Source: Paramecium tetraurelia
Taxonomy: Eukaryota
NCBI GenBank assembly: GCA_000165425.1
Contig: CT868033.1
Coordinates: 1 to 64,000 of the forward strand
Reading direction: 5' to 3'
Length of the DNA: 64,000 nt
Shown: one piece after another, positions 1-64,000 of the stretch
Layout: the number at the start of each line of letters is the position of its first letter
Position numbering within the stretch: the first letter of the stretch is position 1
The notes under the pieces: generated by a model
Database searches by the model: none
What the model saw: only the letters and a program-made list of their open reading frames with translations
Told to the model about the DNA's origin: nothing
Position numbers and translations under genes: made by a program

Positions 1-24
1 TTTGGGGGCTGATGGCTCGCCCTA

Positions 25-295
25 CCCCAAACCCAACCCCAACCCCAAACCCAACCCCAAACCCAAACCCAAACCCAACCCCAACCCCAACCCCAACCCC
101 AACCCCAACCCCAACCCCAAAGCCGAACCCAACCCCAAACCGAGGCCCAACCCCAACCCCAACCCCAACCCCAACCCGAACCCCAAAGCCAGACCCCAAA
201 CCCAAACCCAAACCGGAACCCAAGCCCAAACCCAAACCCAAACCCAAAACCCAAACCCAAACCCAAAAGCCGACCCCGGACCCTAACCCAAACGC
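25..295. repeat. Telomeric repeat tract (C4A2/C3A3 mix) with degenerate units
   Basis: Tandem CCCCAA and CCCAAA hexamers, the Paramecium telomere mixture, with the C-rich strand at the 5' end. Variant units (GCCGAA, CCGAGG, CCGGAA, CCCTAA, CGCAAA) are interspersed. Bases 1-24 look like low-quality read end. Confidence 0.95.
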
Positions 296-2088
296 AAAGC
301 TGGGAAGGGGAATTTATCTCTAATATGGGTCTCGAAATATATTCGGTATAGATTATCAGTATATTGCCCATGTGCGTTTCTCTTATGAATTTGCTTGTGA
401 AGGTGACATTTGAGATAAAGAATTTGGAATTGTATTATAATAGAAAAATTAAGTAGTAGTATCGACAAATGGCGGTGACATCCGCGACCCAATTTCGAAA
501 GGATATAGTCTGGGTGTCCACCCATACTCTCGGAAACCGAATCTAATTGCTAATTAACTGTTTATTTCAATAAATGTGACAATTTCAAGTATAAGAATCT
601 TAAAATTTCTAATTATTACATGTCTTAACACTATTTTATCAGGCATACTATGATGGAGTATTAAGAGAATAAACTGTATAAAAACCATAAGTATATTTAT
701 ATTATTGAAGATATTTTCAAAAGCAATTCTTCAAGAATTTTTAATCATATTTAATTTTAATCTTAAAGAAGTAGTTCACTAGTTTAAGATCTTAGGTTTT
801 ATTATTCCCTTTTTCTATTTTGAATAACCTTTGTATCTAAAGTTAAAAAATAATAATATAGAGAATTTATTAAACAAGTTCCTATTTATAATGAAGGATA
901 GAAACTAAAATTAAATGTCGCCAAAATTGATGTATGCAATTTGAAAACTTTATATCACACTTGTTTTGCTTATATTTATGTTGATCACAATCAATTCGTA
1001 AATTTAGACCTAAATACCTTCAGTCAGGGTTTGAGAATCTATCTAAACAAAATTTGCATCCTTATTTTTCCTTATATTGCAGTTCGATGAAATCTATTTA
1101 TTATAAAAATCAAAATCCATATCATTTCCATTTCTCATTACTATAATATTCTCAATTCTGATTAGTCTTCAAAATTGTATATAAATAACAAATTAAAAGT
1201 GAATAATCCCCTATCTTACTTTTACTTGATCGAACCTTTGAGGGCATATTTAAGGGAAATACTTATTTCCTGAAAGTTTATTTAATTCTCAATAATCAAC
1301 AGTTTCATAAATTATATTATTAAATTATATGAAATATTTATTAATTTGATTAAAATCAAATTCACAAAACCGAAACCATGAATAGCTTTGCTTTGTTTTC
1401 AAAATTTAAAAACTTTTATTGGTAATTAAGCCAAAAAAGTTAAGCGAAAATTTAGGAAAACTAGGTTTGCAAAAATGATCTGCATTAACTATATTTAATA
1501 TGTAAAATTCGAACTTGTATATAATCATCAATAGATTAATGATTTGGAAATAAAGTGTAAATTTATAATCGAAGTATCTAATACAATAAGAGAGTTAAGG
1601 AAAAATTCCTTTTTGATTATTAATTAATAATTAAAATAAAACTTTAGAAATAACTGCAAATAGTGATTTATCTTTTTTCTCTTTCCTCAAATAAAATTAA
1701 GCCTCTTTATAACCTGGTTTATTACATACTTCAAACTAATAATTTTTATAAACATCTTTAAGATAATGAAAATTGTTCATATTTTAAAAAGGAGAAAAAA
1801 AAGTTTTCTGGTACCTAAATAAGTATACATCAAAGTTGAAATTCAATTTTAGAATTGCGCTCACCAATTAGGAGAAAAAAGAAAAAATTATGATCAGAGG
1901 GATCTTTATATAAATACATCAATAAATTCTTTGTTTTTCTACTTTATCAAATATTGTTATGTATCATCAATTAAAAATTTGACATCATAACTATTTACTA
2001 TTTAATTAGTAATTAATAAATTTGAATGTTGAGTATAAATAGACAAATATAATAGGAAAGAAATTAATATTTTTTTTATTTATTAATC

Positions 2089-5000
2089 ATGGATTAATAA
2101 GCCAAGAGGATTAATACTTATCTTTTTATGAGTAATGCTGCTTCAGTTTATACATTGCGAAATTATATGTTAAAAAAATTTAAGTAACTGCTCAACAATC
2201 TTAGTCATGGTAAAATTTTGAAAAATGAGGCAAGTAATTTAGATTTGGAGCCTTGTATTAAATTAAGAGGTGGTGGGTGTTGTGGAACAAAAAAAATTCA
2301 TTCTGATATAACATATGGCAATTAAAATTTTGAAGAAAATTTTGCATCCAAATTATAAACTTATACTAATATCATTGTTGAAAAATCGTTAAACTTTCAG
2401 GATAAGATGAATCAAGAAGAAATCCTGGCTGCATTCTAGTGGTTTCACAATCACAAAGAGTAATTTAACATTATTTGTAAGGATGATGCTTTAAACTCGT
2501 AATTTTATGAACTTATAGAAAGGATTGTAGAATAATTGATGAAATAACTGATAATTTTTTTAAAACTCTCTGGGTTCCTATTCTATTTGCTACTCTAAAT
2601 TTGTAATGTTTTATTCAGAATAATATTTTCATATTAATCAAAGAATGAAGAAAGATATATGTAAGCGGAATTACATAAGAGATTTTTAGAATATATTTAA
2701 GAAATCGAATCTTAAATCTAAGTAGAATCGATTAATATTTGGTTTAATGGTGTAGATTTTGAGCTCAAGATGATTAAGACATGTATTGCTCATTGTAGGA
2801 CAAACTCTGAAAAAGGTAAGGAATTAGCCATATCTATTATGTCTGGATTGATCTCATCATTATCTTAATTAAAACCCAGTGATGAATTGATTGACTCTCT
2901 TATAGAAGGAGGTAAGTTTTTACTTTTAAATTTCTATAATAAACAAATCCAAAATCCTTTACAAATTTACGAGATATATTACTTTTTTGAAATTCTGAAA
3001 TGGTCAATAGTAAATCAATTAAAATAGGGCTATTCCGTTTAGAATATCATTAGGCAAATTCAAGATGGATACCAAAAGTATATAAAGCTTTCTAAGGATT
3101 GGATGATACATTATTGTTGGGTTAACTTAATATCTGATCTCATGTGCTATAGACCGATTGTTTAAAAGGATTAATTATCATAACTGATGTAAATTGGAAC
3201 TGCTAATCAAGAAAATTGGAATTAATTATTAAAGTAAAATTAAATAATTTTACTTCCTTATAATAAATTTGCTGGTAAACTAAAAATATTTGGAAACTAA
3301 AATTTTAAAGTTAAAAAATTTGCACCTTTAAAATTATTTTAAGAGTACTTGATTTAGAATTCAAGTGAGATTTAATTATTGCAAGATTATATCAACTTTA
3401 ATTTCAATTGCTAGGCAGATCAATAATTAAATGAAGAGGATCTATTTATCTAATAATTAACGAGTCAATCGAATTTAGAATTAATAAAGGATTTAAACAA
3501 TTATTTAGGATCTCAGAAAGACCAATTAATAAATAATTTCGAATCTGTAAAGTAATAAGTGCTTTAATATAACGCTTAACTCAAAAATAACAAGGTTATA
3601 GAAATCAAAATAATAAAACAGGACATCCATTTTTTAATGAAGTCATTCAAACAAACCAGCAATTTAATTTTATGCTTACTCTAAGAGATAAATTTATTGG
3701 TAAATAAGGAACTCCAAATCAATTCAATTTTCTAAACATTCTTAGAAAGTCTTAATACGATTAATGCCGAATAATTGAATAAAATAAAACAATAAACATT
3801 AACATTAATTTAAGAGATTGAAAATAAACATATAGCAGAGTTTATAGGAAATTTAGATTAGGTAACTGCATTTTGGATACATTTGTCTGAATATACGACA
3901 ATTTAGCACGAAGAATTAATTGAAGGGAACCTAGAATAGGATCAATCGCTTGAAATTTAACTTAATGAAACTATTTAAGTCTTTGCTACCTATTGTCTAA
4001 ACATAGATAAATTTCTGTTATAAGTATCAACTGTGAAGAGAAACTTCTTGAATATTCTAAAATAGCAAAACTACAAAGATTTTTTAAAAGCCCCAATTTC
4101 TCAAAGACATATAGCTGAGGAGATAATCAGGATTTTGTATTCAAAGCTGATAGTGAAATTGGTTAATAAAGTTTAAGGATATTTCTAAAACATGGAAAAG
4201 GTGAAATCAAAAATTGAGGAAGTATAAGATATTCGAAAAGTTCTCAAAATCATTTATACCAGTTTAAATATTCATAAGGGAATAAAAATGATGCTTTGTG
4301 TCCATCAAAAAAAACTGAATACAATATTCCCATAATTTTAAGGGATTTTTTCAAGTAAAGGAGTTCAAGAAGCTGATGGAGAATAATAAAATTAAACAGA
4401 TATCAATGAATAAATTAGAGCATTAATTCTTGACAAGAAAGAGAAGTTATAAATTTTATTTAATAAATATTAAAACACAGAATTCACAAAGGAGCAATAA
4501 AATGATTTTAATAATCTATCATATCAAATTTATAGGGAAATAAACGATATAAAAAAATAGAATTGGAAGGAGCAAATATAAGAACCACTTATATTATTGT
4601 TCTAGGAGGTTAGAATTAAATTAGAAATATTTGGGTTGGTTTAGAAGGAGAGAAATATTATATAATAAGAAATTTTAAAATTGCTGGATAGCTATCTTTA
4701 AGAAATAAATTAAGAAGAAAAGACAGAGGAATTATAATCGTGTTCAAGGGATCCTTAATTACCTTCTTCTAGATAAGAATTACTAAAATTAAATTTAGGA
4801 GATTTGATTGAGTGTGAAAAGTTCATCAAAACATTAGAAGGCTTAATTATGAAATCTCAAAAGCTAAAGAGGATATTCAAATCAAATCTAATTGAAGCTG
4901 CTACTTACAATTAATCAACAAATGTATAGTTATTGAATAAATTAAAAAGTGTATATACATAAAGTTTATATCAAATAATAAGTGATATATCTCAATAAAC

Positions 5001-8000
5001 TCTATAGTTTTGTCAGTAGATAAATAGGAATGAATAAATGATTTTTAGTGAGAATTTTATTGCAAAACTCCAAAAATAACCTTAAATTTAGCAAGTTCAT
5101 GTAAGGATTTAAATATTAAATTTTAATACTCTTTGCATTGAAGATTAAGCTCCATAAAATTAGGATAGAAAAGATGATATAATCTCAACTATGTTTAAGG
5201 AGTTAAAAAAGAGCACCAAGACAAATTAAGAAGTAAGTATTTTTGATATGTTTTAAAATTCTTCATATAAAGCTAGGGAAATCCTTGTATTTAATTTGAT
5301 AAAGATGTAATCCGTAGTTCAAGAAGAAATAATATAAGAGTTTTGCGAAAATTTATTAAAATAAATTTGGATAATTGAAAAACATCCTAGTGTTAGAAGC
5401 TTACTGAAAAATGAGGAAATGATTGTGATGTAGAAGAAACTATTTTCAAAAGATTTACAAAATTTCTCAAATAAGTTAAAAACAGAAATGCAAAATAGAT
5501 TCAAATAAATTGAACAACTTGAAACTCAAATTCTTCTTAGCGATAATTAAGAAGAAATAAAGTTGTAGCTTCAACAAGAATATGAGAATTTTGAAATATA
5601 TTTAGATAATATTACGGATATGTCACAAAGATTAGATATTAGTTTAATGTTTTTAAGAGAAATTAGTAAGGATTTGAAAAACATAAAATCATCAATAGAT
5701 AAGGTATTAACTAGCATAAAAAGTGTGGAGGATGATATAAGAAGATTGAGAGGGAAGAACTTTATGGAATTACTGAGCATGCGAAAATAAAAGGTTTTAA
5801 AATAAAAATAAGAGAATGAACTTGATTAAATTCACATATAGGTTACAACACAAGATTACGATCCTATTTCTGGAAATAAAAAAACGAACAGTAAAGGGGA
5901 GTTCATCACATTCTTAATAAAGAATTAATATGATAATTTTGATGGGGAAGTGAATGAATTTTTATGGAGTGACTAAGAAAAGCAAAAAGATGTTATGTTA
6001 ATAAAAGGGAAAGCAGGTTCTGGTAAGAGTAGAGCTGCACGTAATATCGAAGAATTTATATGGATTTGCGATTCAATAAAACCAAATTGGATCCCTATTT
6101 ATTTATCTCTTCCATCCTTAAAAGACCCACATCATAATTTGATAGATTAGGCTCTTGAATCTGAAATTTACAACTTTGATAATATACAAATAAGAGAGTT
6201 CAAGGATGCTGTCATCAATGGAAACTTAAAGATTGTAGTGATTCTTGAAAGTTATGACGAAATGAAAATTGATTGCATTGGAACTAATCTTTATCATACA
6301 AATAGATTGGTTTAAGATCTTAATCTTTAGGCATCAGGACAAACAGTTAAAATGATTATAACGACAAGAGAAGAAATTTTGAATTAAATAGGATATTAAA
6401 CATGGTTTTATGGTCAAAGCATAGAAACACTTAAAGAAATTGAGATATTGCCTTTTAGTTAGGAACAGAGTTCACAATATATAAAAATATATGCTGAAAT
6501 AAGTGTTAAGAGAACTATTAAAAGATTTTATGAGTTTCTCAAATAATTGAAAGGTTAAGTAATTTCACTAGATGAGTTTAAGTAAATATGGAGTTAAATA
6601 GAGAATACAATTAATTCAATTATAATGTAGAAATAAAATTCTGAAGTGTTGTTTTAGACATAGGATGTGGATAAATTGATATTAAAGATTTAAGCAGTAG
6701 AGTTTTTTAATTTTATAAAATCAAATTAGATGGTATCATTAAAAAAGGAGTTATTGTAACTTTGGGGAGAGTAGAAATTCTCTTAAGTAATTAATAACGT
6801 CAACATCAATCATCTACTGACAACTCCATTTATGATGGAAATAATTGTTTATGTGTTACCTAAAATGTCATAATTTTTCTCGCAATCTAACTTAATAAGA
6901 GATTTACTAAAGAAAAATTTTATGGTTTTGAAAAGAGAGGCTAAGAAATCAGAGGTAGTGATTGAAGAATATTAAACAAGGTAAAATAAGAATTCAGAAG
7001 ATTTGAATCAATTAAATGTAAAGAAAGAGAAAAAAAATTTAGAATCAGAAATACTGGAATAATTTAATTTAATTATGGAAGACTTGGACAGTTAAAACTT
7101 TTTCGAGTAGTTTTCTATAGCCAACTCTCTAGAATATATCAATAATAATACTATCTTTTCAAGCAGATTTTTTAAAGTGAGGTATGATGCAAATTTTATT
7201 GTTTCAGCCTTTAGGTTAAACTAATTTACTGCTTTCGATTTTTATGAAATATTTGTTAACTTTTATCATAATTAACAATTACAAAAATTGAAGGACTTGG
7301 GAAAAAGTATAAAACTAGAAAGTGTTCTATTGGACTTATAAGATTTTTCAATATTTTTAGCTATAGATATGTCTCAGAGATAAATTACCCAAGTGAATTA
7401 TAAATCAAAAGGGAAACTATACATTAAGTAAGCTGAGGAAGAAAGGAAAGTTGAGGTCTCTTGGGAAGACTCATATTTCAGTGATAATTAAGATGATTTT
7501 GAGTACAAGACTCTATTACGCAAGTGTATGTTGATTAATTCAAAGGGCAGTATATATTCATTTAATCATAAATCCATTTAAGAGTTTTTTGTTGCCAAAT
7601 ACATCTTAAACTTGATTGAGAGACTCTTCAACAATGAATCACAAAGTGTGGATCAAACTGTGTTATAAAGCAGTAGTTTTAATAAGGATTAATTCAACCT
7701 ATCTTTGGATCATTACTCTGGAACTTTGGAAATATTAAAACCTAAATTGAAATAGATCGGAGAGATTAAACAGAAATTAATTCAGATAATCTAATTGTCA
7801 AAGATTGAATCTAAGAAAAAATTTTTAAGGTCAGCTTCAAATTCACTCTACATTATAAGTTCATTGAGGGAGCATTTTGATGGCATCGATTTTAGTAACA
7901 TCTAGATAGAGGATACTAAATTGAATGGCATAAGTTTCTATTAGTGTAATTTAAACAATACCTGCTTTAATAACGTTTCAATTGATTCATGTAATTTTAA

Positions 8001-11000
8001 TTGTGCAAAAATATAGAATGCTGTTTGGGAAAAACTGATTTGCAAAGAGAAACCCTCATTATCAGGTCACAACTCGAAGATAACTTAGGTTGTGTTTAGT
8101 GATGATGGAACCACCTTATTATCAGGTAGTTAGGATGGAACTCTTAATATCTGGTAGGTTTATGCTGACGAAGAGCCAAAGAGAGCAGACCTTCCAAATA
8201 ATGATAAATTAATTACAATATCGAAGGGTAAAAATTTGCTTGCCTGTCTCTCAGAGAATAATGTATATTTCTATAATCCACATAATTTGACGTAATTGAG
8301 ATTTGAAGCTTTGGTTAATGATAATTACGGTGATGTTATTTTGTCTCCAAACGATGAATGGTTAGCCGCATAGGTGAAATAAGGACAGGTACACTTATGG
8401 AAAATTGAAAATCTCGAAAAACCAATATAAAATTAAAGATACATTTCTAAGGAAAATGATAAGGGATAAATTAATTGCATTGCAATTTCTTCTAATTATT
8501 AACTCTTAGCAACATGTGGTAAGCAAATAACTCTATGGAATTGTAATAAAATATCAGACATTCAGGAAATTGCAGAGCTTCCAGCATAATCCAAGAATAT
8601 TTTCGGAGTTGCTTTTTCAAAAGATAATGAAATCTTAGTAACTGGGGGAGAAAATAAATAGCTTAAATTTTGGAACATTAAAGATTTAACTAATGTTTAG
8701 CTGCTTTATTCATTTGATTAATAAGAGATCATAATGCAAGTATCTTATTCATATGATGGAAAAATGCTAGCTGCAAGAACCTAATCATCAATTAAATTGT
8801 ATGAGGTTGACAAGCTGCTAGAATAATAGGACTTTTTTAAATTACTTCCTCAATGTCATTTTAAGATAATTGAGATATCTTCTGATTGCTAGATATTAAC
8901 TTCTGCTGAATATTAAACATCTTATTAAAATAACAGCAAAGCTAAAATATATGTTTGGGATATTAAAAACTTTCATTAAATTTAAATGATTCATACATTA
9001 GAGGAACACACTTAAAATATTTTATGTTTAAAAATTACAAATGATAACAAAGTTTTAGGTTCAAGTAGCGTAGATCAGACTATTTGTTTATGGGATTTAA
9101 CCAAATACAGCTTAATTATAAAATTAGAAGCACACACTAAAAAGGTCTCTAATATTGCTTTTTCATTTGATGGCAGATAAATGGTATCTAACGGTGATGA
9201 TAAAACAATCATTTTTTGGGATATCACCAAAATAGATTAGCCTCAAATTTAAACGAAAATATAATAATCAACGGATACAAAAATCATTGCTTTTTGTCCA
9301 TTCAAATCAATTATGGTGTCATTAGCAGGTCCAACTTCAAAAGGGATCCAATTTTGGAATACAGTTGAATTTACACAAATTCCTTTCGAACCAATCTTAG
9401 ATTATTTCTTAGATGTAAGTTTTCGGAAAGATGGTAATGCTATGGTTACATTGAGTAAGAATATTGGAATAAGGATTTGGAAAATAAATGAACAATCCTT
9501 CTAAATTGAGAAGAAAATTCCTCTAATAAATCTTTAATATTTACAAAGAGGGTTTTATTTAGATGATGAAAACTTTATAATACAGAATAATATTGACGTG
9601 ATTCAATTGTAAATTCAAAATGAAGAAATCAAATACACTTCTAAATTACTTTTCTCTCGGAATGCCTATGGAATGTCAGTAGCATCAAATTCTAAGTTTG
9701 TTGTAATTGGAAGCATAAAAGGTCTTGAGATTGTGGTTAGGGAAAATCAGAATAGTCCAAATTAAATTTCTTCAGAAAGCAACATTTAATACAGAGGCTT
9801 TTAATTTTCTCTTGATTCCTCTCTTATTTCTGCAGTATTTGAGAAAGGATTTGTTATTTAAAATATCGAAACCAAGTAAAGAGTAAAGAATTTTGAAGAA
9901 AAGAATAATTGCTTATCTGTTGGTTTTGTTAGCAATGAAAGAGTGATTGTTGGAACAGATACACTTGGAGGATAACTAATTTTATACGACATCAAAGATT
10001 GGTAATAAATAACAAAGTTGTCGGTCATCTAATTACCTAGATCCCCTTATAAAATCACTTTTTTAGAATAGAGACAATAAATTTGTGTATATAGTTATTA
10101 CCATATCATTTTACTCAATTTATAAAAATTAGACTTAATCTAATTGATTTAGATTAATAAAGGTAAAAAATCAGGAGAAGCTATTTTCAATTCGGATTAG
10201 TCATTTTTTGGTGTGGGTTTAGATAATCGTATTTATTTTCAATCTTTATCAGATATACTTATTTTGGATAAAATTTTTACATTAACCCAACCGAATTATT
10301 TGTATAAAAACTTTTCATAGAATAGTGAGTTTTTTTCGGCTATCTCAAAAGATTCAATATATTATTAATATGAATTAAATAAAAACTAGATTGCCAAATA
10401 AACTAATCTGAATTTAGCAAATTTGGAATTTGCTACTTTAAATCCCTAAGAATCGCAATTGGTTGCAATTCAGAATGCGCCGAATTAAAAATGGCGATAA
10501 AAATTATCGATGATTGACCTTGAAACGTAAAAAACAATATCATGCTTTGAAGAGATCGATGAAGAAAAATTTGTATGCTTAAAAGCGATCTTTTCTGAAG
10601 ATGGCTTAAATTTTGTATCATGCTATTTAGACTTAACAATTAAATTGTGGGATGCTAAATCTTGCAAATTGTTATCCATGTTTAAAAGTGATACTGCTAG
10701 CATTGATTTTCTTAGAATATCTTCAAAAGGGATATTAGCTTAGACAAGCAAAGAAGTCATAAAGTTGTGGAACTTGATAGCATTAAAACAGTAATAATTT
10801 GAAATGGATGGTCACACTGATTCAGTTAATTAATTGTGTATCTCCTCAGATGGTTTCTAATTGGTTACAGGATCTAATGTTGAAATCATAAGGTGGGATT
10901 TGATAGAACTAAGAAAAATTGATGTATTATTAACAGGTAAAAGACTTCCATCGTCATTTTGTTTTTCTACTAACTGTTAATATTTTGCTGCTCAAGATGA

Positions 11001-12546
11001 TAAACAATTAATCCACATATGGAAATTAAATACAAAATTCATGATTGAAAATCATTATCAATAATTTTGTATTATTTAAGACAAAGTTGCTTTTAGTTTA
11101 GATCAAACACAACTTATATGGAAGCATAGTAATTCATAAATATTCATCTTGAATTTAGAGCAGGTATTTAGATCAAAATAACTAATATCATAACCTAGAT
11201 TTAGTCCTGAATCAAGGTCAATTACGATTAATTCAAATATTCTTGTAAAAACAAATCCATTTGAATTAATTTTAACAAGCAATAACTCTGAATTAAAGAA
11301 TGAAGATATGGTGGGAATATAAGTTAGTTAAACAACAACAATTGCCATATGTCATGTTAATTAGAGATTAGCTCTTGAAGATCAAAATTAATCAATCATC
11401 ATATGGTCACTAGAAAGAAAATAGACAGAATCTATTTTGCAGCATTCCTCTTTGAAAAATAATAAAATTTTATCAATGGCCTTTTCTGGGAATGGTTAGA
11501 TTTTGTACTCTTGCCATACGAATGAAGTAATCAAATATTGGAATGTAACTGATAAATTTGCTTTGATTAAATCAGAAGAACTTAAAACTGTAAATAATGT
11601 TGATAGAAAAATATTACTTTTGTACATATTCCCACTGAAAGAAGAGGAATTCATAGCTGTATGGTATGAAGAAAGTTAAGTTTGGGTGGATGCTTAGGTA
11701 AATCAGATTGTGGTTTAAACCAAAGAAGTTGTAGTATTGGATGAAGCTATCAACTATCCTTTATCATCATCAAACTTCATAGCTGGGTATAATGAAGCCA
11801 AGAATTTAGTCGCAGTCTAATATAAGGCTAATCTAAAGATATATGATGTATCATAGTAAAAAGCAAAAGTTATTGTAGTTTTGGAAGGTAATTATCTTGA
11901 AAAATAGCCTCGTTCTTCAATACTCCAATTTTCAGAAGATGGGAATCACTTACTAGCATTAGGAATTAATCATACCCTAAGGTTTTGGGATATTTCTGAT
12001 TAAAATAAGATTGTGTAAAAAATTAATTAGTCAAAATTAGTTGAAACACTTGCCTTTGCTTTTATAAACTCATCAACAATCAGGATTTTTAGTAAATCTG
12101 GGGAAATAATTGATGAAAACATTTCTGAATATACATAAACAGGAGTAATCGAAGAGGGTACTTAATTTGATTTTGATAAAGCAAACATTTAATTAGGAGT
12201 ATATTTTTTTTTTGGAAAGTTTGATCAAAGAACTTTATATATTATGGATGCTTAAACTAATGAAATAAAATATACTTTGAATTAGTTTAGTTCTCAAATT
12301 AAATAGTTATAATTTGCATCATCTGGAGAAAAATTCATACTTGGTATGGAAGATGGGTCAATTTTGTTATATATGATTGATTCTAAAACATTAAAAAATT
12401 ATGAAAACCCAATTTGCTATTATACGTTTGCAAAAAGTCCTCTCTTGTAGGCCAGTTGCTGTAACATTTAATAATCAAGATTTCAAACTATTGAAAATGA
12501 AAATTTTGAAAAGCTATTATTGACTGAAAAGGGAGCTATCAAATGA
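2089..12546 (+). CDS. Giant NACHT/STAND NTPase - pentapeptide repeat - WD40 repeat protein (NLR-like), ~3,485 aa, apparently intronless
   Basis: Code-6 frame +1 from ATG 2089 (alternatives 2128, 2167) to TGA 12544-12546; all motifs checked are in one frame. LRGGGCCG at 2263-2286; Walker A GKAGSGKS 6007-6030; Walker B ILESYDEM 6241-6264; sensor IITTR ~6355; LLTTPFMMEI ~6815; winged-helix FNHKSIQEFFVAKY 7561-7602; pentapeptide block ~7830-8043; many WD40 repeats ~8060-12400. Confidence 0.9.
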
Positions 12547-13719
12547 ATATGTTATTTAAGTAATATATATTATATTAATTGAATAATTTGCATTTATAAT
12601 TACTATTTATCATTATTGTTAGTCAAAATCTTATTTTTTCCTATAATTCAGCTAGAAAATGCTAATAATGAAAATTTAGTACATAGGATGTTACCTGAAT
12701 GTATTTAGATTATAAATTAATCATAAATGTATCTTTTAAAAAGGATGTTACTTCCAGCTCCGAAATGGAAGGTATTCTAAATGTTTGAGACTAAGCTCAA
12801 TATTTATTATAATATAGAAACTAAACATTGATTCTTTGATTTCGAAAGTCAATTTACAGGTTCTAAACTCTCCTTGGAGTCGGAGAGCTAATAATCTTTT
12901 CCGTTTTTTTTCGCTCTTCTCCCGATAAGATAAAATCTTAACTATTCCTATTATTTTTTCTTCTATTGTGGATTCCTGTGGTGTTTACTTTTCCGCAACT
13001 TATATAATTTTTCTTCCCTCTGATGCTTCAATGTAAAGGGATCAATCTTGTTATATTAATTGAATTTCTCTTCTTTCCAGCAATTCTTATAAATACTTAT
13101 ATAAGAAGTAGTAAGTTGGCGATTTACTGGTTGATGACGAAGGGAACTTTTCCTAATTTTGTATAAACATCCTACAAGATAACATCTCCATTAGGGTCTT
13201 TATATCCATTTTGATAAATTCTGATTTTGTAAACTGATTAATTTCAAATTATCCTAAAATCTTATAAAAACTTTTTCGAAAAACACTCTTGCCAATGTAG
13301 CAAATATGTTCTGAATAGAAAATTTATTAAAATTATCCTGGAAATCTAATCATTTTTTGTAGTTCTTCGGAACAAATAATCATCACTCTAATAATATTTC
13401 TTTAACACTACCCCTTCCAAAGCATAATTTAAAAACAAATTATTTATTTGAAGTTAAATAAAAATGAACCAAACTTCTGTGTATTAATTCAATTTCTAAT
13501 TCTAAAGAAACTAGTAAATTATAAGATAGTATCCCTTAATAATTTCATTATGATGATTTGATTTTTCAAATGTTCTTCTTTAATCTTTGATTGTCATCTA
13601 AATTAGTTTAAAATTAGAAGATTGAAATCTCTTTATATATAATGTTTAAATTCAATTATAATAAGGATTTATGACATATTCCAAAGGAACCATAATAGGT
13701 AATCTATCTTTAATCTACA

Positions 13720-15300
13720 TATGTTATATTCTACCTTAATTGCAATCATCTTCAATTTGTTTTGAAATATTTAAATTAAGGATTCATCTCAGATCAGTGC
13801 TAATTTTGCAAATTGTAATTTGTAATTTGATTGGATCTAAATTAGAAGCTGAAGATGTGAGTGGAATGAATTTGAATAGAGCATAATTATTTAATTGTAA
13901 GTGGAATAACATAAAAATACCTGAGCTAAATAAGTTAGAAGGCCAATACAGCGGTGCTAGTTCAATCTGTATCTCTCCTGATAGTAATACGCTCGTAACT
14001 GGTTATTCAAATGGGTCTATTTGTTTATGGGATCTTAAGACAGTATAATAAAAAGCAAAATTAGACGCCCATAATAGTTGTGTAAGTTCATTCTGTTTCT
14101 CTCCTTATGGAACTATATTGGCATCAAGTAATTATTATGAGACTATTCGATTATGGTGTACAAAAACAAGAAAAGTTATATTAAAATTATAAGGACGGAG
14201 TCTATTTGGTATTTCCTTATGCTTTTCTCCAAATGGCACTACATTAGGGTGGGGTACAAGTAGTGTCTGTTCAGTGTGCTACTCTCACCTGATAGTACTA
14301 CATTAGCATCTGGCAGTGCAGATCAGTCTATCCGTATATGTGATGTAAAGATAAGAGAATAAACAGTAAAATAAGATGGTCATAGTGATAGTGCGAATTC
14401 AATATGCTTCTCATCTGATGCTACTATATTAGCAACATGTAGCTACGATGCCTCTATCCGTATATTGGATGTTAACACAGGGTAGTAAAAAGCAAAATTA
14501 AATGGTCATATTAATAGTATTAATTCAGTTTGTTTCTCTCCAAATGTTAATATTTTGCAACTGGTATTACAGATAACTCTATCCATTTATATTAGTGATC
14601 AAACATGATAATTTAAAACAATATTAAATAGTTATAATGATACTGTCCGATCAGTATGCCTTTCTCCTGATGGTATTACAATAGCTCCTGGTAACTTTGA
14701 TAATTCTATTCGCTTATGGGATGTTATGACAGGAAAATAAAAAGCACAATTCAATGGTCATGGTTGGACTGTCACTTCATTATGCTATTCTCCTAATGAT
14801 ACTACATTAGCATCCGGCGGTGGAGATAAGACTATCTATATATCGGATTTATAGACAGGGCAATAGAAAGCTAAAATAAATGGTCATAAAAATTGTGTCA
14901 TTTAAGTATGTTTCTCTCCTAGTGCTACTAAATTAGCTATGATGCCTCTATCCGTTTATGGAAAGTTAATACAGGTCAATAAAAAGCAGAATTAAATTCT
15001 CACATTCATTGCGTCTATTCAGTATGCTTACTTTCTGATGGTATCTGTGGTAAATGAAGACAATATTTATAGTTTGGATGTTAAAGAGATTTCTGTATTG
15101 GGAAAATAATATCAAGATACTCCTATCTAAGTTAAAAATCACTTTTAAAAAATCTTTTATTATTTAACAAAACGTATATATTTTTTTCATTGACTATTTA
15201 GCTCCCTCTAATATCTTCTTAGGACAATTCAATTATTATGGAGAAGAGTTAAGATCTTTCTTCAAATCTAAAGGAAGTTTAATTTTGAATAACTAAATAG
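13720..15300 (+). pseudogene. Decayed pentapeptide + WD40 repeat gene (SIRLWDVKTGQQKAKLDGH-type, 42-aa repeats)
   Basis: Reads SANFANCNL..GMNLNRAQLFNCKW, then repeats of SI(R/C)LWD..TGQQKAKL.GH..V.SVCFSP.G.TLASG. Exact 126-nt register at 14342/14468/14720/14846. Disruptions: 7-nt duplication 13823-13829, indels at ~14285, ~14555 and ~14935, in-frame TGA 14606-14608. Family-type tail FFKSKGSLIL at ~15260-15290. Confidence 0.85.
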
Positions 15301-17119
15301 AGTTTAAATAGTAAGAAAATTGATTATGTTAAAATATATCGCCATATAAATATTTTTATTTAAGAGACTGAATTAATTAATAATAAATGTATAATAATAT
15401 TTTTCGTTCCTCTTGTAATTCTGCTCTCCTTCTTCTCAAAACAATTATTCAATGTTAAACATCTTATTAACAATTTTTCACTATCAACAAAATTGATCCT
15501 TTAGAGAGGTTCTGATTTCTTAGATCTATAATATCTCAATTTGTTTCACAACTAAATATGCAATAAGAGATGTGATGTTATCAACAACTCAAATATAAAC
15601 CTCGCATTGCAACATGAGCTTCATAGGAAAGATATTTATTTCTGTAAATCTTTTAATGTTTTGAAGAAGTTTGAATATGAAAAATATTTAAAAAATGGAA
15701 AGTATAAATATTCAAAACCAATTTTACATTCATTGATGTTTCAGCAAACAATTAAAAGTGTATGTATTATAGAGAAACTTATGATAAAGCTATCTGTAAA
15801 AATAGACCAGCCATTGAAACAATATAAGATTGTAAAAGTATACTACTCTAACTATTGAGAAGTTTCAAAAACTTATACTTATATTGTTGGTGCTAATTGC
15901 GCGAATAAAGCTGTATGTGATATTTACGATAATGCAGTAAATAAATCAGCAGTGTTGTGAGCTATGATATACTGAACGAATAATTGATATTTATATGATG
16001 TACAAAAGGTTCCATTCTGGATGTTTCGAGTAAATGTTATGGAATAACTACGGCAGTATTTAGAGCTGCATCTTGTTCAGAAGAAATATAATGGTAAGTT
16101 GCTGAGTCAATGAAATTATCCGCTATAGAAACAATTCATTTTATGTTTCTTATTTTATTACCTCTTAGATTATATAATTTATAATGAAGACTAAGAGAAT
16201 ATCTTAAAGGAAATTTTAATTCTTTAACCTGTTTCCTTATAATCATTTTAATTCTTTAGAAATGTAAATAAATTAATGGAGAGCCTAGCCAAGAATAAAT
16301 TGGAAACATGAGTAATTTTTGAATAATTAGATCTAAACTTTTAAAGACAAAGCAGAAAAGGCGAATAATATTATAGCTTCTCCAAATACAAATACATGGG
16401 GTATAGGAGTATACGATCTCTTGAAGATAATGATTCAACCAATAAATAACCTATGGTTAATTTGAATAAGGTTATCACATGAGTACCATAGAGCTTCATT
16501 GGAAAGTTGACAGAGTTGCGGAAATTGGGTAAATACAAATCAGAGATTTAAAAACGAAAAGGAGTTATTATTATAATTGAAATTAGCATAGGTCAAACCA
16601 GATATAAAGTCAATCAGTTTGATATGATGAGGAGAAAAAATATGGATGAGGTTTATCAATCATAATAGTGCAGTCGCTTGATTTCCAACTGCTTATTATT
16701 ACATTTTTTAGGATAATAAAGTAAATTTTTCGTATTTAAGATTTTTTTATTTATTGTTTTGAAGAATATTTTTTCAATTATAGCATTTTTGTGTTTTAAT
16801 GGATAAATATATTTTTTATTTTTAAATAAACTCTTTTTCCATTCCGAATCAATCTGTCTTTGACGATACAAATATTCCCAATAGATTCTCCTCATTGGGA
16901 GTCCTAATCTGGGCTATTCAAATTTACATTTCATAACAACCTCATCCAAATTTCATATAGATTTTGGCTTGATCTAACCCAATTTATTGCTGTATATTGT
17001 TTAAATAATATAATAATTATTAATTAATTTTGTAATGCAATTTTCTGTAATAGAAATATATAAAAAGAGGAACATAAAATAAAAATGCATGAATAATTTT
17101 TATTTTTTGTTAAGCTTTT

Positions 17120-19859
17120 ATGCACTTTTAAGGTTAAATTAACAACAAAAACATAGAAGGAATGATAAAATAGCTTAAATTTAGTAAAATTAAAACTAGA
17201 ACTAATATTTAAATTAAAAAGAATATTGCTATTAAGACTAGTCGAATAACTAAATTGTAGGCTTAAAGCATATTGAACTCTACATCTTAAACTTCGAAAA
17301 AGAAATAAGATTAAAAGGAATTCTTTGAGTAGGAAAATCTAAAATACATCGAAGAATTAATATAAGAGAGATCTTCAGATGACAATAAATTATAAGTTGT
17401 TCATTAGAATAGATTTGTAATGAATGTAAATACAAAGAATTAAATCGAAAAAGCTTTAGATTAGTATGATTTGCCTCTTTAGTAAAATCCTAATAATGAA
17501 CTTTATTGTAATGGCAAAAGTAAGGATAAAGAGTATTTTAATAGCCTTCACTCTAGAAAAAATGAATAAATTAGAAGAAGATTTAGAACATAACGACTCA
17601 CTTTTTCTAAAAAATCTGTAAATTTCAGAATCTTATAATAAAAAAGGTAAGCCTTTTAAGATCTTGATACTTAGGGTTGTCTTTAATTGAAACTGAAACA
17701 TATAAAGAAGCTTTATCTTATTTTAATTCTGCTATCGAAGAAGACCCTAATAATTCAGAATATTATCATAACAAAGGCATATATAATATTCAACCCTTTA
17801 GCGGCGACTTTAATTCTACTGAATAGACTAGATGAAGCACTTCAATATTTCGATTTAGCCCTTTAGCTAAACCCTGAAAATTCTCTTAATTATAATAACA
17901 TAGGTATCTTTTAACGTGCATATTTCCTTAGGGTTTATTTTATGTAAAATGAATAGATTTGAATTAGCATTATATTATTTTGATTAAGCTATTCAACTAA
18001 AAAACCCTTATCTTTAAAGTTTTTCTTAAAATAAAGGTAAAATTCAATATTGATACTTTTAGCTTTTGCTTTATAATAACTGAATAGATATTAAGAAGCA
18101 TTAGATTCTTATGGCTCATAGATATCAGAATCTACAGAATATAATAATAATAAAGGTATGATCTATCATTTCATTAAGTTTAGCATTTACATTAATGCAA
18201 ATGAATAGGTTAGAAGAATCATTACAATGTTATGACTCAGCTATTTAACAAAGCCCAGATAGTTCAATTTTGTATAATAATAAAGGTGTATTTTTGAACA
18301 TCATCATACTTAGGATTGTCTTTATTCCGTATGAAAAGATATGAAGAAGCATTATAATATTATAATTTAGCAAAATAGTTAAACCCAAAAATTGCAGAAT
18401 ATGATTCTAACATAGGTATAGGCTATCATCTAATCATATTTAGCATCTGCATTAGAAAGAATTAATAGGTTTGAAGAAGCACTACAATATTATGACTCAG
18501 CTATACAAAAAAACCAAGAAAATTCCCAATTTTATAATAGCAAAGGTATATTTTAGATGTATAATATGTTAGCAAACACTTTAATGTAAATGAAAAAATT
18601 TTAAGAAGCATTACACTATTACGATTTAGCTATTCAAATAAATCCAGAAAATGCAGATTATTTTCATAACAAAGGTATTCATTAACATTCAACTGTTGAG
18701 CAAATACTTTATAATAAATGAATAGATTAGAAGATGCATTAGAGTATCACGATTTAGCTATTCAAATAAATCCAGAAAATGCAGAATTTTTTCATAAAAA
18801 AGGTATTCATTAACACACAACTGCTTAGCAATGACGTTATACTAAATGAATAGATTAGAAACAGCATTAGAATATTTTGATTTGGCTATTCAGAAAAACC
18901 CTTAAAATCAACTTTATTATTATAACAAAGGTATATTAAATATCCAAATTTAATTAGCTTTTACTTTATTTAAGTTGAATAGAAATGAAGAAGCGCTATA
19001 ATAGTTTGATTTTTCCATTTAAAGTAATCCTGAAAATCCTATCTCTTTTAATGGCAGAGGTTGAATTTTTTTTGAATATTTTCTCAGCGATGGCGCTAAC
19101 TTAAATGAATAGAGAAGAAGAATCATTAGAATTCTATGATCTAGCTATTTAGAGAAATCCTGAAGATTCTAGAAATTATAATAACAAAGGTAAAATGAAT
19201 TAAGCATATTTAGCTTTTACTTTAGATAAAATGTCGAGATTTGAAGAAGCGTTATAATATTACGATTAAGCAATTTTAAGAAACCCTGAAAAGAGCATCT
19301 ATTATAATAACAAAGGTAAGTAAACACTTCATATTTCTTAGCTATTACTTTACATAAAATGAATCTATTTAAAGAAGCATTATAATATTATGATTTAGCT
19401 ATTTAGAGAGACGCTGAAAATGCCGCCTTTTATAATCACAAAGGTTTAATTGAATCAGCATATTATCTTAGCGCTTAGTTTATATAAAATGAATCTATTT
19501 GAAGAAGCTTTATAAATTATGATTTAGCTATTTAGAGAAATCCTGAAAATGCTAATTATTATAATAACAAAGGTATTATTGTCGCTCCATAATTTCTTAG
19601 CTTAGGCTTTACGCAGATTGAATAGATTTCAAGAAGCATTATAATATTATGATTTAGCCATCTCAAAAAACCCAGATGATCCAGAATTTTACGAAAACAA
19701 AGGTAAAATTGGATTTCATTTTATTTAGCGGTTACTTTACAATAAATGAATATCATTGAAAAAGCATTAAAATATTAAGATTTAGCTAATTATCACCAAA
19801 GGAACAACTAAAATGACTCCTCATCATAAATTTTCATTATTTATATTTAATATGAATGA
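17120..19859 (+). CDS. TPR-repeat protein, ~18 TPRs, one repeat per exon; one 1-nt deletion near the 3' end
   Basis: Consensus A.TL..MNR.EEAL.YYDLAIQ.NPEN..YYNNK. 18 phase-1 introns: 17520-17544, 17647-17674, 17777-17801, 17904-17931, 18037-18062, 18156-18183, 18286-18313, 18416-18443, 18546-18572, 18675-18700, 18803-18828, 18931-18957, 19060-19087, 19190-19213, 19316-19341, 19444-19471, 19573-19600, 19703-19728. Start ATG 17120 or 17162; TGA 19857-19859. Confidence 0.9.
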
Positions 19860-20079
19860 ATTTGACAAGGGATCAGTAGCACTATGAAAATAGTGAAAAT
19901 TTCATATCATAATATTATATTATATTATATCATATTTATTACTATAAAGATGTGCGTTGATCTAAACTAAAATATTATTCATTCATTTTTTCTTAAAAAT
20001 AAAAATTAATTAATTTAGATATTAATCTTTATTTATTCCATTAATAATATTAATCTCGAGATACATGTTTTAATCTTAA

Positions 20080-21950
20080 TTAATCTATGTGTTTAATATA
20101 CCACCAAAATTGGAAGAAACAGTATCTTGATGTCTAATATTTAAATCCTTGCAGATTGATTTTTGTTGAGGCATATAATAATTATAGAAGATTTGAAGAA
20201 TAAACATAGTGACTCATACTTATGAGTATTTTCAGGATTGGTCTAATTAAATTTTCCTTTTTAATAAGAATTTTAAAATATTGAAATATAATTAAAGGAA
20301 TAGAGAACAAGATGATATTTATCCTAAAACATGAGAAATTATTTAGGATTAGTAGATTGCCAAGTAGGAAACATATCTGCTTTATATATGGATAAGATTA
20401 TTTTTCAATAATCTTTCCATGAGATTTAGAGCAATGAATAACGATTATTTATTTTAATGAATATGAATACACACTCGTTTCATGAAATCATAATTGTTTT
20501 ATGTGGAAATTTAGAGTAGATTGAAACCCACCATTAAATTTTTTTTGGATTTATTTACAAAGGATTGAGTTTCATTAAATTGTACATCTTTCCTAATCTT
20601 TTACAAAAAAACAGTAATATACTAAATTAAACATAATTTATAAATTAAGCAGAAGCAGCAATGATTAATTTAAATAAAAATGTTGAATATTGTTTTTACA
20701 CTTCATTAAAATCTAATAGAGTAATTATTACTTTTTACTAATTAGAGGTACTAATTTTATTAGATTTTTTCCTCTCCAAGCCAATCTTGCCATAAATAAG
20801 TCTGTGAAACCTGTTGAAAATCAAGGAATTCCTAAATGACTAAATTAATCAAAGGTTAAACTTTATTTATTGGGAAACCTTTGTATTTAACTAACAACTA
20901 AGAGGTTAAGATGGCTTAGGATAAATTGATGCTTATTTTGAGAGTACACAGAAAAAGGAAATTGTGATTCCAAAAAATGCTGATAATTTACAATAATGAT
21001 AAATGGGCACTATTAGACATTATAAAGTTAGATATTGGTCTCGAATTTTCACCTTAGGATTATTATCTTTAAACTTTTTTATTTTTATCAGGAAGATGCA
21101 ATTCATATGATTCTTTATAAAAAGCTATTATCATATTTAAATAATTTTTTAGTCGAACCAGCATAATCGTTCAAACAGAAGTTATTTTCACTAGTATTTT
21201 AGAAATCCCATAAAGGAACCAATTTTGAAAGTTGTTCAATTTATTTAGTAATAGATTATTATAAGATGAAAGACTTTAAGAGTTATTAGATTCATCGAAA
21301 GACATTGATGAATTATTAAATCACTGTTTTACTGAAAGTTTAAAGAGGGAAAATTATAAATTGTAAATTTTTTCAAATAATCGTCATAAAAATATCAAAA
21401 AAATTAACCATAAGTTTAAGACTAATGATATCAAATATTTTGGATCATGGCTTGATGAGATTACTTTGAAAATATTAAAATTAAATTAAAATTAAAGATA
21501 CTTCATTATTATGAAGAAAGCACTTTGAAATAAGCATAATTAATAATGTAGTCAGAAGCTGAATGAAATCCTAATCTATTTGAATTGCTAATTCAACTAT
21601 ATAAGTTAAGTTAAAATAATTGAAAAATTTAATAGAGAACAGGAAAAATCTAAATTTTATAGACTTAATTAGGTTGTCCAATCAATATTCTTCTCACTTG
21701 AATTTATTTGCATCTTGGTAAAGCAAAAGCTCTTTCCTTTATAGGCTGATTAAGAGTAGCATACTGAATATACCTTAGAACTATATCCATCTAATTTAGA
21801 TTTTGCAGTTCCTCAATAGTAATACATGACAGCCTTTGAATCTTTAATGATATTGATAAATTATATAAAATTCGTTTTAGAGGATATGATGTATTATATA
21901 TAAAGTATAATAATTAAATGCTCCTGCAGCAGTGATAGTTTCAGTATAAA
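20080..21950 (+). pseudogene. Probable decayed coding sequence of unknown family
   Basis: Coding-like stretches (e.g. DERLQELLDSSKDIDELLNHCFTESLKRE, KYFGSWLDEITLK) switch frame repeatedly and are broken by TGA without usable introns. Confidence 0.35.
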
Positions 21951-22916
21951 CTCTATTTATTTTCTCCCATATCCTAACTTTTTATTGTTTTTTGCCAAAA
22001 TCCTTAATCCTATTTAATCAACTCGCAATCTATTTTTCTTGAGCATATGATCCACCACAAATGTTTCATCAATGAAATATCATAACATAATTTAGTTAAA
22101 CTTTAAACAATTAATTCGATTTTGATATCAATTTTACAGAATTGATTGATGTAGATATTCTGTGGAATTTTAAAATATGTTTAAAATGGTCCTAGTATTA
22201 TCTAGAATTATATTTAAATGATTTTTGAATAATTGCAATTTAAAACAAAATTGTTTTTCTTGTAAATTCAAATTATTATAAATTTCTCTATTTAAATAAT
22301 TTCTATTTAAATAACCTACTTTTATTTCAAAATCTTTTGTTGAAAATAATAATATTTGATAGGTTGGTGTTTTCTCAATTCAATATATATAACATTAAAT
22401 TAGAATTTTATTTCCTAAGAAACCTAATAACAGTTTAGATTATATATCATAATTTATTTAAAAATGATAAAAGCCTATCTTACCAGCTTAACTTTCGAGT
22501 TGCTAAGTTAGCAATGCGTAGAATTATCAAAAAATGAGATCAATTATAATGGATAATATACTTAGATCTGATAGAGCAATCTTTGTAATAAATTATTTGC
22601 AAGTGAATCTAATTTAGTGTTTATTAAATCTTTATTTGATGAATATTATATATCCTTATGATTTGCTTCACATAAAAATCAATTTTAATTAGAAATGCTG
22701 AGATTTTTTCAAAATCCAATTACTAAAATTTAAAAATTAGTTAAACTATACATAGAATTTACTTTTATTTTTGGATTGTATTTAGCCTTGAGTTTTATTT
22801 GTCAAAATTGCTTTTGAAGATATAATATGATATAAACTAAAAAGTTATTTTTTCTTTTATTTCTTCATCTCAATGTCAAAGCTGTCCCTAGCTTTCCTTT
22901 TGTAACGATTATAATT

Positions 22917-23065
22917 NNNNNNNNNNNNNNNNNNNNNNNNNNNNNNNNNNNNNNNNNNNNNNNNNNNNNNNNNNNNNNNNNNNNNNNNNNNNNNNNNNNN
23001 NNNNNNNNNNNNNNNNNNNNNNNNNNNNNNNNNNNNNNNNNNNNNNNNNNNNNNNNNNNNNNNNN
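22917..23065. other. Assembly gap (149 N)
   Basis: Run of N. Confidence 1.
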
Positions 23066-23564
23066 AATAATCATAATCTCGCCTGCTTGATAATAAAAAA
23101 AAATAAATATCCAAACAGTTTTCTCACAACTTTTGTCTCAAACCCTGGATCAAAATAAAATTAATAATATGTTAATTAGATTTCCAAAAGATAGCTAAAT
23201 CAGTATAATTTATAGCTCTTTTTGCTCTTTTCATTTAAAAATTTAATTAGGTAAGGAAAAGTTGTAGATTCAGAATTTTTAAATAACGGATAAATAATTA
23301 TGAAAATATAATTATCAAAGATACTTGATAAAATACTTTATTATGCATTGTTATCTATTTTAGGTATTTATTTTTAGTCTATATCAATATTCATTCTTGA
23401 TTTCTATAATTTAAAGTTATGATTATACTGTCTCAAGCTAAGCTCCATAAAACCAATCATAAGAATAATAAACCAAGAATTTTAGATTATTTTAAATTTG
23501 TTTTAGAATCTAATCAGCTGAGAATTAGTTGAAATGAGATTCAGTGCAATTAATAACTATAAAA

Positions 23565-24282
23565 TCAATTCTCTTGTTTTGGTTTTAAATAAATTTCTAT
23601 AAGCTTAGTAATTTCTTAATAAACTTATATTGGATCACAAGTATCAAATGATTCAATAGTTTATTATTTCAACTTTGCATCAAGCCCTATCAATTCAGCT
23701 GGTATTAATTGAATATCATCTACAACACAAACTACAAATTCTTAATCTAAATTATTTCTCACTTCATCTACTAATCGGCATAACATCATTGCTATTCTGT
23801 TTTAGTAATGATGTTGAAATCTTTTCTTAATCTAAGCAATGGTATCAAAGGTTTTCTCTTATTTTCTAGGAAACAATTAATTATGCTTTTTGAACACCTT
23901 TAATATGTTATTTAATCACTTCTTTTCGCAATAAATAGTAATGCCGTAACATTACAATATCAATTTCGCATAGTATCCTAATTTATTCAGATTTTATGCT
24001 CTTTGAATTGATTTGAGTATCATTCTGTTTAGAATTAGTCATTGGTGTTTTAATAAACATGCTAGTGGAATTGAAATTGAAATTGAGATTAGGGAAGCTT
24101 GCGAATATGTTTGGTACCTCTTGATCAATCATTTATAACTCACAATATTCTGTTGGACCTTGTAACTCTGAATCCTATATTTAAAAGGCCTCTGTAAACT
24201 TAGTAATAGTACTATACTTATCTGGAATAACAATATTTATACTTCTGAGTGATTTTAATGGCTTTTAATTCATGTTCTACAT
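23565..24282 (-). CDS. Hypothetical protein with an apparent 1-nt frameshift near 23895 (error or pseudogene)
   Basis: MQNMNQKPLKSLRS... reads to a TGA at 23845. A coding-like frame (RIAMMLCRLVDEVRNNLDQEF...) continues to TGA 23565-23567, and no suitable intron was found to join them. Confidence 0.4.
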
Positions 24283-24631
24283 AATGTTATTAATATATTC
24301 AAAATTAAAATTATAATTTATAAGTTTTGCTCAAAATTAATAAGAGAGAATTATTAAGGAATTTTACTTTTTAAAGTTGATTGCTATATAATTATTTGCA
24401 CAATAGATTAATTTTGGTTTATTTTCAAATTACAACAATCTTAAAGGTTTATTTTCAACATTTCAAATTTCAATAATTTTTTCCTTAATTAGCATAAAAT
24501 TGTTAATAATATAAATTACTTTAGTATTATTATGAAACTAGTTGAATTTCTAGAAGCATTTCCTATAATTTATTATGATTATATCAATTAGAATTATATA
24601 TAAAATTATGTTTATAAATTACACAATCCTT

Positions 24632-25563
24632 TCATTTTTTTTAATCTGCTATCTTTCTATAATTCTTAAATTAGTGTTGATGATCTGGATGATAACCTAA
24701 GCAACAGGTTAAGACGAACATAACTCCCATAATTGATGAAACTACAAAAAATACTATTTTAGAAATATGAAATATTGTTTTAAAATAATTTCCTATTGCT
24801 GTATAGCATGAATATCTAAAATGATATAAACAGTTACTTATAATTCTTAACATCAGAATTAACATCATCAAAAAATTTAATTGGATATGAAATACACCAA
24901 CCTGAGCAATCAAATTCATTTTCCATCCATTAAACTACATCAACATCTAAAGGAAAACCACCATCAAAATAATCACATTCTTAAGCATTTATTGCCTAAA
25001 TTATTTATTAAGATCAATACTTTTGTTTAATCAGTCTTTGAGTACACTTTTACTTATTTTGCTACTTAATAATTGATTTCCTTGTAATAATAGCATTCAC
25101 AAGAATCCTTACATAAGACACTCTCTACTTCACTATACAATTTTTAAATTGTTGTATATTAAGGATCAGATGGTCTACAAGTATGATCTTTTTCTATAGA
25201 GTTATCAAGGGCCATTGCAATAAGTCCTAATATTACAAAACTTAGACCCAAGCACAAATTTCCGACATTAAAAAATACTAATAAGTATTTTTTTTCCTTC
25301 ATTAGAGTACCAAGCATCCCGCTTATAGCCACAGCAAATATTCCAAAAGCCAAAACAAAGAAAGGTGTAGCTAAGAATGAAGTCGTGATAAAATACTAAA
25401 ATCGACAAATTATTACTATTCCTATTTCTTGGAGATGATTATCTACTTAACTTAAGAGTTTGTAAATATAATATGCACCAACAAATGCTGCTAAAGAGAT
25501 TCCTATTTCTATAAAGACCTAGATAAAAGCGAACGTTTTTAAAAATTTAATAGGCAAAAACAT
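24632..25563 (-). CDS. Tetraspanin-family membrane protein
   Basis: Four hydrophobic helices and a Cys-rich large loop (LCKDSCEC, WMENEFDCSGWC) typical of ciliate tetraspanins; tiny introns; TGA 24632-24634. Confidence 0.8.
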
Positions 25564-26969
25564 TTCTAAATTAATATTTTATTAATATTTATGAGGTGGA
25601 TTTAATTTTATTCAAAATTAAAATTCTATCATTTTTTCTATTGAAAATTATAATATTTTTTTGTGCCTATTTGAAATAGTTCTTTCCTCTTATAAATTGT
25701 GGTGCTTTAACTATTCAAAGAAAATAATCTCTAATCAGTAGAATTTTGGAGAAGAAATATTTTATGTAGAACTTGACAAATTAATTGAATCATTTAAGAA
25801 TTACTTAAATTACAGCAAATAATATGTTATTATCCATATTTTTCTCCCTATGAATTTATACTTAAGAGAGCTAAAATAATAATCCTATTTTCGAAACATC
25901 GTTTAATTTATATTAATTGCTTGAGAGAGTAGTTCTAAATTTATTTAAATTCATGCAGTTTTTAATCTTATAAAGGGAATAACAAATGTATGCATCTATT
26001 GATAATTCATTCTATTCAGAAACATAGAGAATGATCAATTATTCCTAAAAATAAATGATTGTACAACTGATAACAAAAGATAGTAGAGTGTACGTTAATG
26101 TCCGGACCTTCATTAAATTGGCATAGCGAAATATGAATCTTGTCTAAGATAAACCACATTTTTTTCAATATAAAATGATAAATATTATTATTTAATCCAT
26201 TCTATTATTAATTAAGATTTAGTAATTTTTTTATTAATAATGTCTTTTATTATAATTACAGAGTTTTTTACAGCCGATTCCGATGCCTTTCCTTGATCGC
26301 GCATTCAACCATCTCAATTAAATGCTAAAACTTTCATTATTTGAAGCAAGACTAAATCTGATAATGAATTGCTCATTTCTAAAATTATACATTAACTTAT
26401 TGAGAGCTATTATAAATATTAATCAAATTTCCAAAACCAACTATTTAATTTCTCAAATCTCCTTTGAATTAGAACCTATCTCATTGAAATGAGGATATTT
26501 TACTTTTACTTACTATTACAAAAATAAATTTTTATATTTATTTTGTTATATATATTTAATCAATTAAATTTTTAAATTAATAAAGAATATTTATTTTCCG
26601 AGTAGCTTTTAATTGCAGTAAAGAGCGATTACACTTTTTAGAAAGTTAGTCCTTATTTTAAATCTTCAATCTCTGATTATTTACAGAAAAAATAAAAACT
26701 ATGGCAAGAACTTCGTTAGACAGGACATATTATAATCAATTAATATATTATATGACTTCTTAATATATATTTATTTCTAAAAGATGCTATTAATATCATA
26801 GATGTAGCTGCTATATAATTTATAAAATCATAGAGGACCTTCAAACATTATTCGTCCTTAAATTCTCTATTGAAGTGATAACGTATACAAAATGTAATAA
26901 TAATGGACAAGATGCTTATTACATAAGAGGTATTTCTTATTATTTTTTATCATTTAAGATATATATCGC

Positions 26970-27580
26970 TCATTTATGTTATATATAACTCAAATATATA
27001 TTCCAAAAATAACCTACGAGATTTACCCATAAGACTTAATAAGGTCGAGGAATTAACCAAAAGTTGATAATTTAAGCTGCTGGCCACACTTACCAATTAG
27101 TTACTATAACTTTTGAAAAGTTTTTTTGAATTGCTTCTATGCCTTTCTGGATTGATCCACTTTCGAGAAGGTTTATTATCATTAAGTAGTGACAGAGTAG
27201 GTAACAACTCCACACAGTTTAATCAATTAAAACAGAACCAAATACTCTTCTTACGGGTGTTGAAGTATTAAATGGTAATCTATAGAATATAAAATATATG
27301 CGACCTCTTTACCATCCAAGGTAACATGTAAGTAAAGTTATAATGAAACAAAGGCCCCATAAAAACATTTCCCATCAACCAAGCTATTCCCAGTCTTCTC
27401 AATTCCAACTTGTGAGGCTATGTTGTTTAGTCAAAATAGGGCTTCATAGTTTAAACTGTAAGATCTCCTAGAGAAACAATGAATCCTACAAAACATGAGT
27501 AAATTACAACCTGCAGTGATAGATTTTGTCGATAGCGGATACCTTTGGATGAGACTATGATATTTTAGGAGAAATTGCAT
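26970..27580 (-). CDS. Mpv17/PMP22 family membrane protein
   Basis: YHSLIQRYPLSTKSITAG..LGDLTVQ, GPLFHYNF, VLIDQTVW, NWQVWPAAQIINFWLIP..QVLWVNLVGYFWNIYLSY; two 25-nt introns. Confidence 0.9.
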
Positions 27581-28635
27581 TATGTATTTGAATAAGATAT
27601 TTTTTGAAATAACTAAATAATAGAGCTTGGCTTTTACACGACAAAAAAAAAATGGATTTCTCCAAATGAGTTTATACTAGTATAATAAAAAGTACAATTA
27701 TGTTGTAACATTTAGAAAAATATATTAATTAAATTTCAAATTACAATATTTTTTTGTGTATTGCGTGATAATAAATGAAATTCTTACTGATTTGTTCAAT
27801 ATTATAATGTATTTGATAGAGTTTAAATTCTGAATTATGGGACTTCTTTATTGGTTAATTTAATTGCTTTTATTATTTAATAAATATATTATATTCCTCA
27901 AATTTAATACACAACATAAACATACATAAGATTCTAAATTTTTCTCATAAATCCAACTTTAACTGAGTTTGAACATATTTATAGATATAATTTAACTAAA
28001 AATCAATAATTTGCTGTTAATTTATTTATGTAGAATAAATATAAATTAATTAATCGTGAAAATTGTTTTACATATTGAAATAGAAGTTATAGATTAATTG
28101 ACAATGTTGAATTTTATTGAAAAATTGGGAAAAACTAGTAATTAATTGATTAAAAAGTATTTATCTTATTTCTTGGATTTAAATAAATTGAATATAAATA
28201 TTTCTTAACGATCAATAAATAAATTTGTTTTTTCTCATTTACTAGATGACGATTTCGAAATCATTTTAATTGAGTTGAACACAGAATTGGAAAATTCCAC
28301 CTTAACTGTAATTTCATAATTTTATTCTAATATACCCTAATATAATTCAAAGGTGAAATTAATTTCCTTTATACTTCTTATTCTATCTTAAATATTTGGA
28401 GAAATAGTCAAAATCGTAATTTATTGGTTACATTTATTTTCAATTGACAAAATCACTAAAAGTAAAGTAAGAATTACAATCAGAAACTTAATTAGGATTT
28501 AGGTTGTTTTTAATTTAGAATTCGTTTCTAAATAATTCTAAATATAGTATGTAAAATATAGATTAATTTATTCCAAAAATAGAATCTGATCCTTAAATAG
28601 CAATAATCTGATTCAAATATTTATATTTATAAATA

Positions 28636-30063
28636 ATGGATATTTTGTGTCCGAACTAAGGGCATAAAAATTAGATTGAATTCGTTTGCATGAGGGATTC
28701 TTGCCAAGAATGCCGCTTTTCTTGTTTTGAATGTTTACAAGCTGGAAATCATAAGAGCCATATTGAAGATGTTCAAAAATTCTCTGCATTTTTGAATGTA
28801 ATAAAGTAGTAATCATCCGATTACGATGATCTTATGAATAAGCTTTAAAATTGGATTAATCATATGAACAATTAATGTGGGGAACTGAAAAAAGGGTTAG
28901 AAATGAGATACAAAGAGATAACAGAATTAGCTAAGAATTTTAGTATAAATCACTTTAATGAACTTTCTTCTTGTTTCTTCTCATTTCAAAGGAGTAAATA
29001 GAATTTGTATTAGATGATTTCAGAGAGTGTAGGAAGCCTTTCTGAAACAATAACTAATAGTAGAAAAATTTTATGCTTAGAACCATAAATTCAATAATAA
29101 ATATTTAATAAAGAGTTGAAGCCATTTAAATATGAATTAATCAATAAAATAAAAGATGAATACATTTTTGCTTTTGCGTTTAATAAAGAAGCAACTCTCT
29201 TAGTGGCTGGTTACGAATCAAGCAAAATAAGAGTATTTGATTTTGAGCAAGGATAATTACGACAATTATAGGAATTGAACAATCATAGTAAAAGAGTTAG
29301 ATGCGTATACTTTTTGTAAAAATCGCTTTCATTCATCTCTGGTAGCTATGATCGCTCGATTATTGTATGGGAGGCCTCAGAAAATGGATAGTTCTATTGT
29401 AAATAAAAGCTTGAAGGTCATACTGATGATATTAATTGTTTGATTATTAATAATAATGAGGATTTGATTATATCAGGTAGTGATGACAAAACAATTAGAC
29501 TATGGAGTAAAAAAGATCAATGGCATTGTTTATAGACATTAACATATCATAATGGGAGTGTATTTTGTATCAGTATGAATGAAACTTAAAATTAATTCAT
29601 TTCTTGTGCTGCAGACAACCTAATTGTTGTAAGTCAAAAAGATGTGGATAGTTCTTTCTGGAATATTCTATAGACTATTAAAGTAGAATGGGGTTTAAGA
29701 TTATGCTTTATTAGCAATACTTAATTTACATATCAACCTTATAATAAAAAGCAGATGATAATTTATGAATAAAATAAATTCAGCCAATAATTTGTTAAGC
29801 AAAAGGAAATTGCTGTAAAGTCTGGAAATGATTGCTTTTGGTATTTTCCTTAAAAATATATTAAATCAAAATCACTGTTACTCAACAAAAATGGAAGTGG
29901 TTTAAATATGATTAAAATAAAAGAGAATGGGGAATTTATTTAAGAATAAATTATCGATTTTGATGATAATTACATTCATGGAGCAATTTCAGATGATGGA
30001 GAGTATTTAATCACCTGGGATTGTAAAACAGAAGAAATTCAAGTTAGGCAATACAGTGAATGA
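28636..30063 (+). CDS. B-box-like zinc finger + coiled coil + WD40 protein (475 aa)
   Basis: N-terminal CPNQGH..VC..SC..CRFSCFECL..NH..H; WD repeats (LEGHTDDINCLI..LIISGSDDKTIRLW); single open frame to TGA 30061-30063. Confidence 0.85.
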
Positions 30064-30631
30064 TGATCAGTCATTCTGATATCATTCCGATATCTATTAA
30101 TATTAATTGTATTATTGGATGAGGACAATCTAGTAATAGAAATTAATATTTGATATCATTGATATTCAATAAATCTATTAGATATCTTATGTTCAGAAAT
30201 ATAATATGAATATAAGAGTTATATGATTATCATAAATTTAATTTCTTCTCTTCTTTTTCTCTCCTACTTTGCTTTATCTAAATTATATGTTGTATATATC
30301 CTATTATTGAACTATGCTTTATTGGTATTCATATTACTTCGAAGGAACATAGAATATTTGTAAATTTTCTTTCAAATTCAAAGATAAATTTGAACTTCAA
30401 ATGATTAAATTGAGAATCAAGAATATATCAGAGAACTAAAATTATTTCATCTTTATATATGGGATAGAATTAATGTTGCATTATGTTTTTAAAGCAAATT
30501 AACTGCTAAAAATAATAGTTTGTCATTATGTTTGAAACCAAATATGCATAATATATATTAATGATGCGTTAATTGTAAATAGTTGTCTTAAAAATTAAAC
30601 AATTTTAAAGTGATATCATATTATTTATATT

Positions 30632-32788
30632 ATGCAATATTTAAATTTGTTCATACAACCAATACCAAACACAGTAGTATTTCCATACTCTAGTTTGTAA
30701 CTCTATGATGTGGATTGCTATATTCAATTATTACATTCTCAATACATCGGATTGGTTTCATAAATCAATGACAACCAGCCCAATGTTCAAACTATATCAT
30801 AATATAGTTAATATGGCACACTTGTGCATGTAACAACAAAGCAAGATGAGTCATCCAATTTTTGCAATGCCTTTGCATTCGCCAGATTTAGAATAAATTC
30901 GTTTTGCCAGGTTTCACCATTCTTAATAGCTAATGTTGAAATACTGAATGATGAGATCAAAACCGACGATACTGAAATCTTGAGTACATTTAAAGAGGCG
31001 GTTAAAGTAATTTTGCACTAATATTTTTAGATCTATATGGAAAACTTCTCCCTTTTACCCAATGCTCTGTTGAAGCAAAAGATAGACGAAGAAAACAACA
31101 TCGTCAAATTATAATATCAAGTGGCTAACAGAATTTAAATTCCATTCAACCAAAAACTTAGATTGCTATAAATGAACGATAACAGAGAAAGAATATCAAC
31201 TATGATTTAATATTTGAATCACAAAATGACCTAATATTCAACAAGCAACGAATTAGAGCAAATATTTAAGCAGGAACTTATGTCTGAAATGCAAAATAAT
31301 GGAGAAAACTTAATTAATTAAACTGAATAAATTATTCCATAAATGCAAGAATAAGAACTGGATTACTAATAACAATATGTTTAGTCATTGCCATGGCAAA
31401 TCCTACATCCAGAAGCTGTAAGTATATCTGAATGCAAACAAATTTTGGACCAGAGACATTATGGATTGGACTTGGCTAAACAGCGTATTCTATAATATTT
31501 AGCAATTAAATTTTTAACAAAATCTACTGGATCTATACTTTGTTTACATGGTCATCCTGGAGTGGGAAAGACATCATTAGCTTAGAGCATAGCTGAATCC
31601 TTGGGGAGACCTTTTCAAAAGATTTCATTAGGCGGAGTATCAGATGAAGCATAAATAAGAGGTCATCGAAAGACTTATGTGGGAGCATAGGCAGGAATGA
31701 TTATGGAAGCAATAAAGAAAGCCAAGTGTGTAAATCCAGTCATCTTACTTGATGAGATCGACAAGATTAATTAATACACTGTTGGTTCAGCCTTGTTAGA
31801 GGTCTTGGATCCAGAATAGAATAAATGTTTTATGGATAATTATGTGAATGAGGAATTCAATTTGAGTTAAGTTCTGTTCATTTCAACAGCCAATTACATA
31901 GAATCTATATAACCAGCATTGAGGGACAGATTGGAGATGATTGAGATCCCATCCTACACAATTGATGAGAAGGAGAAGATTGCAATTTAACATTTGATTC
32001 CTAAATAATTGGAGCTTAATGGGATTGATGGGAAAGTAGAATTTCAGTAAGGATGTTGTTAGATATTTAATAACAAACTATACCAATGAGAGTGGAGTGA
32101 GATAGTTAGAGAGATAAATAAATTCTATTTTAAGAAAGATTGCACTTCAACAAGTAAGAGGGAACAGGAAGGGATCTTACAATATTAATAAGGGATTTGT
32201 CAATTAATGTTTGGGGGAATCCACAATTATCTACAAGAACATCAGATTATAGAGTGTTGGAATGTGCAAAGGGTTGAATGATGGAATGAACATATTGGAA
32301 ATCATCAAAACAAAGGGATAAGGCAATCTATTTTAGTAATCTAAGGATCAATATATTGTTGAATAAGGAATTACTGCATAATCTTATTTAAGGAATTGTT
32401 TCAAACACATTTAATTTTAAAATTGGGACGTTACTGTTGCAAACTAGAATTGTTTGGGTGTTTGTGTTGCTGTGGCAATGGTGTCATTATTTATGAATAA
32501 GAAAGTGAAATCAAGTGTTGCATTTGCAGGAGAGTTAAGTCTCAAAGGATCTATTTTTAGACAGTACAATCTGAGAGATAGCATCATTTAGGCAGCAGAA
32601 TCTGGAGTCGAGAGGTAATAGCATTATTTAAAATGAGTAGCATCATTATTCCATCTTAGAATGTGGGGGACATTTAGAACTTAGAACCTTCTATTAAAAA
32701 GAGAATTACATTAGTTGATCACATTGAGGAGGTATTCCAATTGGCGTTTGAAGATGGATTTACTTACTAACACTACCCTAACTTATGA
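30632..32788 (+). CDS. Lon AAA+ protease homologue with degenerate protease domain (+1 frameshift at ~32043)
   Basis: LDQRHYGLDLAKQRI; Walker A [30 protein letters not shown]; Walker B LLDEIDK; LLEVLDPEQN; PALRDRLEMI; YTNESGVRQLER; AFAGELSLKG. One intron ~32615-32640; TGA 32786-32788. Confidence 0.85.
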
Positions 32789-32790
32789 AA

Positions 32791-32812
32791 TATATATATA
32801 TATATATATATA
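32791..32812. repeat. (TA)11 microsatellite between convergent genes
   Basis: Direct reading. Confidence 0.9.
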
Positions 32813-32839
32813 AAAATCTTAATTTGAATAAAGACAATA

Positions 32840-34370
32840 TCACACAATAATATCTCCTTAATAGACTGCTGATTCTAGATTTAATCTCATTTTTTAGCAT
32901 TTTGATGATGCATTTTGAATTGTGTCCTTAAGTTTCATAAACTATTTTTTTAAATCGTGCATGGGTGTAGTATGTATTTCTACATTTAGTTTTTCAATTC
33001 GATTAAACATTTTCATCAATGAGATAGCTAACGATTCACAGGCATGTTCAAAGAGCTACTGATAATGATCTAACAATTTGGATGACTATTGGTTCTTATG
33101 AGAGATATAGTAGGACAAACAATAAGACCTGCACAGTAATGATATTATGTATACCATTTTAATATAACTCTAGATTAGATTAGTTCTGCCATGACTTCTT
33201 CCAAGAATTGAGTGTCATGCATATCGAAGCCAAAATACATAAATATTTAATGGATGTAGTAATCTCTAATTTTTTTCAATGACTCCTGGGCTTTTTATCC
33301 TGCAGCTGCTTAAATTAGATATCCTTTCGAATAGAAATTACATCTTTCTATTAAATCTTTCTCCAATTCTGTATTGTCTTTGGGTGGTACATACTAGTTG
33401 CACTTATAATGATCTTTGTGATCTGGTTTCCAAGGTTTAGAACAAACATAGCAAAAAGCATTTGCACATCCTCCTGGAGGTTTACATAACATGTAATTGC
33501 ACCCAAAAGATCTTTCAACAAATTATTTGCAAAAAGGACATTGTTTTGTATTAAGCCTAATCCAATCTTAATTGGCTTAATCGTTTTTGAGTACTACAAG
33601 CCATTTTTTAACCAAATCACAAGGACATGGAGGATGCAGTTCCTCTTTACAATAGAAACAGAACTTTGTTTAACAGAGGCAAGTCACTTCTTTAGTTGAT
33701 GTGAATTTAGGTTTTATAATCTTGTTGCAATTAACAGCAGGACAATATGCCAAATATCTTGAGCATTCTACAAATTTTCTACAGAGCAGATCTTCGAATT
33801 CCTTCTAATTTGAGAATTTTCTAATCATCGAAAAAGGCAGTTTGTAATTGCAACCATTAAATAAACACCTGACAAAGAGAAACTTATCTTTTTACACTCT
33901 TTGCATTATGGTCTGTTTTATGCAGGATTCACAAAACATATGTTTACACCCTAATAGAATCAATTGCTCTTAGCAAAAACAAACTGTACAACATCCCTGA
34001 AGTCCATTATAAATAACATTTTAGTGATCGTTTATAATTCCATTAGCTTTGAATTCAGTCAACAACTTTTCTGAAGCAGAGTAATATTTTTAAGTGATGT
34101 CGTCTTTATTCCAATTGTAGTGCATGAGCAACTTCATAATTAGGATCTAATACTTCGAAAGTGTTGTCTTCATCGAAATACAAGATCTCTGAGAGTTCTT
34201 GCACTTCTTTCATTATCACTAACATGACATCCTTCATCTCCAAGATCTCCACCATACTAGAGTTATTATACTAGGTTATACTCTAATTTCAAGTTTTCTT
34301 GCCAAGAGTTTATTTGGTTGAATTCTTCTGAATCATTTTAATAGTTATATTAATCCTCATCATCACTCAT
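32840..34370 (-). CDS. Ariadne-type RBR E3 ubiquitin ligase
   Basis: Acidic N-terminus; RING1 (CTVC..GCKHMFCESC); IBR (YCPAVNC..VTCLC..FCFYCKEELHPPCPC); RING2 (NTKQCPFC..GCNYMLC..C..FCYVC..W); Ariadne helical tail. Confidence 0.9.
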
Positions 34371-34400
34371 TATATATATATTTATTATTAAAGACTCAAA

Positions 34401-35072
34401 ATGAATGACTATATGGATTACATCAAGGGAATTAAGACTTACATTGATGATTCCGCTAACAAGATACAAGACAGAGTGGCTGAAATTGTGAGGATAGACG
34501 ACATCAAGGATTTAAACAAGATGCAAACAAAAAAATATCGACATCGCAATAATAATAAGTAACCTTCGCTTGTAACTTCAGGGGAGGTGTCATAGGCTGA
34601 GATTGAGTTACAAAAATTATAGCAGCAAAATCATCAACTCTATGATAAAATGAAGGAGTTAGAGGAACAGAGAACCAATCTCAAATTCCAACTTGGAAAA
34701 TATCGATAATTGATTGCTGATAAGCGGAAGTTGTTAAACAAAGAATGCAGAGACGGATTCTAATTGCTCACTTAAACTAGGAGACCCAGAATCATGAGTG
34801 AGAAGAAGAGCAAGTCTCCTCAACTCTTTCTCACTTCCACTTCTACCATGTCTCAAAAGAAACTGACCCAAGTGCACATCCTACTTAGAGATGTGATGAA
34901 GGTCGAAAGACAACCTCCCATCATAAGGAGCAACAGGAGATACACTTTTGATTAATTTATGCAATTAAACAAAACAGAATATTTTAGCTACATACACAAT
35001 CATTTACCCAAAATCAAAGAATACTTTCTTGAATTCTCATTCAAAAGAACAAAGCAATTCAAAACTCTGTGA
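34401..35072 (+). CDS. Hypothetical coiled-coil protein (223 aa)
   Basis: Open code-6 frame MNDYMDYIKGIK... with heptad-rich middle, ending TGA 35070-35072. Confidence 0.65.
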
Positions 35073-35298
35073 TTTTGTATCAATTTACTAACTAATTTTT
35101 AAATTATTTCATCACATAATACTTATCAAAAACTAGTCTTCCTTCGATTTATAATCCGCATTCAAAAATATATTTATATATATAGATTTTTAATATAGAA
35201 AACTTGGAGAATAATTATTTGATGAATGCGGAGATCAGAACATTTAAATTTATATGATAATCTATATTCTAAATATTAGAATTCATCACTCAGGGTTA

Positions 35299-35769
35299 TC
35301 AGTTCAATACAATCTTTTTGATTTCAGCTTCCTCTACTTCAGAAGGTTCATTTGCTTAAATTTCTTTGGAAAGTCCATTCAACTTCTTCTTCAAAGCTTC
35401 CTTTCCTGCAGCATAAGCCATCTTTTATTTAACTGGTTGGTTGGTATCTGGTGACCAGAAAATGAAGACCAACTTCTCGACCTTTCTTGGTGGAACATCC
35501 TCTGTTTAAGCATGATAATCATAAACAGCATATCGTGACTATTCGATTAAACATCTAAATTTACTTCGTTTTGAAGATGACTAACAAATTCAGCGTATGT
35601 ACTTTCTCTTCCTCCCTTTTGATCAACAACAATCTTAATAATATACAATGAATATTACTTCGTTTTTATCCTTATCCAACTTATATATAACAAATCTGTA
35701 TTGTTTGCCCAACTTCAAGTTGTTGAATTCTGTAACACAATCATCGCTAACATTGGTACCGACGTTCAT
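35299..35769 (-). CDS. Actin-depolymerising factor / cofilin
   Basis: MNVGTNVSDDCVTEFNNLKLGKQYRFVIYKL, SRYAVYDY, KLVFIFWSPD..VKQKMAYA.GKEALKKKL; two introns. Confidence 0.95.
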
Positions 35770-35819
35770 AATAATATCTTAAAATTATATTTAAATTATT
35801 GTTAATTAAATCACGCTAC

Positions 35820-37605
35820 TCATTTCTTTAAAGGCACTTTCTTAACATTAGGTGATTTAGATCTCATTTAGGTCTAAGGTCTTTGACTCTTCAACAATTA
35901 CGGTTTCTTATTAACTACTTATTTATTCGCATTATTAGTAGTACTCCCCAAAGTAGTGGTAGTAGTATTTTACATCGTCTTAGCTTTCTTATTAGAAATG
36001 TCCTTTAATTTGGATGATGGTCGTTGGCTGCTTCGAGTGGGTGAAACGAATTCCATTTACTCCTTTTATCTGGAGGAGTCCAGGAAATCAGACCCAGGGT
36101 TGTAAGGAACATGAACTTGCTCGTGGAGGAAGGCATACTCAGTCGGTTAAATAGATTGGTGTTTAGAAACTGAAGATTGTTAAGATTTCTATGAGTATCT
36201 GTGATTCGGAGATTGTGAAATAGTCAAATATTAAAGAGAATTTGCCTATTAAGGGACCTGTGTTGAATAGAAGGCCTATTATTGGCTACTTTAACTAGAT
36301 TGGAAGGTCTATAAATTAGCTGGAATTTGTGGTTTTTATTGTGTTTGTAATTGTTGTGAGGGAGTCTGATTCATAGATCTATTATTCGAATGCAATTTCA
36401 CAGCAGCCTATGAATTCTTTTATGATAAAAATGGATGAACTTTCTTCATTGATTGCGGTTCCTCATTTTCTTAATTGGACTTTAACTATTATTTTTGCAA
36501 TTAGTTCTCCTATTAAAAGAACATTGGGTGTTATTGCATAGATGTTAAGGTTGGGTTCAGATCCTTGAAATTACACGATTACAGTGTAAATTGTTAAGAT
36601 TATTAACATAATAAAGGGTGTTATTAGTTCGATTGCATAATAAATGACTGTGCCTATGATTGCTGTTCTCTTACTAATACTCGTGATTGGATCTCGATTG
36701 CATGGTCATTCAATATATCAGTTTAGGTATTTGGGATAGTGACCTTGTTGTTGTTATTTATTGATTATTGCATCAACTCTACTATGCTTTCCTCGTATAT
36801 CTACAAGTAATTGGGTCTATCTTCTGGTCTGACTGACAACATTCGACTGACTAATTTATTGTTAGCCCTCGATAACATTTCATTGAGAATCTCTAATTAG
36901 ATTCACATTATTAAATACCTTAATTGATTTGATATTCTTAGAAATCATATATCTATTATATTTATTCCTATAAAATGAGTTCCAAACAGACCAATCCAAT
37001 TGTGAAAACTTCGCTTTTCTCTTTGTTATATTCTGGTTTGAACACCTTCCTTCCTAACTGAAAGAAGAGTTCTGGTGAGAGGTAACAGAATTCCTCAAAA
37101 CCACTCAAAAATCGATTATATTAATCAACATTTGGTAATAGTAATTTCACTTGATTTGTATACATAAAGGATTGAGGTCTCAAATCTCCATGAAATCTAT
37201 CACGATTCTGCAATTCAATCAAAGTGTGAATGATCTATTGTAAAAACTAATACCAAGGCAAATTGGATGGTAGTTAACTTCCAAATTCAAAGATAGCATC
37301 GATTTTGAATAAATTACTACACAAAGTTGACTCCTCCTCTTTTTGAATGTCTAATAAGCGAATCAAACCTGGCATCTAACTGATCTACTAATATTATTCC
37401 AATCTATTTAACTCTTTTTAATAATGCATCTCACTCTAATACACTTTATGCACTACCGCGACCTCTTCCATCTGATTAGTGTAAACTTCAATATCACATC
37501 CGAAGCTATAAGTTATAGTGCATATACGTACATTCTGCTTTCTCTGGAATCAACCTTTTACCAATTTTTCAAAAAGTGTTATTTGGACTGTTAAACTTAA
37601 CCCAT
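35820..37605 (-). CDS. Kinase-fold protein (probable pseudokinase) with Gln/Ser-rich tail
   Basis: MGQVQQSK start; HGDLRPQSF, YLSPEL, KSEVFTIG; no GxGxxG or DFG seen; two introns; TGA 35820-35822. Confidence 0.75.
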
Positions 37606-37633
37606 AAATTTAATTAACGATATTTAGTATAAA

Positions 37634-38011
37634 ATGTATCAATAAATATCTTCGCCATTAAAAGATTATTCTGCCACTGTTGTGCTAGATTCAACTAAAA
37701 CAAACTGTTATTAGATAATCCTAAAGCAGGTAAAAGACAAAAAAGTAGAGATCAAATTATCTTTGATATATTTATATATCCCCTCATCTTTATGTAAATC
37801 TCATAAATATAAAGGTTAAGAGAGATAATTATCCTTAAATTAGAATCAATAATTCATTATCCATTTAAGAAGAGAAGTGTATTCTGAAGAACTATCAAAA
37901 TTTTCTTATTCTATGACTTCCATAAGAACAAATAATCACCCTTTCAAAATGATTAACCAATAACCTAGATTGCATTGGTTATTATTTAATTTCTTGAGTG
38001 TTATTCTTTGA
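37634..38011 (+). CDS. Possible small hypothetical protein (125 aa)
   Basis: Open code-6 frame ATG 37634 to TGA 38009-38011; no recognisable motif. Confidence 0.3.
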
Positions 38012-38136
38012 GCAATTTCAAAAAAAGATAAATAATGTAAAATAAATTAATATTTCTAATAGATTATTTTCTGGTTGACTTCTAACTCAAACTTAATACA
38101 AAAGTAAACAAAAATTAATTATTTTTAATTATTTAT

Positions 38137-38881
38137 ATGAATTTTTCTTAATGTCCAGATGAGTTCTAAGTTGAATAGTAATTTAATAAGATAACACATA
38201 AAACAATATATTGTGATTTCAATTATGAGGTATGATAATGTTACCTTTGTTAAGGAATTAGAGTAAAAATATAGGTTCAATTATCCACTTCATAATAAAC
38301 CATAAATTGATTAAAAGAAAGAAGAAACTTTTAATACTAAATTACCAAAGTATGAAGCCTACATGGAAGCATCCAATTAACAAATAGAACTGCCTCTGCA
38401 ACCATCACCTCAATAGGTGAGGGCAATCCAAAACCAAGGCAAAATACAATTCTGCCGCCAACAGAACGAATAATAGAGCAAGGAAATTAAATCGATTCTG
38501 AACTTCTAAGTGGACACCAAATTCATCAAAATGAAACCCAGCAAGAAAAAAACACAAAGACAATATTAATAGATTCGAAGACCTCAAATTTAAATTATAC
38601 CAAATAATTGTAAGTACCAACGAGTGTCTGACATGAGCCAAATTCAAAGTCTCAGCATGCACCAAAGTTTCATTCTCAATAACAACATATCCGAGATAAC
38701 TTTTCAACAAGAGACTCGTCTTTCCAAATTCCAACAATTGTTGAAGAAGGCTCCAAAACCCGTTGAAATTGAACAATATAGATCTCTTAAACACTTCGGT
38801 AATAATGAATTGTGTGAGGGAATTTTGGACGGAAAGATTGTGCAATTTATTAAAACTTAATAATCTAATGTGATTTTATGA
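38137..38881 (+). CDS. Hypothetical Gln-rich protein
   Basis: MNFSQCPDEFQVE..., one intron (~38230-38254), frame continues through track ORF 38624 to TGA 38879-38881. Confidence 0.65.
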
Positions 38882-38906
38882 TTTGTTATACACTTTCAAT
38901 ATAACC

Positions 38907-39290
38907 TCAAAGTTTGGCGTCTTTTGGTAAAAGATCTGGGGTGAATTTGGTGGCAGCAGCCATATTTCCCTTGATCTTCATCTTTCCTTACATGAAGGCT
39001 TATTGAGGATTCAATTTTCCTTGAGCCATTGCCATCATGTCATCATCTACCATGGTGAATGTAGCATCAGCTGTTCCAACACGTCCCTTGGCAATTGACT
39101 AAAGATATAAATGGATTATGCGTACTCCTGAGCCGTTCTTGAGATCAACGGTCCAAACTTCAGGGGTTTCTCCTTTGGCCTTTGAAACTTCAAAGAAATA
39201 GATTGCATTGATTTTCTTAACCAAATCAGCACCTTGGGATTTGATGAATGGATCCATCTTTTCAAACAAAGCTGCAGATTTCAAAGCCAT
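38907..39290 (-). CDS. SCP2 sterol-carrier domain protein, peroxisomal (C-terminal AKL)
   Basis: [59 protein letters not shown]; one intron; AKL is a canonical PTS1. Confidence 0.95.
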
Positions 39291-39354
39291 TAAAATTATT
39301 TAATAATTTATTTAATATATATTTTTCTTATTTTCTTAACATTTTAACAACACT

Positions 39355-40236
39355 TCACAAATCATCCCCATCATCATCCTGACACATATTCATTAATTAA
39401 TTCATGAGATTGGCCGCCTTTTCCCTCCTCTCCTCATCTGTCATTTTGGAAGTCCTACATAATAGACATGATTAAACACCTAATCTTGGTCATATCATGC
39501 ATCAATTAAGCAAATTGATCGTCTTCGAATTCCAATTGATCAAGCCCTTAGGTTTGCTTTTCACTCACTTTAGTCTTGCCGGTGTTTTCCTTCTTTTCCT
39601 AAGATTTGGGTCTCATATATGTCCAAGTATTACATTCCATGATTTCAATAATTCTAGGAAATCCAAGAGTCTCATCCTCCTACTCAGATAACTATTTGAT
39701 TTATTATTGAATTGGTGGATTGTCCAAGTCCAAATAGATTTGTTCAACAAAGCTCTCCAATTTCTTCTCCTCATTCTCTAGTAACTCAAAGTTAATTTTG
39801 GTTCCTTCCTTCCTGTTATAAATTATAGCCTAAAGACCAGGCTGGATTTCATTGAGAATTTAATCACACAAATTAATGAACTAATCCAGTCCATTCATGT
39901 TGTTGGCATCAACAATAAATAACACACCATCCACCTTGATTTTTTGTAATTTTTCGAGTGCATTTTCTTAATTAAAATAATTGTAATTTATTGTATGCAA
40001 ACCAACATCACATGTATAATATTTGGTATTGATCAAACTATTAAATTGATGCCAATTATTACAGTTGAGTTCCAATCTGTTGATGCTATTCATCAATCTT
40101 ATCAAATATTAATTCATCATTGTTAAAATGTTTGATTAAATCTAACATATTGATATGAGATTGTACACTAAATTAATTTCATTGAGTAGGAGTGTTCTGG
40201 AGCGATTATGATGAGATTGGAATTGCTTTAATCCAT
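39355..40236 (-). CDS. AAGAB: Alpha/gamma-adaptin-binding protein p34 (AAGAB/Irc6 family)
   Basis: LINTKYYTCDV, GFPRIIEIMECNTW, C-terminal DEERREKAANL; three introns. Confidence 0.8.
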
Positions 40237-40319
40237 ATTATATAGATATATAAATTATTAAATACTTAGTAACTTAATAGGTATGTTTATTAAAAATATA
40301 TATATATATAACATAGCAT

Positions 40320-41635
40320 TCAAACAAGCATTTTAACAACCTATTATGGTTACAATTCGATCATTTCCCAAATGTGGCCAAACTCATCAGAAGAAGGATT
40401 TGAATGTGGAGTCAATGCAAATTAGTAGTCCATAGACATGATTCTCTCATCATCTCCATCTACGATTTTCGATCTATCAGTCTATTTTGATATTTCAATG
40501 ACATCTTACCTTGCTAACATAACAAAAGATTTCTTAGGTTTTGATTGTAAATACAAAAACAGGCAATTTGACAGAATCAGGTATGCTAGCTCTTGTGAAT
40601 CTAATTTCATCGACATTCCACAATTGCTTGTGTTTAGGTTCAGATTTCTAATTAAAAATGTAATTATACTTCAGCTTCCTATTTTTTCAATAACACTTTG
40701 AAGTATCCGAGAGCTGCTTCGCCACATACCTTTTAAAGGGACTCCAACTCTCCTAACAAGTATAGGTTATAGATTTATTCGAAGATCACCTTTGCTTCCT
40801 TTTCCAATTCGTATAAATCGAAGTCTGGATCGATCATTCTCATTTATTTGATGGCTCTGGCAACATCGCTTTCATTAGTGACTGTTTTCTAATTGAATTA
40901 GCATATGGAATTACTGCTGCATACAGAGAGACCTAAACGAAATTGCTGGGATGATTTTAGATTCTATCAGATAAGTCAGCCTTGAATTGTTTCAATTCTG
41001 CCTTGAATGTTACGTACTCTTTATAGGCGTCACTGTTGACTAAATGTTGCCCTTGTTCACTCTGCTTGAGTCTACTTTAAATCTTCTGAGCAATTTTGGA
41101 TTTGAGAGATGCTTCTTCACTTGAACCTTCATCAGTAGCTTGGATGGCATTTCTTTTCCATTCTGGAATTTTCTCTTAAATCTAAATAAATTTTGATTCA
41201 TACTGCTGCCAATTCTTCTTCAGTCATTTAAGCCAATTTCTCCTCTTCCTTCTTTCTCTCTGCTAACTTTGCCTTAACTGTTTCCATTCTTGCCTTTACT
41301 TCGTCATCATGACTGGGAAATGTTTTTCTCCAAGCCAATTTCGCCATGTTCAAACATGTTTTTCCTATGCCTGTCTCCTAATTCTGATTAGCATCTGTTT
41401 TAAATTTGAGAGCTGATCCTTTCACCTTCTCTGTTATTTTCGAAGCCGAACCAATAGCTGAATCTTTGACTGTGTGCAAAATATCTATAACTAAGGATGG
41501 TTATTTCTCTATTTCTTCTGCTTTCTTGTTCTCACTACAGAAATTGTACAAAACTCGTCTTTGATTGTAAATGTTAAGTCTTGAAAGTCTGTGTGCTTAT
41601 CTAAATGGGACTAACAAATTAACAAAGGATATCAT
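40320..41635 (-). CDS. TIM44: Mitochondrial import inner membrane translocase subunit Tim44
   Basis: Arg-rich presequence-like N-terminus, coiled coil, then DPDFDLYELEKE..GELESLQKVCGEAA..FVFTIKTQEIFC..IVDGD..WEMIEL. Confidence 0.8.
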
Positions 41636-41833
41636 TAAATAAAAAATTTAATTTAGGGTAATAAATCACTTAATTTTGCATATCTATAAATTTTATAATT
41701 AAAACTAATATTAATATATAAATAATAATATTTTAATAACAATAAATTTTATACTGCAATCCCTCAATTAATTTAAATCGATAATTTATTCCATTTGATA
41801 ATTTAAATTACCTACTAAATATTAGCGAAGTAC

Positions 41834-43001
41834 TCATTAACTACAAATCCACGACTATTCAGTCTTTGGTGAATAAATATAATAATTATTATTATAGAGA
41901 TAAATAATCGTAAGAAAACAAATTTAGTTAGGATCAACATAATACACTGAGTTTATTCTTCTTAATTATAGCAATTTGGAAATTATTGTTGAGAAAATCG
42001 AGAAGCTAATCTGTCTAAGTAAGTTTAAACTTTTATTTAAGTTTATTACATTCAACAGACTGCTGTTAAAGTAAGGATTCTTCTCTCAACTCTTGTATTA
42101 TTTGTTCTATCAATTGTTGCTCATCCTCAAGCTTTAATTTCGAATAAATCTATTTCTTAGATTACTGTGAGTTCTATTCAAATTTTGTAGATTCCCTTTT
42201 AATAATTGTATGAAATCTATTTTTTAAGCAATTCTCGGTTCTCAGATTCTCAAAATCTCTTCTTGAAATTTATGACCATTTCTTTCCATATTGTAGAACA
42301 GCAACCAACAATTTAATTTCATCCTCCTTGTACCATGGACCTCTAGGTAAACATTAAAATTATTTTATACCTCTCTACTTATGGATTTAATTTATTTATC
42401 CATCTCTCTCTGCACTATTTACCCAATCTCACATTAGATGAATTGCATATCTTGCTCATTTCCATAGCTATCAAACTCCATTTATTGCTTCTGTTCTGTT
42501 CTGCATACTTATTGTAGAGTTAACTCAAAACTGAATCCTCTTCTCGAGTCCAAGGATGATCTACTATTGAAGTAGCCTGACTCTCCACCCATCTACTTCT
42601 GCAAACCTTCCAATGTCTGTTGAATAGTATCTGTCCGACTTAATCCCAATCATAAACATTCTAAATATTACATTTACTGATACCATTGAAAGGGGCTGAA
42701 GATTATGAGCATTGCAGTACAACCCAACAATGATCCTTAGCATATCTAACTCGGTTTAATCCATCTTTTTCTATTTTCCAATGTTGGTAATATTGAATTC
42801 GTTGTGTGCCTTCTCTAATTCTTTGTAGGATGACTAAATATCAGCCCAATCCTGCATTGTAATGTTCAATTATTATAAGATGATATGTTATTAATCTTTT
42901 CTTTGCACACTGTTATCAAAAAGCTTCTGGAGCTTCTCTAATCTGGTGACAAATTTGTCATGCATTTAGATAGAATGAGTTGGAGAAACGAAATCTTCCA
43001 T
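41834..43001 (-). CDS. Myb-domain transcription factor
   Basis: PWTREEDSVL..KWSLIA..RLGKQCRERWINKLNP|RGPWYKEDEIKLL..YGKKWSQIS..RTENCLKNRF; 3' end approximate. Confidence 0.9.
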
Positions 43002-44138
43002 TATTATATTGTTAAATGCATCATATCACTATTTTTTAAATATAGTTCTAAAAAACGTAATATAAGTTAAATTGTCTAAAATGTTTTTTTTCTTTATAAT
43101 CAATATATTAATTTAATACATAAACTGATGATTAAGCAATAACTTAATTAAAAATAAAAATAATTATAAAAATTTCAAGTATTAATTTAAAAGTATTATT
43201 TTGTATTACTAATCCGCAAACCCATAATTTAAATAATTCCATTGAAAAACCCAAATTGTTAACAAATTGAGAAGTCAAAAAAATTCAGTTTATTTTCCAT
43301 TCCCTGATTTAAAAATACTTATTATAGATGTTGTTCCTCTGTTCTCGTTCTGTCTCAATTAAATTAACCTTGACGACCAAGAATACGAGAATTTATATTT
43401 AAATTAAGTGTATATTTCTAATTTACAATATTCTTGTGAACTCAAAATTTTTCTCATTTCAAAAATCAACCGAATCTCTATTATATTAATTAATTCTGGA
43501 TGCTCTCGTGGAACGATGCAGAAGATGGCTAATAAATATTTGATAAGGAACAGATTGTAAAACAAATAATTTAATAGATAGATAAGAATTTCAGAATTCA
43601 ATGCAATACTATTTTTAATAAGTAATACTTAATATACATGAGGCAATGAAATTAAAAAGATTTTGGTACAAAATTGAAATAAATAATTTTGAATTCGGAA
43701 CAAATACAAAACTAGACCTTTATATTCTTAAAAAAATCTTTAGGCTCAATAATTCATAATTTAATATAATATATTAATCAATAAATCAATTTTTGTATTT
43801 ATTTTAAAATTATGATCATAAAAAATGCATCGTCGATTTAGGGATTCGCACACTGAGTTTTCTGATTACGATGATGCATCTCAAACACTTCTTTGAAAGT
43901 ATCGAAATTGACACTTGAATTGTTTCATTTTGTGATTGGTTTGGAACTTTTAAATTGGACAAACAATAGACTGTATTTGATATAAATGGGAAAATAGGAA
44001 CGATTTTAATATTAATTGAAGCGAGAGAGGGGGATGAGATAAAGTTAATGATAATTTTAAATATTAAATAAAAAAACTAAGATTAAATGGTGATAAAAGA
44101 TTTAAATAAGAGTGAATAAATTGATTATAAATTATTTA

Positions 44139-44848
44139 ATGTCTCAAATAAAGTTTTGCTTATCTCACCAAGTGTATTTTGGACAAGGCGTATACTTGGT
44201 GAGTTCCTAGAATGATTGGAAAATCGAAGAGAGTTGTAGGATGACTTGCATAAAGGTAAAGATGTGTTCAAATATGTAGTCTAACCGATGGGAACTTGTT
44301 TTGCAAGTAACGGATGCCCAATTGGAGTACAAATATGTGATTGCAGACTATGATAGTCCCTCTGGAAGTGTTCAGATTTGGGAAAGAGGCAACAACAGAA
44401 AATTAATTAAATCTAAATCAAACAGTTCGGAAACCATAAGTATATTATCATATTCATCAATATTATAGAAGATATGTGGGAGAAAAGAATGATTTCCCTA
44501 AAATTAATGGCTTTGAACAATAACTCTTTGGCCATCGTAATAGGGAACTTCCCAGCCCTCTCAACTCCGATTCAAATGAAATTGTTAGACAAGAAATCGA
44601 TGAAGTACTTTTCTACCAAATTCTACATTGACATCACTAATTCGGAATAAGTGATTCAATTTCAATACTATTTGCTTATAAAAGATCCTAGTAAAGAATT
44701 TTGTAATTTTTAGCCCCCATGGAATTCATTAGTAACCCAATAACTCTTGGCATTTCGGAAAGAAATTAGGAAATATGTCAAGCAGTCTCCTTTTATAGAA
44801 TTGCTCTATGTTGATTATATTTAGTATTTATTTTATAGATTTAATTGA
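44139..44848 (+). CDS. CBM20 (starch/glycogen-binding) domain protein, paralogue 1
   Basis: QVYFGQGVYLV..DW..RMTC|..RWEL..LEYKYVI..IWERGNNR..DMWEKR; two introns. Confidence 0.75.
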
Positions 44849-45095
44849 AATATTTTAATTTTAAAAATATATATATTTATATTGGGCCTCAAAAATGCCA
44901 TACGTATCATCTCAATTGAAATGAACAACTAAGATGACGTGGATTGGAAGACTATGACAATTGGTGGTAATTAGTGGTTCGAATTACTTTAATTTTAAAA
45001 TAGTAAATTTGAATAAAAATCATAAGATATTATTCTTACAAATTCTAGTTATTATTGTGTTACGATATAAATTAAAAATTAGCATTATTAATATA

Positions 45096-45795
45096 ATGAA
45101 AGAATCTTAAATCTTTTTTACCCTAACTAAACAAGTAAATTATGGAGAGGCCCTCTATTTAGTCTTCGATTTCACCAATTGGGATTTAACAAAAGCTGTA
45201 CGGATGGAATGTTCAATGGTATTATTAGATTTCATTTATTAGAATGATCATTGGTCGAAAGTTATTGAAATCTCTTGTTCTTCCTTTGAATACAAGTATG
45301 TGATTGGACCTTACGACAACATAATACAGGAGGATGTAGTGTGGGAGGAAGGACCCAACAGATCCTCTGAAAACTTGAAGTTGTTGGAAATGAACCAGAG
45401 TAAAATTTAATTGGATGATGTTTGGGAAAAAAGAAATTTGATGTTCTTCTTACTTGACACAAAATAGAAAAGTAAAAGTAAAAAGAATCACGAACATGAC
45501 ATATTATTATTTGGATAGGCTAAGGCCTTGAATTCACCAGTTAGATTTACTAAATGTTAATTAACTCAAAATACAGAATTATACTTTGTTAACTTACAAC
45601 TTGAACTTGATGAGATTATCAATCCTAAGGAAGTTCAAATCTACATGAAGGTCCAATTAAAAAAAAGTAATAATAATATCAATTTTAGGATATATAGAAA
45701 TGATCTCTAAAAGTATTAAACTTAACTTCAGAAATTCCCCTGTCAATATATGCCAAGATATCTTATAAGACTCCAAGTATTATCTTCTCAAATGA
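45096..45795 (+). CDS. CBM20 domain protein, paralogue 2
   Basis: QVNYGEALYLV..NWDLTKAVRMECSM|NDHWSK..FEYKYVI..VWEEGPNR..DVWEKR; TGA 45793-45795. Confidence 0.75.
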
Positions 45796-46234
45796 TATAT
45801 AGCTCTAGATTTAGTATTAATTTTAATTTACTTCTTTTAAAAATAATTAAACAAATAATCATATTAATTTTAAATTATAAAGTTCTCTTTAAAAGCAATA
45901 TTACATGCTTTTCCCTACAAAATTTATTAGAAAAGTAATTGAAATTAACTTACATAAATTACACAGGTAATTTATAATTCTCCAAACCAAACTTTAACAA
46001 ACCATAATAGAAATTAAATTATTAACTATCGAATATTATTCAAAATTGATTCAACATATTTTTCAATACAATAAGTAGGCTATTCTACTTTCTTTCCTAA
46101 TTTAATATTACATATTAAAATTATTATTTGAATACATTATATAAATGACAACAAATTTTTTGTAGAGGGGGACTGGACTGGGATTTGAATGTAAAATATT
46201 GAATTAAATAATTTTATAATGAATTTGATTGTTT

Positions 46235-49200
46235 TCAGATCATTCTCATAATTTAAGCAATTTCTTTTGATAAGATTTGTAAGGAAGGCGTGACAACACT
46301 GATTATAGCTGCAAACATGGCAATAATAATGATGATAATCAGCATTTACCATGGGAATACAAATATCAAAGGTAATTATGTGAATAAAGTCTATTACAAT
46401 GCCATGGATTGTCCAATAATAAATCCGACCATCAATCCAATAAAACTGGAACTGAACACCAATGTGAATGCCTCCATAATATACACTGTAGTAATGGATA
46501 ATTTAGTATTTCCAATTGCTCTAAGCACTGAGATCTCCTTAACCTATTCTAACATATTGGCAGACATCGATGTCATAAGACTGAAGAATGACAATACCAT
46601 AACAACTCCAGTTAGGAAACTGAATATGATTTGAATTAGATTCTGACTTTGCTTAATGGATGTTTCATAATCTCTGTAATCCCATATCTTAGCAGAGATA
46701 CCTTAAGCATCAATGTACTTTTTGAATTGACCATAGACAGTGTCGATGTTACCAGAACCAGATACAGAAATGAGTAATCTTTTCATAGGGTAATTTTCAA
46801 CTGCATCTATCAAATTTCCACACAACCTCCTGTATGTTGGTAAGGAGACGACAACATTTTATTCTTGAACACTCGGCAGACTACTAAATTTAAGGGCAGG
46901 TGCTGAAGTGACAATTGAAGAAGCTCTCATTTAATGATATTGACTGTATGTATTATTGTACACAACCAGAAGGAAAGTGCTGTCAATGTCAATTTTGATA
47001 TTGAGTTGGTCAGCATAACTGGTACCAATCATAGCACTTTGACTTCCTCGACTCGTATACAATTATTCAACTGGATTCAATTTGCTATTAATTTGATTCT
47101 CGACTTTCAGAAATTGATTGTATCCCATATCAAATAGAGTATGTGAGACCCCCACGATCTTAGGTTTGAGTTGGTAGACCTAACCTAAATGGGTCATGTA
47201 TGTTGTGGAAAATCCAAGTTTCTACATGTAACTATCCAAGGGATCAGTGACCCATGCAAAACTAGTGATGTTGCCTCCCAATTCTAAGATTATTTTTTCG
47301 AATTCAAATGGTGAGAGATATCCATTGGAAGCAGTGATCTCAAGTTTGCAACCATGTTATTAAAGTGTCTAAGTAGCTTGGTTTTCAATCTGCACGCTCA
47401 TACCAACAAAGATGAAAATCACAAAAGCTATGGATAAGGCATACATCAGTGCTGTTCTTCTATTTTTGATCTAAAGAAATAATACATATGAGTACCCTAT
47501 GTGCAGCTAGATTCTTCAACACCATTGTTTTCTTGGCTGAACTAGCCCAGAACAAAAATAGATAAACCGTAAATCGTTCAGCAAGGTATTAGATATTGAA
47601 TGCAAAGATGACCAATCCCAAGAGCATGCCACATAAGATGAAGAAGAATATTGACAACAGTAATCCAATGTTGAATGACAATAAAGCCAAAGGCAAGAAG
47701 TAATAAACACATATTCCAAACAACGAAGCTATTACAGCGAACTGGATTCTACCCCAAGGCAACGATTTGCCTTCAAGATCTACTTCTATTTTCACTGCAG
47801 TTGATTTTGATCTGTTGATATCCAATGCAAAACTCAATTACTTACTTAATGCTTCTTTTATGGGAACATAAGAACTCAACAAAGGAATCAGCAATCCCAA
47901 TCCGAGTGCCATAAATACGGCATTTGTTGTTGGAGTAGCTTCTATCTCAACTCCAATCGAAGCTTTGAGTGCACTACTGGCATATAATAGAAATGGAATC
48001 GAAAGGATAATACCTGCTACTATAGCTGGCAACACATAACTCAATGCTTGAGTCAATACTATGAACACTACTCCCAACTTATTAAACCCTAATACTCTCA
48101 ACACTCCCAAGTCATAAGTCTTAGTCTCCACTGAGATCAACAACAAAGTATATAACAGTAAAACACTCAATAGAAACAATATCACGATGATCATATTTAA
48201 TATGATACCCAAAAACAGTTAACCAAATCGAGAATCATACAGTTGTTATAAGACAGGCAAATCCATATTACATGGATAAACTCCCAAATCTCGTCTTATG
48301 TTACTTGCATATTTGGTTATCTTCCCTTATATATTCTCGTAATTGCTATCCATGTATATATCAAATCTGTCAGGTATATTGATTCTGATTTCATCTACGA
48401 ATTCCTCAGGATTAGCAGTATACAAAGCCTTTAAAAATGGTTTGTCCCATGACCAATAAGCAAGATTGTTAAAGAAGTGTTTGTGTTCTACAATTATCAA
48501 TTTATCAGCATCTCCATCTGGAAATTTACCATAAGTGGAATCCAACAACGCTTTGACTTGATACAAATAAAATCTTTAAGTGGCTTTCTTCAGATCTCCG
48601 AATTCTTGATTTAAAAATGTCTCATTGTAATTGGTTAAATTGAATTGCCTACCAATCTATTCATAATAGTTCTCTATATAATAAGACCCATAAAAATCAT
48701 AGAACTCTCCATATATTAGCATGTAATCTCCTACATTCAATCGATAAGTTTCAGCTAGCTTCCTACTCAAAATCACCTCCGTCTCTTTTAATTCATCAAA
48801 TGGATATTCCCATCCTAATCCAATATCCTTCTCCTTCAATGTATCAATCGCCACAAATTTTGCCGTTGGATGAGGCTATACTCCTCCGCACCTCTAACCC
48901 AATTACTATCCATCTCTCAAATCATTAAAGTGGGCATCGCTTCCGAATTCCTACCTTTTGGATAACAATTATTATGCTTTATTCACAGACTATCTTTAAG
49001 TGATTATATTATACATTCTCACAATCTCCTGACTTTTACAAATAAGTGAAGTTGACTTGCTACGAAATTCTAGGACTTGCTTGACTTGCCCTGTCTGGTC
49101 CTAATACTTCTTTGACTCTGGTGAAGTTTAGGAAGTCAACTATGAGATATCCTTGTTGTCTGGCTGAGTTACTATAGATGGACATCAAATACTGAGGCGA

Positions 49201-49519
49201 TTTCTCATGTTCCTCGCTTAAATAATTTGGATTTGCAGACAACCTAATCTTAAATCGCTAATTACACTATGTCTGATTATCCCGCTGGACCCTCAGCTGA
49301 TTTTAAAAATATGAGAGGTGCTCTATCAATTATTGATTAACTAACTGCACTAGCTGCAACCACAATCAGAACACTAAAAAATGATACGCAATATCCACAA
49401 GGTCTCCTTTTCAATTCGTACCATGATTGTCCTATCATGAATAACAAAGATGAACAAATAGACATTGAAGTACCTTAAGGAGCTAAAGAGTCCTTTTTCT
49501 AAATAGGTTAAGGCTGCAT
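46235..49519 (-). CDS. ABC3/FtsX-MacB-type permease with two FtsX domains and no ATPase domain
   Basis: ISVETKTYDLGVLRVLGFNKLGVVFIVLTQA and SANMLEQVKEISVLRAIGNTKLSITTVYIMEAF motifs; multiple TM helices; large extracytoplasmic loops. Confidence 0.85.
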
Positions 49520-49874
49520 TTATAATTAATTATTAATATTATTAAAATGAACATTGCAATTCTTAATAAATAGAATACTTATTCAATTTTATTATCAATC
49601 CCTACATTCCTTAATTTCTCTCCAGCATACTATATCTCACCTTATTGCATTACTAAGATGTCAGTAATCATATTATTATTGATATTCTAATAGGAAGTCA
49701 TCTTTTTAAAAATTTAATTATCTATTTGTGAGAATATTAATCTATTATTATAAATGCATACATTTTTGGAGACTTAATTAATTGAGATGAGGCTTAAGAG
49801 TTGAAGCTATACCTAAGAGATATCAAAACAACATTTAATAGTTTGTAGTTATTAATAAATATAAATATTTAATA

Positions 49875-50905
49875 ATGAGTACATTGGCAGCTGCGAGAGC
49901 AGATAATTTTTACTTTGGACCTAATTATGATCCGAATGGAGTAATAGATTAATTCTAAAGTAGGGTAGTTTGAAATATTAGAGAAGAATGAAACTTAAAG
50001 GAAAGCGAAAGCCTTCGAGATTGGATTAATATAAAATAAAGAGTGGGCCTAAGATCAGGTTTGAAACTCCATTCCATGTAAATGCTTGAAATGTGGGCAT
50101 ATGATAGCGAAAGGTGTGAGGTTTAATGCTGCAAAGAGAGAAGGTATAAATTGTAATGATTTGCTAGTGGGTAAATTTCATAGTACGACAATATTGCAAT
50201 TCTCGATGCTGTGTCCCTCTTGCAAAAATACAATTGTTTGCAAGACTGACCCTGAGAATTGCGATTACAATTATACAGAAGGAGCAGTGAAATGGGTAGA
50301 CAATTCTTGATTATGAGTTTAGTTAAGCACTGAGAAGGCCACAGACATGGAGTTCATACCTGATCCTGAGCAGAAGATCAAAGAGTAATCGAATGCGATG
50401 TATAAATTGGAGAGAGAGGTTGAAAAGGTCAAATAAAATAACTTGGCTCCCGTTCTAGAGGACTTGCAAAAATATCGTTTAGTATGAAGTAGTAGATATA
50501 TGAAAGGAAAATTGGAAGGATGATTTTGAGAAGAACTTGATGTTGAGAAGGAAATTAAAAGAAGATAAAATAAAAGATGCTATTATAGAGGAAGAGAAGA
50601 ATAGGGTCAAAAACTTTGGGTTACCAATGGAGGATTTAACCAAGTCTGAACTTGTAAATATGAGCGTTTAAATAAATTAGCGAGAAATTAAGGAGGTCAA
50701 ATTTCAAGAATCAAGTAGCAGAAAATAACAGAGAGAAAAACGATAGGAAATTATGAGTCAAAGCATACTGCCTAGTGGTAGGATGAGTTAGCAATTACAA
50801 AAACAATTGGAGGAGTTGAATAAGAAAGTAAGTAAATTGCCTGCTGCTACCAGAAAGATATTCAAATAGCAATTGATGCCTAAGAAAAACAATTTTAATT
50901 TTTGA
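49875..50905 (+). CDS. CWC16 family splicing factor (CCDC130/YJU2B-like)
   Basis: MSTLAAARADNFYF, IRFETPFHVKCLKC..IAKGVRFNAAK..LCPSC..KTDPENCDY; several introns. Confidence 0.9.
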
Positions 50906-50945
50906 AGGATTTATAATTAATAATTATATTTATATATTTTGTAAG

Positions 50946-51546
50946 ATGAGCAAGAGTCGTCATAGTTCTATGCACAAGCTTTTAGGTCCTCCTCAGATTG
51001 TAATGTTTGATGGAGAAGAATCCAGATTTCAAAAAAGAATTTTCAGAGGTTTCAAGTTCTGTATTATTAAGAGCATTCAACTGATAAAATAAAATTTTGT
51101 TGGGAACAATCTCCTATTCATAAGACTAATGATTTCAATTTCCAAAAAATCAATTATGTTGATCAAAAGGATATGGATGTTCATGTTCGTAATAGTTATC
51201 AGTTGCCATAAATTTATAAGCGTAAAAATCAACTAAACAATGAATGCTTTGTTGTATCTCCTCAACTAACTGCAGGTTTATCTGATCATGTATATATATT
51301 TTAGATTCTGAGTAAAAATTTGGGAAATATGCCAAACGATACACTTAGGATTCAGACATATTTTCACTCAAAATTCCAATGGATAAATAGTATTCTCAGC
51401 ACTCCTCTGCATATGGGCAGTTCTACTTCCAACCAGAATTTAAGCTAACCAAAACTAAGCCTGTTTTCAAATACCACACAGCAAAAAGTCAAATTCTTGG
51501 CAACTCCAGACTACAATATATTAAATTAAGGCAGGAAATGGATTGA
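50946..51546 (+). CDS. Hypothetical protein
   Basis: MSKSRHSSMHKLLG..., two tiny introns restore an open frame to TGA 51544-51546. Confidence 0.6.
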
Positions 51547-51868
51547 TTCTTCTACATTATAAATATGCATATAAATTAGTGTTTATTAATTAATTTTCGA
51601 ATAATTAATATGAGGAAGAATAAAATTTAAATCTTTTATCTTCAAAGATACACAAATTCTAATTAATTATTGCATTTTCTTCGTTGTAGTGATTGGGATT
51701 TCATCCTGCCCAACCCTCTCATATTATTTTAATGATTACTCCTACACCGGGGTTGTCTCTTAATTATGGATATTTGATTTCACAAAAGAAAATTTATTCA
51801 GCTATTTAAAAGAAAGAAAAACCTCAGCTCATTTACATTTAACAAAAAACATAAACATATAATCAAAG

Positions 51869-52261
51869 TCAATTATAAAGACTTGGTTTTCTTCTCTTAA
51901 AGAGAGTACTTTCTTCAAGAGAAAACAAAATTGGAACTTTTCGTTATTGATTATACAATTTATCAAAGACAACTAAATATCGTTTTAAATTGTCCTATTT
52001 ATGTTGCTAAGCATGCACATGTCTCAATACTTGGTCTCTGTGCTATTAATCAATTGCTGCTTATTGTGGATTATTAAGAAGCTCATCAGTTGCTAATAAA
52101 TCGACTTCACTTTATTATGAATCATTTTCTGGTGATTTTTCTAAAATCTTGTTGTCGTCTGTCCTGATACTGATTGGAGGTAGAGATTATTAATTGCTGA
52201 TAGTAAGATCTTATTGTTAGTAAGTTAATGATTGCGTTTTTTTAGAATGGCAAACTCCCAT
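51869..52261 (-). CDS. Small putatively myristoylated/palmitoylated protein (~130 aa)
   Basis: MGVCHSKKTQ start; ends VPILFSLEESTLFKRRKPSLYN*. Confidence 0.6.
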
Positions 52262-53132
52262 TATGAAAGTAAGGAGACTTCTAATTAATTAAATTATTTT
52301 TGAATATATCAAAAGACTATCCATTTAACTTCTAAATCATACTAATAAAAAAAGATACGGCTTATAATTGCCACGTCTCCTTAATTTCATAACTCTCATA
52401 TAATAAATATGATAATTGCACAATTTGCTCAAAATATACTTGATTATTAAATCCAGAGCAAAAAATTTCCAAATTTTTATTAGTTATTCGAATTTTCTCT
52501 CATTTTAACTTTATTTAAGGAAAAAATAACAGAACTAACAACAAATGACTAAAAACTTTTAAAATGTGGAAAATAAGCGTCTTATCGATTTCTATAATTT
52601 GAATGCTGATGGATTTCAATATTCTCTAATGAAATACAGGGAATCAATGATATTGAGAAAATATTTGAATTTGCAACAATTTGGAAGAGTAGAGCCATAT
52701 TATGGATGAAATGAAAATCAAACGAAAATTATTTTATAAATAAGTAATCTCGAAATTATTACTCCTAATATTTTTGGAAAACTATGAAATATGTTGAATT
52801 TATAGCCAATACTATAGCTTTGAACTCAAAAAAAATTCCAAAAAGATAATGCATTAATTTAGTAGCAAATAGGAAGGTTACGATTAATTGGAAAACTCTC
52901 AATTGACTACTCTTTATATTAACCCTTAACAAAAAAAAAATAATCCTCCATTAAGTTCCAGTATATCTGACTATGAGATAATATGAAAAAGTGAATTTAA
53001 TTGTAATAAATTCAAGTATTAAAAAATGATATGTCAATCCGTAAATAAGATGTGTTTCTATTTGGCTGAAATGTTAATAATTTATATAATTACTATTGTA
53101 TTTAGAAATAGATTGATATATCAAAATAGATA

Positions 53133-54508
53133 TCATCTTTTTAATAAATTTTCTTTTTAAATTTAAAAGCTCTGTTGTTGCATATTCAACACTTAATGTA
53201 TATTGTAGGTTCTATTCAATGGGTTGTATTTATTATTAGAATATCTTTCAAAACTTTAGTCTTTCTTATCAAAGATTTCTAGGATGGTTTCTTTCCATCT
53301 GCTCTTTTGATTTGATCTTTATTGCGAGATTGAGCTTTCTTTAAGTCTACTCTTTTTATCACTTTCGTTCAACTTATTCCAAATTTCATTGGTTCTATCA
53401 TTCTTAACAGGACTGAACTTCTGTTAGAATGTCATCATTTTGGAATCTGAAGTTAATCTCTCTTCTGTCTATTAGGATAGAGATTAGATTCGAATTAGCT
53501 ATCTTTGGGATGACAATAGTAAGGATTTCTATTCATGCACACATATTTTACTATTTACAGAGATTGAGATGGGGCAGTCATAATTTTTTCAATTTCAATT
53601 AAGAATTTGCTCAAATCTTCAGGAAAGCCCTTTAAGTTCTTTAGTTCCTCCTAATACTTAGCCATCAATTAAATTTAAGTTTCCTAGGGAAATTGCAAAT
53701 ACGATTACATATTCATTCTCTTGCTTTTGTATCTCCAACAATTGTTAAGTTTCCAGGGCATTGACTTCATTAATGAGACTATTCTTTTTTTATTCCAAAG
53801 CGAGTATTTACTAATTAAGATGGATAGCATTACTTTTTGAAATTCTTGGCTGATCTCATCCCTTGTGGATTAACATTTCTATTGGAATTGGAATTTCTGA
53901 TCTTGAATGTCTCTGATGGATTCGAATTTGTTCTTAAAACTTTTGTCCAATCTCTCCAAATATAATTGTACTCTTTCATTCAAGGCAGGAGTCATTTCAT
54001 TTTTATTCGCCATTGATTCTTTGATTTTCTTGATATCCTTGACTTCAGGGACTTCCTTGGGTTGGTCGACTTTTTGAAATTATAAGTTGTTTGCAAATTT
54101 ATCTTTGGATTCAAATTTTTAGATCTAAGAATCATTAGCAATATCAGCAACAAAGTTGGCTTTAGATTCCCGAATAGTTTCAGATTATTTTAGATCAAAA
54201 TCGTTCTCCAAATTGTGCTCATCCTAATTCTATTCGATGAGTGGAATGATGATCTCCTTGATCACATATTGAATGGCCTCGATTGTGTCTGGATCAAGGT
54301 GGGTTTCATATTGACATTTGGAACAGATGGCCACTTTCACAATGTCTTGAGACTCTGGGTTCTGCTGTTGAGATTGCAAATAATTGTAGGCCAAACAAAC
54401 GAGACAGAACTTGTGATCACAATCCAATTTGACATAATTGTCAGGAGTTGTTTGACATTAAGAGCAGGCCACTTCGAAGTTCGTGTCGCTGTCTTGTGTT
54501 TCATTCAT
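53133..54508 (-). CDS. RING-finger + coiled-coil protein
   Basis: [19 protein letters not shown], then long coiled coil; introns ~53685-53710 and ~53812-53835; TGA 53133-53135. Confidence 0.75.
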
Positions 54509-54546
54509 TTTTAAATTTAATATATATAAAATGTGAAAGCATTAAC

Positions 54547-54891
54547 TCATAATTTAACATCCCTAATATATTAGCGTAAAAATAATACTCTAAAGTCCTC
54601 ACAAGAACAATGTTTTCTCCCTTCAAAAGGATTTTCCCCAATTCCTTGGTTGCCTTCGTCTTACGGTCGTATTCCACAGCCCTGTCCAACACCAAATTCA
54701 AGTACTCGTCAAAACCCTAAAAAAAGGTAGAAGCTCAACTAAATTACGGCCAATTTGCCTTGAATACGAAGATTGTCATTTTCCACCAGCCAAATCTCCA
54801 GCTGAGTTTTCTCTGTAAACAACGTGAAGAAGGCGTGGAGTGGCTGTGTTATTTTCTTCTATGGCTTCCTTTAATACGGGGGATGTTGCAT
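54547..54891 (-). CDS. SNRPE: Small nuclear ribonucleoprotein Sm E
   Basis: [57 protein letters not shown]; two introns. Confidence 0.9.
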
Positions 54892-54912
54892 ATCTTAATT
54901 TAATTAATTAAA

Positions 54913-56704
54913 ATGGCTTCAGCTTTTCCTAAATTGCCAGGTTTTGTGCCCACCCAAGAATTAGATGTAACACTCCCATTTATCATCATAAGAAACCCAA
55001 CTTCAGGAAGGTCTCAGCTGCCAAACAAGATCAAAACAGAGAAATCGTAACTAAATTGAAATTCTAATCTTTTTTTATAGAAACAACTGCCAAATAAAGA
55101 ATACCCTGTACCTCGCAAATAACCAACACAAGTGCCCTCTCAAACAGGAATGTTCAACCCCGATTATTTAAGCACAACTCACGCCATGCATCTACCAAAG
55201 GTATGTCTTCTAATCAGTTACATCCCCAAGAATTCCAACAATGATTCAGAAGAGCTCTACCAACCAAGTTGGGTCAAGATGGACAGGCACGTTCTCAGAT
55301 TCAGTGGCTTCTTCAAAGAGGCTGTCGTTGAATCAGCCCTAGAAAACTACAGAATTCGCAAACTAACCATATTTTACTACTTGGAAGACCATTCAATCAG
55401 CATTACCGAACCCAAACAGGAAAATAGCGGTGTTCCTTAAGGAGCATTCCTTAAAAGATAGAAAGTAAAAACAGCTCCCCAATCATATTTAAGGTCTTGA
55501 GGGCTGATGGTTCAAAAACATTCATCATACCAGAAGATTTCAGAATCAACTAAGACATCGAGATATTTGGCAAAACAATTCGACTTTATGATTGCGATCA
55601 ATACACAAGAGAATTTTACGAGGTTTCCTTTCTGTGCTAAATTTCTTATAGGGACTTGGACAACCTCAAGAGCAATCCTTCAGTCCTTAGTCAGATTCAT
55701 TTGAAACAAAGACTATGACTAAGTATATTCCCCAAAAGGATACCGTCATGAAGGACTACTTGGAGCATAAATTAGGAGGAGGAAAGGTTACATCTCAAAA
55801 GCAATTCCTAGAAAACGATAGGAAGGTATTAAGATTCATCCCTAATTAAGGTTCTTAAATTCTACGTGTTCTCTGACATTGAATATGTCTTGCATTACTA
55901 TCTGGCTGATGATACCATTGAAATAAAGGAGATTAATTCAGCTAATTCAGGAAGAGTTCCATTTCCCATGATGTTGAGAAGGTAGAAATTACCCAGAAAG
56001 TTCTCTCTCAATCAGCCTGGATAAACATATGCTGAAGATTTCATTAGACCTCAGGATATTCAATTTGGATAACCTTTGATAATTTACAATAGAAAATTTG
56101 CTATCCAAGGTTGCGATCCCTTCACAAGATATTATTATTAAGAAAAATTCAACGTTGATTTTCCTTTGGGTGGCTAAGAAGAATAGTAAATCGAATAAAG
56201 ATCAAGTATTGGTTATTAATTATTTAATTAGACATTATCATTCCTCCTCACAATGGCATTGGGGATGAACAAGATTCTTTAGGATACATTTACAGATTGT
56301 AACCTATTCCACCCAAGAAGGATTTCTTCAAATGGGTTGACAATTAAGTCAATCTGAGATATTTGGCCATGTTCAACACTACAAAACCTGAGGATAAAGA
56401 CAGGTATACTATTAATTTAGCTTTAGAGTTTTTGTCATAACTTATTTTCTAAATGATGATAGTCTTTTAGTTTATGAACCAACTGTTAGAAATTCTGGTA
56501 TGTTTCTAAATCACTAATTTGATAGGCATTCCAGATGGCAAATTCTTGGAGAAAAGAAAATACAAGAACGCTTTTAATAATAATGAGTTTTTCTCGCCCA
56601 AAGATTTAATTGTAGGCAACGAAGTTTAGATCAATGGTTGGAAATTCTAATTACTGGATTGTGATGAGTTCACTAAGAAGTGGTATGCTGATAATTTTAA
56701 ATGA
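54913..56704 (+). CDS. DM10-domain axonemal microtubule inner protein (Rib72/EFHC family)
   Basis: MASAFPKLPG; three DM10 domains (DRHVLRFSGFFKEAV..YYLEDHSISITEP.QENSGVPQG; ENDRKVLKFY..YYLADDTIEI..NSGR; LRYLA..RVFVITYFLNDDSL.VYEP.VRNSG); many introns. Confidence 0.92.
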
Positions 56705-57185
56705 CATTCATCTATATATATTTTAAAATAATAATAACCAAATTAAATATTATGAATTATTTCATTATTGGCTCTTATTAAGTTGAAACCAAAAATATTT
56801 AAATTATTCCCACTATTAATGAATATTAAATCTACATCTCTATAAATGAACTTTTAATCAATTAATTTCCTATAATTCAAAGAGACAAATAATCTTCCAT
56901 CCTGAATTCACTCTCTATATACTCTACCTGGTACATATGGATTTCTAATTAATAAAATTGTTAACAAGATCATTTTCAGCACTTAATTACAAATTAACAT
57001 TTTATATTTGAAATTTGTATTGTTATCTTATTTGAGAATGAAAAAATGCATTTTTATATATAAAATATAATATAATTTAGATAGAATTCCCATTCTTGAA
57101 TATCTTAATATAGTATTAATATTAGAGGCTTATTTAATTGAAATGGATATTGATATAAAAATAATTAAATTGTATTAAATGTAGT

Positions 57186-59891
57186 TCAAAATAACCAACT
57201 TGCATTCATATGAATTATCGCATATAACTCTTAGGCTTCCTAATATTTTCTCTAATCACCTGACCTAGAGCATGAAACTGAATAAAAATATGGAACGAAA
57301 CCTGCAACATGTTTAGGAAGTTTTTTATTTTAAAAACCAATCTCGCCAAAGATTATCACAGATTATATCCATCTTGATGTATACCTTGTTTCGTCTTTCA
57401 AGTTCAAATCCTCAAATTCTGCTATCTAAAATAACTCTGAAAAACCAATTAGGACTTCCTCCTCGTGACTCTATTGATCTTCTGCTTCTTTAAGTGCCTT
57501 TGGTAATTCGTTCCACATTGCTGATTTAAGAGCAATGAAATCCTTGTTTCTGAAGGCATAATCTTCTTCAATTATATAGCAGAGGATTGCGGATAATCTA
57601 CGTTCAATTAAATGGCCTTTTAGAATTGCAGCTGCTTAACTTAAAAAATCTCTTATGTTTGATTAAGAGTTATATTGATGATTACTATTTAAAGTTTCTT
57701 AAAACAATATCGCAAATAAATATAAAGTAAGTTCGGAACTACCCATTTAGTTTAGAAAATCGATCATTTTTCTAAAAGTTTCAGCATATTCTAAACTGCC
57801 TAGCTGGAATTGCAATTAAAATAGGTGATGGGAAAGAGTGAATTGATTATAGATACAATCATTTTCTACTATCTTCATTGCTTTATCTAAATAATGCTTC
57901 GCCTTAATGAATTCTCCTTTATAGACAAGGAATTATGAATAACAATCATAAATAGCCCAATTGAAATAGTATCCTTCGAGATTCTACTCGATAAATTGTA
58001 TAAATTGTTCGATGAATGATTAATATACACAATGATACTACATTATTTCGCAATATGTCCATCCCTATTAAAATATGGCATATTTATCGTAATTCAAATT
58101 CTACATCATATTTATTACGTTTACACCAAATGCTACCCTTTCCTCTCCTTCACATTAGTAAAATATTTTAATATACTTCGAAAAATCTAATTCTACAGTA
58201 TCTTTCTTCTCTTATGAATTGAAATTATGCCTTGGTTGATAAATTTTATTTAACATATTCTTAGATTTGTTCAACCAAATTGAGTCCATAATAATAAACT
58301 TCCATTCAATCATGATCTAAATCATTTCTTTATAATTGATTAAGTATGGTATGATTTCTTCTATAGCTTTTATCCATTGGCCATTCAATCTGCTCTTTAA
58401 ACAAATAAATTTAAGTAGCATTTCGTCATTTTCTAACTCCAGCTCATTTTGAATACTATTAATGGCCTCCTTAGCCTATTCCCATTAGCCAATTATATAA
58501 AGTAATTCTGCCTCCTAGAATTTTAAATTGCAATTAGGCTCTGCCAAAGTAGCTTGATATCCCTGACAAAGCATCAATTAGAGCATCCTCTAACCTTTCT
58601 TCTCTAAGACATCATAGTAGAGGTCATATTCAAACTTAGACAAATCCTCAATTGATATTTCTTCAAATATTTCCTATGCTGATACATTACAAGAATATTT
58701 ATCTACAAAGGAATCCAAAATCATGACTTTTCTTATTATTTCTTAATCGCTAGAATATTCCTATGATATTATATTCAACATACACTACATCCAAAATTTC
58801 ATATCTCCATTATAAGATAAATTTTATGTTGATTGATGTATTTTGTATTACAAACTAAGTTTGAAATTGTTTTCTAAATTCCTTTTTACATCTTCGGTGC
58901 TTGCGATGATGGGTTCTTAAATTAATGTAGTTCGAATGTATTTTTGTTATAAAAAGTATGACTTTATTTGGAAATAATCTTTATTATAAAGTGAATTAAT
59001 CTTCGGATGCACCATTTTCTATTGATCTAATATCTATTATAAAACATTAATATTATCTTGAGGATAAAGTATCTAAAGCATTGACAATTAAAATGCATAG
59101 ATATCTTTTTTGAACAAATTCATTTTAAATATTTTTAAATTATTGTTCAGAGCTCCTCTCACTTATTTTTGCATATAAGCTCTAGTTCCAACAATAGGAT
59201 ACTCACCATATGGGGTAATGTATTAAGTTGAGCATCCAAAATCAGCTAAGACCCAACCATTTTTTTAAGTATTTATGATATTTTCTAATTTAATGTCGTT
59301 GTGAGCAATTTTAAGAGAGTGAATTTTTAAAACACTATCTAAAATACAATCGAACAGATTATTGAATTGAAGCTCTGTAAATTACTTTAATCTCAACTAA
59401 TATTCTTTTAGGTTCCCCAACCCCAGGTCTAGATATGCATATATTCGATAAGCGTTCATATATTGTAGGCTGATAACAATTTTATTTTGTATTTAGATGA
59501 TGCATTCAGGAAAGTGGACAGCAATTCTTTTTTATATTTGAAATTCTTCAGCTAAGATAATAACTTAATCAAAATCGCAATTTACCTGTACCTTCAAGGC
59601 TGCTGGTAAATTATTATTTGGATTTATAGTTGAGTACACAGATCCATAAGCCCCTTAACCTAATAACAACCCATTTTCTATATTCAGATCCAAACATCCG
59701 TTCTTGACATTATGAATTTGTTATTAGTTGTAAGAGAATACATCTGGATACTTTCTTAGTAATTGAAATATAGTTCTCTCTAATAAGAATACATTATTAT
59801 TTAACTAACATCTATTTTCATTTAATTATTGAAAATAATCTATTGTTTGAGTTTGCTCTGATTTTTTTGATTCATTTTATGAATTATTCAT
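57186..59891 (-). CDS. Protein kinase with C-terminal TPR-like helical repeats (~901 aa)
   Basis: LLGQGAYGSVY, AALK, IAHNDIKLENI, LADFG; helical repeats (e.g. AELLYIIGQWEQAKEA, YSQFLVYKGEFIKAKHYL); start and stop in the same frame. Confidence 0.8.
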
Positions 59892-60449
59892 TTTTTAAAT
59901 TTTATTGAAAAAATGTAAAAATTATTTAAACAATCAACAAACATATCTTATGAATGTGTTGAGAACTTTAACTTATTAGTCAAATCCCACTGTTCTTGTC
60001 TTATTGAGATCTAAAGCAAAATAAATATGTTAATTGCCATTTTTTAAAAGTAAAAGAAAAAATTGGTTAATTAAGATTTTCTATATTTAATTATTATATA
60101 TTAAGATACTGAGAAGTGAAAAGTCGATATCGACCACCTTAGAAATATTATGAAAAGAAATCATAAATATCTCTATGATTTCAACATCTTCAATTATAAT
60201 TGGGCAGAGTATTCCAATTTATAATTTAATTCGATAGATTTTTTAAATCTTTAAGAGATAAATCGAATTTACCAGTATCTTTATAAAGTAAGCCTTTTTT
60301 TATTTAAATATTTTATATGATATTTAATTATAATTCATCTAAAATTGGATAACTGAATAAATAATTCTTTAAAATATTTGCGTAATGTAATAATTTAATT
60401 TAATATTTATACTTGAAAATATAAAAACAACAAAATAATTTCAATTTAT

Positions 60450-63304
60450 CTTCATCTCGGGAATAAAATAATAAAATTAAACTCTAATATTAATAACTCT
60501 TTAGATAAATGTGAAGTGCTCCCTGGCTGGATTAATAATTTAAATATAAAAATGTTAAGCAGAAACAAATAAATTAAAATTATCTATTTATACGTAATAT
60601 AATATTGAATTCAGCCTTAAAAATAGAAAATTGCCTCTGCATTTAATCTATCCTATTAGACGAGTAACTTTTGAGTAGAAATAATTTTTAAGGCTTATTC
60701 CATCCATAACTATAAATAATAAATACATTATTACTTGAAGTCCATTTTTCTAAAAATTTTGCAGTGATTAGATATTAGATTCTAAAGATTTAAAATTCAT
60801 AAGTTTTAGAATAATTGAAATTTTGCTCTTGATTTTCAATTTGGTAAATTAATCAATAATATCTTATCTCTTTGATATTAATTTTGCTTAATCTGCAGAA
60901 CCTTTAAGATTTTCTTGTATTTATTTAAAGATGATATCATCTATAATTTTGTTATCTGTGATTACATTGAGAATTTATTATGCAATTTAAATTCCTTAGT
61001 TTATATCTTACCTTTAAATCGATAAATCTATTAAAAAGCAACCCTTCAACAACATAATTTGGAAAATACCCTTGAGGCCCTTAATTAATTGTAAACAATA
61101 ATTTTTTTAAGGTATTTACTGTAATATCAAGAAGAATAGTTGGACATTCTCTTGAAAGTTAGTTTAAGTAAGATCCTTTAGTGGTAATTATTGCAATAAT
61201 GAATTGATCTTAAGAAATTCATCATACAAACTCGCCTATTCCATTTCTATGCTTTGATTTATCAGTTTTGATTAAGCCACAAATTATTCAACATATTCAT
61301 CTATATTTTTAGGTATATACAGTTGATCCTTTATTTAGTATAAATCTTATTTGATAAATGACAAAGTTTATGAGTGCTTATACACATTAGGATGATTTAT
61401 TGATAAAAACAGATCAAAATTACTGAAGATTTCAAACTCTTTGCTTAAGGGATCTATGGATTTGCAAGCTTTTAATGGGCAATTTGAGATTTGTTGAATA
61501 ATCATTGTTTTTCTATTCATAACCTTCTGAAGATCCTAAGTCTTTTGAGATTTGATCTTCTGTTCATCTAGTTATTCTAAGAGTTTTGGAGTAATTTATA
61601 ACTTCGACACTTTCATCCAGGATTCTTATTCATAGATAAGTCCAGACACATTAGATTATGGTCTATTTACTCCTGTAGCATCTTTAATAACCTGGGCATA
61701 CTCAATCTTTGTGACCACAGAGTCATTGCACTTCCACCAAGTTTTATAATCATTCTTGTCTAGAACATAGCAATAATAATGGCCAGATGTAGCGCCACCA
61801 TCATGCATAAGCACTGCTGTTAAGTGATACATATTTTAATCTGATTTTAATAATAGTTTCTTTTCTGATTAAATCTATTCCAATCTATCAGTGAGCAATT
61901 GAATCGATTTCACGAACTTGTTTCTATAATTTTCAAGTTGAAATAGCATTTGTTGACTAGAGATTAATTATTGATTCGAGGTATTCTCATCGCAGATTTA
62001 GAAATCATCAATAATAAGTGGCTAGTCTAATTGGCCTTCTCCTCTTTTAAACAACTTAATTATTTTACTGAAGTTTTCATCAATGTCCTCTTTGGAAGTG
62101 CCGTACCTTCTCAATTCGTCTAAAACCTTCTATTCCTCTATATCAAGTCTCTACAGTTCTTTGCTCATCGATTTAGGATCACTGGCCTTGAATTGATTGA
62201 TATTTAAAGAGGAAGGAAATTCAAATGAGGCATTGTTTTTGCAGGGTAATTTCTATTTGGGATCGTAATAGACTCTGTTGATGTAGAATTACAATATCTT
62301 TGGAGGTTGGAGTATGATTTAATCAACTTTGGCTTTGACCTTCTCTTTTGAATTGGTTTCGTATTCGTCAATGATTAGTATTCTAGAGTTGAGGAATCCT
62401 TTCTCTAAGTCTTTGTCTTGAGCATCGATGCTGATGGATCCAAAAGCGGTTGTGGTGAATTTGATTACTTCTTATTCTTTTTCCTTGTATGTGAGTATTT
62501 CTTTGGATTCTCCATAGAACATTTAGCAAAACTATTTCTTCAATTCCTCATCTCCAATATCTTTGAGGGCTTGTTCAATGGCATCCAAAAAGGCATTTTG
62601 TAATTCATTAAAATCATTCTATACTCCCTTTATCAACATGCCATCAGGCTTGTACTTTTAAAAAGCTTCGAACAATTTGATGGGATTTGTAAATGAGCTG
62701 TTGCTTTCCTACAATTGAACAAATAAATATTATAATTGTAATAGAAAAAGAGCAGCCTTAGTTTGGTTTTGCTTTGAATCTATTGAAAAAATCAATTATC
62801 TAAAAGGAAGTGAATTGAAGAGACTCTGTAACATAGCATTCATGTAGCAAGCTATAAATATATTATTGATGCTGATTACTATTTCCTAGATTCTTCAATC
62901 CGACCGGTACGCTCTTATTTGTTCTATCCTGTTGCTCGATTTGGGGTTATCTAAAACTGGTTATAAATGGTACTAATTTTGATCATCAATTGAAAGTTAG
63001 ATAGCGTGTTTTAAATCCTTTTCTTCTAGATCTTTGAGTTGTTTCTTTAATTGCATCTAGGAATTCATTAGGTCTTCTTCACTAAGGTTTTGGTTCTCTT
63101 CTTGACTTCGAATAGTGAATTCGATTTTTACCTAATTCTAATTAGTTCTTCATGGAATGTTAGGGTGTTGAACCCACACAGTTGCCAAGCCTTCAGTATC
63201 TAGTGTTTCTAAAAACCAAACGAATGGTATTGCCGCATCAGTTAATCAAATGTGGAAGGACTGTGCTTAAAGCTCTTATTTAAATGCTAGTGATTATTTG
63301 ACAT
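60450..63304 (-). CDS. Ubiquitin-specific protease (USP25/28-like, UIM + C19 catalytic domain)
   Basis: UIM-like EEKDLQHAIQLS; Cys box VGLKNLGN|TCYMNAMLQSL; QQNDFNELQNAFLD; His box YHLTAVLMHDGGATSGHYYCY..WWKCND; 3' end uncertain. Confidence 0.88.
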
Positions 63305-63355
63305 TTTGTGTAATTATTTTTTTCTTTAAAATATTAATTAATTAAATAAATCATA

Positions 63356-64000
63356 ATGGACTCATACAATGCAGTGAATGATCTGAATGAAGGAGTTGAA
63401 TATACCTAGAACGTTGAGTATAGATAAGGGCTAAAATCAAACACGTCCGATGGTTCAGCCTAATAAACCCATGAAATATATATGAAAAGAGATTAACAAT
63501 CATTTTCAGTTGATGATGACGACTTTTACTCGCAGTGAAAACCTACTCACTCAAAAAAGAGTGATTGGATCTCTTGATTACTATTTATATCTTTATTTAT
63601 ATGTAAAACAAACAATATTTCGATCAAATTTGATTCAAGTTAAATCTTTTAGAGGATCTATTAGAACTACATATTTATTTAGATATTTTTTAAATTCTTT
63701 CATTTATACTTAAATAAAATATGAAAACTTTATAGATAGTTAAAATTTATAGAAAAAACAGATATCTTTTTGAATAAAGTTGTTGTAATGAGTTTAATGA
63801 TGCCTTTGAACACAAGGTAGATTTAAAAGATATGTAATAAAAGGTATTAAATCAATTATTTTTTGTATTTATTTATTAATGGGTAAATCCAATCTAATTG
63901 ATATGTGTTAATTAAAATTGCATGAAGTGCAAAAAATAAAAATCAATGATTTGAATTAAATATTTGCAAATACAATATATAAATGTTCAATTGACATATA
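63356..64000 (+). CDS. Possible gene start or disrupted gene at window edge
   Basis: MDSYNAVNDLNEGVEY... hits TGA at 63536-63538; coding-like sequence continues in another frame. Confidence 0.25.

Follow-up and report, generated by a model that had tools for sequence, protein, structure and literature searches.

The LRGG-Gly-Cys motif of Paramecium NACHT-WD40 proteins looks like a protease-opened membrane anchor

Known routes to a freed or lipidated N-terminus

BID and PAK2 are cut by caspases and then myristoylated, and post-translational myristoylation is so far known mainly from such caspase substrates. Huntingtin and BFSP1 are further examples in which endoproteolysis by a caspase exposes a glycine for post-translational myristoylation (PMC9880554, PMC10297038 and PMC4200515, in their accessible portions). 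The Paramecium proteins described here would resemble this system in that an internal glycine is exposed and then acylated by N-myristoyltransferase (NMT), the C-terminal fragment goes to membranes and palmitoylation may accompany it. However, the caspase cut falls after Asp, in apoptosis and in unrelated single proteins, whereas the proposed cut follows LRGG, is family-wide and would remove a short, variable leader. Precursors and natural fusions of ubiquitin and ubiquitin-like (Ubl) proteins are cut by deubiquitinases exactly after LRGG, which gives the downstream polypeptide a free N-terminus. The same four residues stand at the proposed processing site here, but in a family without an upstream beta-grasp fold, whose leaders show no conservation, measure between 2 and about 60 aa and are predicted to be disordered. 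Bacterial double-glycine leaders, removed by C39 peptidases to mature the product, carry a hydrophobic residue at -4 and finish with Gly-Gly. The Paramecium leaders are likewise N-terminal, often short and end in Gly-Gly with a hydrophobic -4; however, the bacterial ones serve secretion and have conserved upstream positions, of which there are none in Paramecium (no residue at 30% or more).

Viral proteases offer a precedent for recognition of short peptides. In the accessible text of PMC7998265, adenain recognises (M/I/L)XGG-X and (M/I/L)XGX-G in such peptides. The papain-like protease of rubella virus, which is also a deubiquitinase, needs no ubiquitin body to cleave Z-RLRGG-AMC and LSRGG-AMC, and its active site has been modelled with the peptides RLRGGG and LSRGGG in place (PMC9271420, available part). 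Unlike the Paramecium motif, the natural sites of these enzymes lie in viral polyproteins or capsid precursors.

Among NLRs, acylated plant coiled-coil proteins (RPS5, SUMM2 and others) are tethered to the membrane by an N-terminal myristate and S-acylation (PMC11467418 and PMC13043302, as far as their accessible text goes). The likeness lies in a STAND protein with an acyl anchor, in our case proposed, ahead of an N-terminal signalling domain. However, the plant proteins start with Met-Gly, are acylated co-translationally and carry NB-ARC and LRRs, whereas those of Paramecium carry NACHT and WD40. NLRP1 and CARD8 are activated by pathogen-protease cuts in a disordered N-terminal region (accessible portions of PMC7857732 and PMC10249858), and the Paramecium proteins, likewise NLR-like, also have a candidate protease site within an N-terminal stretch that is predicted to be disordered. 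The sites of NLRP1 and CARD8 are fast-evolving and act via FIIND and proteasomal degradation, whereas the Paramecium site is invariant and FIIND was not recognised among the families listed. Set beside these systems, LRGG-Gly-Cys has, as read from the sequence, the look of a membrane anchor opened by a protease, of a kind not described before. Literature searches found no description of a pairing of LRGG with myristoylation, of LRGGG, or of the workings of ciliate or Paramecium NACHT-WD40 or NLR-like proteins.

The gene and its N-terminal motif

The window is a 64-kb stretch of Paramecium tetraurelia DNA, and the features that bear on the motif are as follows.

2026/2089..12546, + strand: giant NACHT-WD40 (NLR-like) gene, a single uninterrupted ciliate-code ORF of 3,485-3,506 aa
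2089..2262, + strand: leader, a candidate propeptide; candidate starts are the in-frame ATGs 2026, 2089, 2128 and 2167
2263..2274, + strand: L-R-G-G, the same four residues with which ubiquitin ends; would occupy P4-P1 of the proposed cleavage site
2275..2295, + strand: G-C-C-G-T-K-K, proposed neo-N-terminus; its Gly would take N-myristate and its Cys-Cys S-acyl groups, and it has Thr at +5 with Lys at +6/+7
2296..2340, + strand: variable, probably disordered linker from the putative anchor motif to the folded domain (unconserved columns, low pLDDT)
2341..3192, + strand: conserved N-terminal domain, all-alpha (helical solenoid) as predicted by AlphaFold2 (AF2); no Pfam family
6007..6030, + strand: NACHT Walker A/P-loop GKAGSGKS, read from the sequence, at aa 1,328 of P0001
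8065..12543, + strand: WD40 beta-propeller region, family matches from about aa 1,940-1,990 to beyond aa 3,000 of P0001

The gene lies 1.7 kb from a Paramecium telomere, the telomere-like repeats being no sign of Tetrahymena, and the stored model of the window's own protein (P0002, 3,485 aa) starts at ATG 2089. The protein is a NACHT-WD40 STAND or NLR-like protein, with both a NACHT domain containing Walker A and WD40 propellers present. The label "NLR-like" given in the original prediction was thus upheld by the GKAGSGKS Walker A, by NACHT (PF05729, listed among the precomputed families of P0002) and by the propellers (PF00400, E 4.9e-55, plus many propeller families). PF05729 was also found in the relatives P0032, P0034 and P0035 (E 1e-10 to 1e-12). 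Neither a FIIND-type release module nor a death-effector domain was recognised by Pfam in aa 1-1,225 or among the best 25 of 32 families for the whole protein. A USP-type deubiquitinase gene also occurs within the window, 48 kb away; its proximity alone is no evidence for a role as the protease.

The predicted peptide LRGGGCCGTKK is encoded in frame at 2263-2295 on the + strand, in the ciliate code and within ORF 2026..12546, by the codons TTA AGA GGT GGT GGG TGT TGT GGA ACA AAA AAA. It had been placed about 60 aa from the start, which holds when counted from ATG 2089 (L59-R60-G61-G62-G63). A six-frame search of the 64-kb window finds LRGG at this one place. The peptide MGVCHSKK, named as a normal start of the same grammar, is indeed present at 52261; it lies on the minus strand, inside ORF 51869..52324, which has an in-frame ATG upstream. 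The candidate start closest to the motif is ATG 2167, from which the leader would have 36 aa including LRGG, and the window's gene has no further in-frame ATG from the motif to the conserved domain.

Four RNA runs yielded 0, 2 and 8 reads plus 3 contigs, a depth too low for calling the 5' end of the transcript. One ungapped RNA-seq contig spans 2157-2586, across the motif, which therefore lies in contiguous transcribed sequence without an intron. A second RNA contig covers 2776-3030, and the 10 reads from oligo-dT libraries map to 2188-2370 and 3042-3224. At this low depth none of the four runs contained RNA upstream of 2157. Read-through introns at about 2540-2640 and 2915-2990 were considered and rejected, as these stretches are conserved coding sequence in all paralogues and contiguous in contigs 2157-2586 and 2776-3030.

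The AF2 model of an N-terminal fragment, which covers the end of the leader, the motif and the linker, has pLDDT 26-34 over residues 1-30 and below 50 up to residue 35. The motif region is thus predicted to be disordered, and hence accessible to enzymes. Helices follow at fragment residues 42-323, with pLDDT mostly 75-96. Pfam recognised no family in aa 1-1,225, and a Foldseek search of the PDB with the N-terminal domain gave no match at E <= 0.001. VIA-align returned only generic HEAT/ARM-type rows, the best of which (Z 12.5 over 144 residues, rmsd 2.8) is in the common range for helical repeats, and the best ESM Atlas feature score (0.84) fell below lead level. A self-cleaving cysteine protease domain, suspected from invariant Cys and His residues, was unsupported, given the all-helical solenoid predicted by AF2 and the lack of a protease-fold match.

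Conservation at and around LRGGG

Pooled searches retrieved 73 long family proteins. They come from six named Paramecium species, among them the distant P. bursaria; the motif counts refer to this retrieved NACHT-WD40 family rather than to the whole proteome. LRGGG lies within the first 200 aa in 62 of the 73. The models of the other 11 start at points that correspond to positions 70-1,312 of motif-bearing relatives, so that the site falls outside them or, in one of the 11, is read in the wrong frame. LRGGG is therefore invariant in 62/62 long family proteins with a model covering the site. The pool draws on several searches. Proteins found with the N-terminal 450 aa contain LRGG once, at residue 9-59, in 22/24 cases; it is also present in 18/20 representative-library matches that extend to the site, in 3/3 P. 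bursaria relatives and in 34/43 further proteins found independently via the NACHT region. Two short or broken models deviate, with IRGCG in P0028 and FAGGG in P0049. Past residue 200 of the 62 proteins (214,774 aa), LRGG does not occur, RGG occurs once and GGG three times. Moreover, in 11/20 matches reaching the site, the first aligned residue in the HMMER alignments to distant relatives is the Leu of LRGGG (query position 14-16), which indicates that homology starts at the motif. The original prediction had named a lack of conservation in paralogues and orthologues as its own refutation; LRGGG was instead found in every member whose model covers the site. It is a signature of the whole family and no oddity of the window's gene.

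That the motif is a product of chance or annotation, with the true start downstream so that it is untranslated, or with conservation at the level of DNA and not protein, is scarcely credible. The start codon is unproven, and the database models of several relatives begin downstream of the site. However, chance predicts 1.3e-4 LRGGG per 3,400-aa protein of family composition, against 62/62 observed, and both the stretch free of in-frame ATGs between motif and domain and the RNA contig spanning 2157-2586 speak for translation of the motif. Furthermore, P0006 reads Q-E-V-V-D-A-A, the exact +1 frame of the L-R-G-G-G-C-C codons. This reading implies one Gly and two Cys codons unlike those of the window, so synonymous change at the motif appears to be tolerated. 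A metagenome scan for DNA of relatives, in search of synonymous variation at the motif, gave 54 pattern matches, of which none was confirmed.

Upstream of the motif there is little to align. Leader length ranges from 2 to about 60 aa across the family and is 2-12 aa in many members, the shortest being MT-LRGG (P0068) and MLIT-LRGG (P0109), with MSQSKLI-LRGG (P0103) a further short one. Leaders cannot be aligned between paralogues, and at each of the eight positions preceding the Leu (before P4) even the commonest residue stays below 30%. Between orthologue pairs they are 52-79% identical with 0-1 indels, compared with 90-95% identity in the domain. The leader is translated yet almost free to vary. 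The absence of an ubiquitin fold upstream, as predicted, was confirmed by leaders of as few as 2-7 aa. A beta-grasp fold of ~70 aa before LRGG is incompatible with such short, unalignable leaders; in the AF2 model of the fragment, the last 15 leader residues are disordered. A mitochondrial presequence or signal peptide was rejected by inspection only, since the leaders are often acidic, lack hydrophobic character and may consist of just 2 aa.

Downstream, the residues fit a dual-acylation N-terminus with glycine at position 1. Position +1 after LRGG is Gly in 40/40 proteins and +2 is Cys in 35/40 (the other 5 lack it there), and all 22 proteins checked have a Cys somewhere in +2 to +4. Counted from the third Gly, Ser or Thr occupies +5 in 27/40, compared with 16/40 one position earlier; two positions before +5, neither is among the six commonest residues. 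Lys is found at +6 in 20/40. The PROSITE-type NMT pattern is G-{EDRKHPFYW}-x(2)-[STAGCN]-{P}; at +5 Ser/Thr is favoured, as are basic residues further on. At the third Gly this pattern fits in 19/22 proteins, against 360/1,901 (19%) of all Gly sites. It also fits at the second Gly in 18/22, and the register is thus not fixed by the pattern alone. The predicted acylation grammar (third Gly, Cys, Ser/Thr +5, Lys +6) is accordingly recovered in the residues themselves. Compared with an SH4-type anchor (Met-Gly-Cys), a Cys does lie near the Gly, but no initiator Met directly precedes it. In none of the 62 proteins does Met stand directly before the third Gly, and LRGG precedes it in all 62, so a free N-terminal Gly would require proteolysis.

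It is very unlikely that the site is used in another register or for another purpose, with an Arg-specific enzyme (a metacaspase-like protease or another) cutting behind the Arg to leave GGGC, or with a cut that exposes an N-terminal Gly degron for turnover. The near-equal fit of the pattern one residue earlier (18/22) speaks for it, and an N-terminal Gly can act as a degron. Neither, however, would explain the invariance of two or three glycines, and the peaks of Ser/Thr and Lys line up with the third Gly.

A proposed maturation and its alternatives

With these patterns in mind, we consider a maturation in which the leader is cut off after LRGG and Gly-Cys is exposed for N-myristoylation and S-acylation, a reading that in our judgement is evenly poised between right and wrong. 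The giant NACHT-WD40 STAND ATPase would be made with a disposable N-terminal leader ending in the ubiquitin-tail LRGG. A cytosolic cysteine protease needing only the P4-P1 residues, with a specificity akin to that of deubiquitinases, Ubl-proteases or papain-like or adenain-like enzymes, would cut after the second Gly and uncover Gly-Cys-x-x-Ser/Thr-Lys. NMT would then acylate the new N-terminal Gly post-translationally and a palmitoyl transferase the adjacent Cys, so that the ~3,400-aa protein would be tethered to a membrane through a flexible linker of ~20 residues. Cleavage, both lipidations and the membrane location are predictions from sequence. As to the identity and origin of the protease, we infer that a host enzyme acting in constitutive or regulated maturation is most likely. 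Cellular deubiquitinases usually require the ubiquitin body, and a protease able to cut LRGG as a bare peptide is, for Paramecium, hypothetical. In the proposed maturation every one of the five invariant residues would have a role, with L, R, G and G as P4-P1 and the third G as the acyl acceptor. Against it, a Met-Gly start would suffice for an anchor, no member has one, and the model alone gives the leader no purpose.

An alternative that we regard as possible, if doubtful, is that LRGGG is an uncleaved short linear motif, retained and bound by a partner, with only the Cys S-acylated. Candidate binders are the protein's own WD40 propellers (autoinhibition via the Arg), a palmitoyl transferase or an arginine methyltransferase. 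A location in a predicted disordered tail is typical of such motifs, the nearby Cys is conserved, and leader length is kept between close orthologues, so that the leader is at least translated. Moreover, we know of no protease that cuts at LRGGG here. However, retention of the motif leaves without reason the Ser/Thr at +5 and Lys at +6 from the third Gly, the identity with the ubiquitin tail, and the freedom to vary upstream, down to 2 residues. RGG methylation sites are usually clustered, whereas RGG occurs once per protein in this family.

A second alternative keeps the cut and changes its agent. LRGG would serve as bait, imitating the C-terminus of ubiquitin, which cannot change. Once a foreign protease had cut it, the Gly-Cys would be lipidated or act as a degron, and the NLR-like protein would be relocated or activated only in infected cells. 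The protease might come from an intracellular bacterium or endosymbiont, as a deubiquitinase-type effector, or from a virus or a mobile or Polinton-like element, as a papain-like or adenain-like enzyme. We consider such a tripwire unlikely, and give equally little credence to its extension to a protease-gated lipid switch in all Paramecium NACHT-WD40 proteins, soluble and silent with the leader on, and acylated, membrane-bound and assembled after a pathogen-type cut. The NACHT-WD40 architecture and the large, diversified, subtelomeric family are consistent with a tripwire, and it would account for the leader being kept over a Met-Gly start. LRGG-G agrees with both published adenain motifs at one bond (PMC7998265) and resembles the rubella protease substrate (PMC9271420), and NLRP1 and CARD8 provide a precedent for activation by pathogen proteases (PMC7857732, PMC10249858), in each case in the accessible text. 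However, the known tripwires lie in fast-evolving regions (available part of PMC10249858), whereas LRGGG is invariant in 62/62 and genus-wide, more like a housekeeping maturation signal. In addition, neither a FIIND-type module nor a death-effector domain was recognised among the best 25 of 32 families listed.

Returning to maturation by a cut after LRGG, the model predicts that the processing protease is specific for the ubiquitin tail and does not depend on the ubiquitin fold. It also predicts post-translational, not co-translational, myristoylation as a constitutive route, and membrane anchoring of a protist NLR-like family in parallel to the acylated plant NLRs. Were the cut conditional, it would represent a new kind of immune tripwire outside animals, and a protist tripwire of this sort, if true, would exploit a host sequence that the pathogen's enzyme cannot avoid recognising. 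The invariant five-residue signal in front of every member offers a concrete handle on NACHT-WD40 families, one that can be tested by mutation.

Gene, architecture and transcription

The window is AT-rich (GC 0.21-0.37) and opens with telomere repeats (CCCCAA/CCCAAA, window 1-292, last base 292), which puts the NACHT-WD40 gene in a subtelomeric position, 1.7 kb from the end of a macronuclear chromosome.

Main features of the NACHT-WD40 gene
2026 to 12546, + strand: NACHT-WD40 ORF, 3,506 aa in the ciliate code (TAA/TAG = Gln)
aa 1,328, + strand: NACHT P-loop GKAGSGKS (PF05729, precomputed for the stored gene model P0002)
from about aa 1,940, + strand: WD40 propellers, by family matches

No Pfam family was found in aa 1-1,225 of the protein. 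Within the ORF, 2263-2295 (+) reads L-R-G-G-G-C-C-G-T-K-K, and this is the single occurrence of LRGG in the 64-kb window in all six frames. In-frame ATGs lie upstream of the motif at 2026, 2089, 2128 and 2167; the G62/G63 numbering of the original prediction counts from 2089, where the stored model begins as well. An ungapped RNA-seq contig (2157-2586) spans the motif, and two oligo-dT RNA libraries contribute ten reads, at 2188-2370 and 3042-3224 (first mate on the minus strand). The motif therefore lies in contiguous transcribed sequence. Upstream of 2157 there was no RNA signal, at a depth too low to fix the 5′ end.

Conservation of LRGGG across the family

All named relatives are from Paramecium, the closest being a P. 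pentaurelia protein (73% identity over the N-terminal region, N-terminal 450-aa search); this places the source organism among the aurelia-group Paramecium. That query recovered 24 proteins of 1,928-6,136 aa, 22 of which contain LRGG exactly once, at residue 9-59, with neither RGG nor GGG elsewhere in their 81,236 residues. There are two exceptions. The model of P0022 starts at what is residue 222 of a relative. P0006, a P. pentaurelia model, has Q-E-V-V-D-A-A in place of LRGGGCC at residues about 40-54; since these are the L-R-G-G-G-C-C codons read +1 base, we infer that it is out of frame at the motif and not motif-less. The family frame resumes some 15 residues further on, so this is a pseudogene, an indel in the assembly or a start that was modelled wrongly.

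A phmmer search of 1.84 billion representatives, using the residues around the motif plus the following domain, returned 44 matches. Of the twenty that extend to the motif position, 18 have LRGGG; the other two are P0028 (IRGCG, a 993-aa model whose alignment is lost soon after) and P0049 (FAGGG, 387 aa). The local alignment opens at query position 14-16 in 11/20, indicating that homology starts at the L of LRGGG. One distant match came from P. bursaria, and two more P. bursaria proteins were found with it as query; all three carry LRGGG, one beginning M-T-L-R-G-G-G-C. A NACHT-region query, independent of the N-terminus, recovered 68 proteins. Of these, 43 were new, and 34 of the 43 have LRGGG within the first 165 aa.

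Conservation in relatives, on which the original prediction hinged, is borne out: when proteins >1,900 aa were pooled, LRGGG was present within the first 200 aa in 62/73. In each of the other 11 the start aligns within a motif-bearing relative, at position 70-1,312, and thus no long model that covers the site lacks the motif. Past residue 200, the 62 motif proteins (214,774 aa) contain LRGG 0, RGG 1 and GGG 3 times. The chance of LRGGG from composition is 1.3e-4 per protein, and we regard coincidence or artefact as extremely improbable.

Sequence context and a putative acylation site

The residues before LRGG, here termed the leader, are between 2 and about 60 aa long. At none of the eight positions before L is any residue present in as many as 30% of sequences. 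Leader identity is 52-79%, with 0-1 indels, between orthologues whose domain identity is 90-95%, and leaders are unalignable between paralogues (domain identity 70-78%). The leader is thus translated, yet under little constraint. The motif is followed by a linker of about 20 unconserved residues and then by a well-conserved domain beginning N-F-A-S-K-L (2338). An AF2 run with 22 sequences (mean pLDDT 75.9, pTM 0.67) gave pLDDT 26-34 over the last 15 leader residues, motif and linker; residues 42 to about 323 are confidently modelled as an all-helical solenoid. This domain has generic HEAT/ARM-like structural matches only and no Pfam family; in the window and relatives (2341-3192 +) C87, H298, W75, N130 and D62 are invariant (470-aa fragment numbering). 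Five consecutive invariant residues in a disordered tail with free-running flanks look like a short enzyme recognition site.

Residues after LRGG in 40 sequences of P0002-P0065 (database relatives with the stored model), chosen for having the motif
+1: G, 40/40
+2: C, 35/40
+5: S or T, 27/40 (plus A in 4)
+6: K, 20/40

The NMT substrate pattern applied was PROSITE-type. It fits the third Gly in 19/22 proteins, versus 19% of Gly residues overall in the same proteins (3% with Cys nearby), and the second Gly in 18/22, so that the pattern by itself leaves the register unfixed. The Ser/Thr and Lys peaks favour the third Gly; cleavage in another register, or a degron role, we consider improbable. 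Gly-Cys-x-x-Ser/Thr-Lys has the grammar of Met-Gly-Cys dual-acylation anchors, and in no family member does Met directly precede the Gly. In a less likely reading LRGGG stays uncleaved as a binding motif and S-acylation is the only lipidation, which would leave unexplained both the register-specific Ser/Thr and Lys and the freedom of all upstream sequence.

The reading we favour, at about even chances, is leader removal followed by dual acylation; cleavage, lipidation, location and protease are all putative. L-R-G-G would serve as P4-P1, a copy of the ubiquitin tail, and the third Gly as the residue required at the new N-terminus. The leader would be cut off after LRGG, the exposed Gly N-myristoylated post-translationally and S-acylation would come next, anchoring the giant protein to a membrane via the linker. 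Each step has precedents. Exposure of Gly for NMT by endoproteolysis is established for caspase substrates (PMC9880554, PMC10297038, PMC4200515). Certain proteases can cleave LXGG or RGG-G peptides that lack a ubiquitin fold (PMC7998265, PMC9271420), and acylated N-termini are known in plant NLRs (PMC11467418, PMC13043302). Anchoring alone gives no reason for a leader over a Met-Gly start. Speculatively, the leader might hold back anchoring until translation of the 10.5-kb message is complete, or render it conditional. The decoy version of the original prediction, with LRGG as a tripwire for foreign proteases of ubiquitin-tail specificity, would supply such a reason and agrees with the NLR-like architecture; however, known tripwires evolve fast (PMC10249858) and the LRGGG site is invariant, making it unlikely.

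Neighbouring ORFs and novelty

An 800-aa ORF at 60441-62843 (-), 48 kb from the motif, has a USP-type ubiquitin carboxyl-terminal hydrolase domain (PF00443, E 3.9e-34); proximity is no evidence that it processes the leader. The M-G-V-C-H-S-K-K start cited for comparison at 52261 is present on the minus strand, but an in-frame ATG lies 21 codons upstream; its ORF (51869-52324, -) has no Pfam family, and the sequence could be a normal start for co-translational dual acylation. Two more WD40-repeat ORFs occur at 13671-14729 (+) and 28636-30063 (+). The former, in which pentapeptide-like sequence precedes the repeats, may represent part of another family member, with neither NACHT nor N-terminal region. 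The window also contains an N run of 149 bases (22917-23065; assembly gap or masked stretch), the N-terminal half of a Lon-type AAA protease (30632-32089, +), an IBR (RBR-type E3) protein (33016-34173, -), two tandem FtsX-like permease ORFs (46235-49016, -) and a protein kinase (57186-59891, -).

Open-access full text contained no description of Paramecium or ciliate NACHT-WD40 proteins with an LRGGG-type N-terminal motif. Nor did the open-access literature link LRGG to myristoylation at an N-terminal glycine, or, reviews included, describe deubiquitinase-linked post-translational myristoylation of this kind. Open-access matches for Paramecium N-myristoylation and palmitoylation were unrelated, and those listed for 'LRGGG' were unrelated to ciliates. 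The building blocks are known already; what is new is that together they mark an entire protist family of NLR-like proteins.

What the first reader, a model, noticed from the sequence alone, without database searches (positions are those of the whole stretch)
17520..19728. One-TPR-per-exon gene: 102-nt symmetric phase-1 exon cassettes
Seen: all 18 introns interrupt the same codon of the repeat after its first nucleotide. Of 17 internal exons, 14 are exactly 102 nt (34 aa); the others are 105, 93 and 101 nt. Any in-frame cassette can be duplicated, deleted, shuffled or skipped without frameshift. Known analogue: Tetrahymena LRR genes with 90-nt exons. Inference: an exon-cassette diversification system for TPR binding surfaces.
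Basis: partly seen in the sequence, partly recalled or inferred. Interest (0 to 1): 0.7.

Follow-up and report, generated by a model that had tools for sequence, protein, structure and literature searches.

The report
Paramecium TPR gene, one repeat per exon
A ciliate (Paramecium-type) gene encodes about 19 TPR protein-binding repeats, each on its own 102-base exon separated by tiny introns at the same codon; it looks like an old array built by copying an exon-plus-intron unit, of a kind already seen in ciliates and brown algae, not an active shuffling device.

Summary
On the + strand, 17420-19859, 18 introns of 24-28 nt cut a TPR gene at the same codon (TPR position 8), always after its first base. 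Of 17 internal exons, 14 are 102 nt; the others are 105, 93 and 101 nt. The DNA reads like Paramecium macronuclear DNA: telomere repeats at 26-298, TAA/TAG read as Gln, 25% GC.

The 'exon-cassette diversification system' is not supported. Units are 58-85% identical in DNA and most introns are randomised. Only units 10 and 11 are a clear recent copy, exon and intron both 85%. This fits tandem duplication of a ~128-nt exon+intron unit. The window holds no spare cassettes. [quoted passage not shown]

The gene carries damage: a 1-nt deletion in the 101-nt exon and one GC 5' splice site.

The kind is on record:
- Tetrahymena 90-bp LRR exon arrays.
- Ectocarpus TPR exons.
- P. tetraurelia 'TPR coding exons', each with a germline IES.

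Verdict: a new member of a known kind, of modest interest.

The parts
17420..19859 (+). TPR gene: 19 exons, 18 introns, about 19 TPR units. The 5' limit is uncertain. The stop at 19857-19859 is reached only if the frameshift in exon 17 is compensated.
   Evidence: Spliced translation under table 6. A unit HMM gives 20 rows, equal to 19 units, between 17438 and 19814. Pfam TPR_1 scores 54.1 bits against a cut-off of 27.8.
17420..17519 (+). Exon 1 (100 nt if ATG 17420 is the start). It encodes the end of a first TPR-like unit. Other in-frame ATGs lie at 17162 and 17120, and an upstream in-frame TGA at 17090.
17520..17544 (+). Intron 1, 25 nt, GTA..TAG, phase 1
17545..17646 (+). Exon 2, 102 nt, degenerate TPR unit
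17647..17674 (+). Intron 2, 28 nt, GTA..TAG
17675..17776 (+). Exon 3, 102 nt
17777..17801 (+). Intron 3, 25 nt, with a non-canonical GC at its 5' end (GCA..TAG). Left unspliced, the ORF ends at 120 aa.
17802..17903 (+). Exon 4, 102 nt
17904..17931 (+). Intron 4, 28 nt
17932..18036 (+). Exon 5, 105 nt (one extra codon)
18037..18062 (+). Intron 5, 26 nt
18063..18155 (+). Exon 6, 93 nt (three codons short)
18156..18183 (+). Intron 6, 28 nt
18184..18285 (+). Exon 7, 102 nt
18286..18313 (+). Intron 7, 28 nt (GTG..TAG)
18314..18415 (+). Exon 8, 102 nt
18416..18443 (+). Intron 8, 28 nt
18444..18545 (+). Exon 9, 102 nt
18546..18572 (+). Intron 9, 27 nt: a multiple of 3 with no in-frame TGA, so retention would add 9 residues in frame
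18573..18674 (+). Exon 10, 102 nt; 85% identical to exon 11
18675..18700 (+). Intron 10, 26 nt, ends GAG; 85% identical to intron 11
18701..18802 (+). Exon 11, 102 nt; recent copy of unit 10
18803..18828 (+). Intron 11, 26 nt
18829..18930 (+). Exon 12, 102 nt
18931..18957 (+). Intron 12, 27 nt, a multiple of 3 with no in-frame stop
18958..19059 (+). Exon 13, 102 nt
19060..19087 (+). Intron 13, 28 nt (GTT..CAG)
19088..19189 (+). Exon 14, 102 nt
19190..19213 (+). Intron 14, 24 nt, a multiple of 3 with no in-frame stop
19214..19315 (+). Exon 15, 102 nt
19316..19341 (+). Intron 15, 26 nt
19342..19443 (+). Exon 16, 102 nt; 84% identical to exon 17
19444..19471 (+). Intron 16, 28 nt (GTT..TAG)
19472..19572 (+). 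Exon 17, 101 nt. A 1-nt deletion near 19516, relative to exon 16, shifts the frame.
   Evidence: The alignment shows the deletion. The HMM match is split into 19471-19515 and 19518-19571.
19573..19600 (+). Intron 17, 28 nt. Retaining it would restore the frame (661-aa ORF). A second AG at 19605 would do the same (650 aa).
19601..19702 (+). Exon 18, 102 nt. With canonical splicing the shifted frame stops at TGA 19619-19621 (581-aa product).
19703..19728 (+). Intron 18, 26 nt
19729..19859 (+). Last exon: a final degenerate TPR unit, a short tail, and TGA at 19857-19859 in the repeat frame

Best explanation
This is a subtelomeric macronuclear gene of a Paramecium-type ciliate. It encodes a TPR-only scaffold protein of about 19 tandem 34-residue repeats.

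The array grew by repeated tandem duplication of one ~128-nt DNA unit, a 102-nt exon plus its ~26-nt intron. The likely mechanism is unequal crossing-over in the germline nucleus. Every copy therefore inherited the intron at the same codon (TPR position 8) and in the same phase. That explains the uniform 102-nt, phase 1-1 exons without any selection for 'cassettes'.

Most copies are old. The exons are held by weak purifying selection on the TPR fold, while the intron interiors have drifted to near-random. One duplication (units 10 and 11) is recent.

The gene is now partly damaged: a frameshift in exon 17, and one GC and two non-TAG splice ends. It may be on the way to becoming a pseudogene.

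Shown: the anatomy, TPR identity, co-duplication of one exon+intron, and relatives in the P. aurelia group. Inferred: that the introns are spliced, unequal crossing-over as the mechanism, and the protein-binding role.
For: Organism type:
- CCCAAA-type telomere repeats at 26-298 and 21-37% GC across the window.
- The frame is open only with TAA/TAG read as Gln.
- Introns are 24-28 nt, within the 18-33 nt quoted for P. tetraurelia (PMC8997360 passages).
- The best relatives are P. tetraurelia and P. octaurelia TPR proteins. P0002 (GSPATT00011674001) scores 246 bits at 48% identity over 10 stretches.

TPR identity:
- Pfam TPR_1 gives 54.1 bits against a cut-off of 27.8 on two exons read through a stopless 27-nt intron.
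- 19 units are found by an HMM built from the gene's own exons.

Duplication of exon plus intron:
- TRF finds period 128-130 with 10.4 copies.
- Exons 10/11 are 85% identical and so are introns 10/11.
- Exon similarity and flanking-intron similarity correlate: Mantel r=0.24, p=0.017 and 0.024.

Age of the array:
- The other exon pairs are 58-84% identical.
- Intron pair identity averages 0.619 against 0.591 for shuffled interiors.
- Mean pS is 0.50 against pN 0.31 over the 14 units of 102 nt.

Same intron position in relatives: three annotated Paramecium proteins carry 8-9-residue inserts exactly at the K|A junction. Each begins with G and ends in I or L, as a retained 3n GT..TAG phase-1 intron would read (P0002, P0008, P0023).

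Literature:
- Unequal crossing-over is the mechanism proposed for the Tetrahymena 90-bp LRR exon arrays (PMC6564038 passages).
Against: - There is no RNA evidence that any of the 18 introns is spliced.
- Apart from the 10/11 pair, intron sequences are barely above a shuffled null: 3 of 153 pairs exceed its 99th percentile. For most units, common descent of the introns therefore rests on position and phase alone.
- Without the 10/11 pair, the correlation between exon and downstream-intron similarity falls to 0.14.
- The recent pair 10/11 differs more at non-synonymous than synonymous sites (pN 0.16, pS 0.09). The changes are few, and the pattern fits relaxed or diversifying selection equally well.
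- Units of this gene are no closer to each other than to units of five other Paramecium genes: mean identity 0.46 within, 0.47 between, and only 15 of 44 units have their best match in their own gene. In-place expansion of this particular gene is therefore not shown for most units.
- No genome was available to test family-wide structure.
Confidence: 0.72

Rival explanations
1. Active exon-cassette diversification. The symmetric 102-nt exons would be used to produce many TPR surfaces, by exon skipping or alternative splicing, or by frequent recombination among cassettes.
For: - 16 of 17 internal exons are multiples of 3 with phase 1 on both sides, so any of them could be dropped or doubled in frame.
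- The most variable unit positions are 2, 5, 23 and 29, which correspond to TPR positions 9, 12, 30 and 2. From recall, not from a call, several of these lie on the ligand-binding face of helix A.
- The recent pair 10/11 has pN above pS.
- The locus is subtelomeric, as are the young Tetrahymena LRR arrays.
- Ectocarpus authors proposed such a system for exon-encoded TPRs (PMC3341825 passages).
Against: [quoted passage not shown] - Skipping one exon would need a ~155-nt intron, in an organism whose introns are quoted as 18-33 nt.
- No reserve or inactivated cassettes are found on either strand of the 64 kb.
- Only one clearly recent duplication is seen.
- An intronless 102-nt tandem repeat would be just as free to expand in frame.
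Confidence: 0.07
2. A decaying pseudogene. The array is a relic no longer under selection, and its regularity is only inherited structure.
For: - A 1-nt deletion in exon 17 leads to TGA at 19619-19621 with canonical splicing.
- Intron 3 begins with GC, and introns 10 and 13 end in GAG and CAG.
- Three 3n introns have no stop. This class is reported as counter-selected in Paramecium (passage).
- pN/pS is about 0.6 overall.
- The annotated P. tetraurelia relative P0002 also has one unit read out of frame.
Against: - The spliced frame stays free of TGA for 581 codons.
- The other two length variants are in-frame, at 105 and 93 nt.
- TPR core residues are kept in nearly all units.
- The frameshift lies near the 3' end and would still leave about 16 intact repeats. 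It can also be bypassed by retaining the 28-nt intron 17 or by using the AG at 19605.
- The deletion could be an assembly error.
Confidence: 0.3
3. Parallel intron gain. Introns were inserted independently into each pre-existing repeat at a recurring proto-splice site (AAAG|G).
For: - 14 of 18 exons end in AAAG, an AG|G-type site.
- Most intron interiors show no detectable homology to each other.
Against: - It needs 18 independent insertions at the same nucleotide.
- Introns 10 and 11 are 85% identical and lie in units whose exons are also 85% identical, which shows that introns travel with the unit.
- Three distant Paramecium relatives show the same junction.
Confidence: 0.03

Closest known systems
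Paramecium tetraurelia TPR-motif gene family, rich in IESs (Vitali et al. 2019, PMC6771405; passages and Fig. 8 legend read)
   Same: - Same genus-level sequence family. The best hits are P. tetraurelia and P. octaurelia TPR proteins with the same unit consensus.
- The paper's legend speaks of 'TPR coding exons', so an exon-per-repeat layout has already been drawn.
- The paper states that the function of these proteins in Paramecium is unknown.
   Different: [quoted passage not shown] Those passages do not state the 102-nt length or the uniform phase 1.
- Whether this gene has an IES in each unit cannot be seen in macronuclear DNA.
Tetrahymena LRR genes with arrays of exactly 90-bp exons (Xiong et al. 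2019, PMC6564038; passages read)
   Same: - A ciliate; one fixed exon length repeated in tandem; one intron phase throughout.
- Subtelomeric location.
- Origin ascribed to clonal expansion of an exon/intron unit by unequal crossing-over.
- The older ('group II') arrays have lost nucleotide-level similarity, as most units have here.
   Different: - LRR rather than TPR; 90 bp rather than 102; phase 2 rather than phase 1.
- Thousands of genes are involved and retrotransposons are implicated.
- Intron lengths there are given as about 56, 122 and 257 bp, against 24-28 nt here.
- That paper says P. tetraurelia LRR genes lack such a peak. In the passages I read, TPR appears only as one of seven domains common in species-specific genes.
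Ectocarpus NB-ARC-TPR genes with one TPR per exon (Zambounis et al. 2012, PMC3341825; abstract and passages read)
   Same: - Each TPR is encoded by its own exon, in repetitive arrays.
- An exon-shuffling and diversification hypothesis has already been proposed.
- Pseudogenes and damaged exons are common.
   Different: - The exons there are 126 nt (TPR plus linker), with 102-nt versions regarded as truncated.
- The repeats are attached to an NB-ARC domain.
- Inactivated exons sit in long introns.
- None of these features is present here.

Membership tests
Tetratricopeptide repeat (Pfam TPR_1, PF00515) | Sequence match above Pfam's gathering score | tested here: met
   54.1 bits against a cut-off of 27.8, E 9.9e-15, on the contiguous translation 18443-18673. 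Of four single exons scanned, one gave a sub-threshold TPR_11 match (17.2 bits against a cut-off of 26.8) and three gave none.
Tetratricopeptide repeat (Pfam TPR_1, PF00515) | Tandem array of 34-residue units with conserved small and hydrophobic core positions | tested here: met
   19 units are found. The unit consensus is AxTLxxMNRxEEALQYYDLAIQxNPENSxxYNNK, with two invariant Leu. The mapping to canonical positions 8, 11, 20, 24, 27 and 32 is from recall.
Paramecium-type spliceosomal introns | Length 18-33 nt, with the first three and last three bases constrained (GTA..TAG) | tested here: met
   Lengths are 24-28 nt. 14 of 18 begin GTA and 16 of 18 end TAG; one starts GC. The reference values come from PMC8997360 passages.
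Paramecium-type spliceosomal introns | Removal restores one open reading frame | tested here: met
   The frame is open through 16 junctions. Retention of any of the 13 non-3n introns upstream of the frameshift truncates the ORF.
Paramecium-type spliceosomal introns | Spliced out of the mRNA | not testable with these tools
   No transcript data are held.
Exon-per-repeat arrays of the Tetrahymena 90-bp LRR kind | Arrays of at least 3 consecutive exons of one exact length | tested here: met
   There are runs of 3 (exons 2-4) and 10 (exons 7-16) exons of 102 nt.
Exon-per-repeat arrays of the Tetrahymena 90-bp LRR kind | Extreme bias to one intron phase | tested here: met
   18 of 18 introns are in phase 1 in the repeat register. 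The phase is 2 in Tetrahymena.
Exon-per-repeat arrays of the Tetrahymena 90-bp LRR kind | Genome-wide peak of that exon length, with variable exon number among close paralogues | not testable with these tools
   No genome is held. Five Paramecium relatives show 4-13 units at protein level, but they are distant.
Ectocarpus-type exon shuffling loci | Inactivated or spare repeat exons in introns or on the other strand | tested here: not met
   The HMM scan of all six frames of the 64 kb finds units only in the gene itself. The two other rows score below 0 bits.
Ectocarpus-type exon shuffling loci | NB-ARC (STAND NTPase) domain fused to the TPR array | tested here: not met
   Upstream ORFs 15289-15855 and 16650-17162 have no Pfam match. 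The N-terminal parts of relatives find nothing upstream. A P-loop/WD40 giant ORF lies 5 kb away, but it is a separate gene.
P. tetraurelia IES-rich TPR gene family | An IES at the 5' end of each TPR exon in the germline | not testable with these tools
   This needs micronuclear DNA. A TA lies at exon offset 10-11 in 18 of 18 exons, but it is the usual TTA/CTA Leu codon. My own reading of the exon sequences, not a scripted count, puts the other invariant Leu at xTA in 17 of 18 as well.

The most novel reading that the evidence does not exclude
Paramecium TPR genes would be a second, independent ciliate case of clonally expanded exon-per-repeat arrays: 102 nt and phase 1, against Tetrahymena's 90-bp phase-2 LRR exons. 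Published work places an IES at the 5' end of each TPR exon in the germline. The choice or failure of IES boundaries during macronuclear development could therefore drop or retain whole exon+intron cassettes in frame. That would give somatic, environment-sensitive variation of TPR binding surfaces.
Probability: 0.06. Interest if true: 0.75.

Novelty: new member of a known kind. Interest (0 to 1): 0.3.

Why it matters
If the layout holds across the family, it gives a clean second example in ciliates of how copying a single exon+intron unit fixes exon length and intron phase. This example is in a different repeat class and in an organism with about the shortest introns known. It would let intron drift, the persistence of 3n introns and the birth and death of repeats be dated within one gene.

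It also links to the published observation that Paramecium TPR genes are the densest carriers of germline IESs. The biological role of these TPR proteins remains unknown. On its own, this locus is an ordinary member of that family.

Tried and rejected
- Whole-genome search for paralogues and an exon-length histogram: no genome is held.
- Word-indexed protein search with the 77-residue contiguous translation, lengths 'longer': 42 candidates, none significant.
- Second word-indexed search with the TPR part of P0002: 976 hits at E<=1e-20 among 8000 candidates scored. In the 120 listed, prokaryotic or unnamed TPR proteins dominate. Only three named Paramecium proteins (P0002, P0008, P0160) and one Blepharisma protein appear, so the search was of little use for family structure.
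- Metagenome scan for related loci: 26 loci at 28-54% identity. In the 5 AT-rich ones I scanned, every unit lies in a single frame without intron-like breaks, so none looks like a ciliate relative. The other 21 were not scanned.
- Earlier-findings look-ups by place, by sequence and by words: nothing found.
- tblastn of the N-terminal non-TPR parts of five relatives against the window: only weak hits to the TPR array itself. This gene appears to be TPR-only.
- The idea that the invariant TA at exon offset 10-11 marks IES sites: rejected as evidence, because it is explained by Leu codon bias.
- A two-unit (254-nt) higher-order repeat reported by TRF: the exon identity matrix does not clearly favour i/i+2 over i/i+1 pairs, so I make no claim from it.
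- Literature searches for an explicit description of 102-nt phase-1 TPR exons in Paramecium: none found in the held library. The closest is the Fig. 8E legend of PMC6771405. Its figure and supplements were not seen.
Full report
**What the DNA is.** The window is AT-rich, 21-37% GC in 2-kb steps and about 25% around the finding. It opens with 45 copies of a CCCAAA-type repeat at 26-298. Long frames exist only when TAA and TAG are read as sense codons (table 6). Together with interruptions of 24-28 nt bounded by GTA..TAG, this is the signature of Paramecium macronuclear DNA. The best protein relatives are indeed from P. tetraurelia and P. octaurelia. The gene lies about 17 kb from a chromosome end.

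**Checking the observation.** I located the interruptions by pattern and tabulated exons and introns. There are 18 introns, listed under parts, of 24-28 nt and mean 26.8. The 17 internal exons measure 102 ×3, 105, 93, 102 ×10, 101 and 102 nt.

My first model, with ATG at 17511 and intron 1 removed, gave a frame full of stops. The repeat frame in fact runs upstream of intron 1 and holds a further partial TPR. Intron 1 is therefore also phase 1, and the start lies at ATG 17420, 17162 or 17120, with an in-frame TGA at 17090.

With the introns removed, the frame is open across 16 successive junctions. Retaining any one of the 13 non-3n introns before the frameshift ends the ORF early. Each exon encodes 34 residues. 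Pfam TPR_1 matches at 54.1 bits against a cut-off of 27.8, and places the split codon at model position 8. An HMM made from the 14 units of 102 nt finds 19 units in the gene and nothing else in the six frames of the 64 kb. TRF reports the array at period 128-130, that is exon plus intron.

- Exon 17 (101 nt) has a 1-nt deletion near 19516 relative to exon 16.
- With canonical splicing the ORF then stops at TGA 19619-19621, giving 581 aa from ATG 17420.
- Retaining the 28-nt intron 17 gives a 661-aa ORF ending at TGA 19857-19859. Using a second AG at 19605 gives 650 aa.
- Intron 3 starts with GC, intron 10 ends GAG and intron 13 ends CAG.
- Introns 9, 12 and 14 are multiples of three without an in-frame TGA. 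A passage of PMC8997360 describes this class as counter-selected in Paramecium.

**How the array arose.** Exon pairs are mostly 58-79% identical in DNA. Exons 10/11 are 85% identical and exons 16/17 are 84%. Introns 10 and 11 are also 85% identical, so at least this unit was copied as DNA, exon and intron together.

For the rest, intron interiors are almost randomised. Mean pair identity is 0.619 against 0.591 for interiors shuffled between fixed ends, and 3 of 153 pairs exceed the null's 99th percentile. Exon similarity and flanking-intron similarity correlate weakly: Mantel r=0.24, with p=0.017 for the downstream intron and p=0.024 for the upstream intron. For the downstream intron, r falls to 0.14 without the 10/11 pair.

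Over the 14 equal-length units, mean pS is 0.50 and pN 0.31. The young pair 10/11 has pS 0.09 and pN 0.16, on few changes.

The simplest account is an old array built by tandem duplication of a ~128-nt exon+intron unit, with one recent addition. Uniform length and phase then follow by inheritance. Independent gain of 18 introns at one nucleotide is far less economical, and the 10/11 pair contradicts it.

**Relatives.** A full HMMER scan with the 77-residue contiguous translation (exon 9, stopless intron 9, exon 10) found 14,045 proteins at E<=0.001, as expected for TPRs. The top hit, P0002, is P. tetraurelia GSPATT00011674001. Scoring all returned proteins with the unit HMM singles out five Paramecium proteins: P0002, P0008, P0023, P0104 and P0150.

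In their annotated sequences the units abut at 34-residue spacing. The exceptions are three inserts of 8-9 residues exactly between the K that ends one unit and the A/G that starts the next. Each insert starts with G and ends in I or L, which is what a retained 24- or 27-nt GT..TAG phase-1 intron would encode. This is indirect evidence that family members share the intron position. P0002 also contains one unit read out of frame, followed by such an insert. That mirrors exon 17 and intron 17 here.

At protein level, units of the window gene are no closer to each other (0.46) than to units of those genes (0.47). Only 15 of 44 units find their best match strictly in their own gene. The sample is too distant to show either conserved order or mosaicism.

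No genomic DNA of relatives could be obtained: no genome is held, and the metagenome loci are uninterrupted TPR genes.

**The 'diversification system'.** The arithmetic is right but follows from the origin. An intronless 102-nt repeat would expand and contract in frame just as freely.

Against an active mechanism:
- The window holds no spare cassettes, and the introns are too short to hold any.
[quoted passage not shown] In favour are only general features: subtelomeric position, variable residues at positions that (from recall) face the ligand, and pN above pS in one young pair.

**What is already known.**
- The Tetrahymena analogue is real: thousands of LRR genes with exactly 90-bp exons and more than 96% phase-2 introns, ascribed to clonal expansion by unequal crossing-over (PMC6564038 passages).
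- Ectocarpus NB-ARC-TPR genes encode each TPR on a 126-nt exon, and an exon-shuffling immunity hypothesis was proposed for them (PMC3341825 abstract and passages).
- For Paramecium itself, Arnaiz et al. noted that multi-copy IESs correspond to expansion or recombination of TPR and WD40 repeats (PMC3464196 passage).
[quoted passage not shown] 8 legend).

The exon-per-TPR layout in Paramecium has therefore been seen. I found no explicit statement of the 102-nt, phase 1-1 rule in four searches. That covers only the held library, and I did not see the figure or the supplements.

**Most novel reading left open.** If each germline unit also carries an IES, alternative IES boundary choice or retention could remove or disrupt whole units during macronuclear development. 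Nothing in macronuclear DNA tests this. The TA present in 18 of 18 exons at offset 10-11 is simply the preferred Leu codon.

**Context.** The neighbours are also repeat-protein genes: an uninterrupted 3,506-codon ORF with a P-loop motif and large WD40 arrays at 2026-12546, and WD40 pieces at 13626-15190. This chromosome end therefore carries the same domain classes that are enriched among fast-evolving Tetrahymena genes.

**Verdict.** The description is accurate. The gene is best read as an old tandem array of an exon+intron unit in a Paramecium TPR gene, slightly damaged. It is a new member of a known kind, and the evidence does not support an active cassette system.

Noticed in passing
window 26-298: 45 copies of a CCCAAA-type hexamer (82% matches): a macronuclear telomere, so the window starts at a chromosome end.
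   Followed up: partly
window 2026-12546 (+): One uninterrupted 3,506-codon ORF under table 6, with a P-loop motif followed by very large WD40/beta-propeller arrays (Pfam WD40 182 bits). It looks like a STAND-type NTPase-WD40 giant. It has no intron in 10.5 kb, against 18 introns in 2.4 kb in the TPR gene.
   Followed up: partly
window 13626-15190 (+): WD40 repeat pieces in two overlapping reading frames (Pfam WD40 54.7 and 66.4 bits). This is either a WD40 gene with introns or a frameshifted one.
   Followed up: no
window about 22916-23065: A run of N (an assembly gap) shows as about 50 X in the translation of 22643-23419.
   Followed up: no
window 18546-18572, 18931-18957, 19190-19213: Three introns whose length is a multiple of 3 and which have no in-frame TGA. 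Retention would insert 8-9 residues in frame and escape nonsense-mediated decay. Similar inserts appear in the annotated P. tetraurelia relatives P0002, P0008 and P0023.
   Followed up: partly
P0002 residues 565-607 (P. tetraurelia GSPATT00011674001): The annotated protein reads one TPR unit out of frame and returns to frame through an insert at the unit junction. This is the same pattern as exon 17 plus intron 17 in the window. It suggests that damaged units, or gene models that paper over them, are common in this family.
   Followed up: no
window 15200-17400: About 2.2 kb between the WD40 gene and the TPR gene has no recognisable domain in its long ORFs. From recall, this is long for a Paramecium intergenic region.
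   Followed up: no
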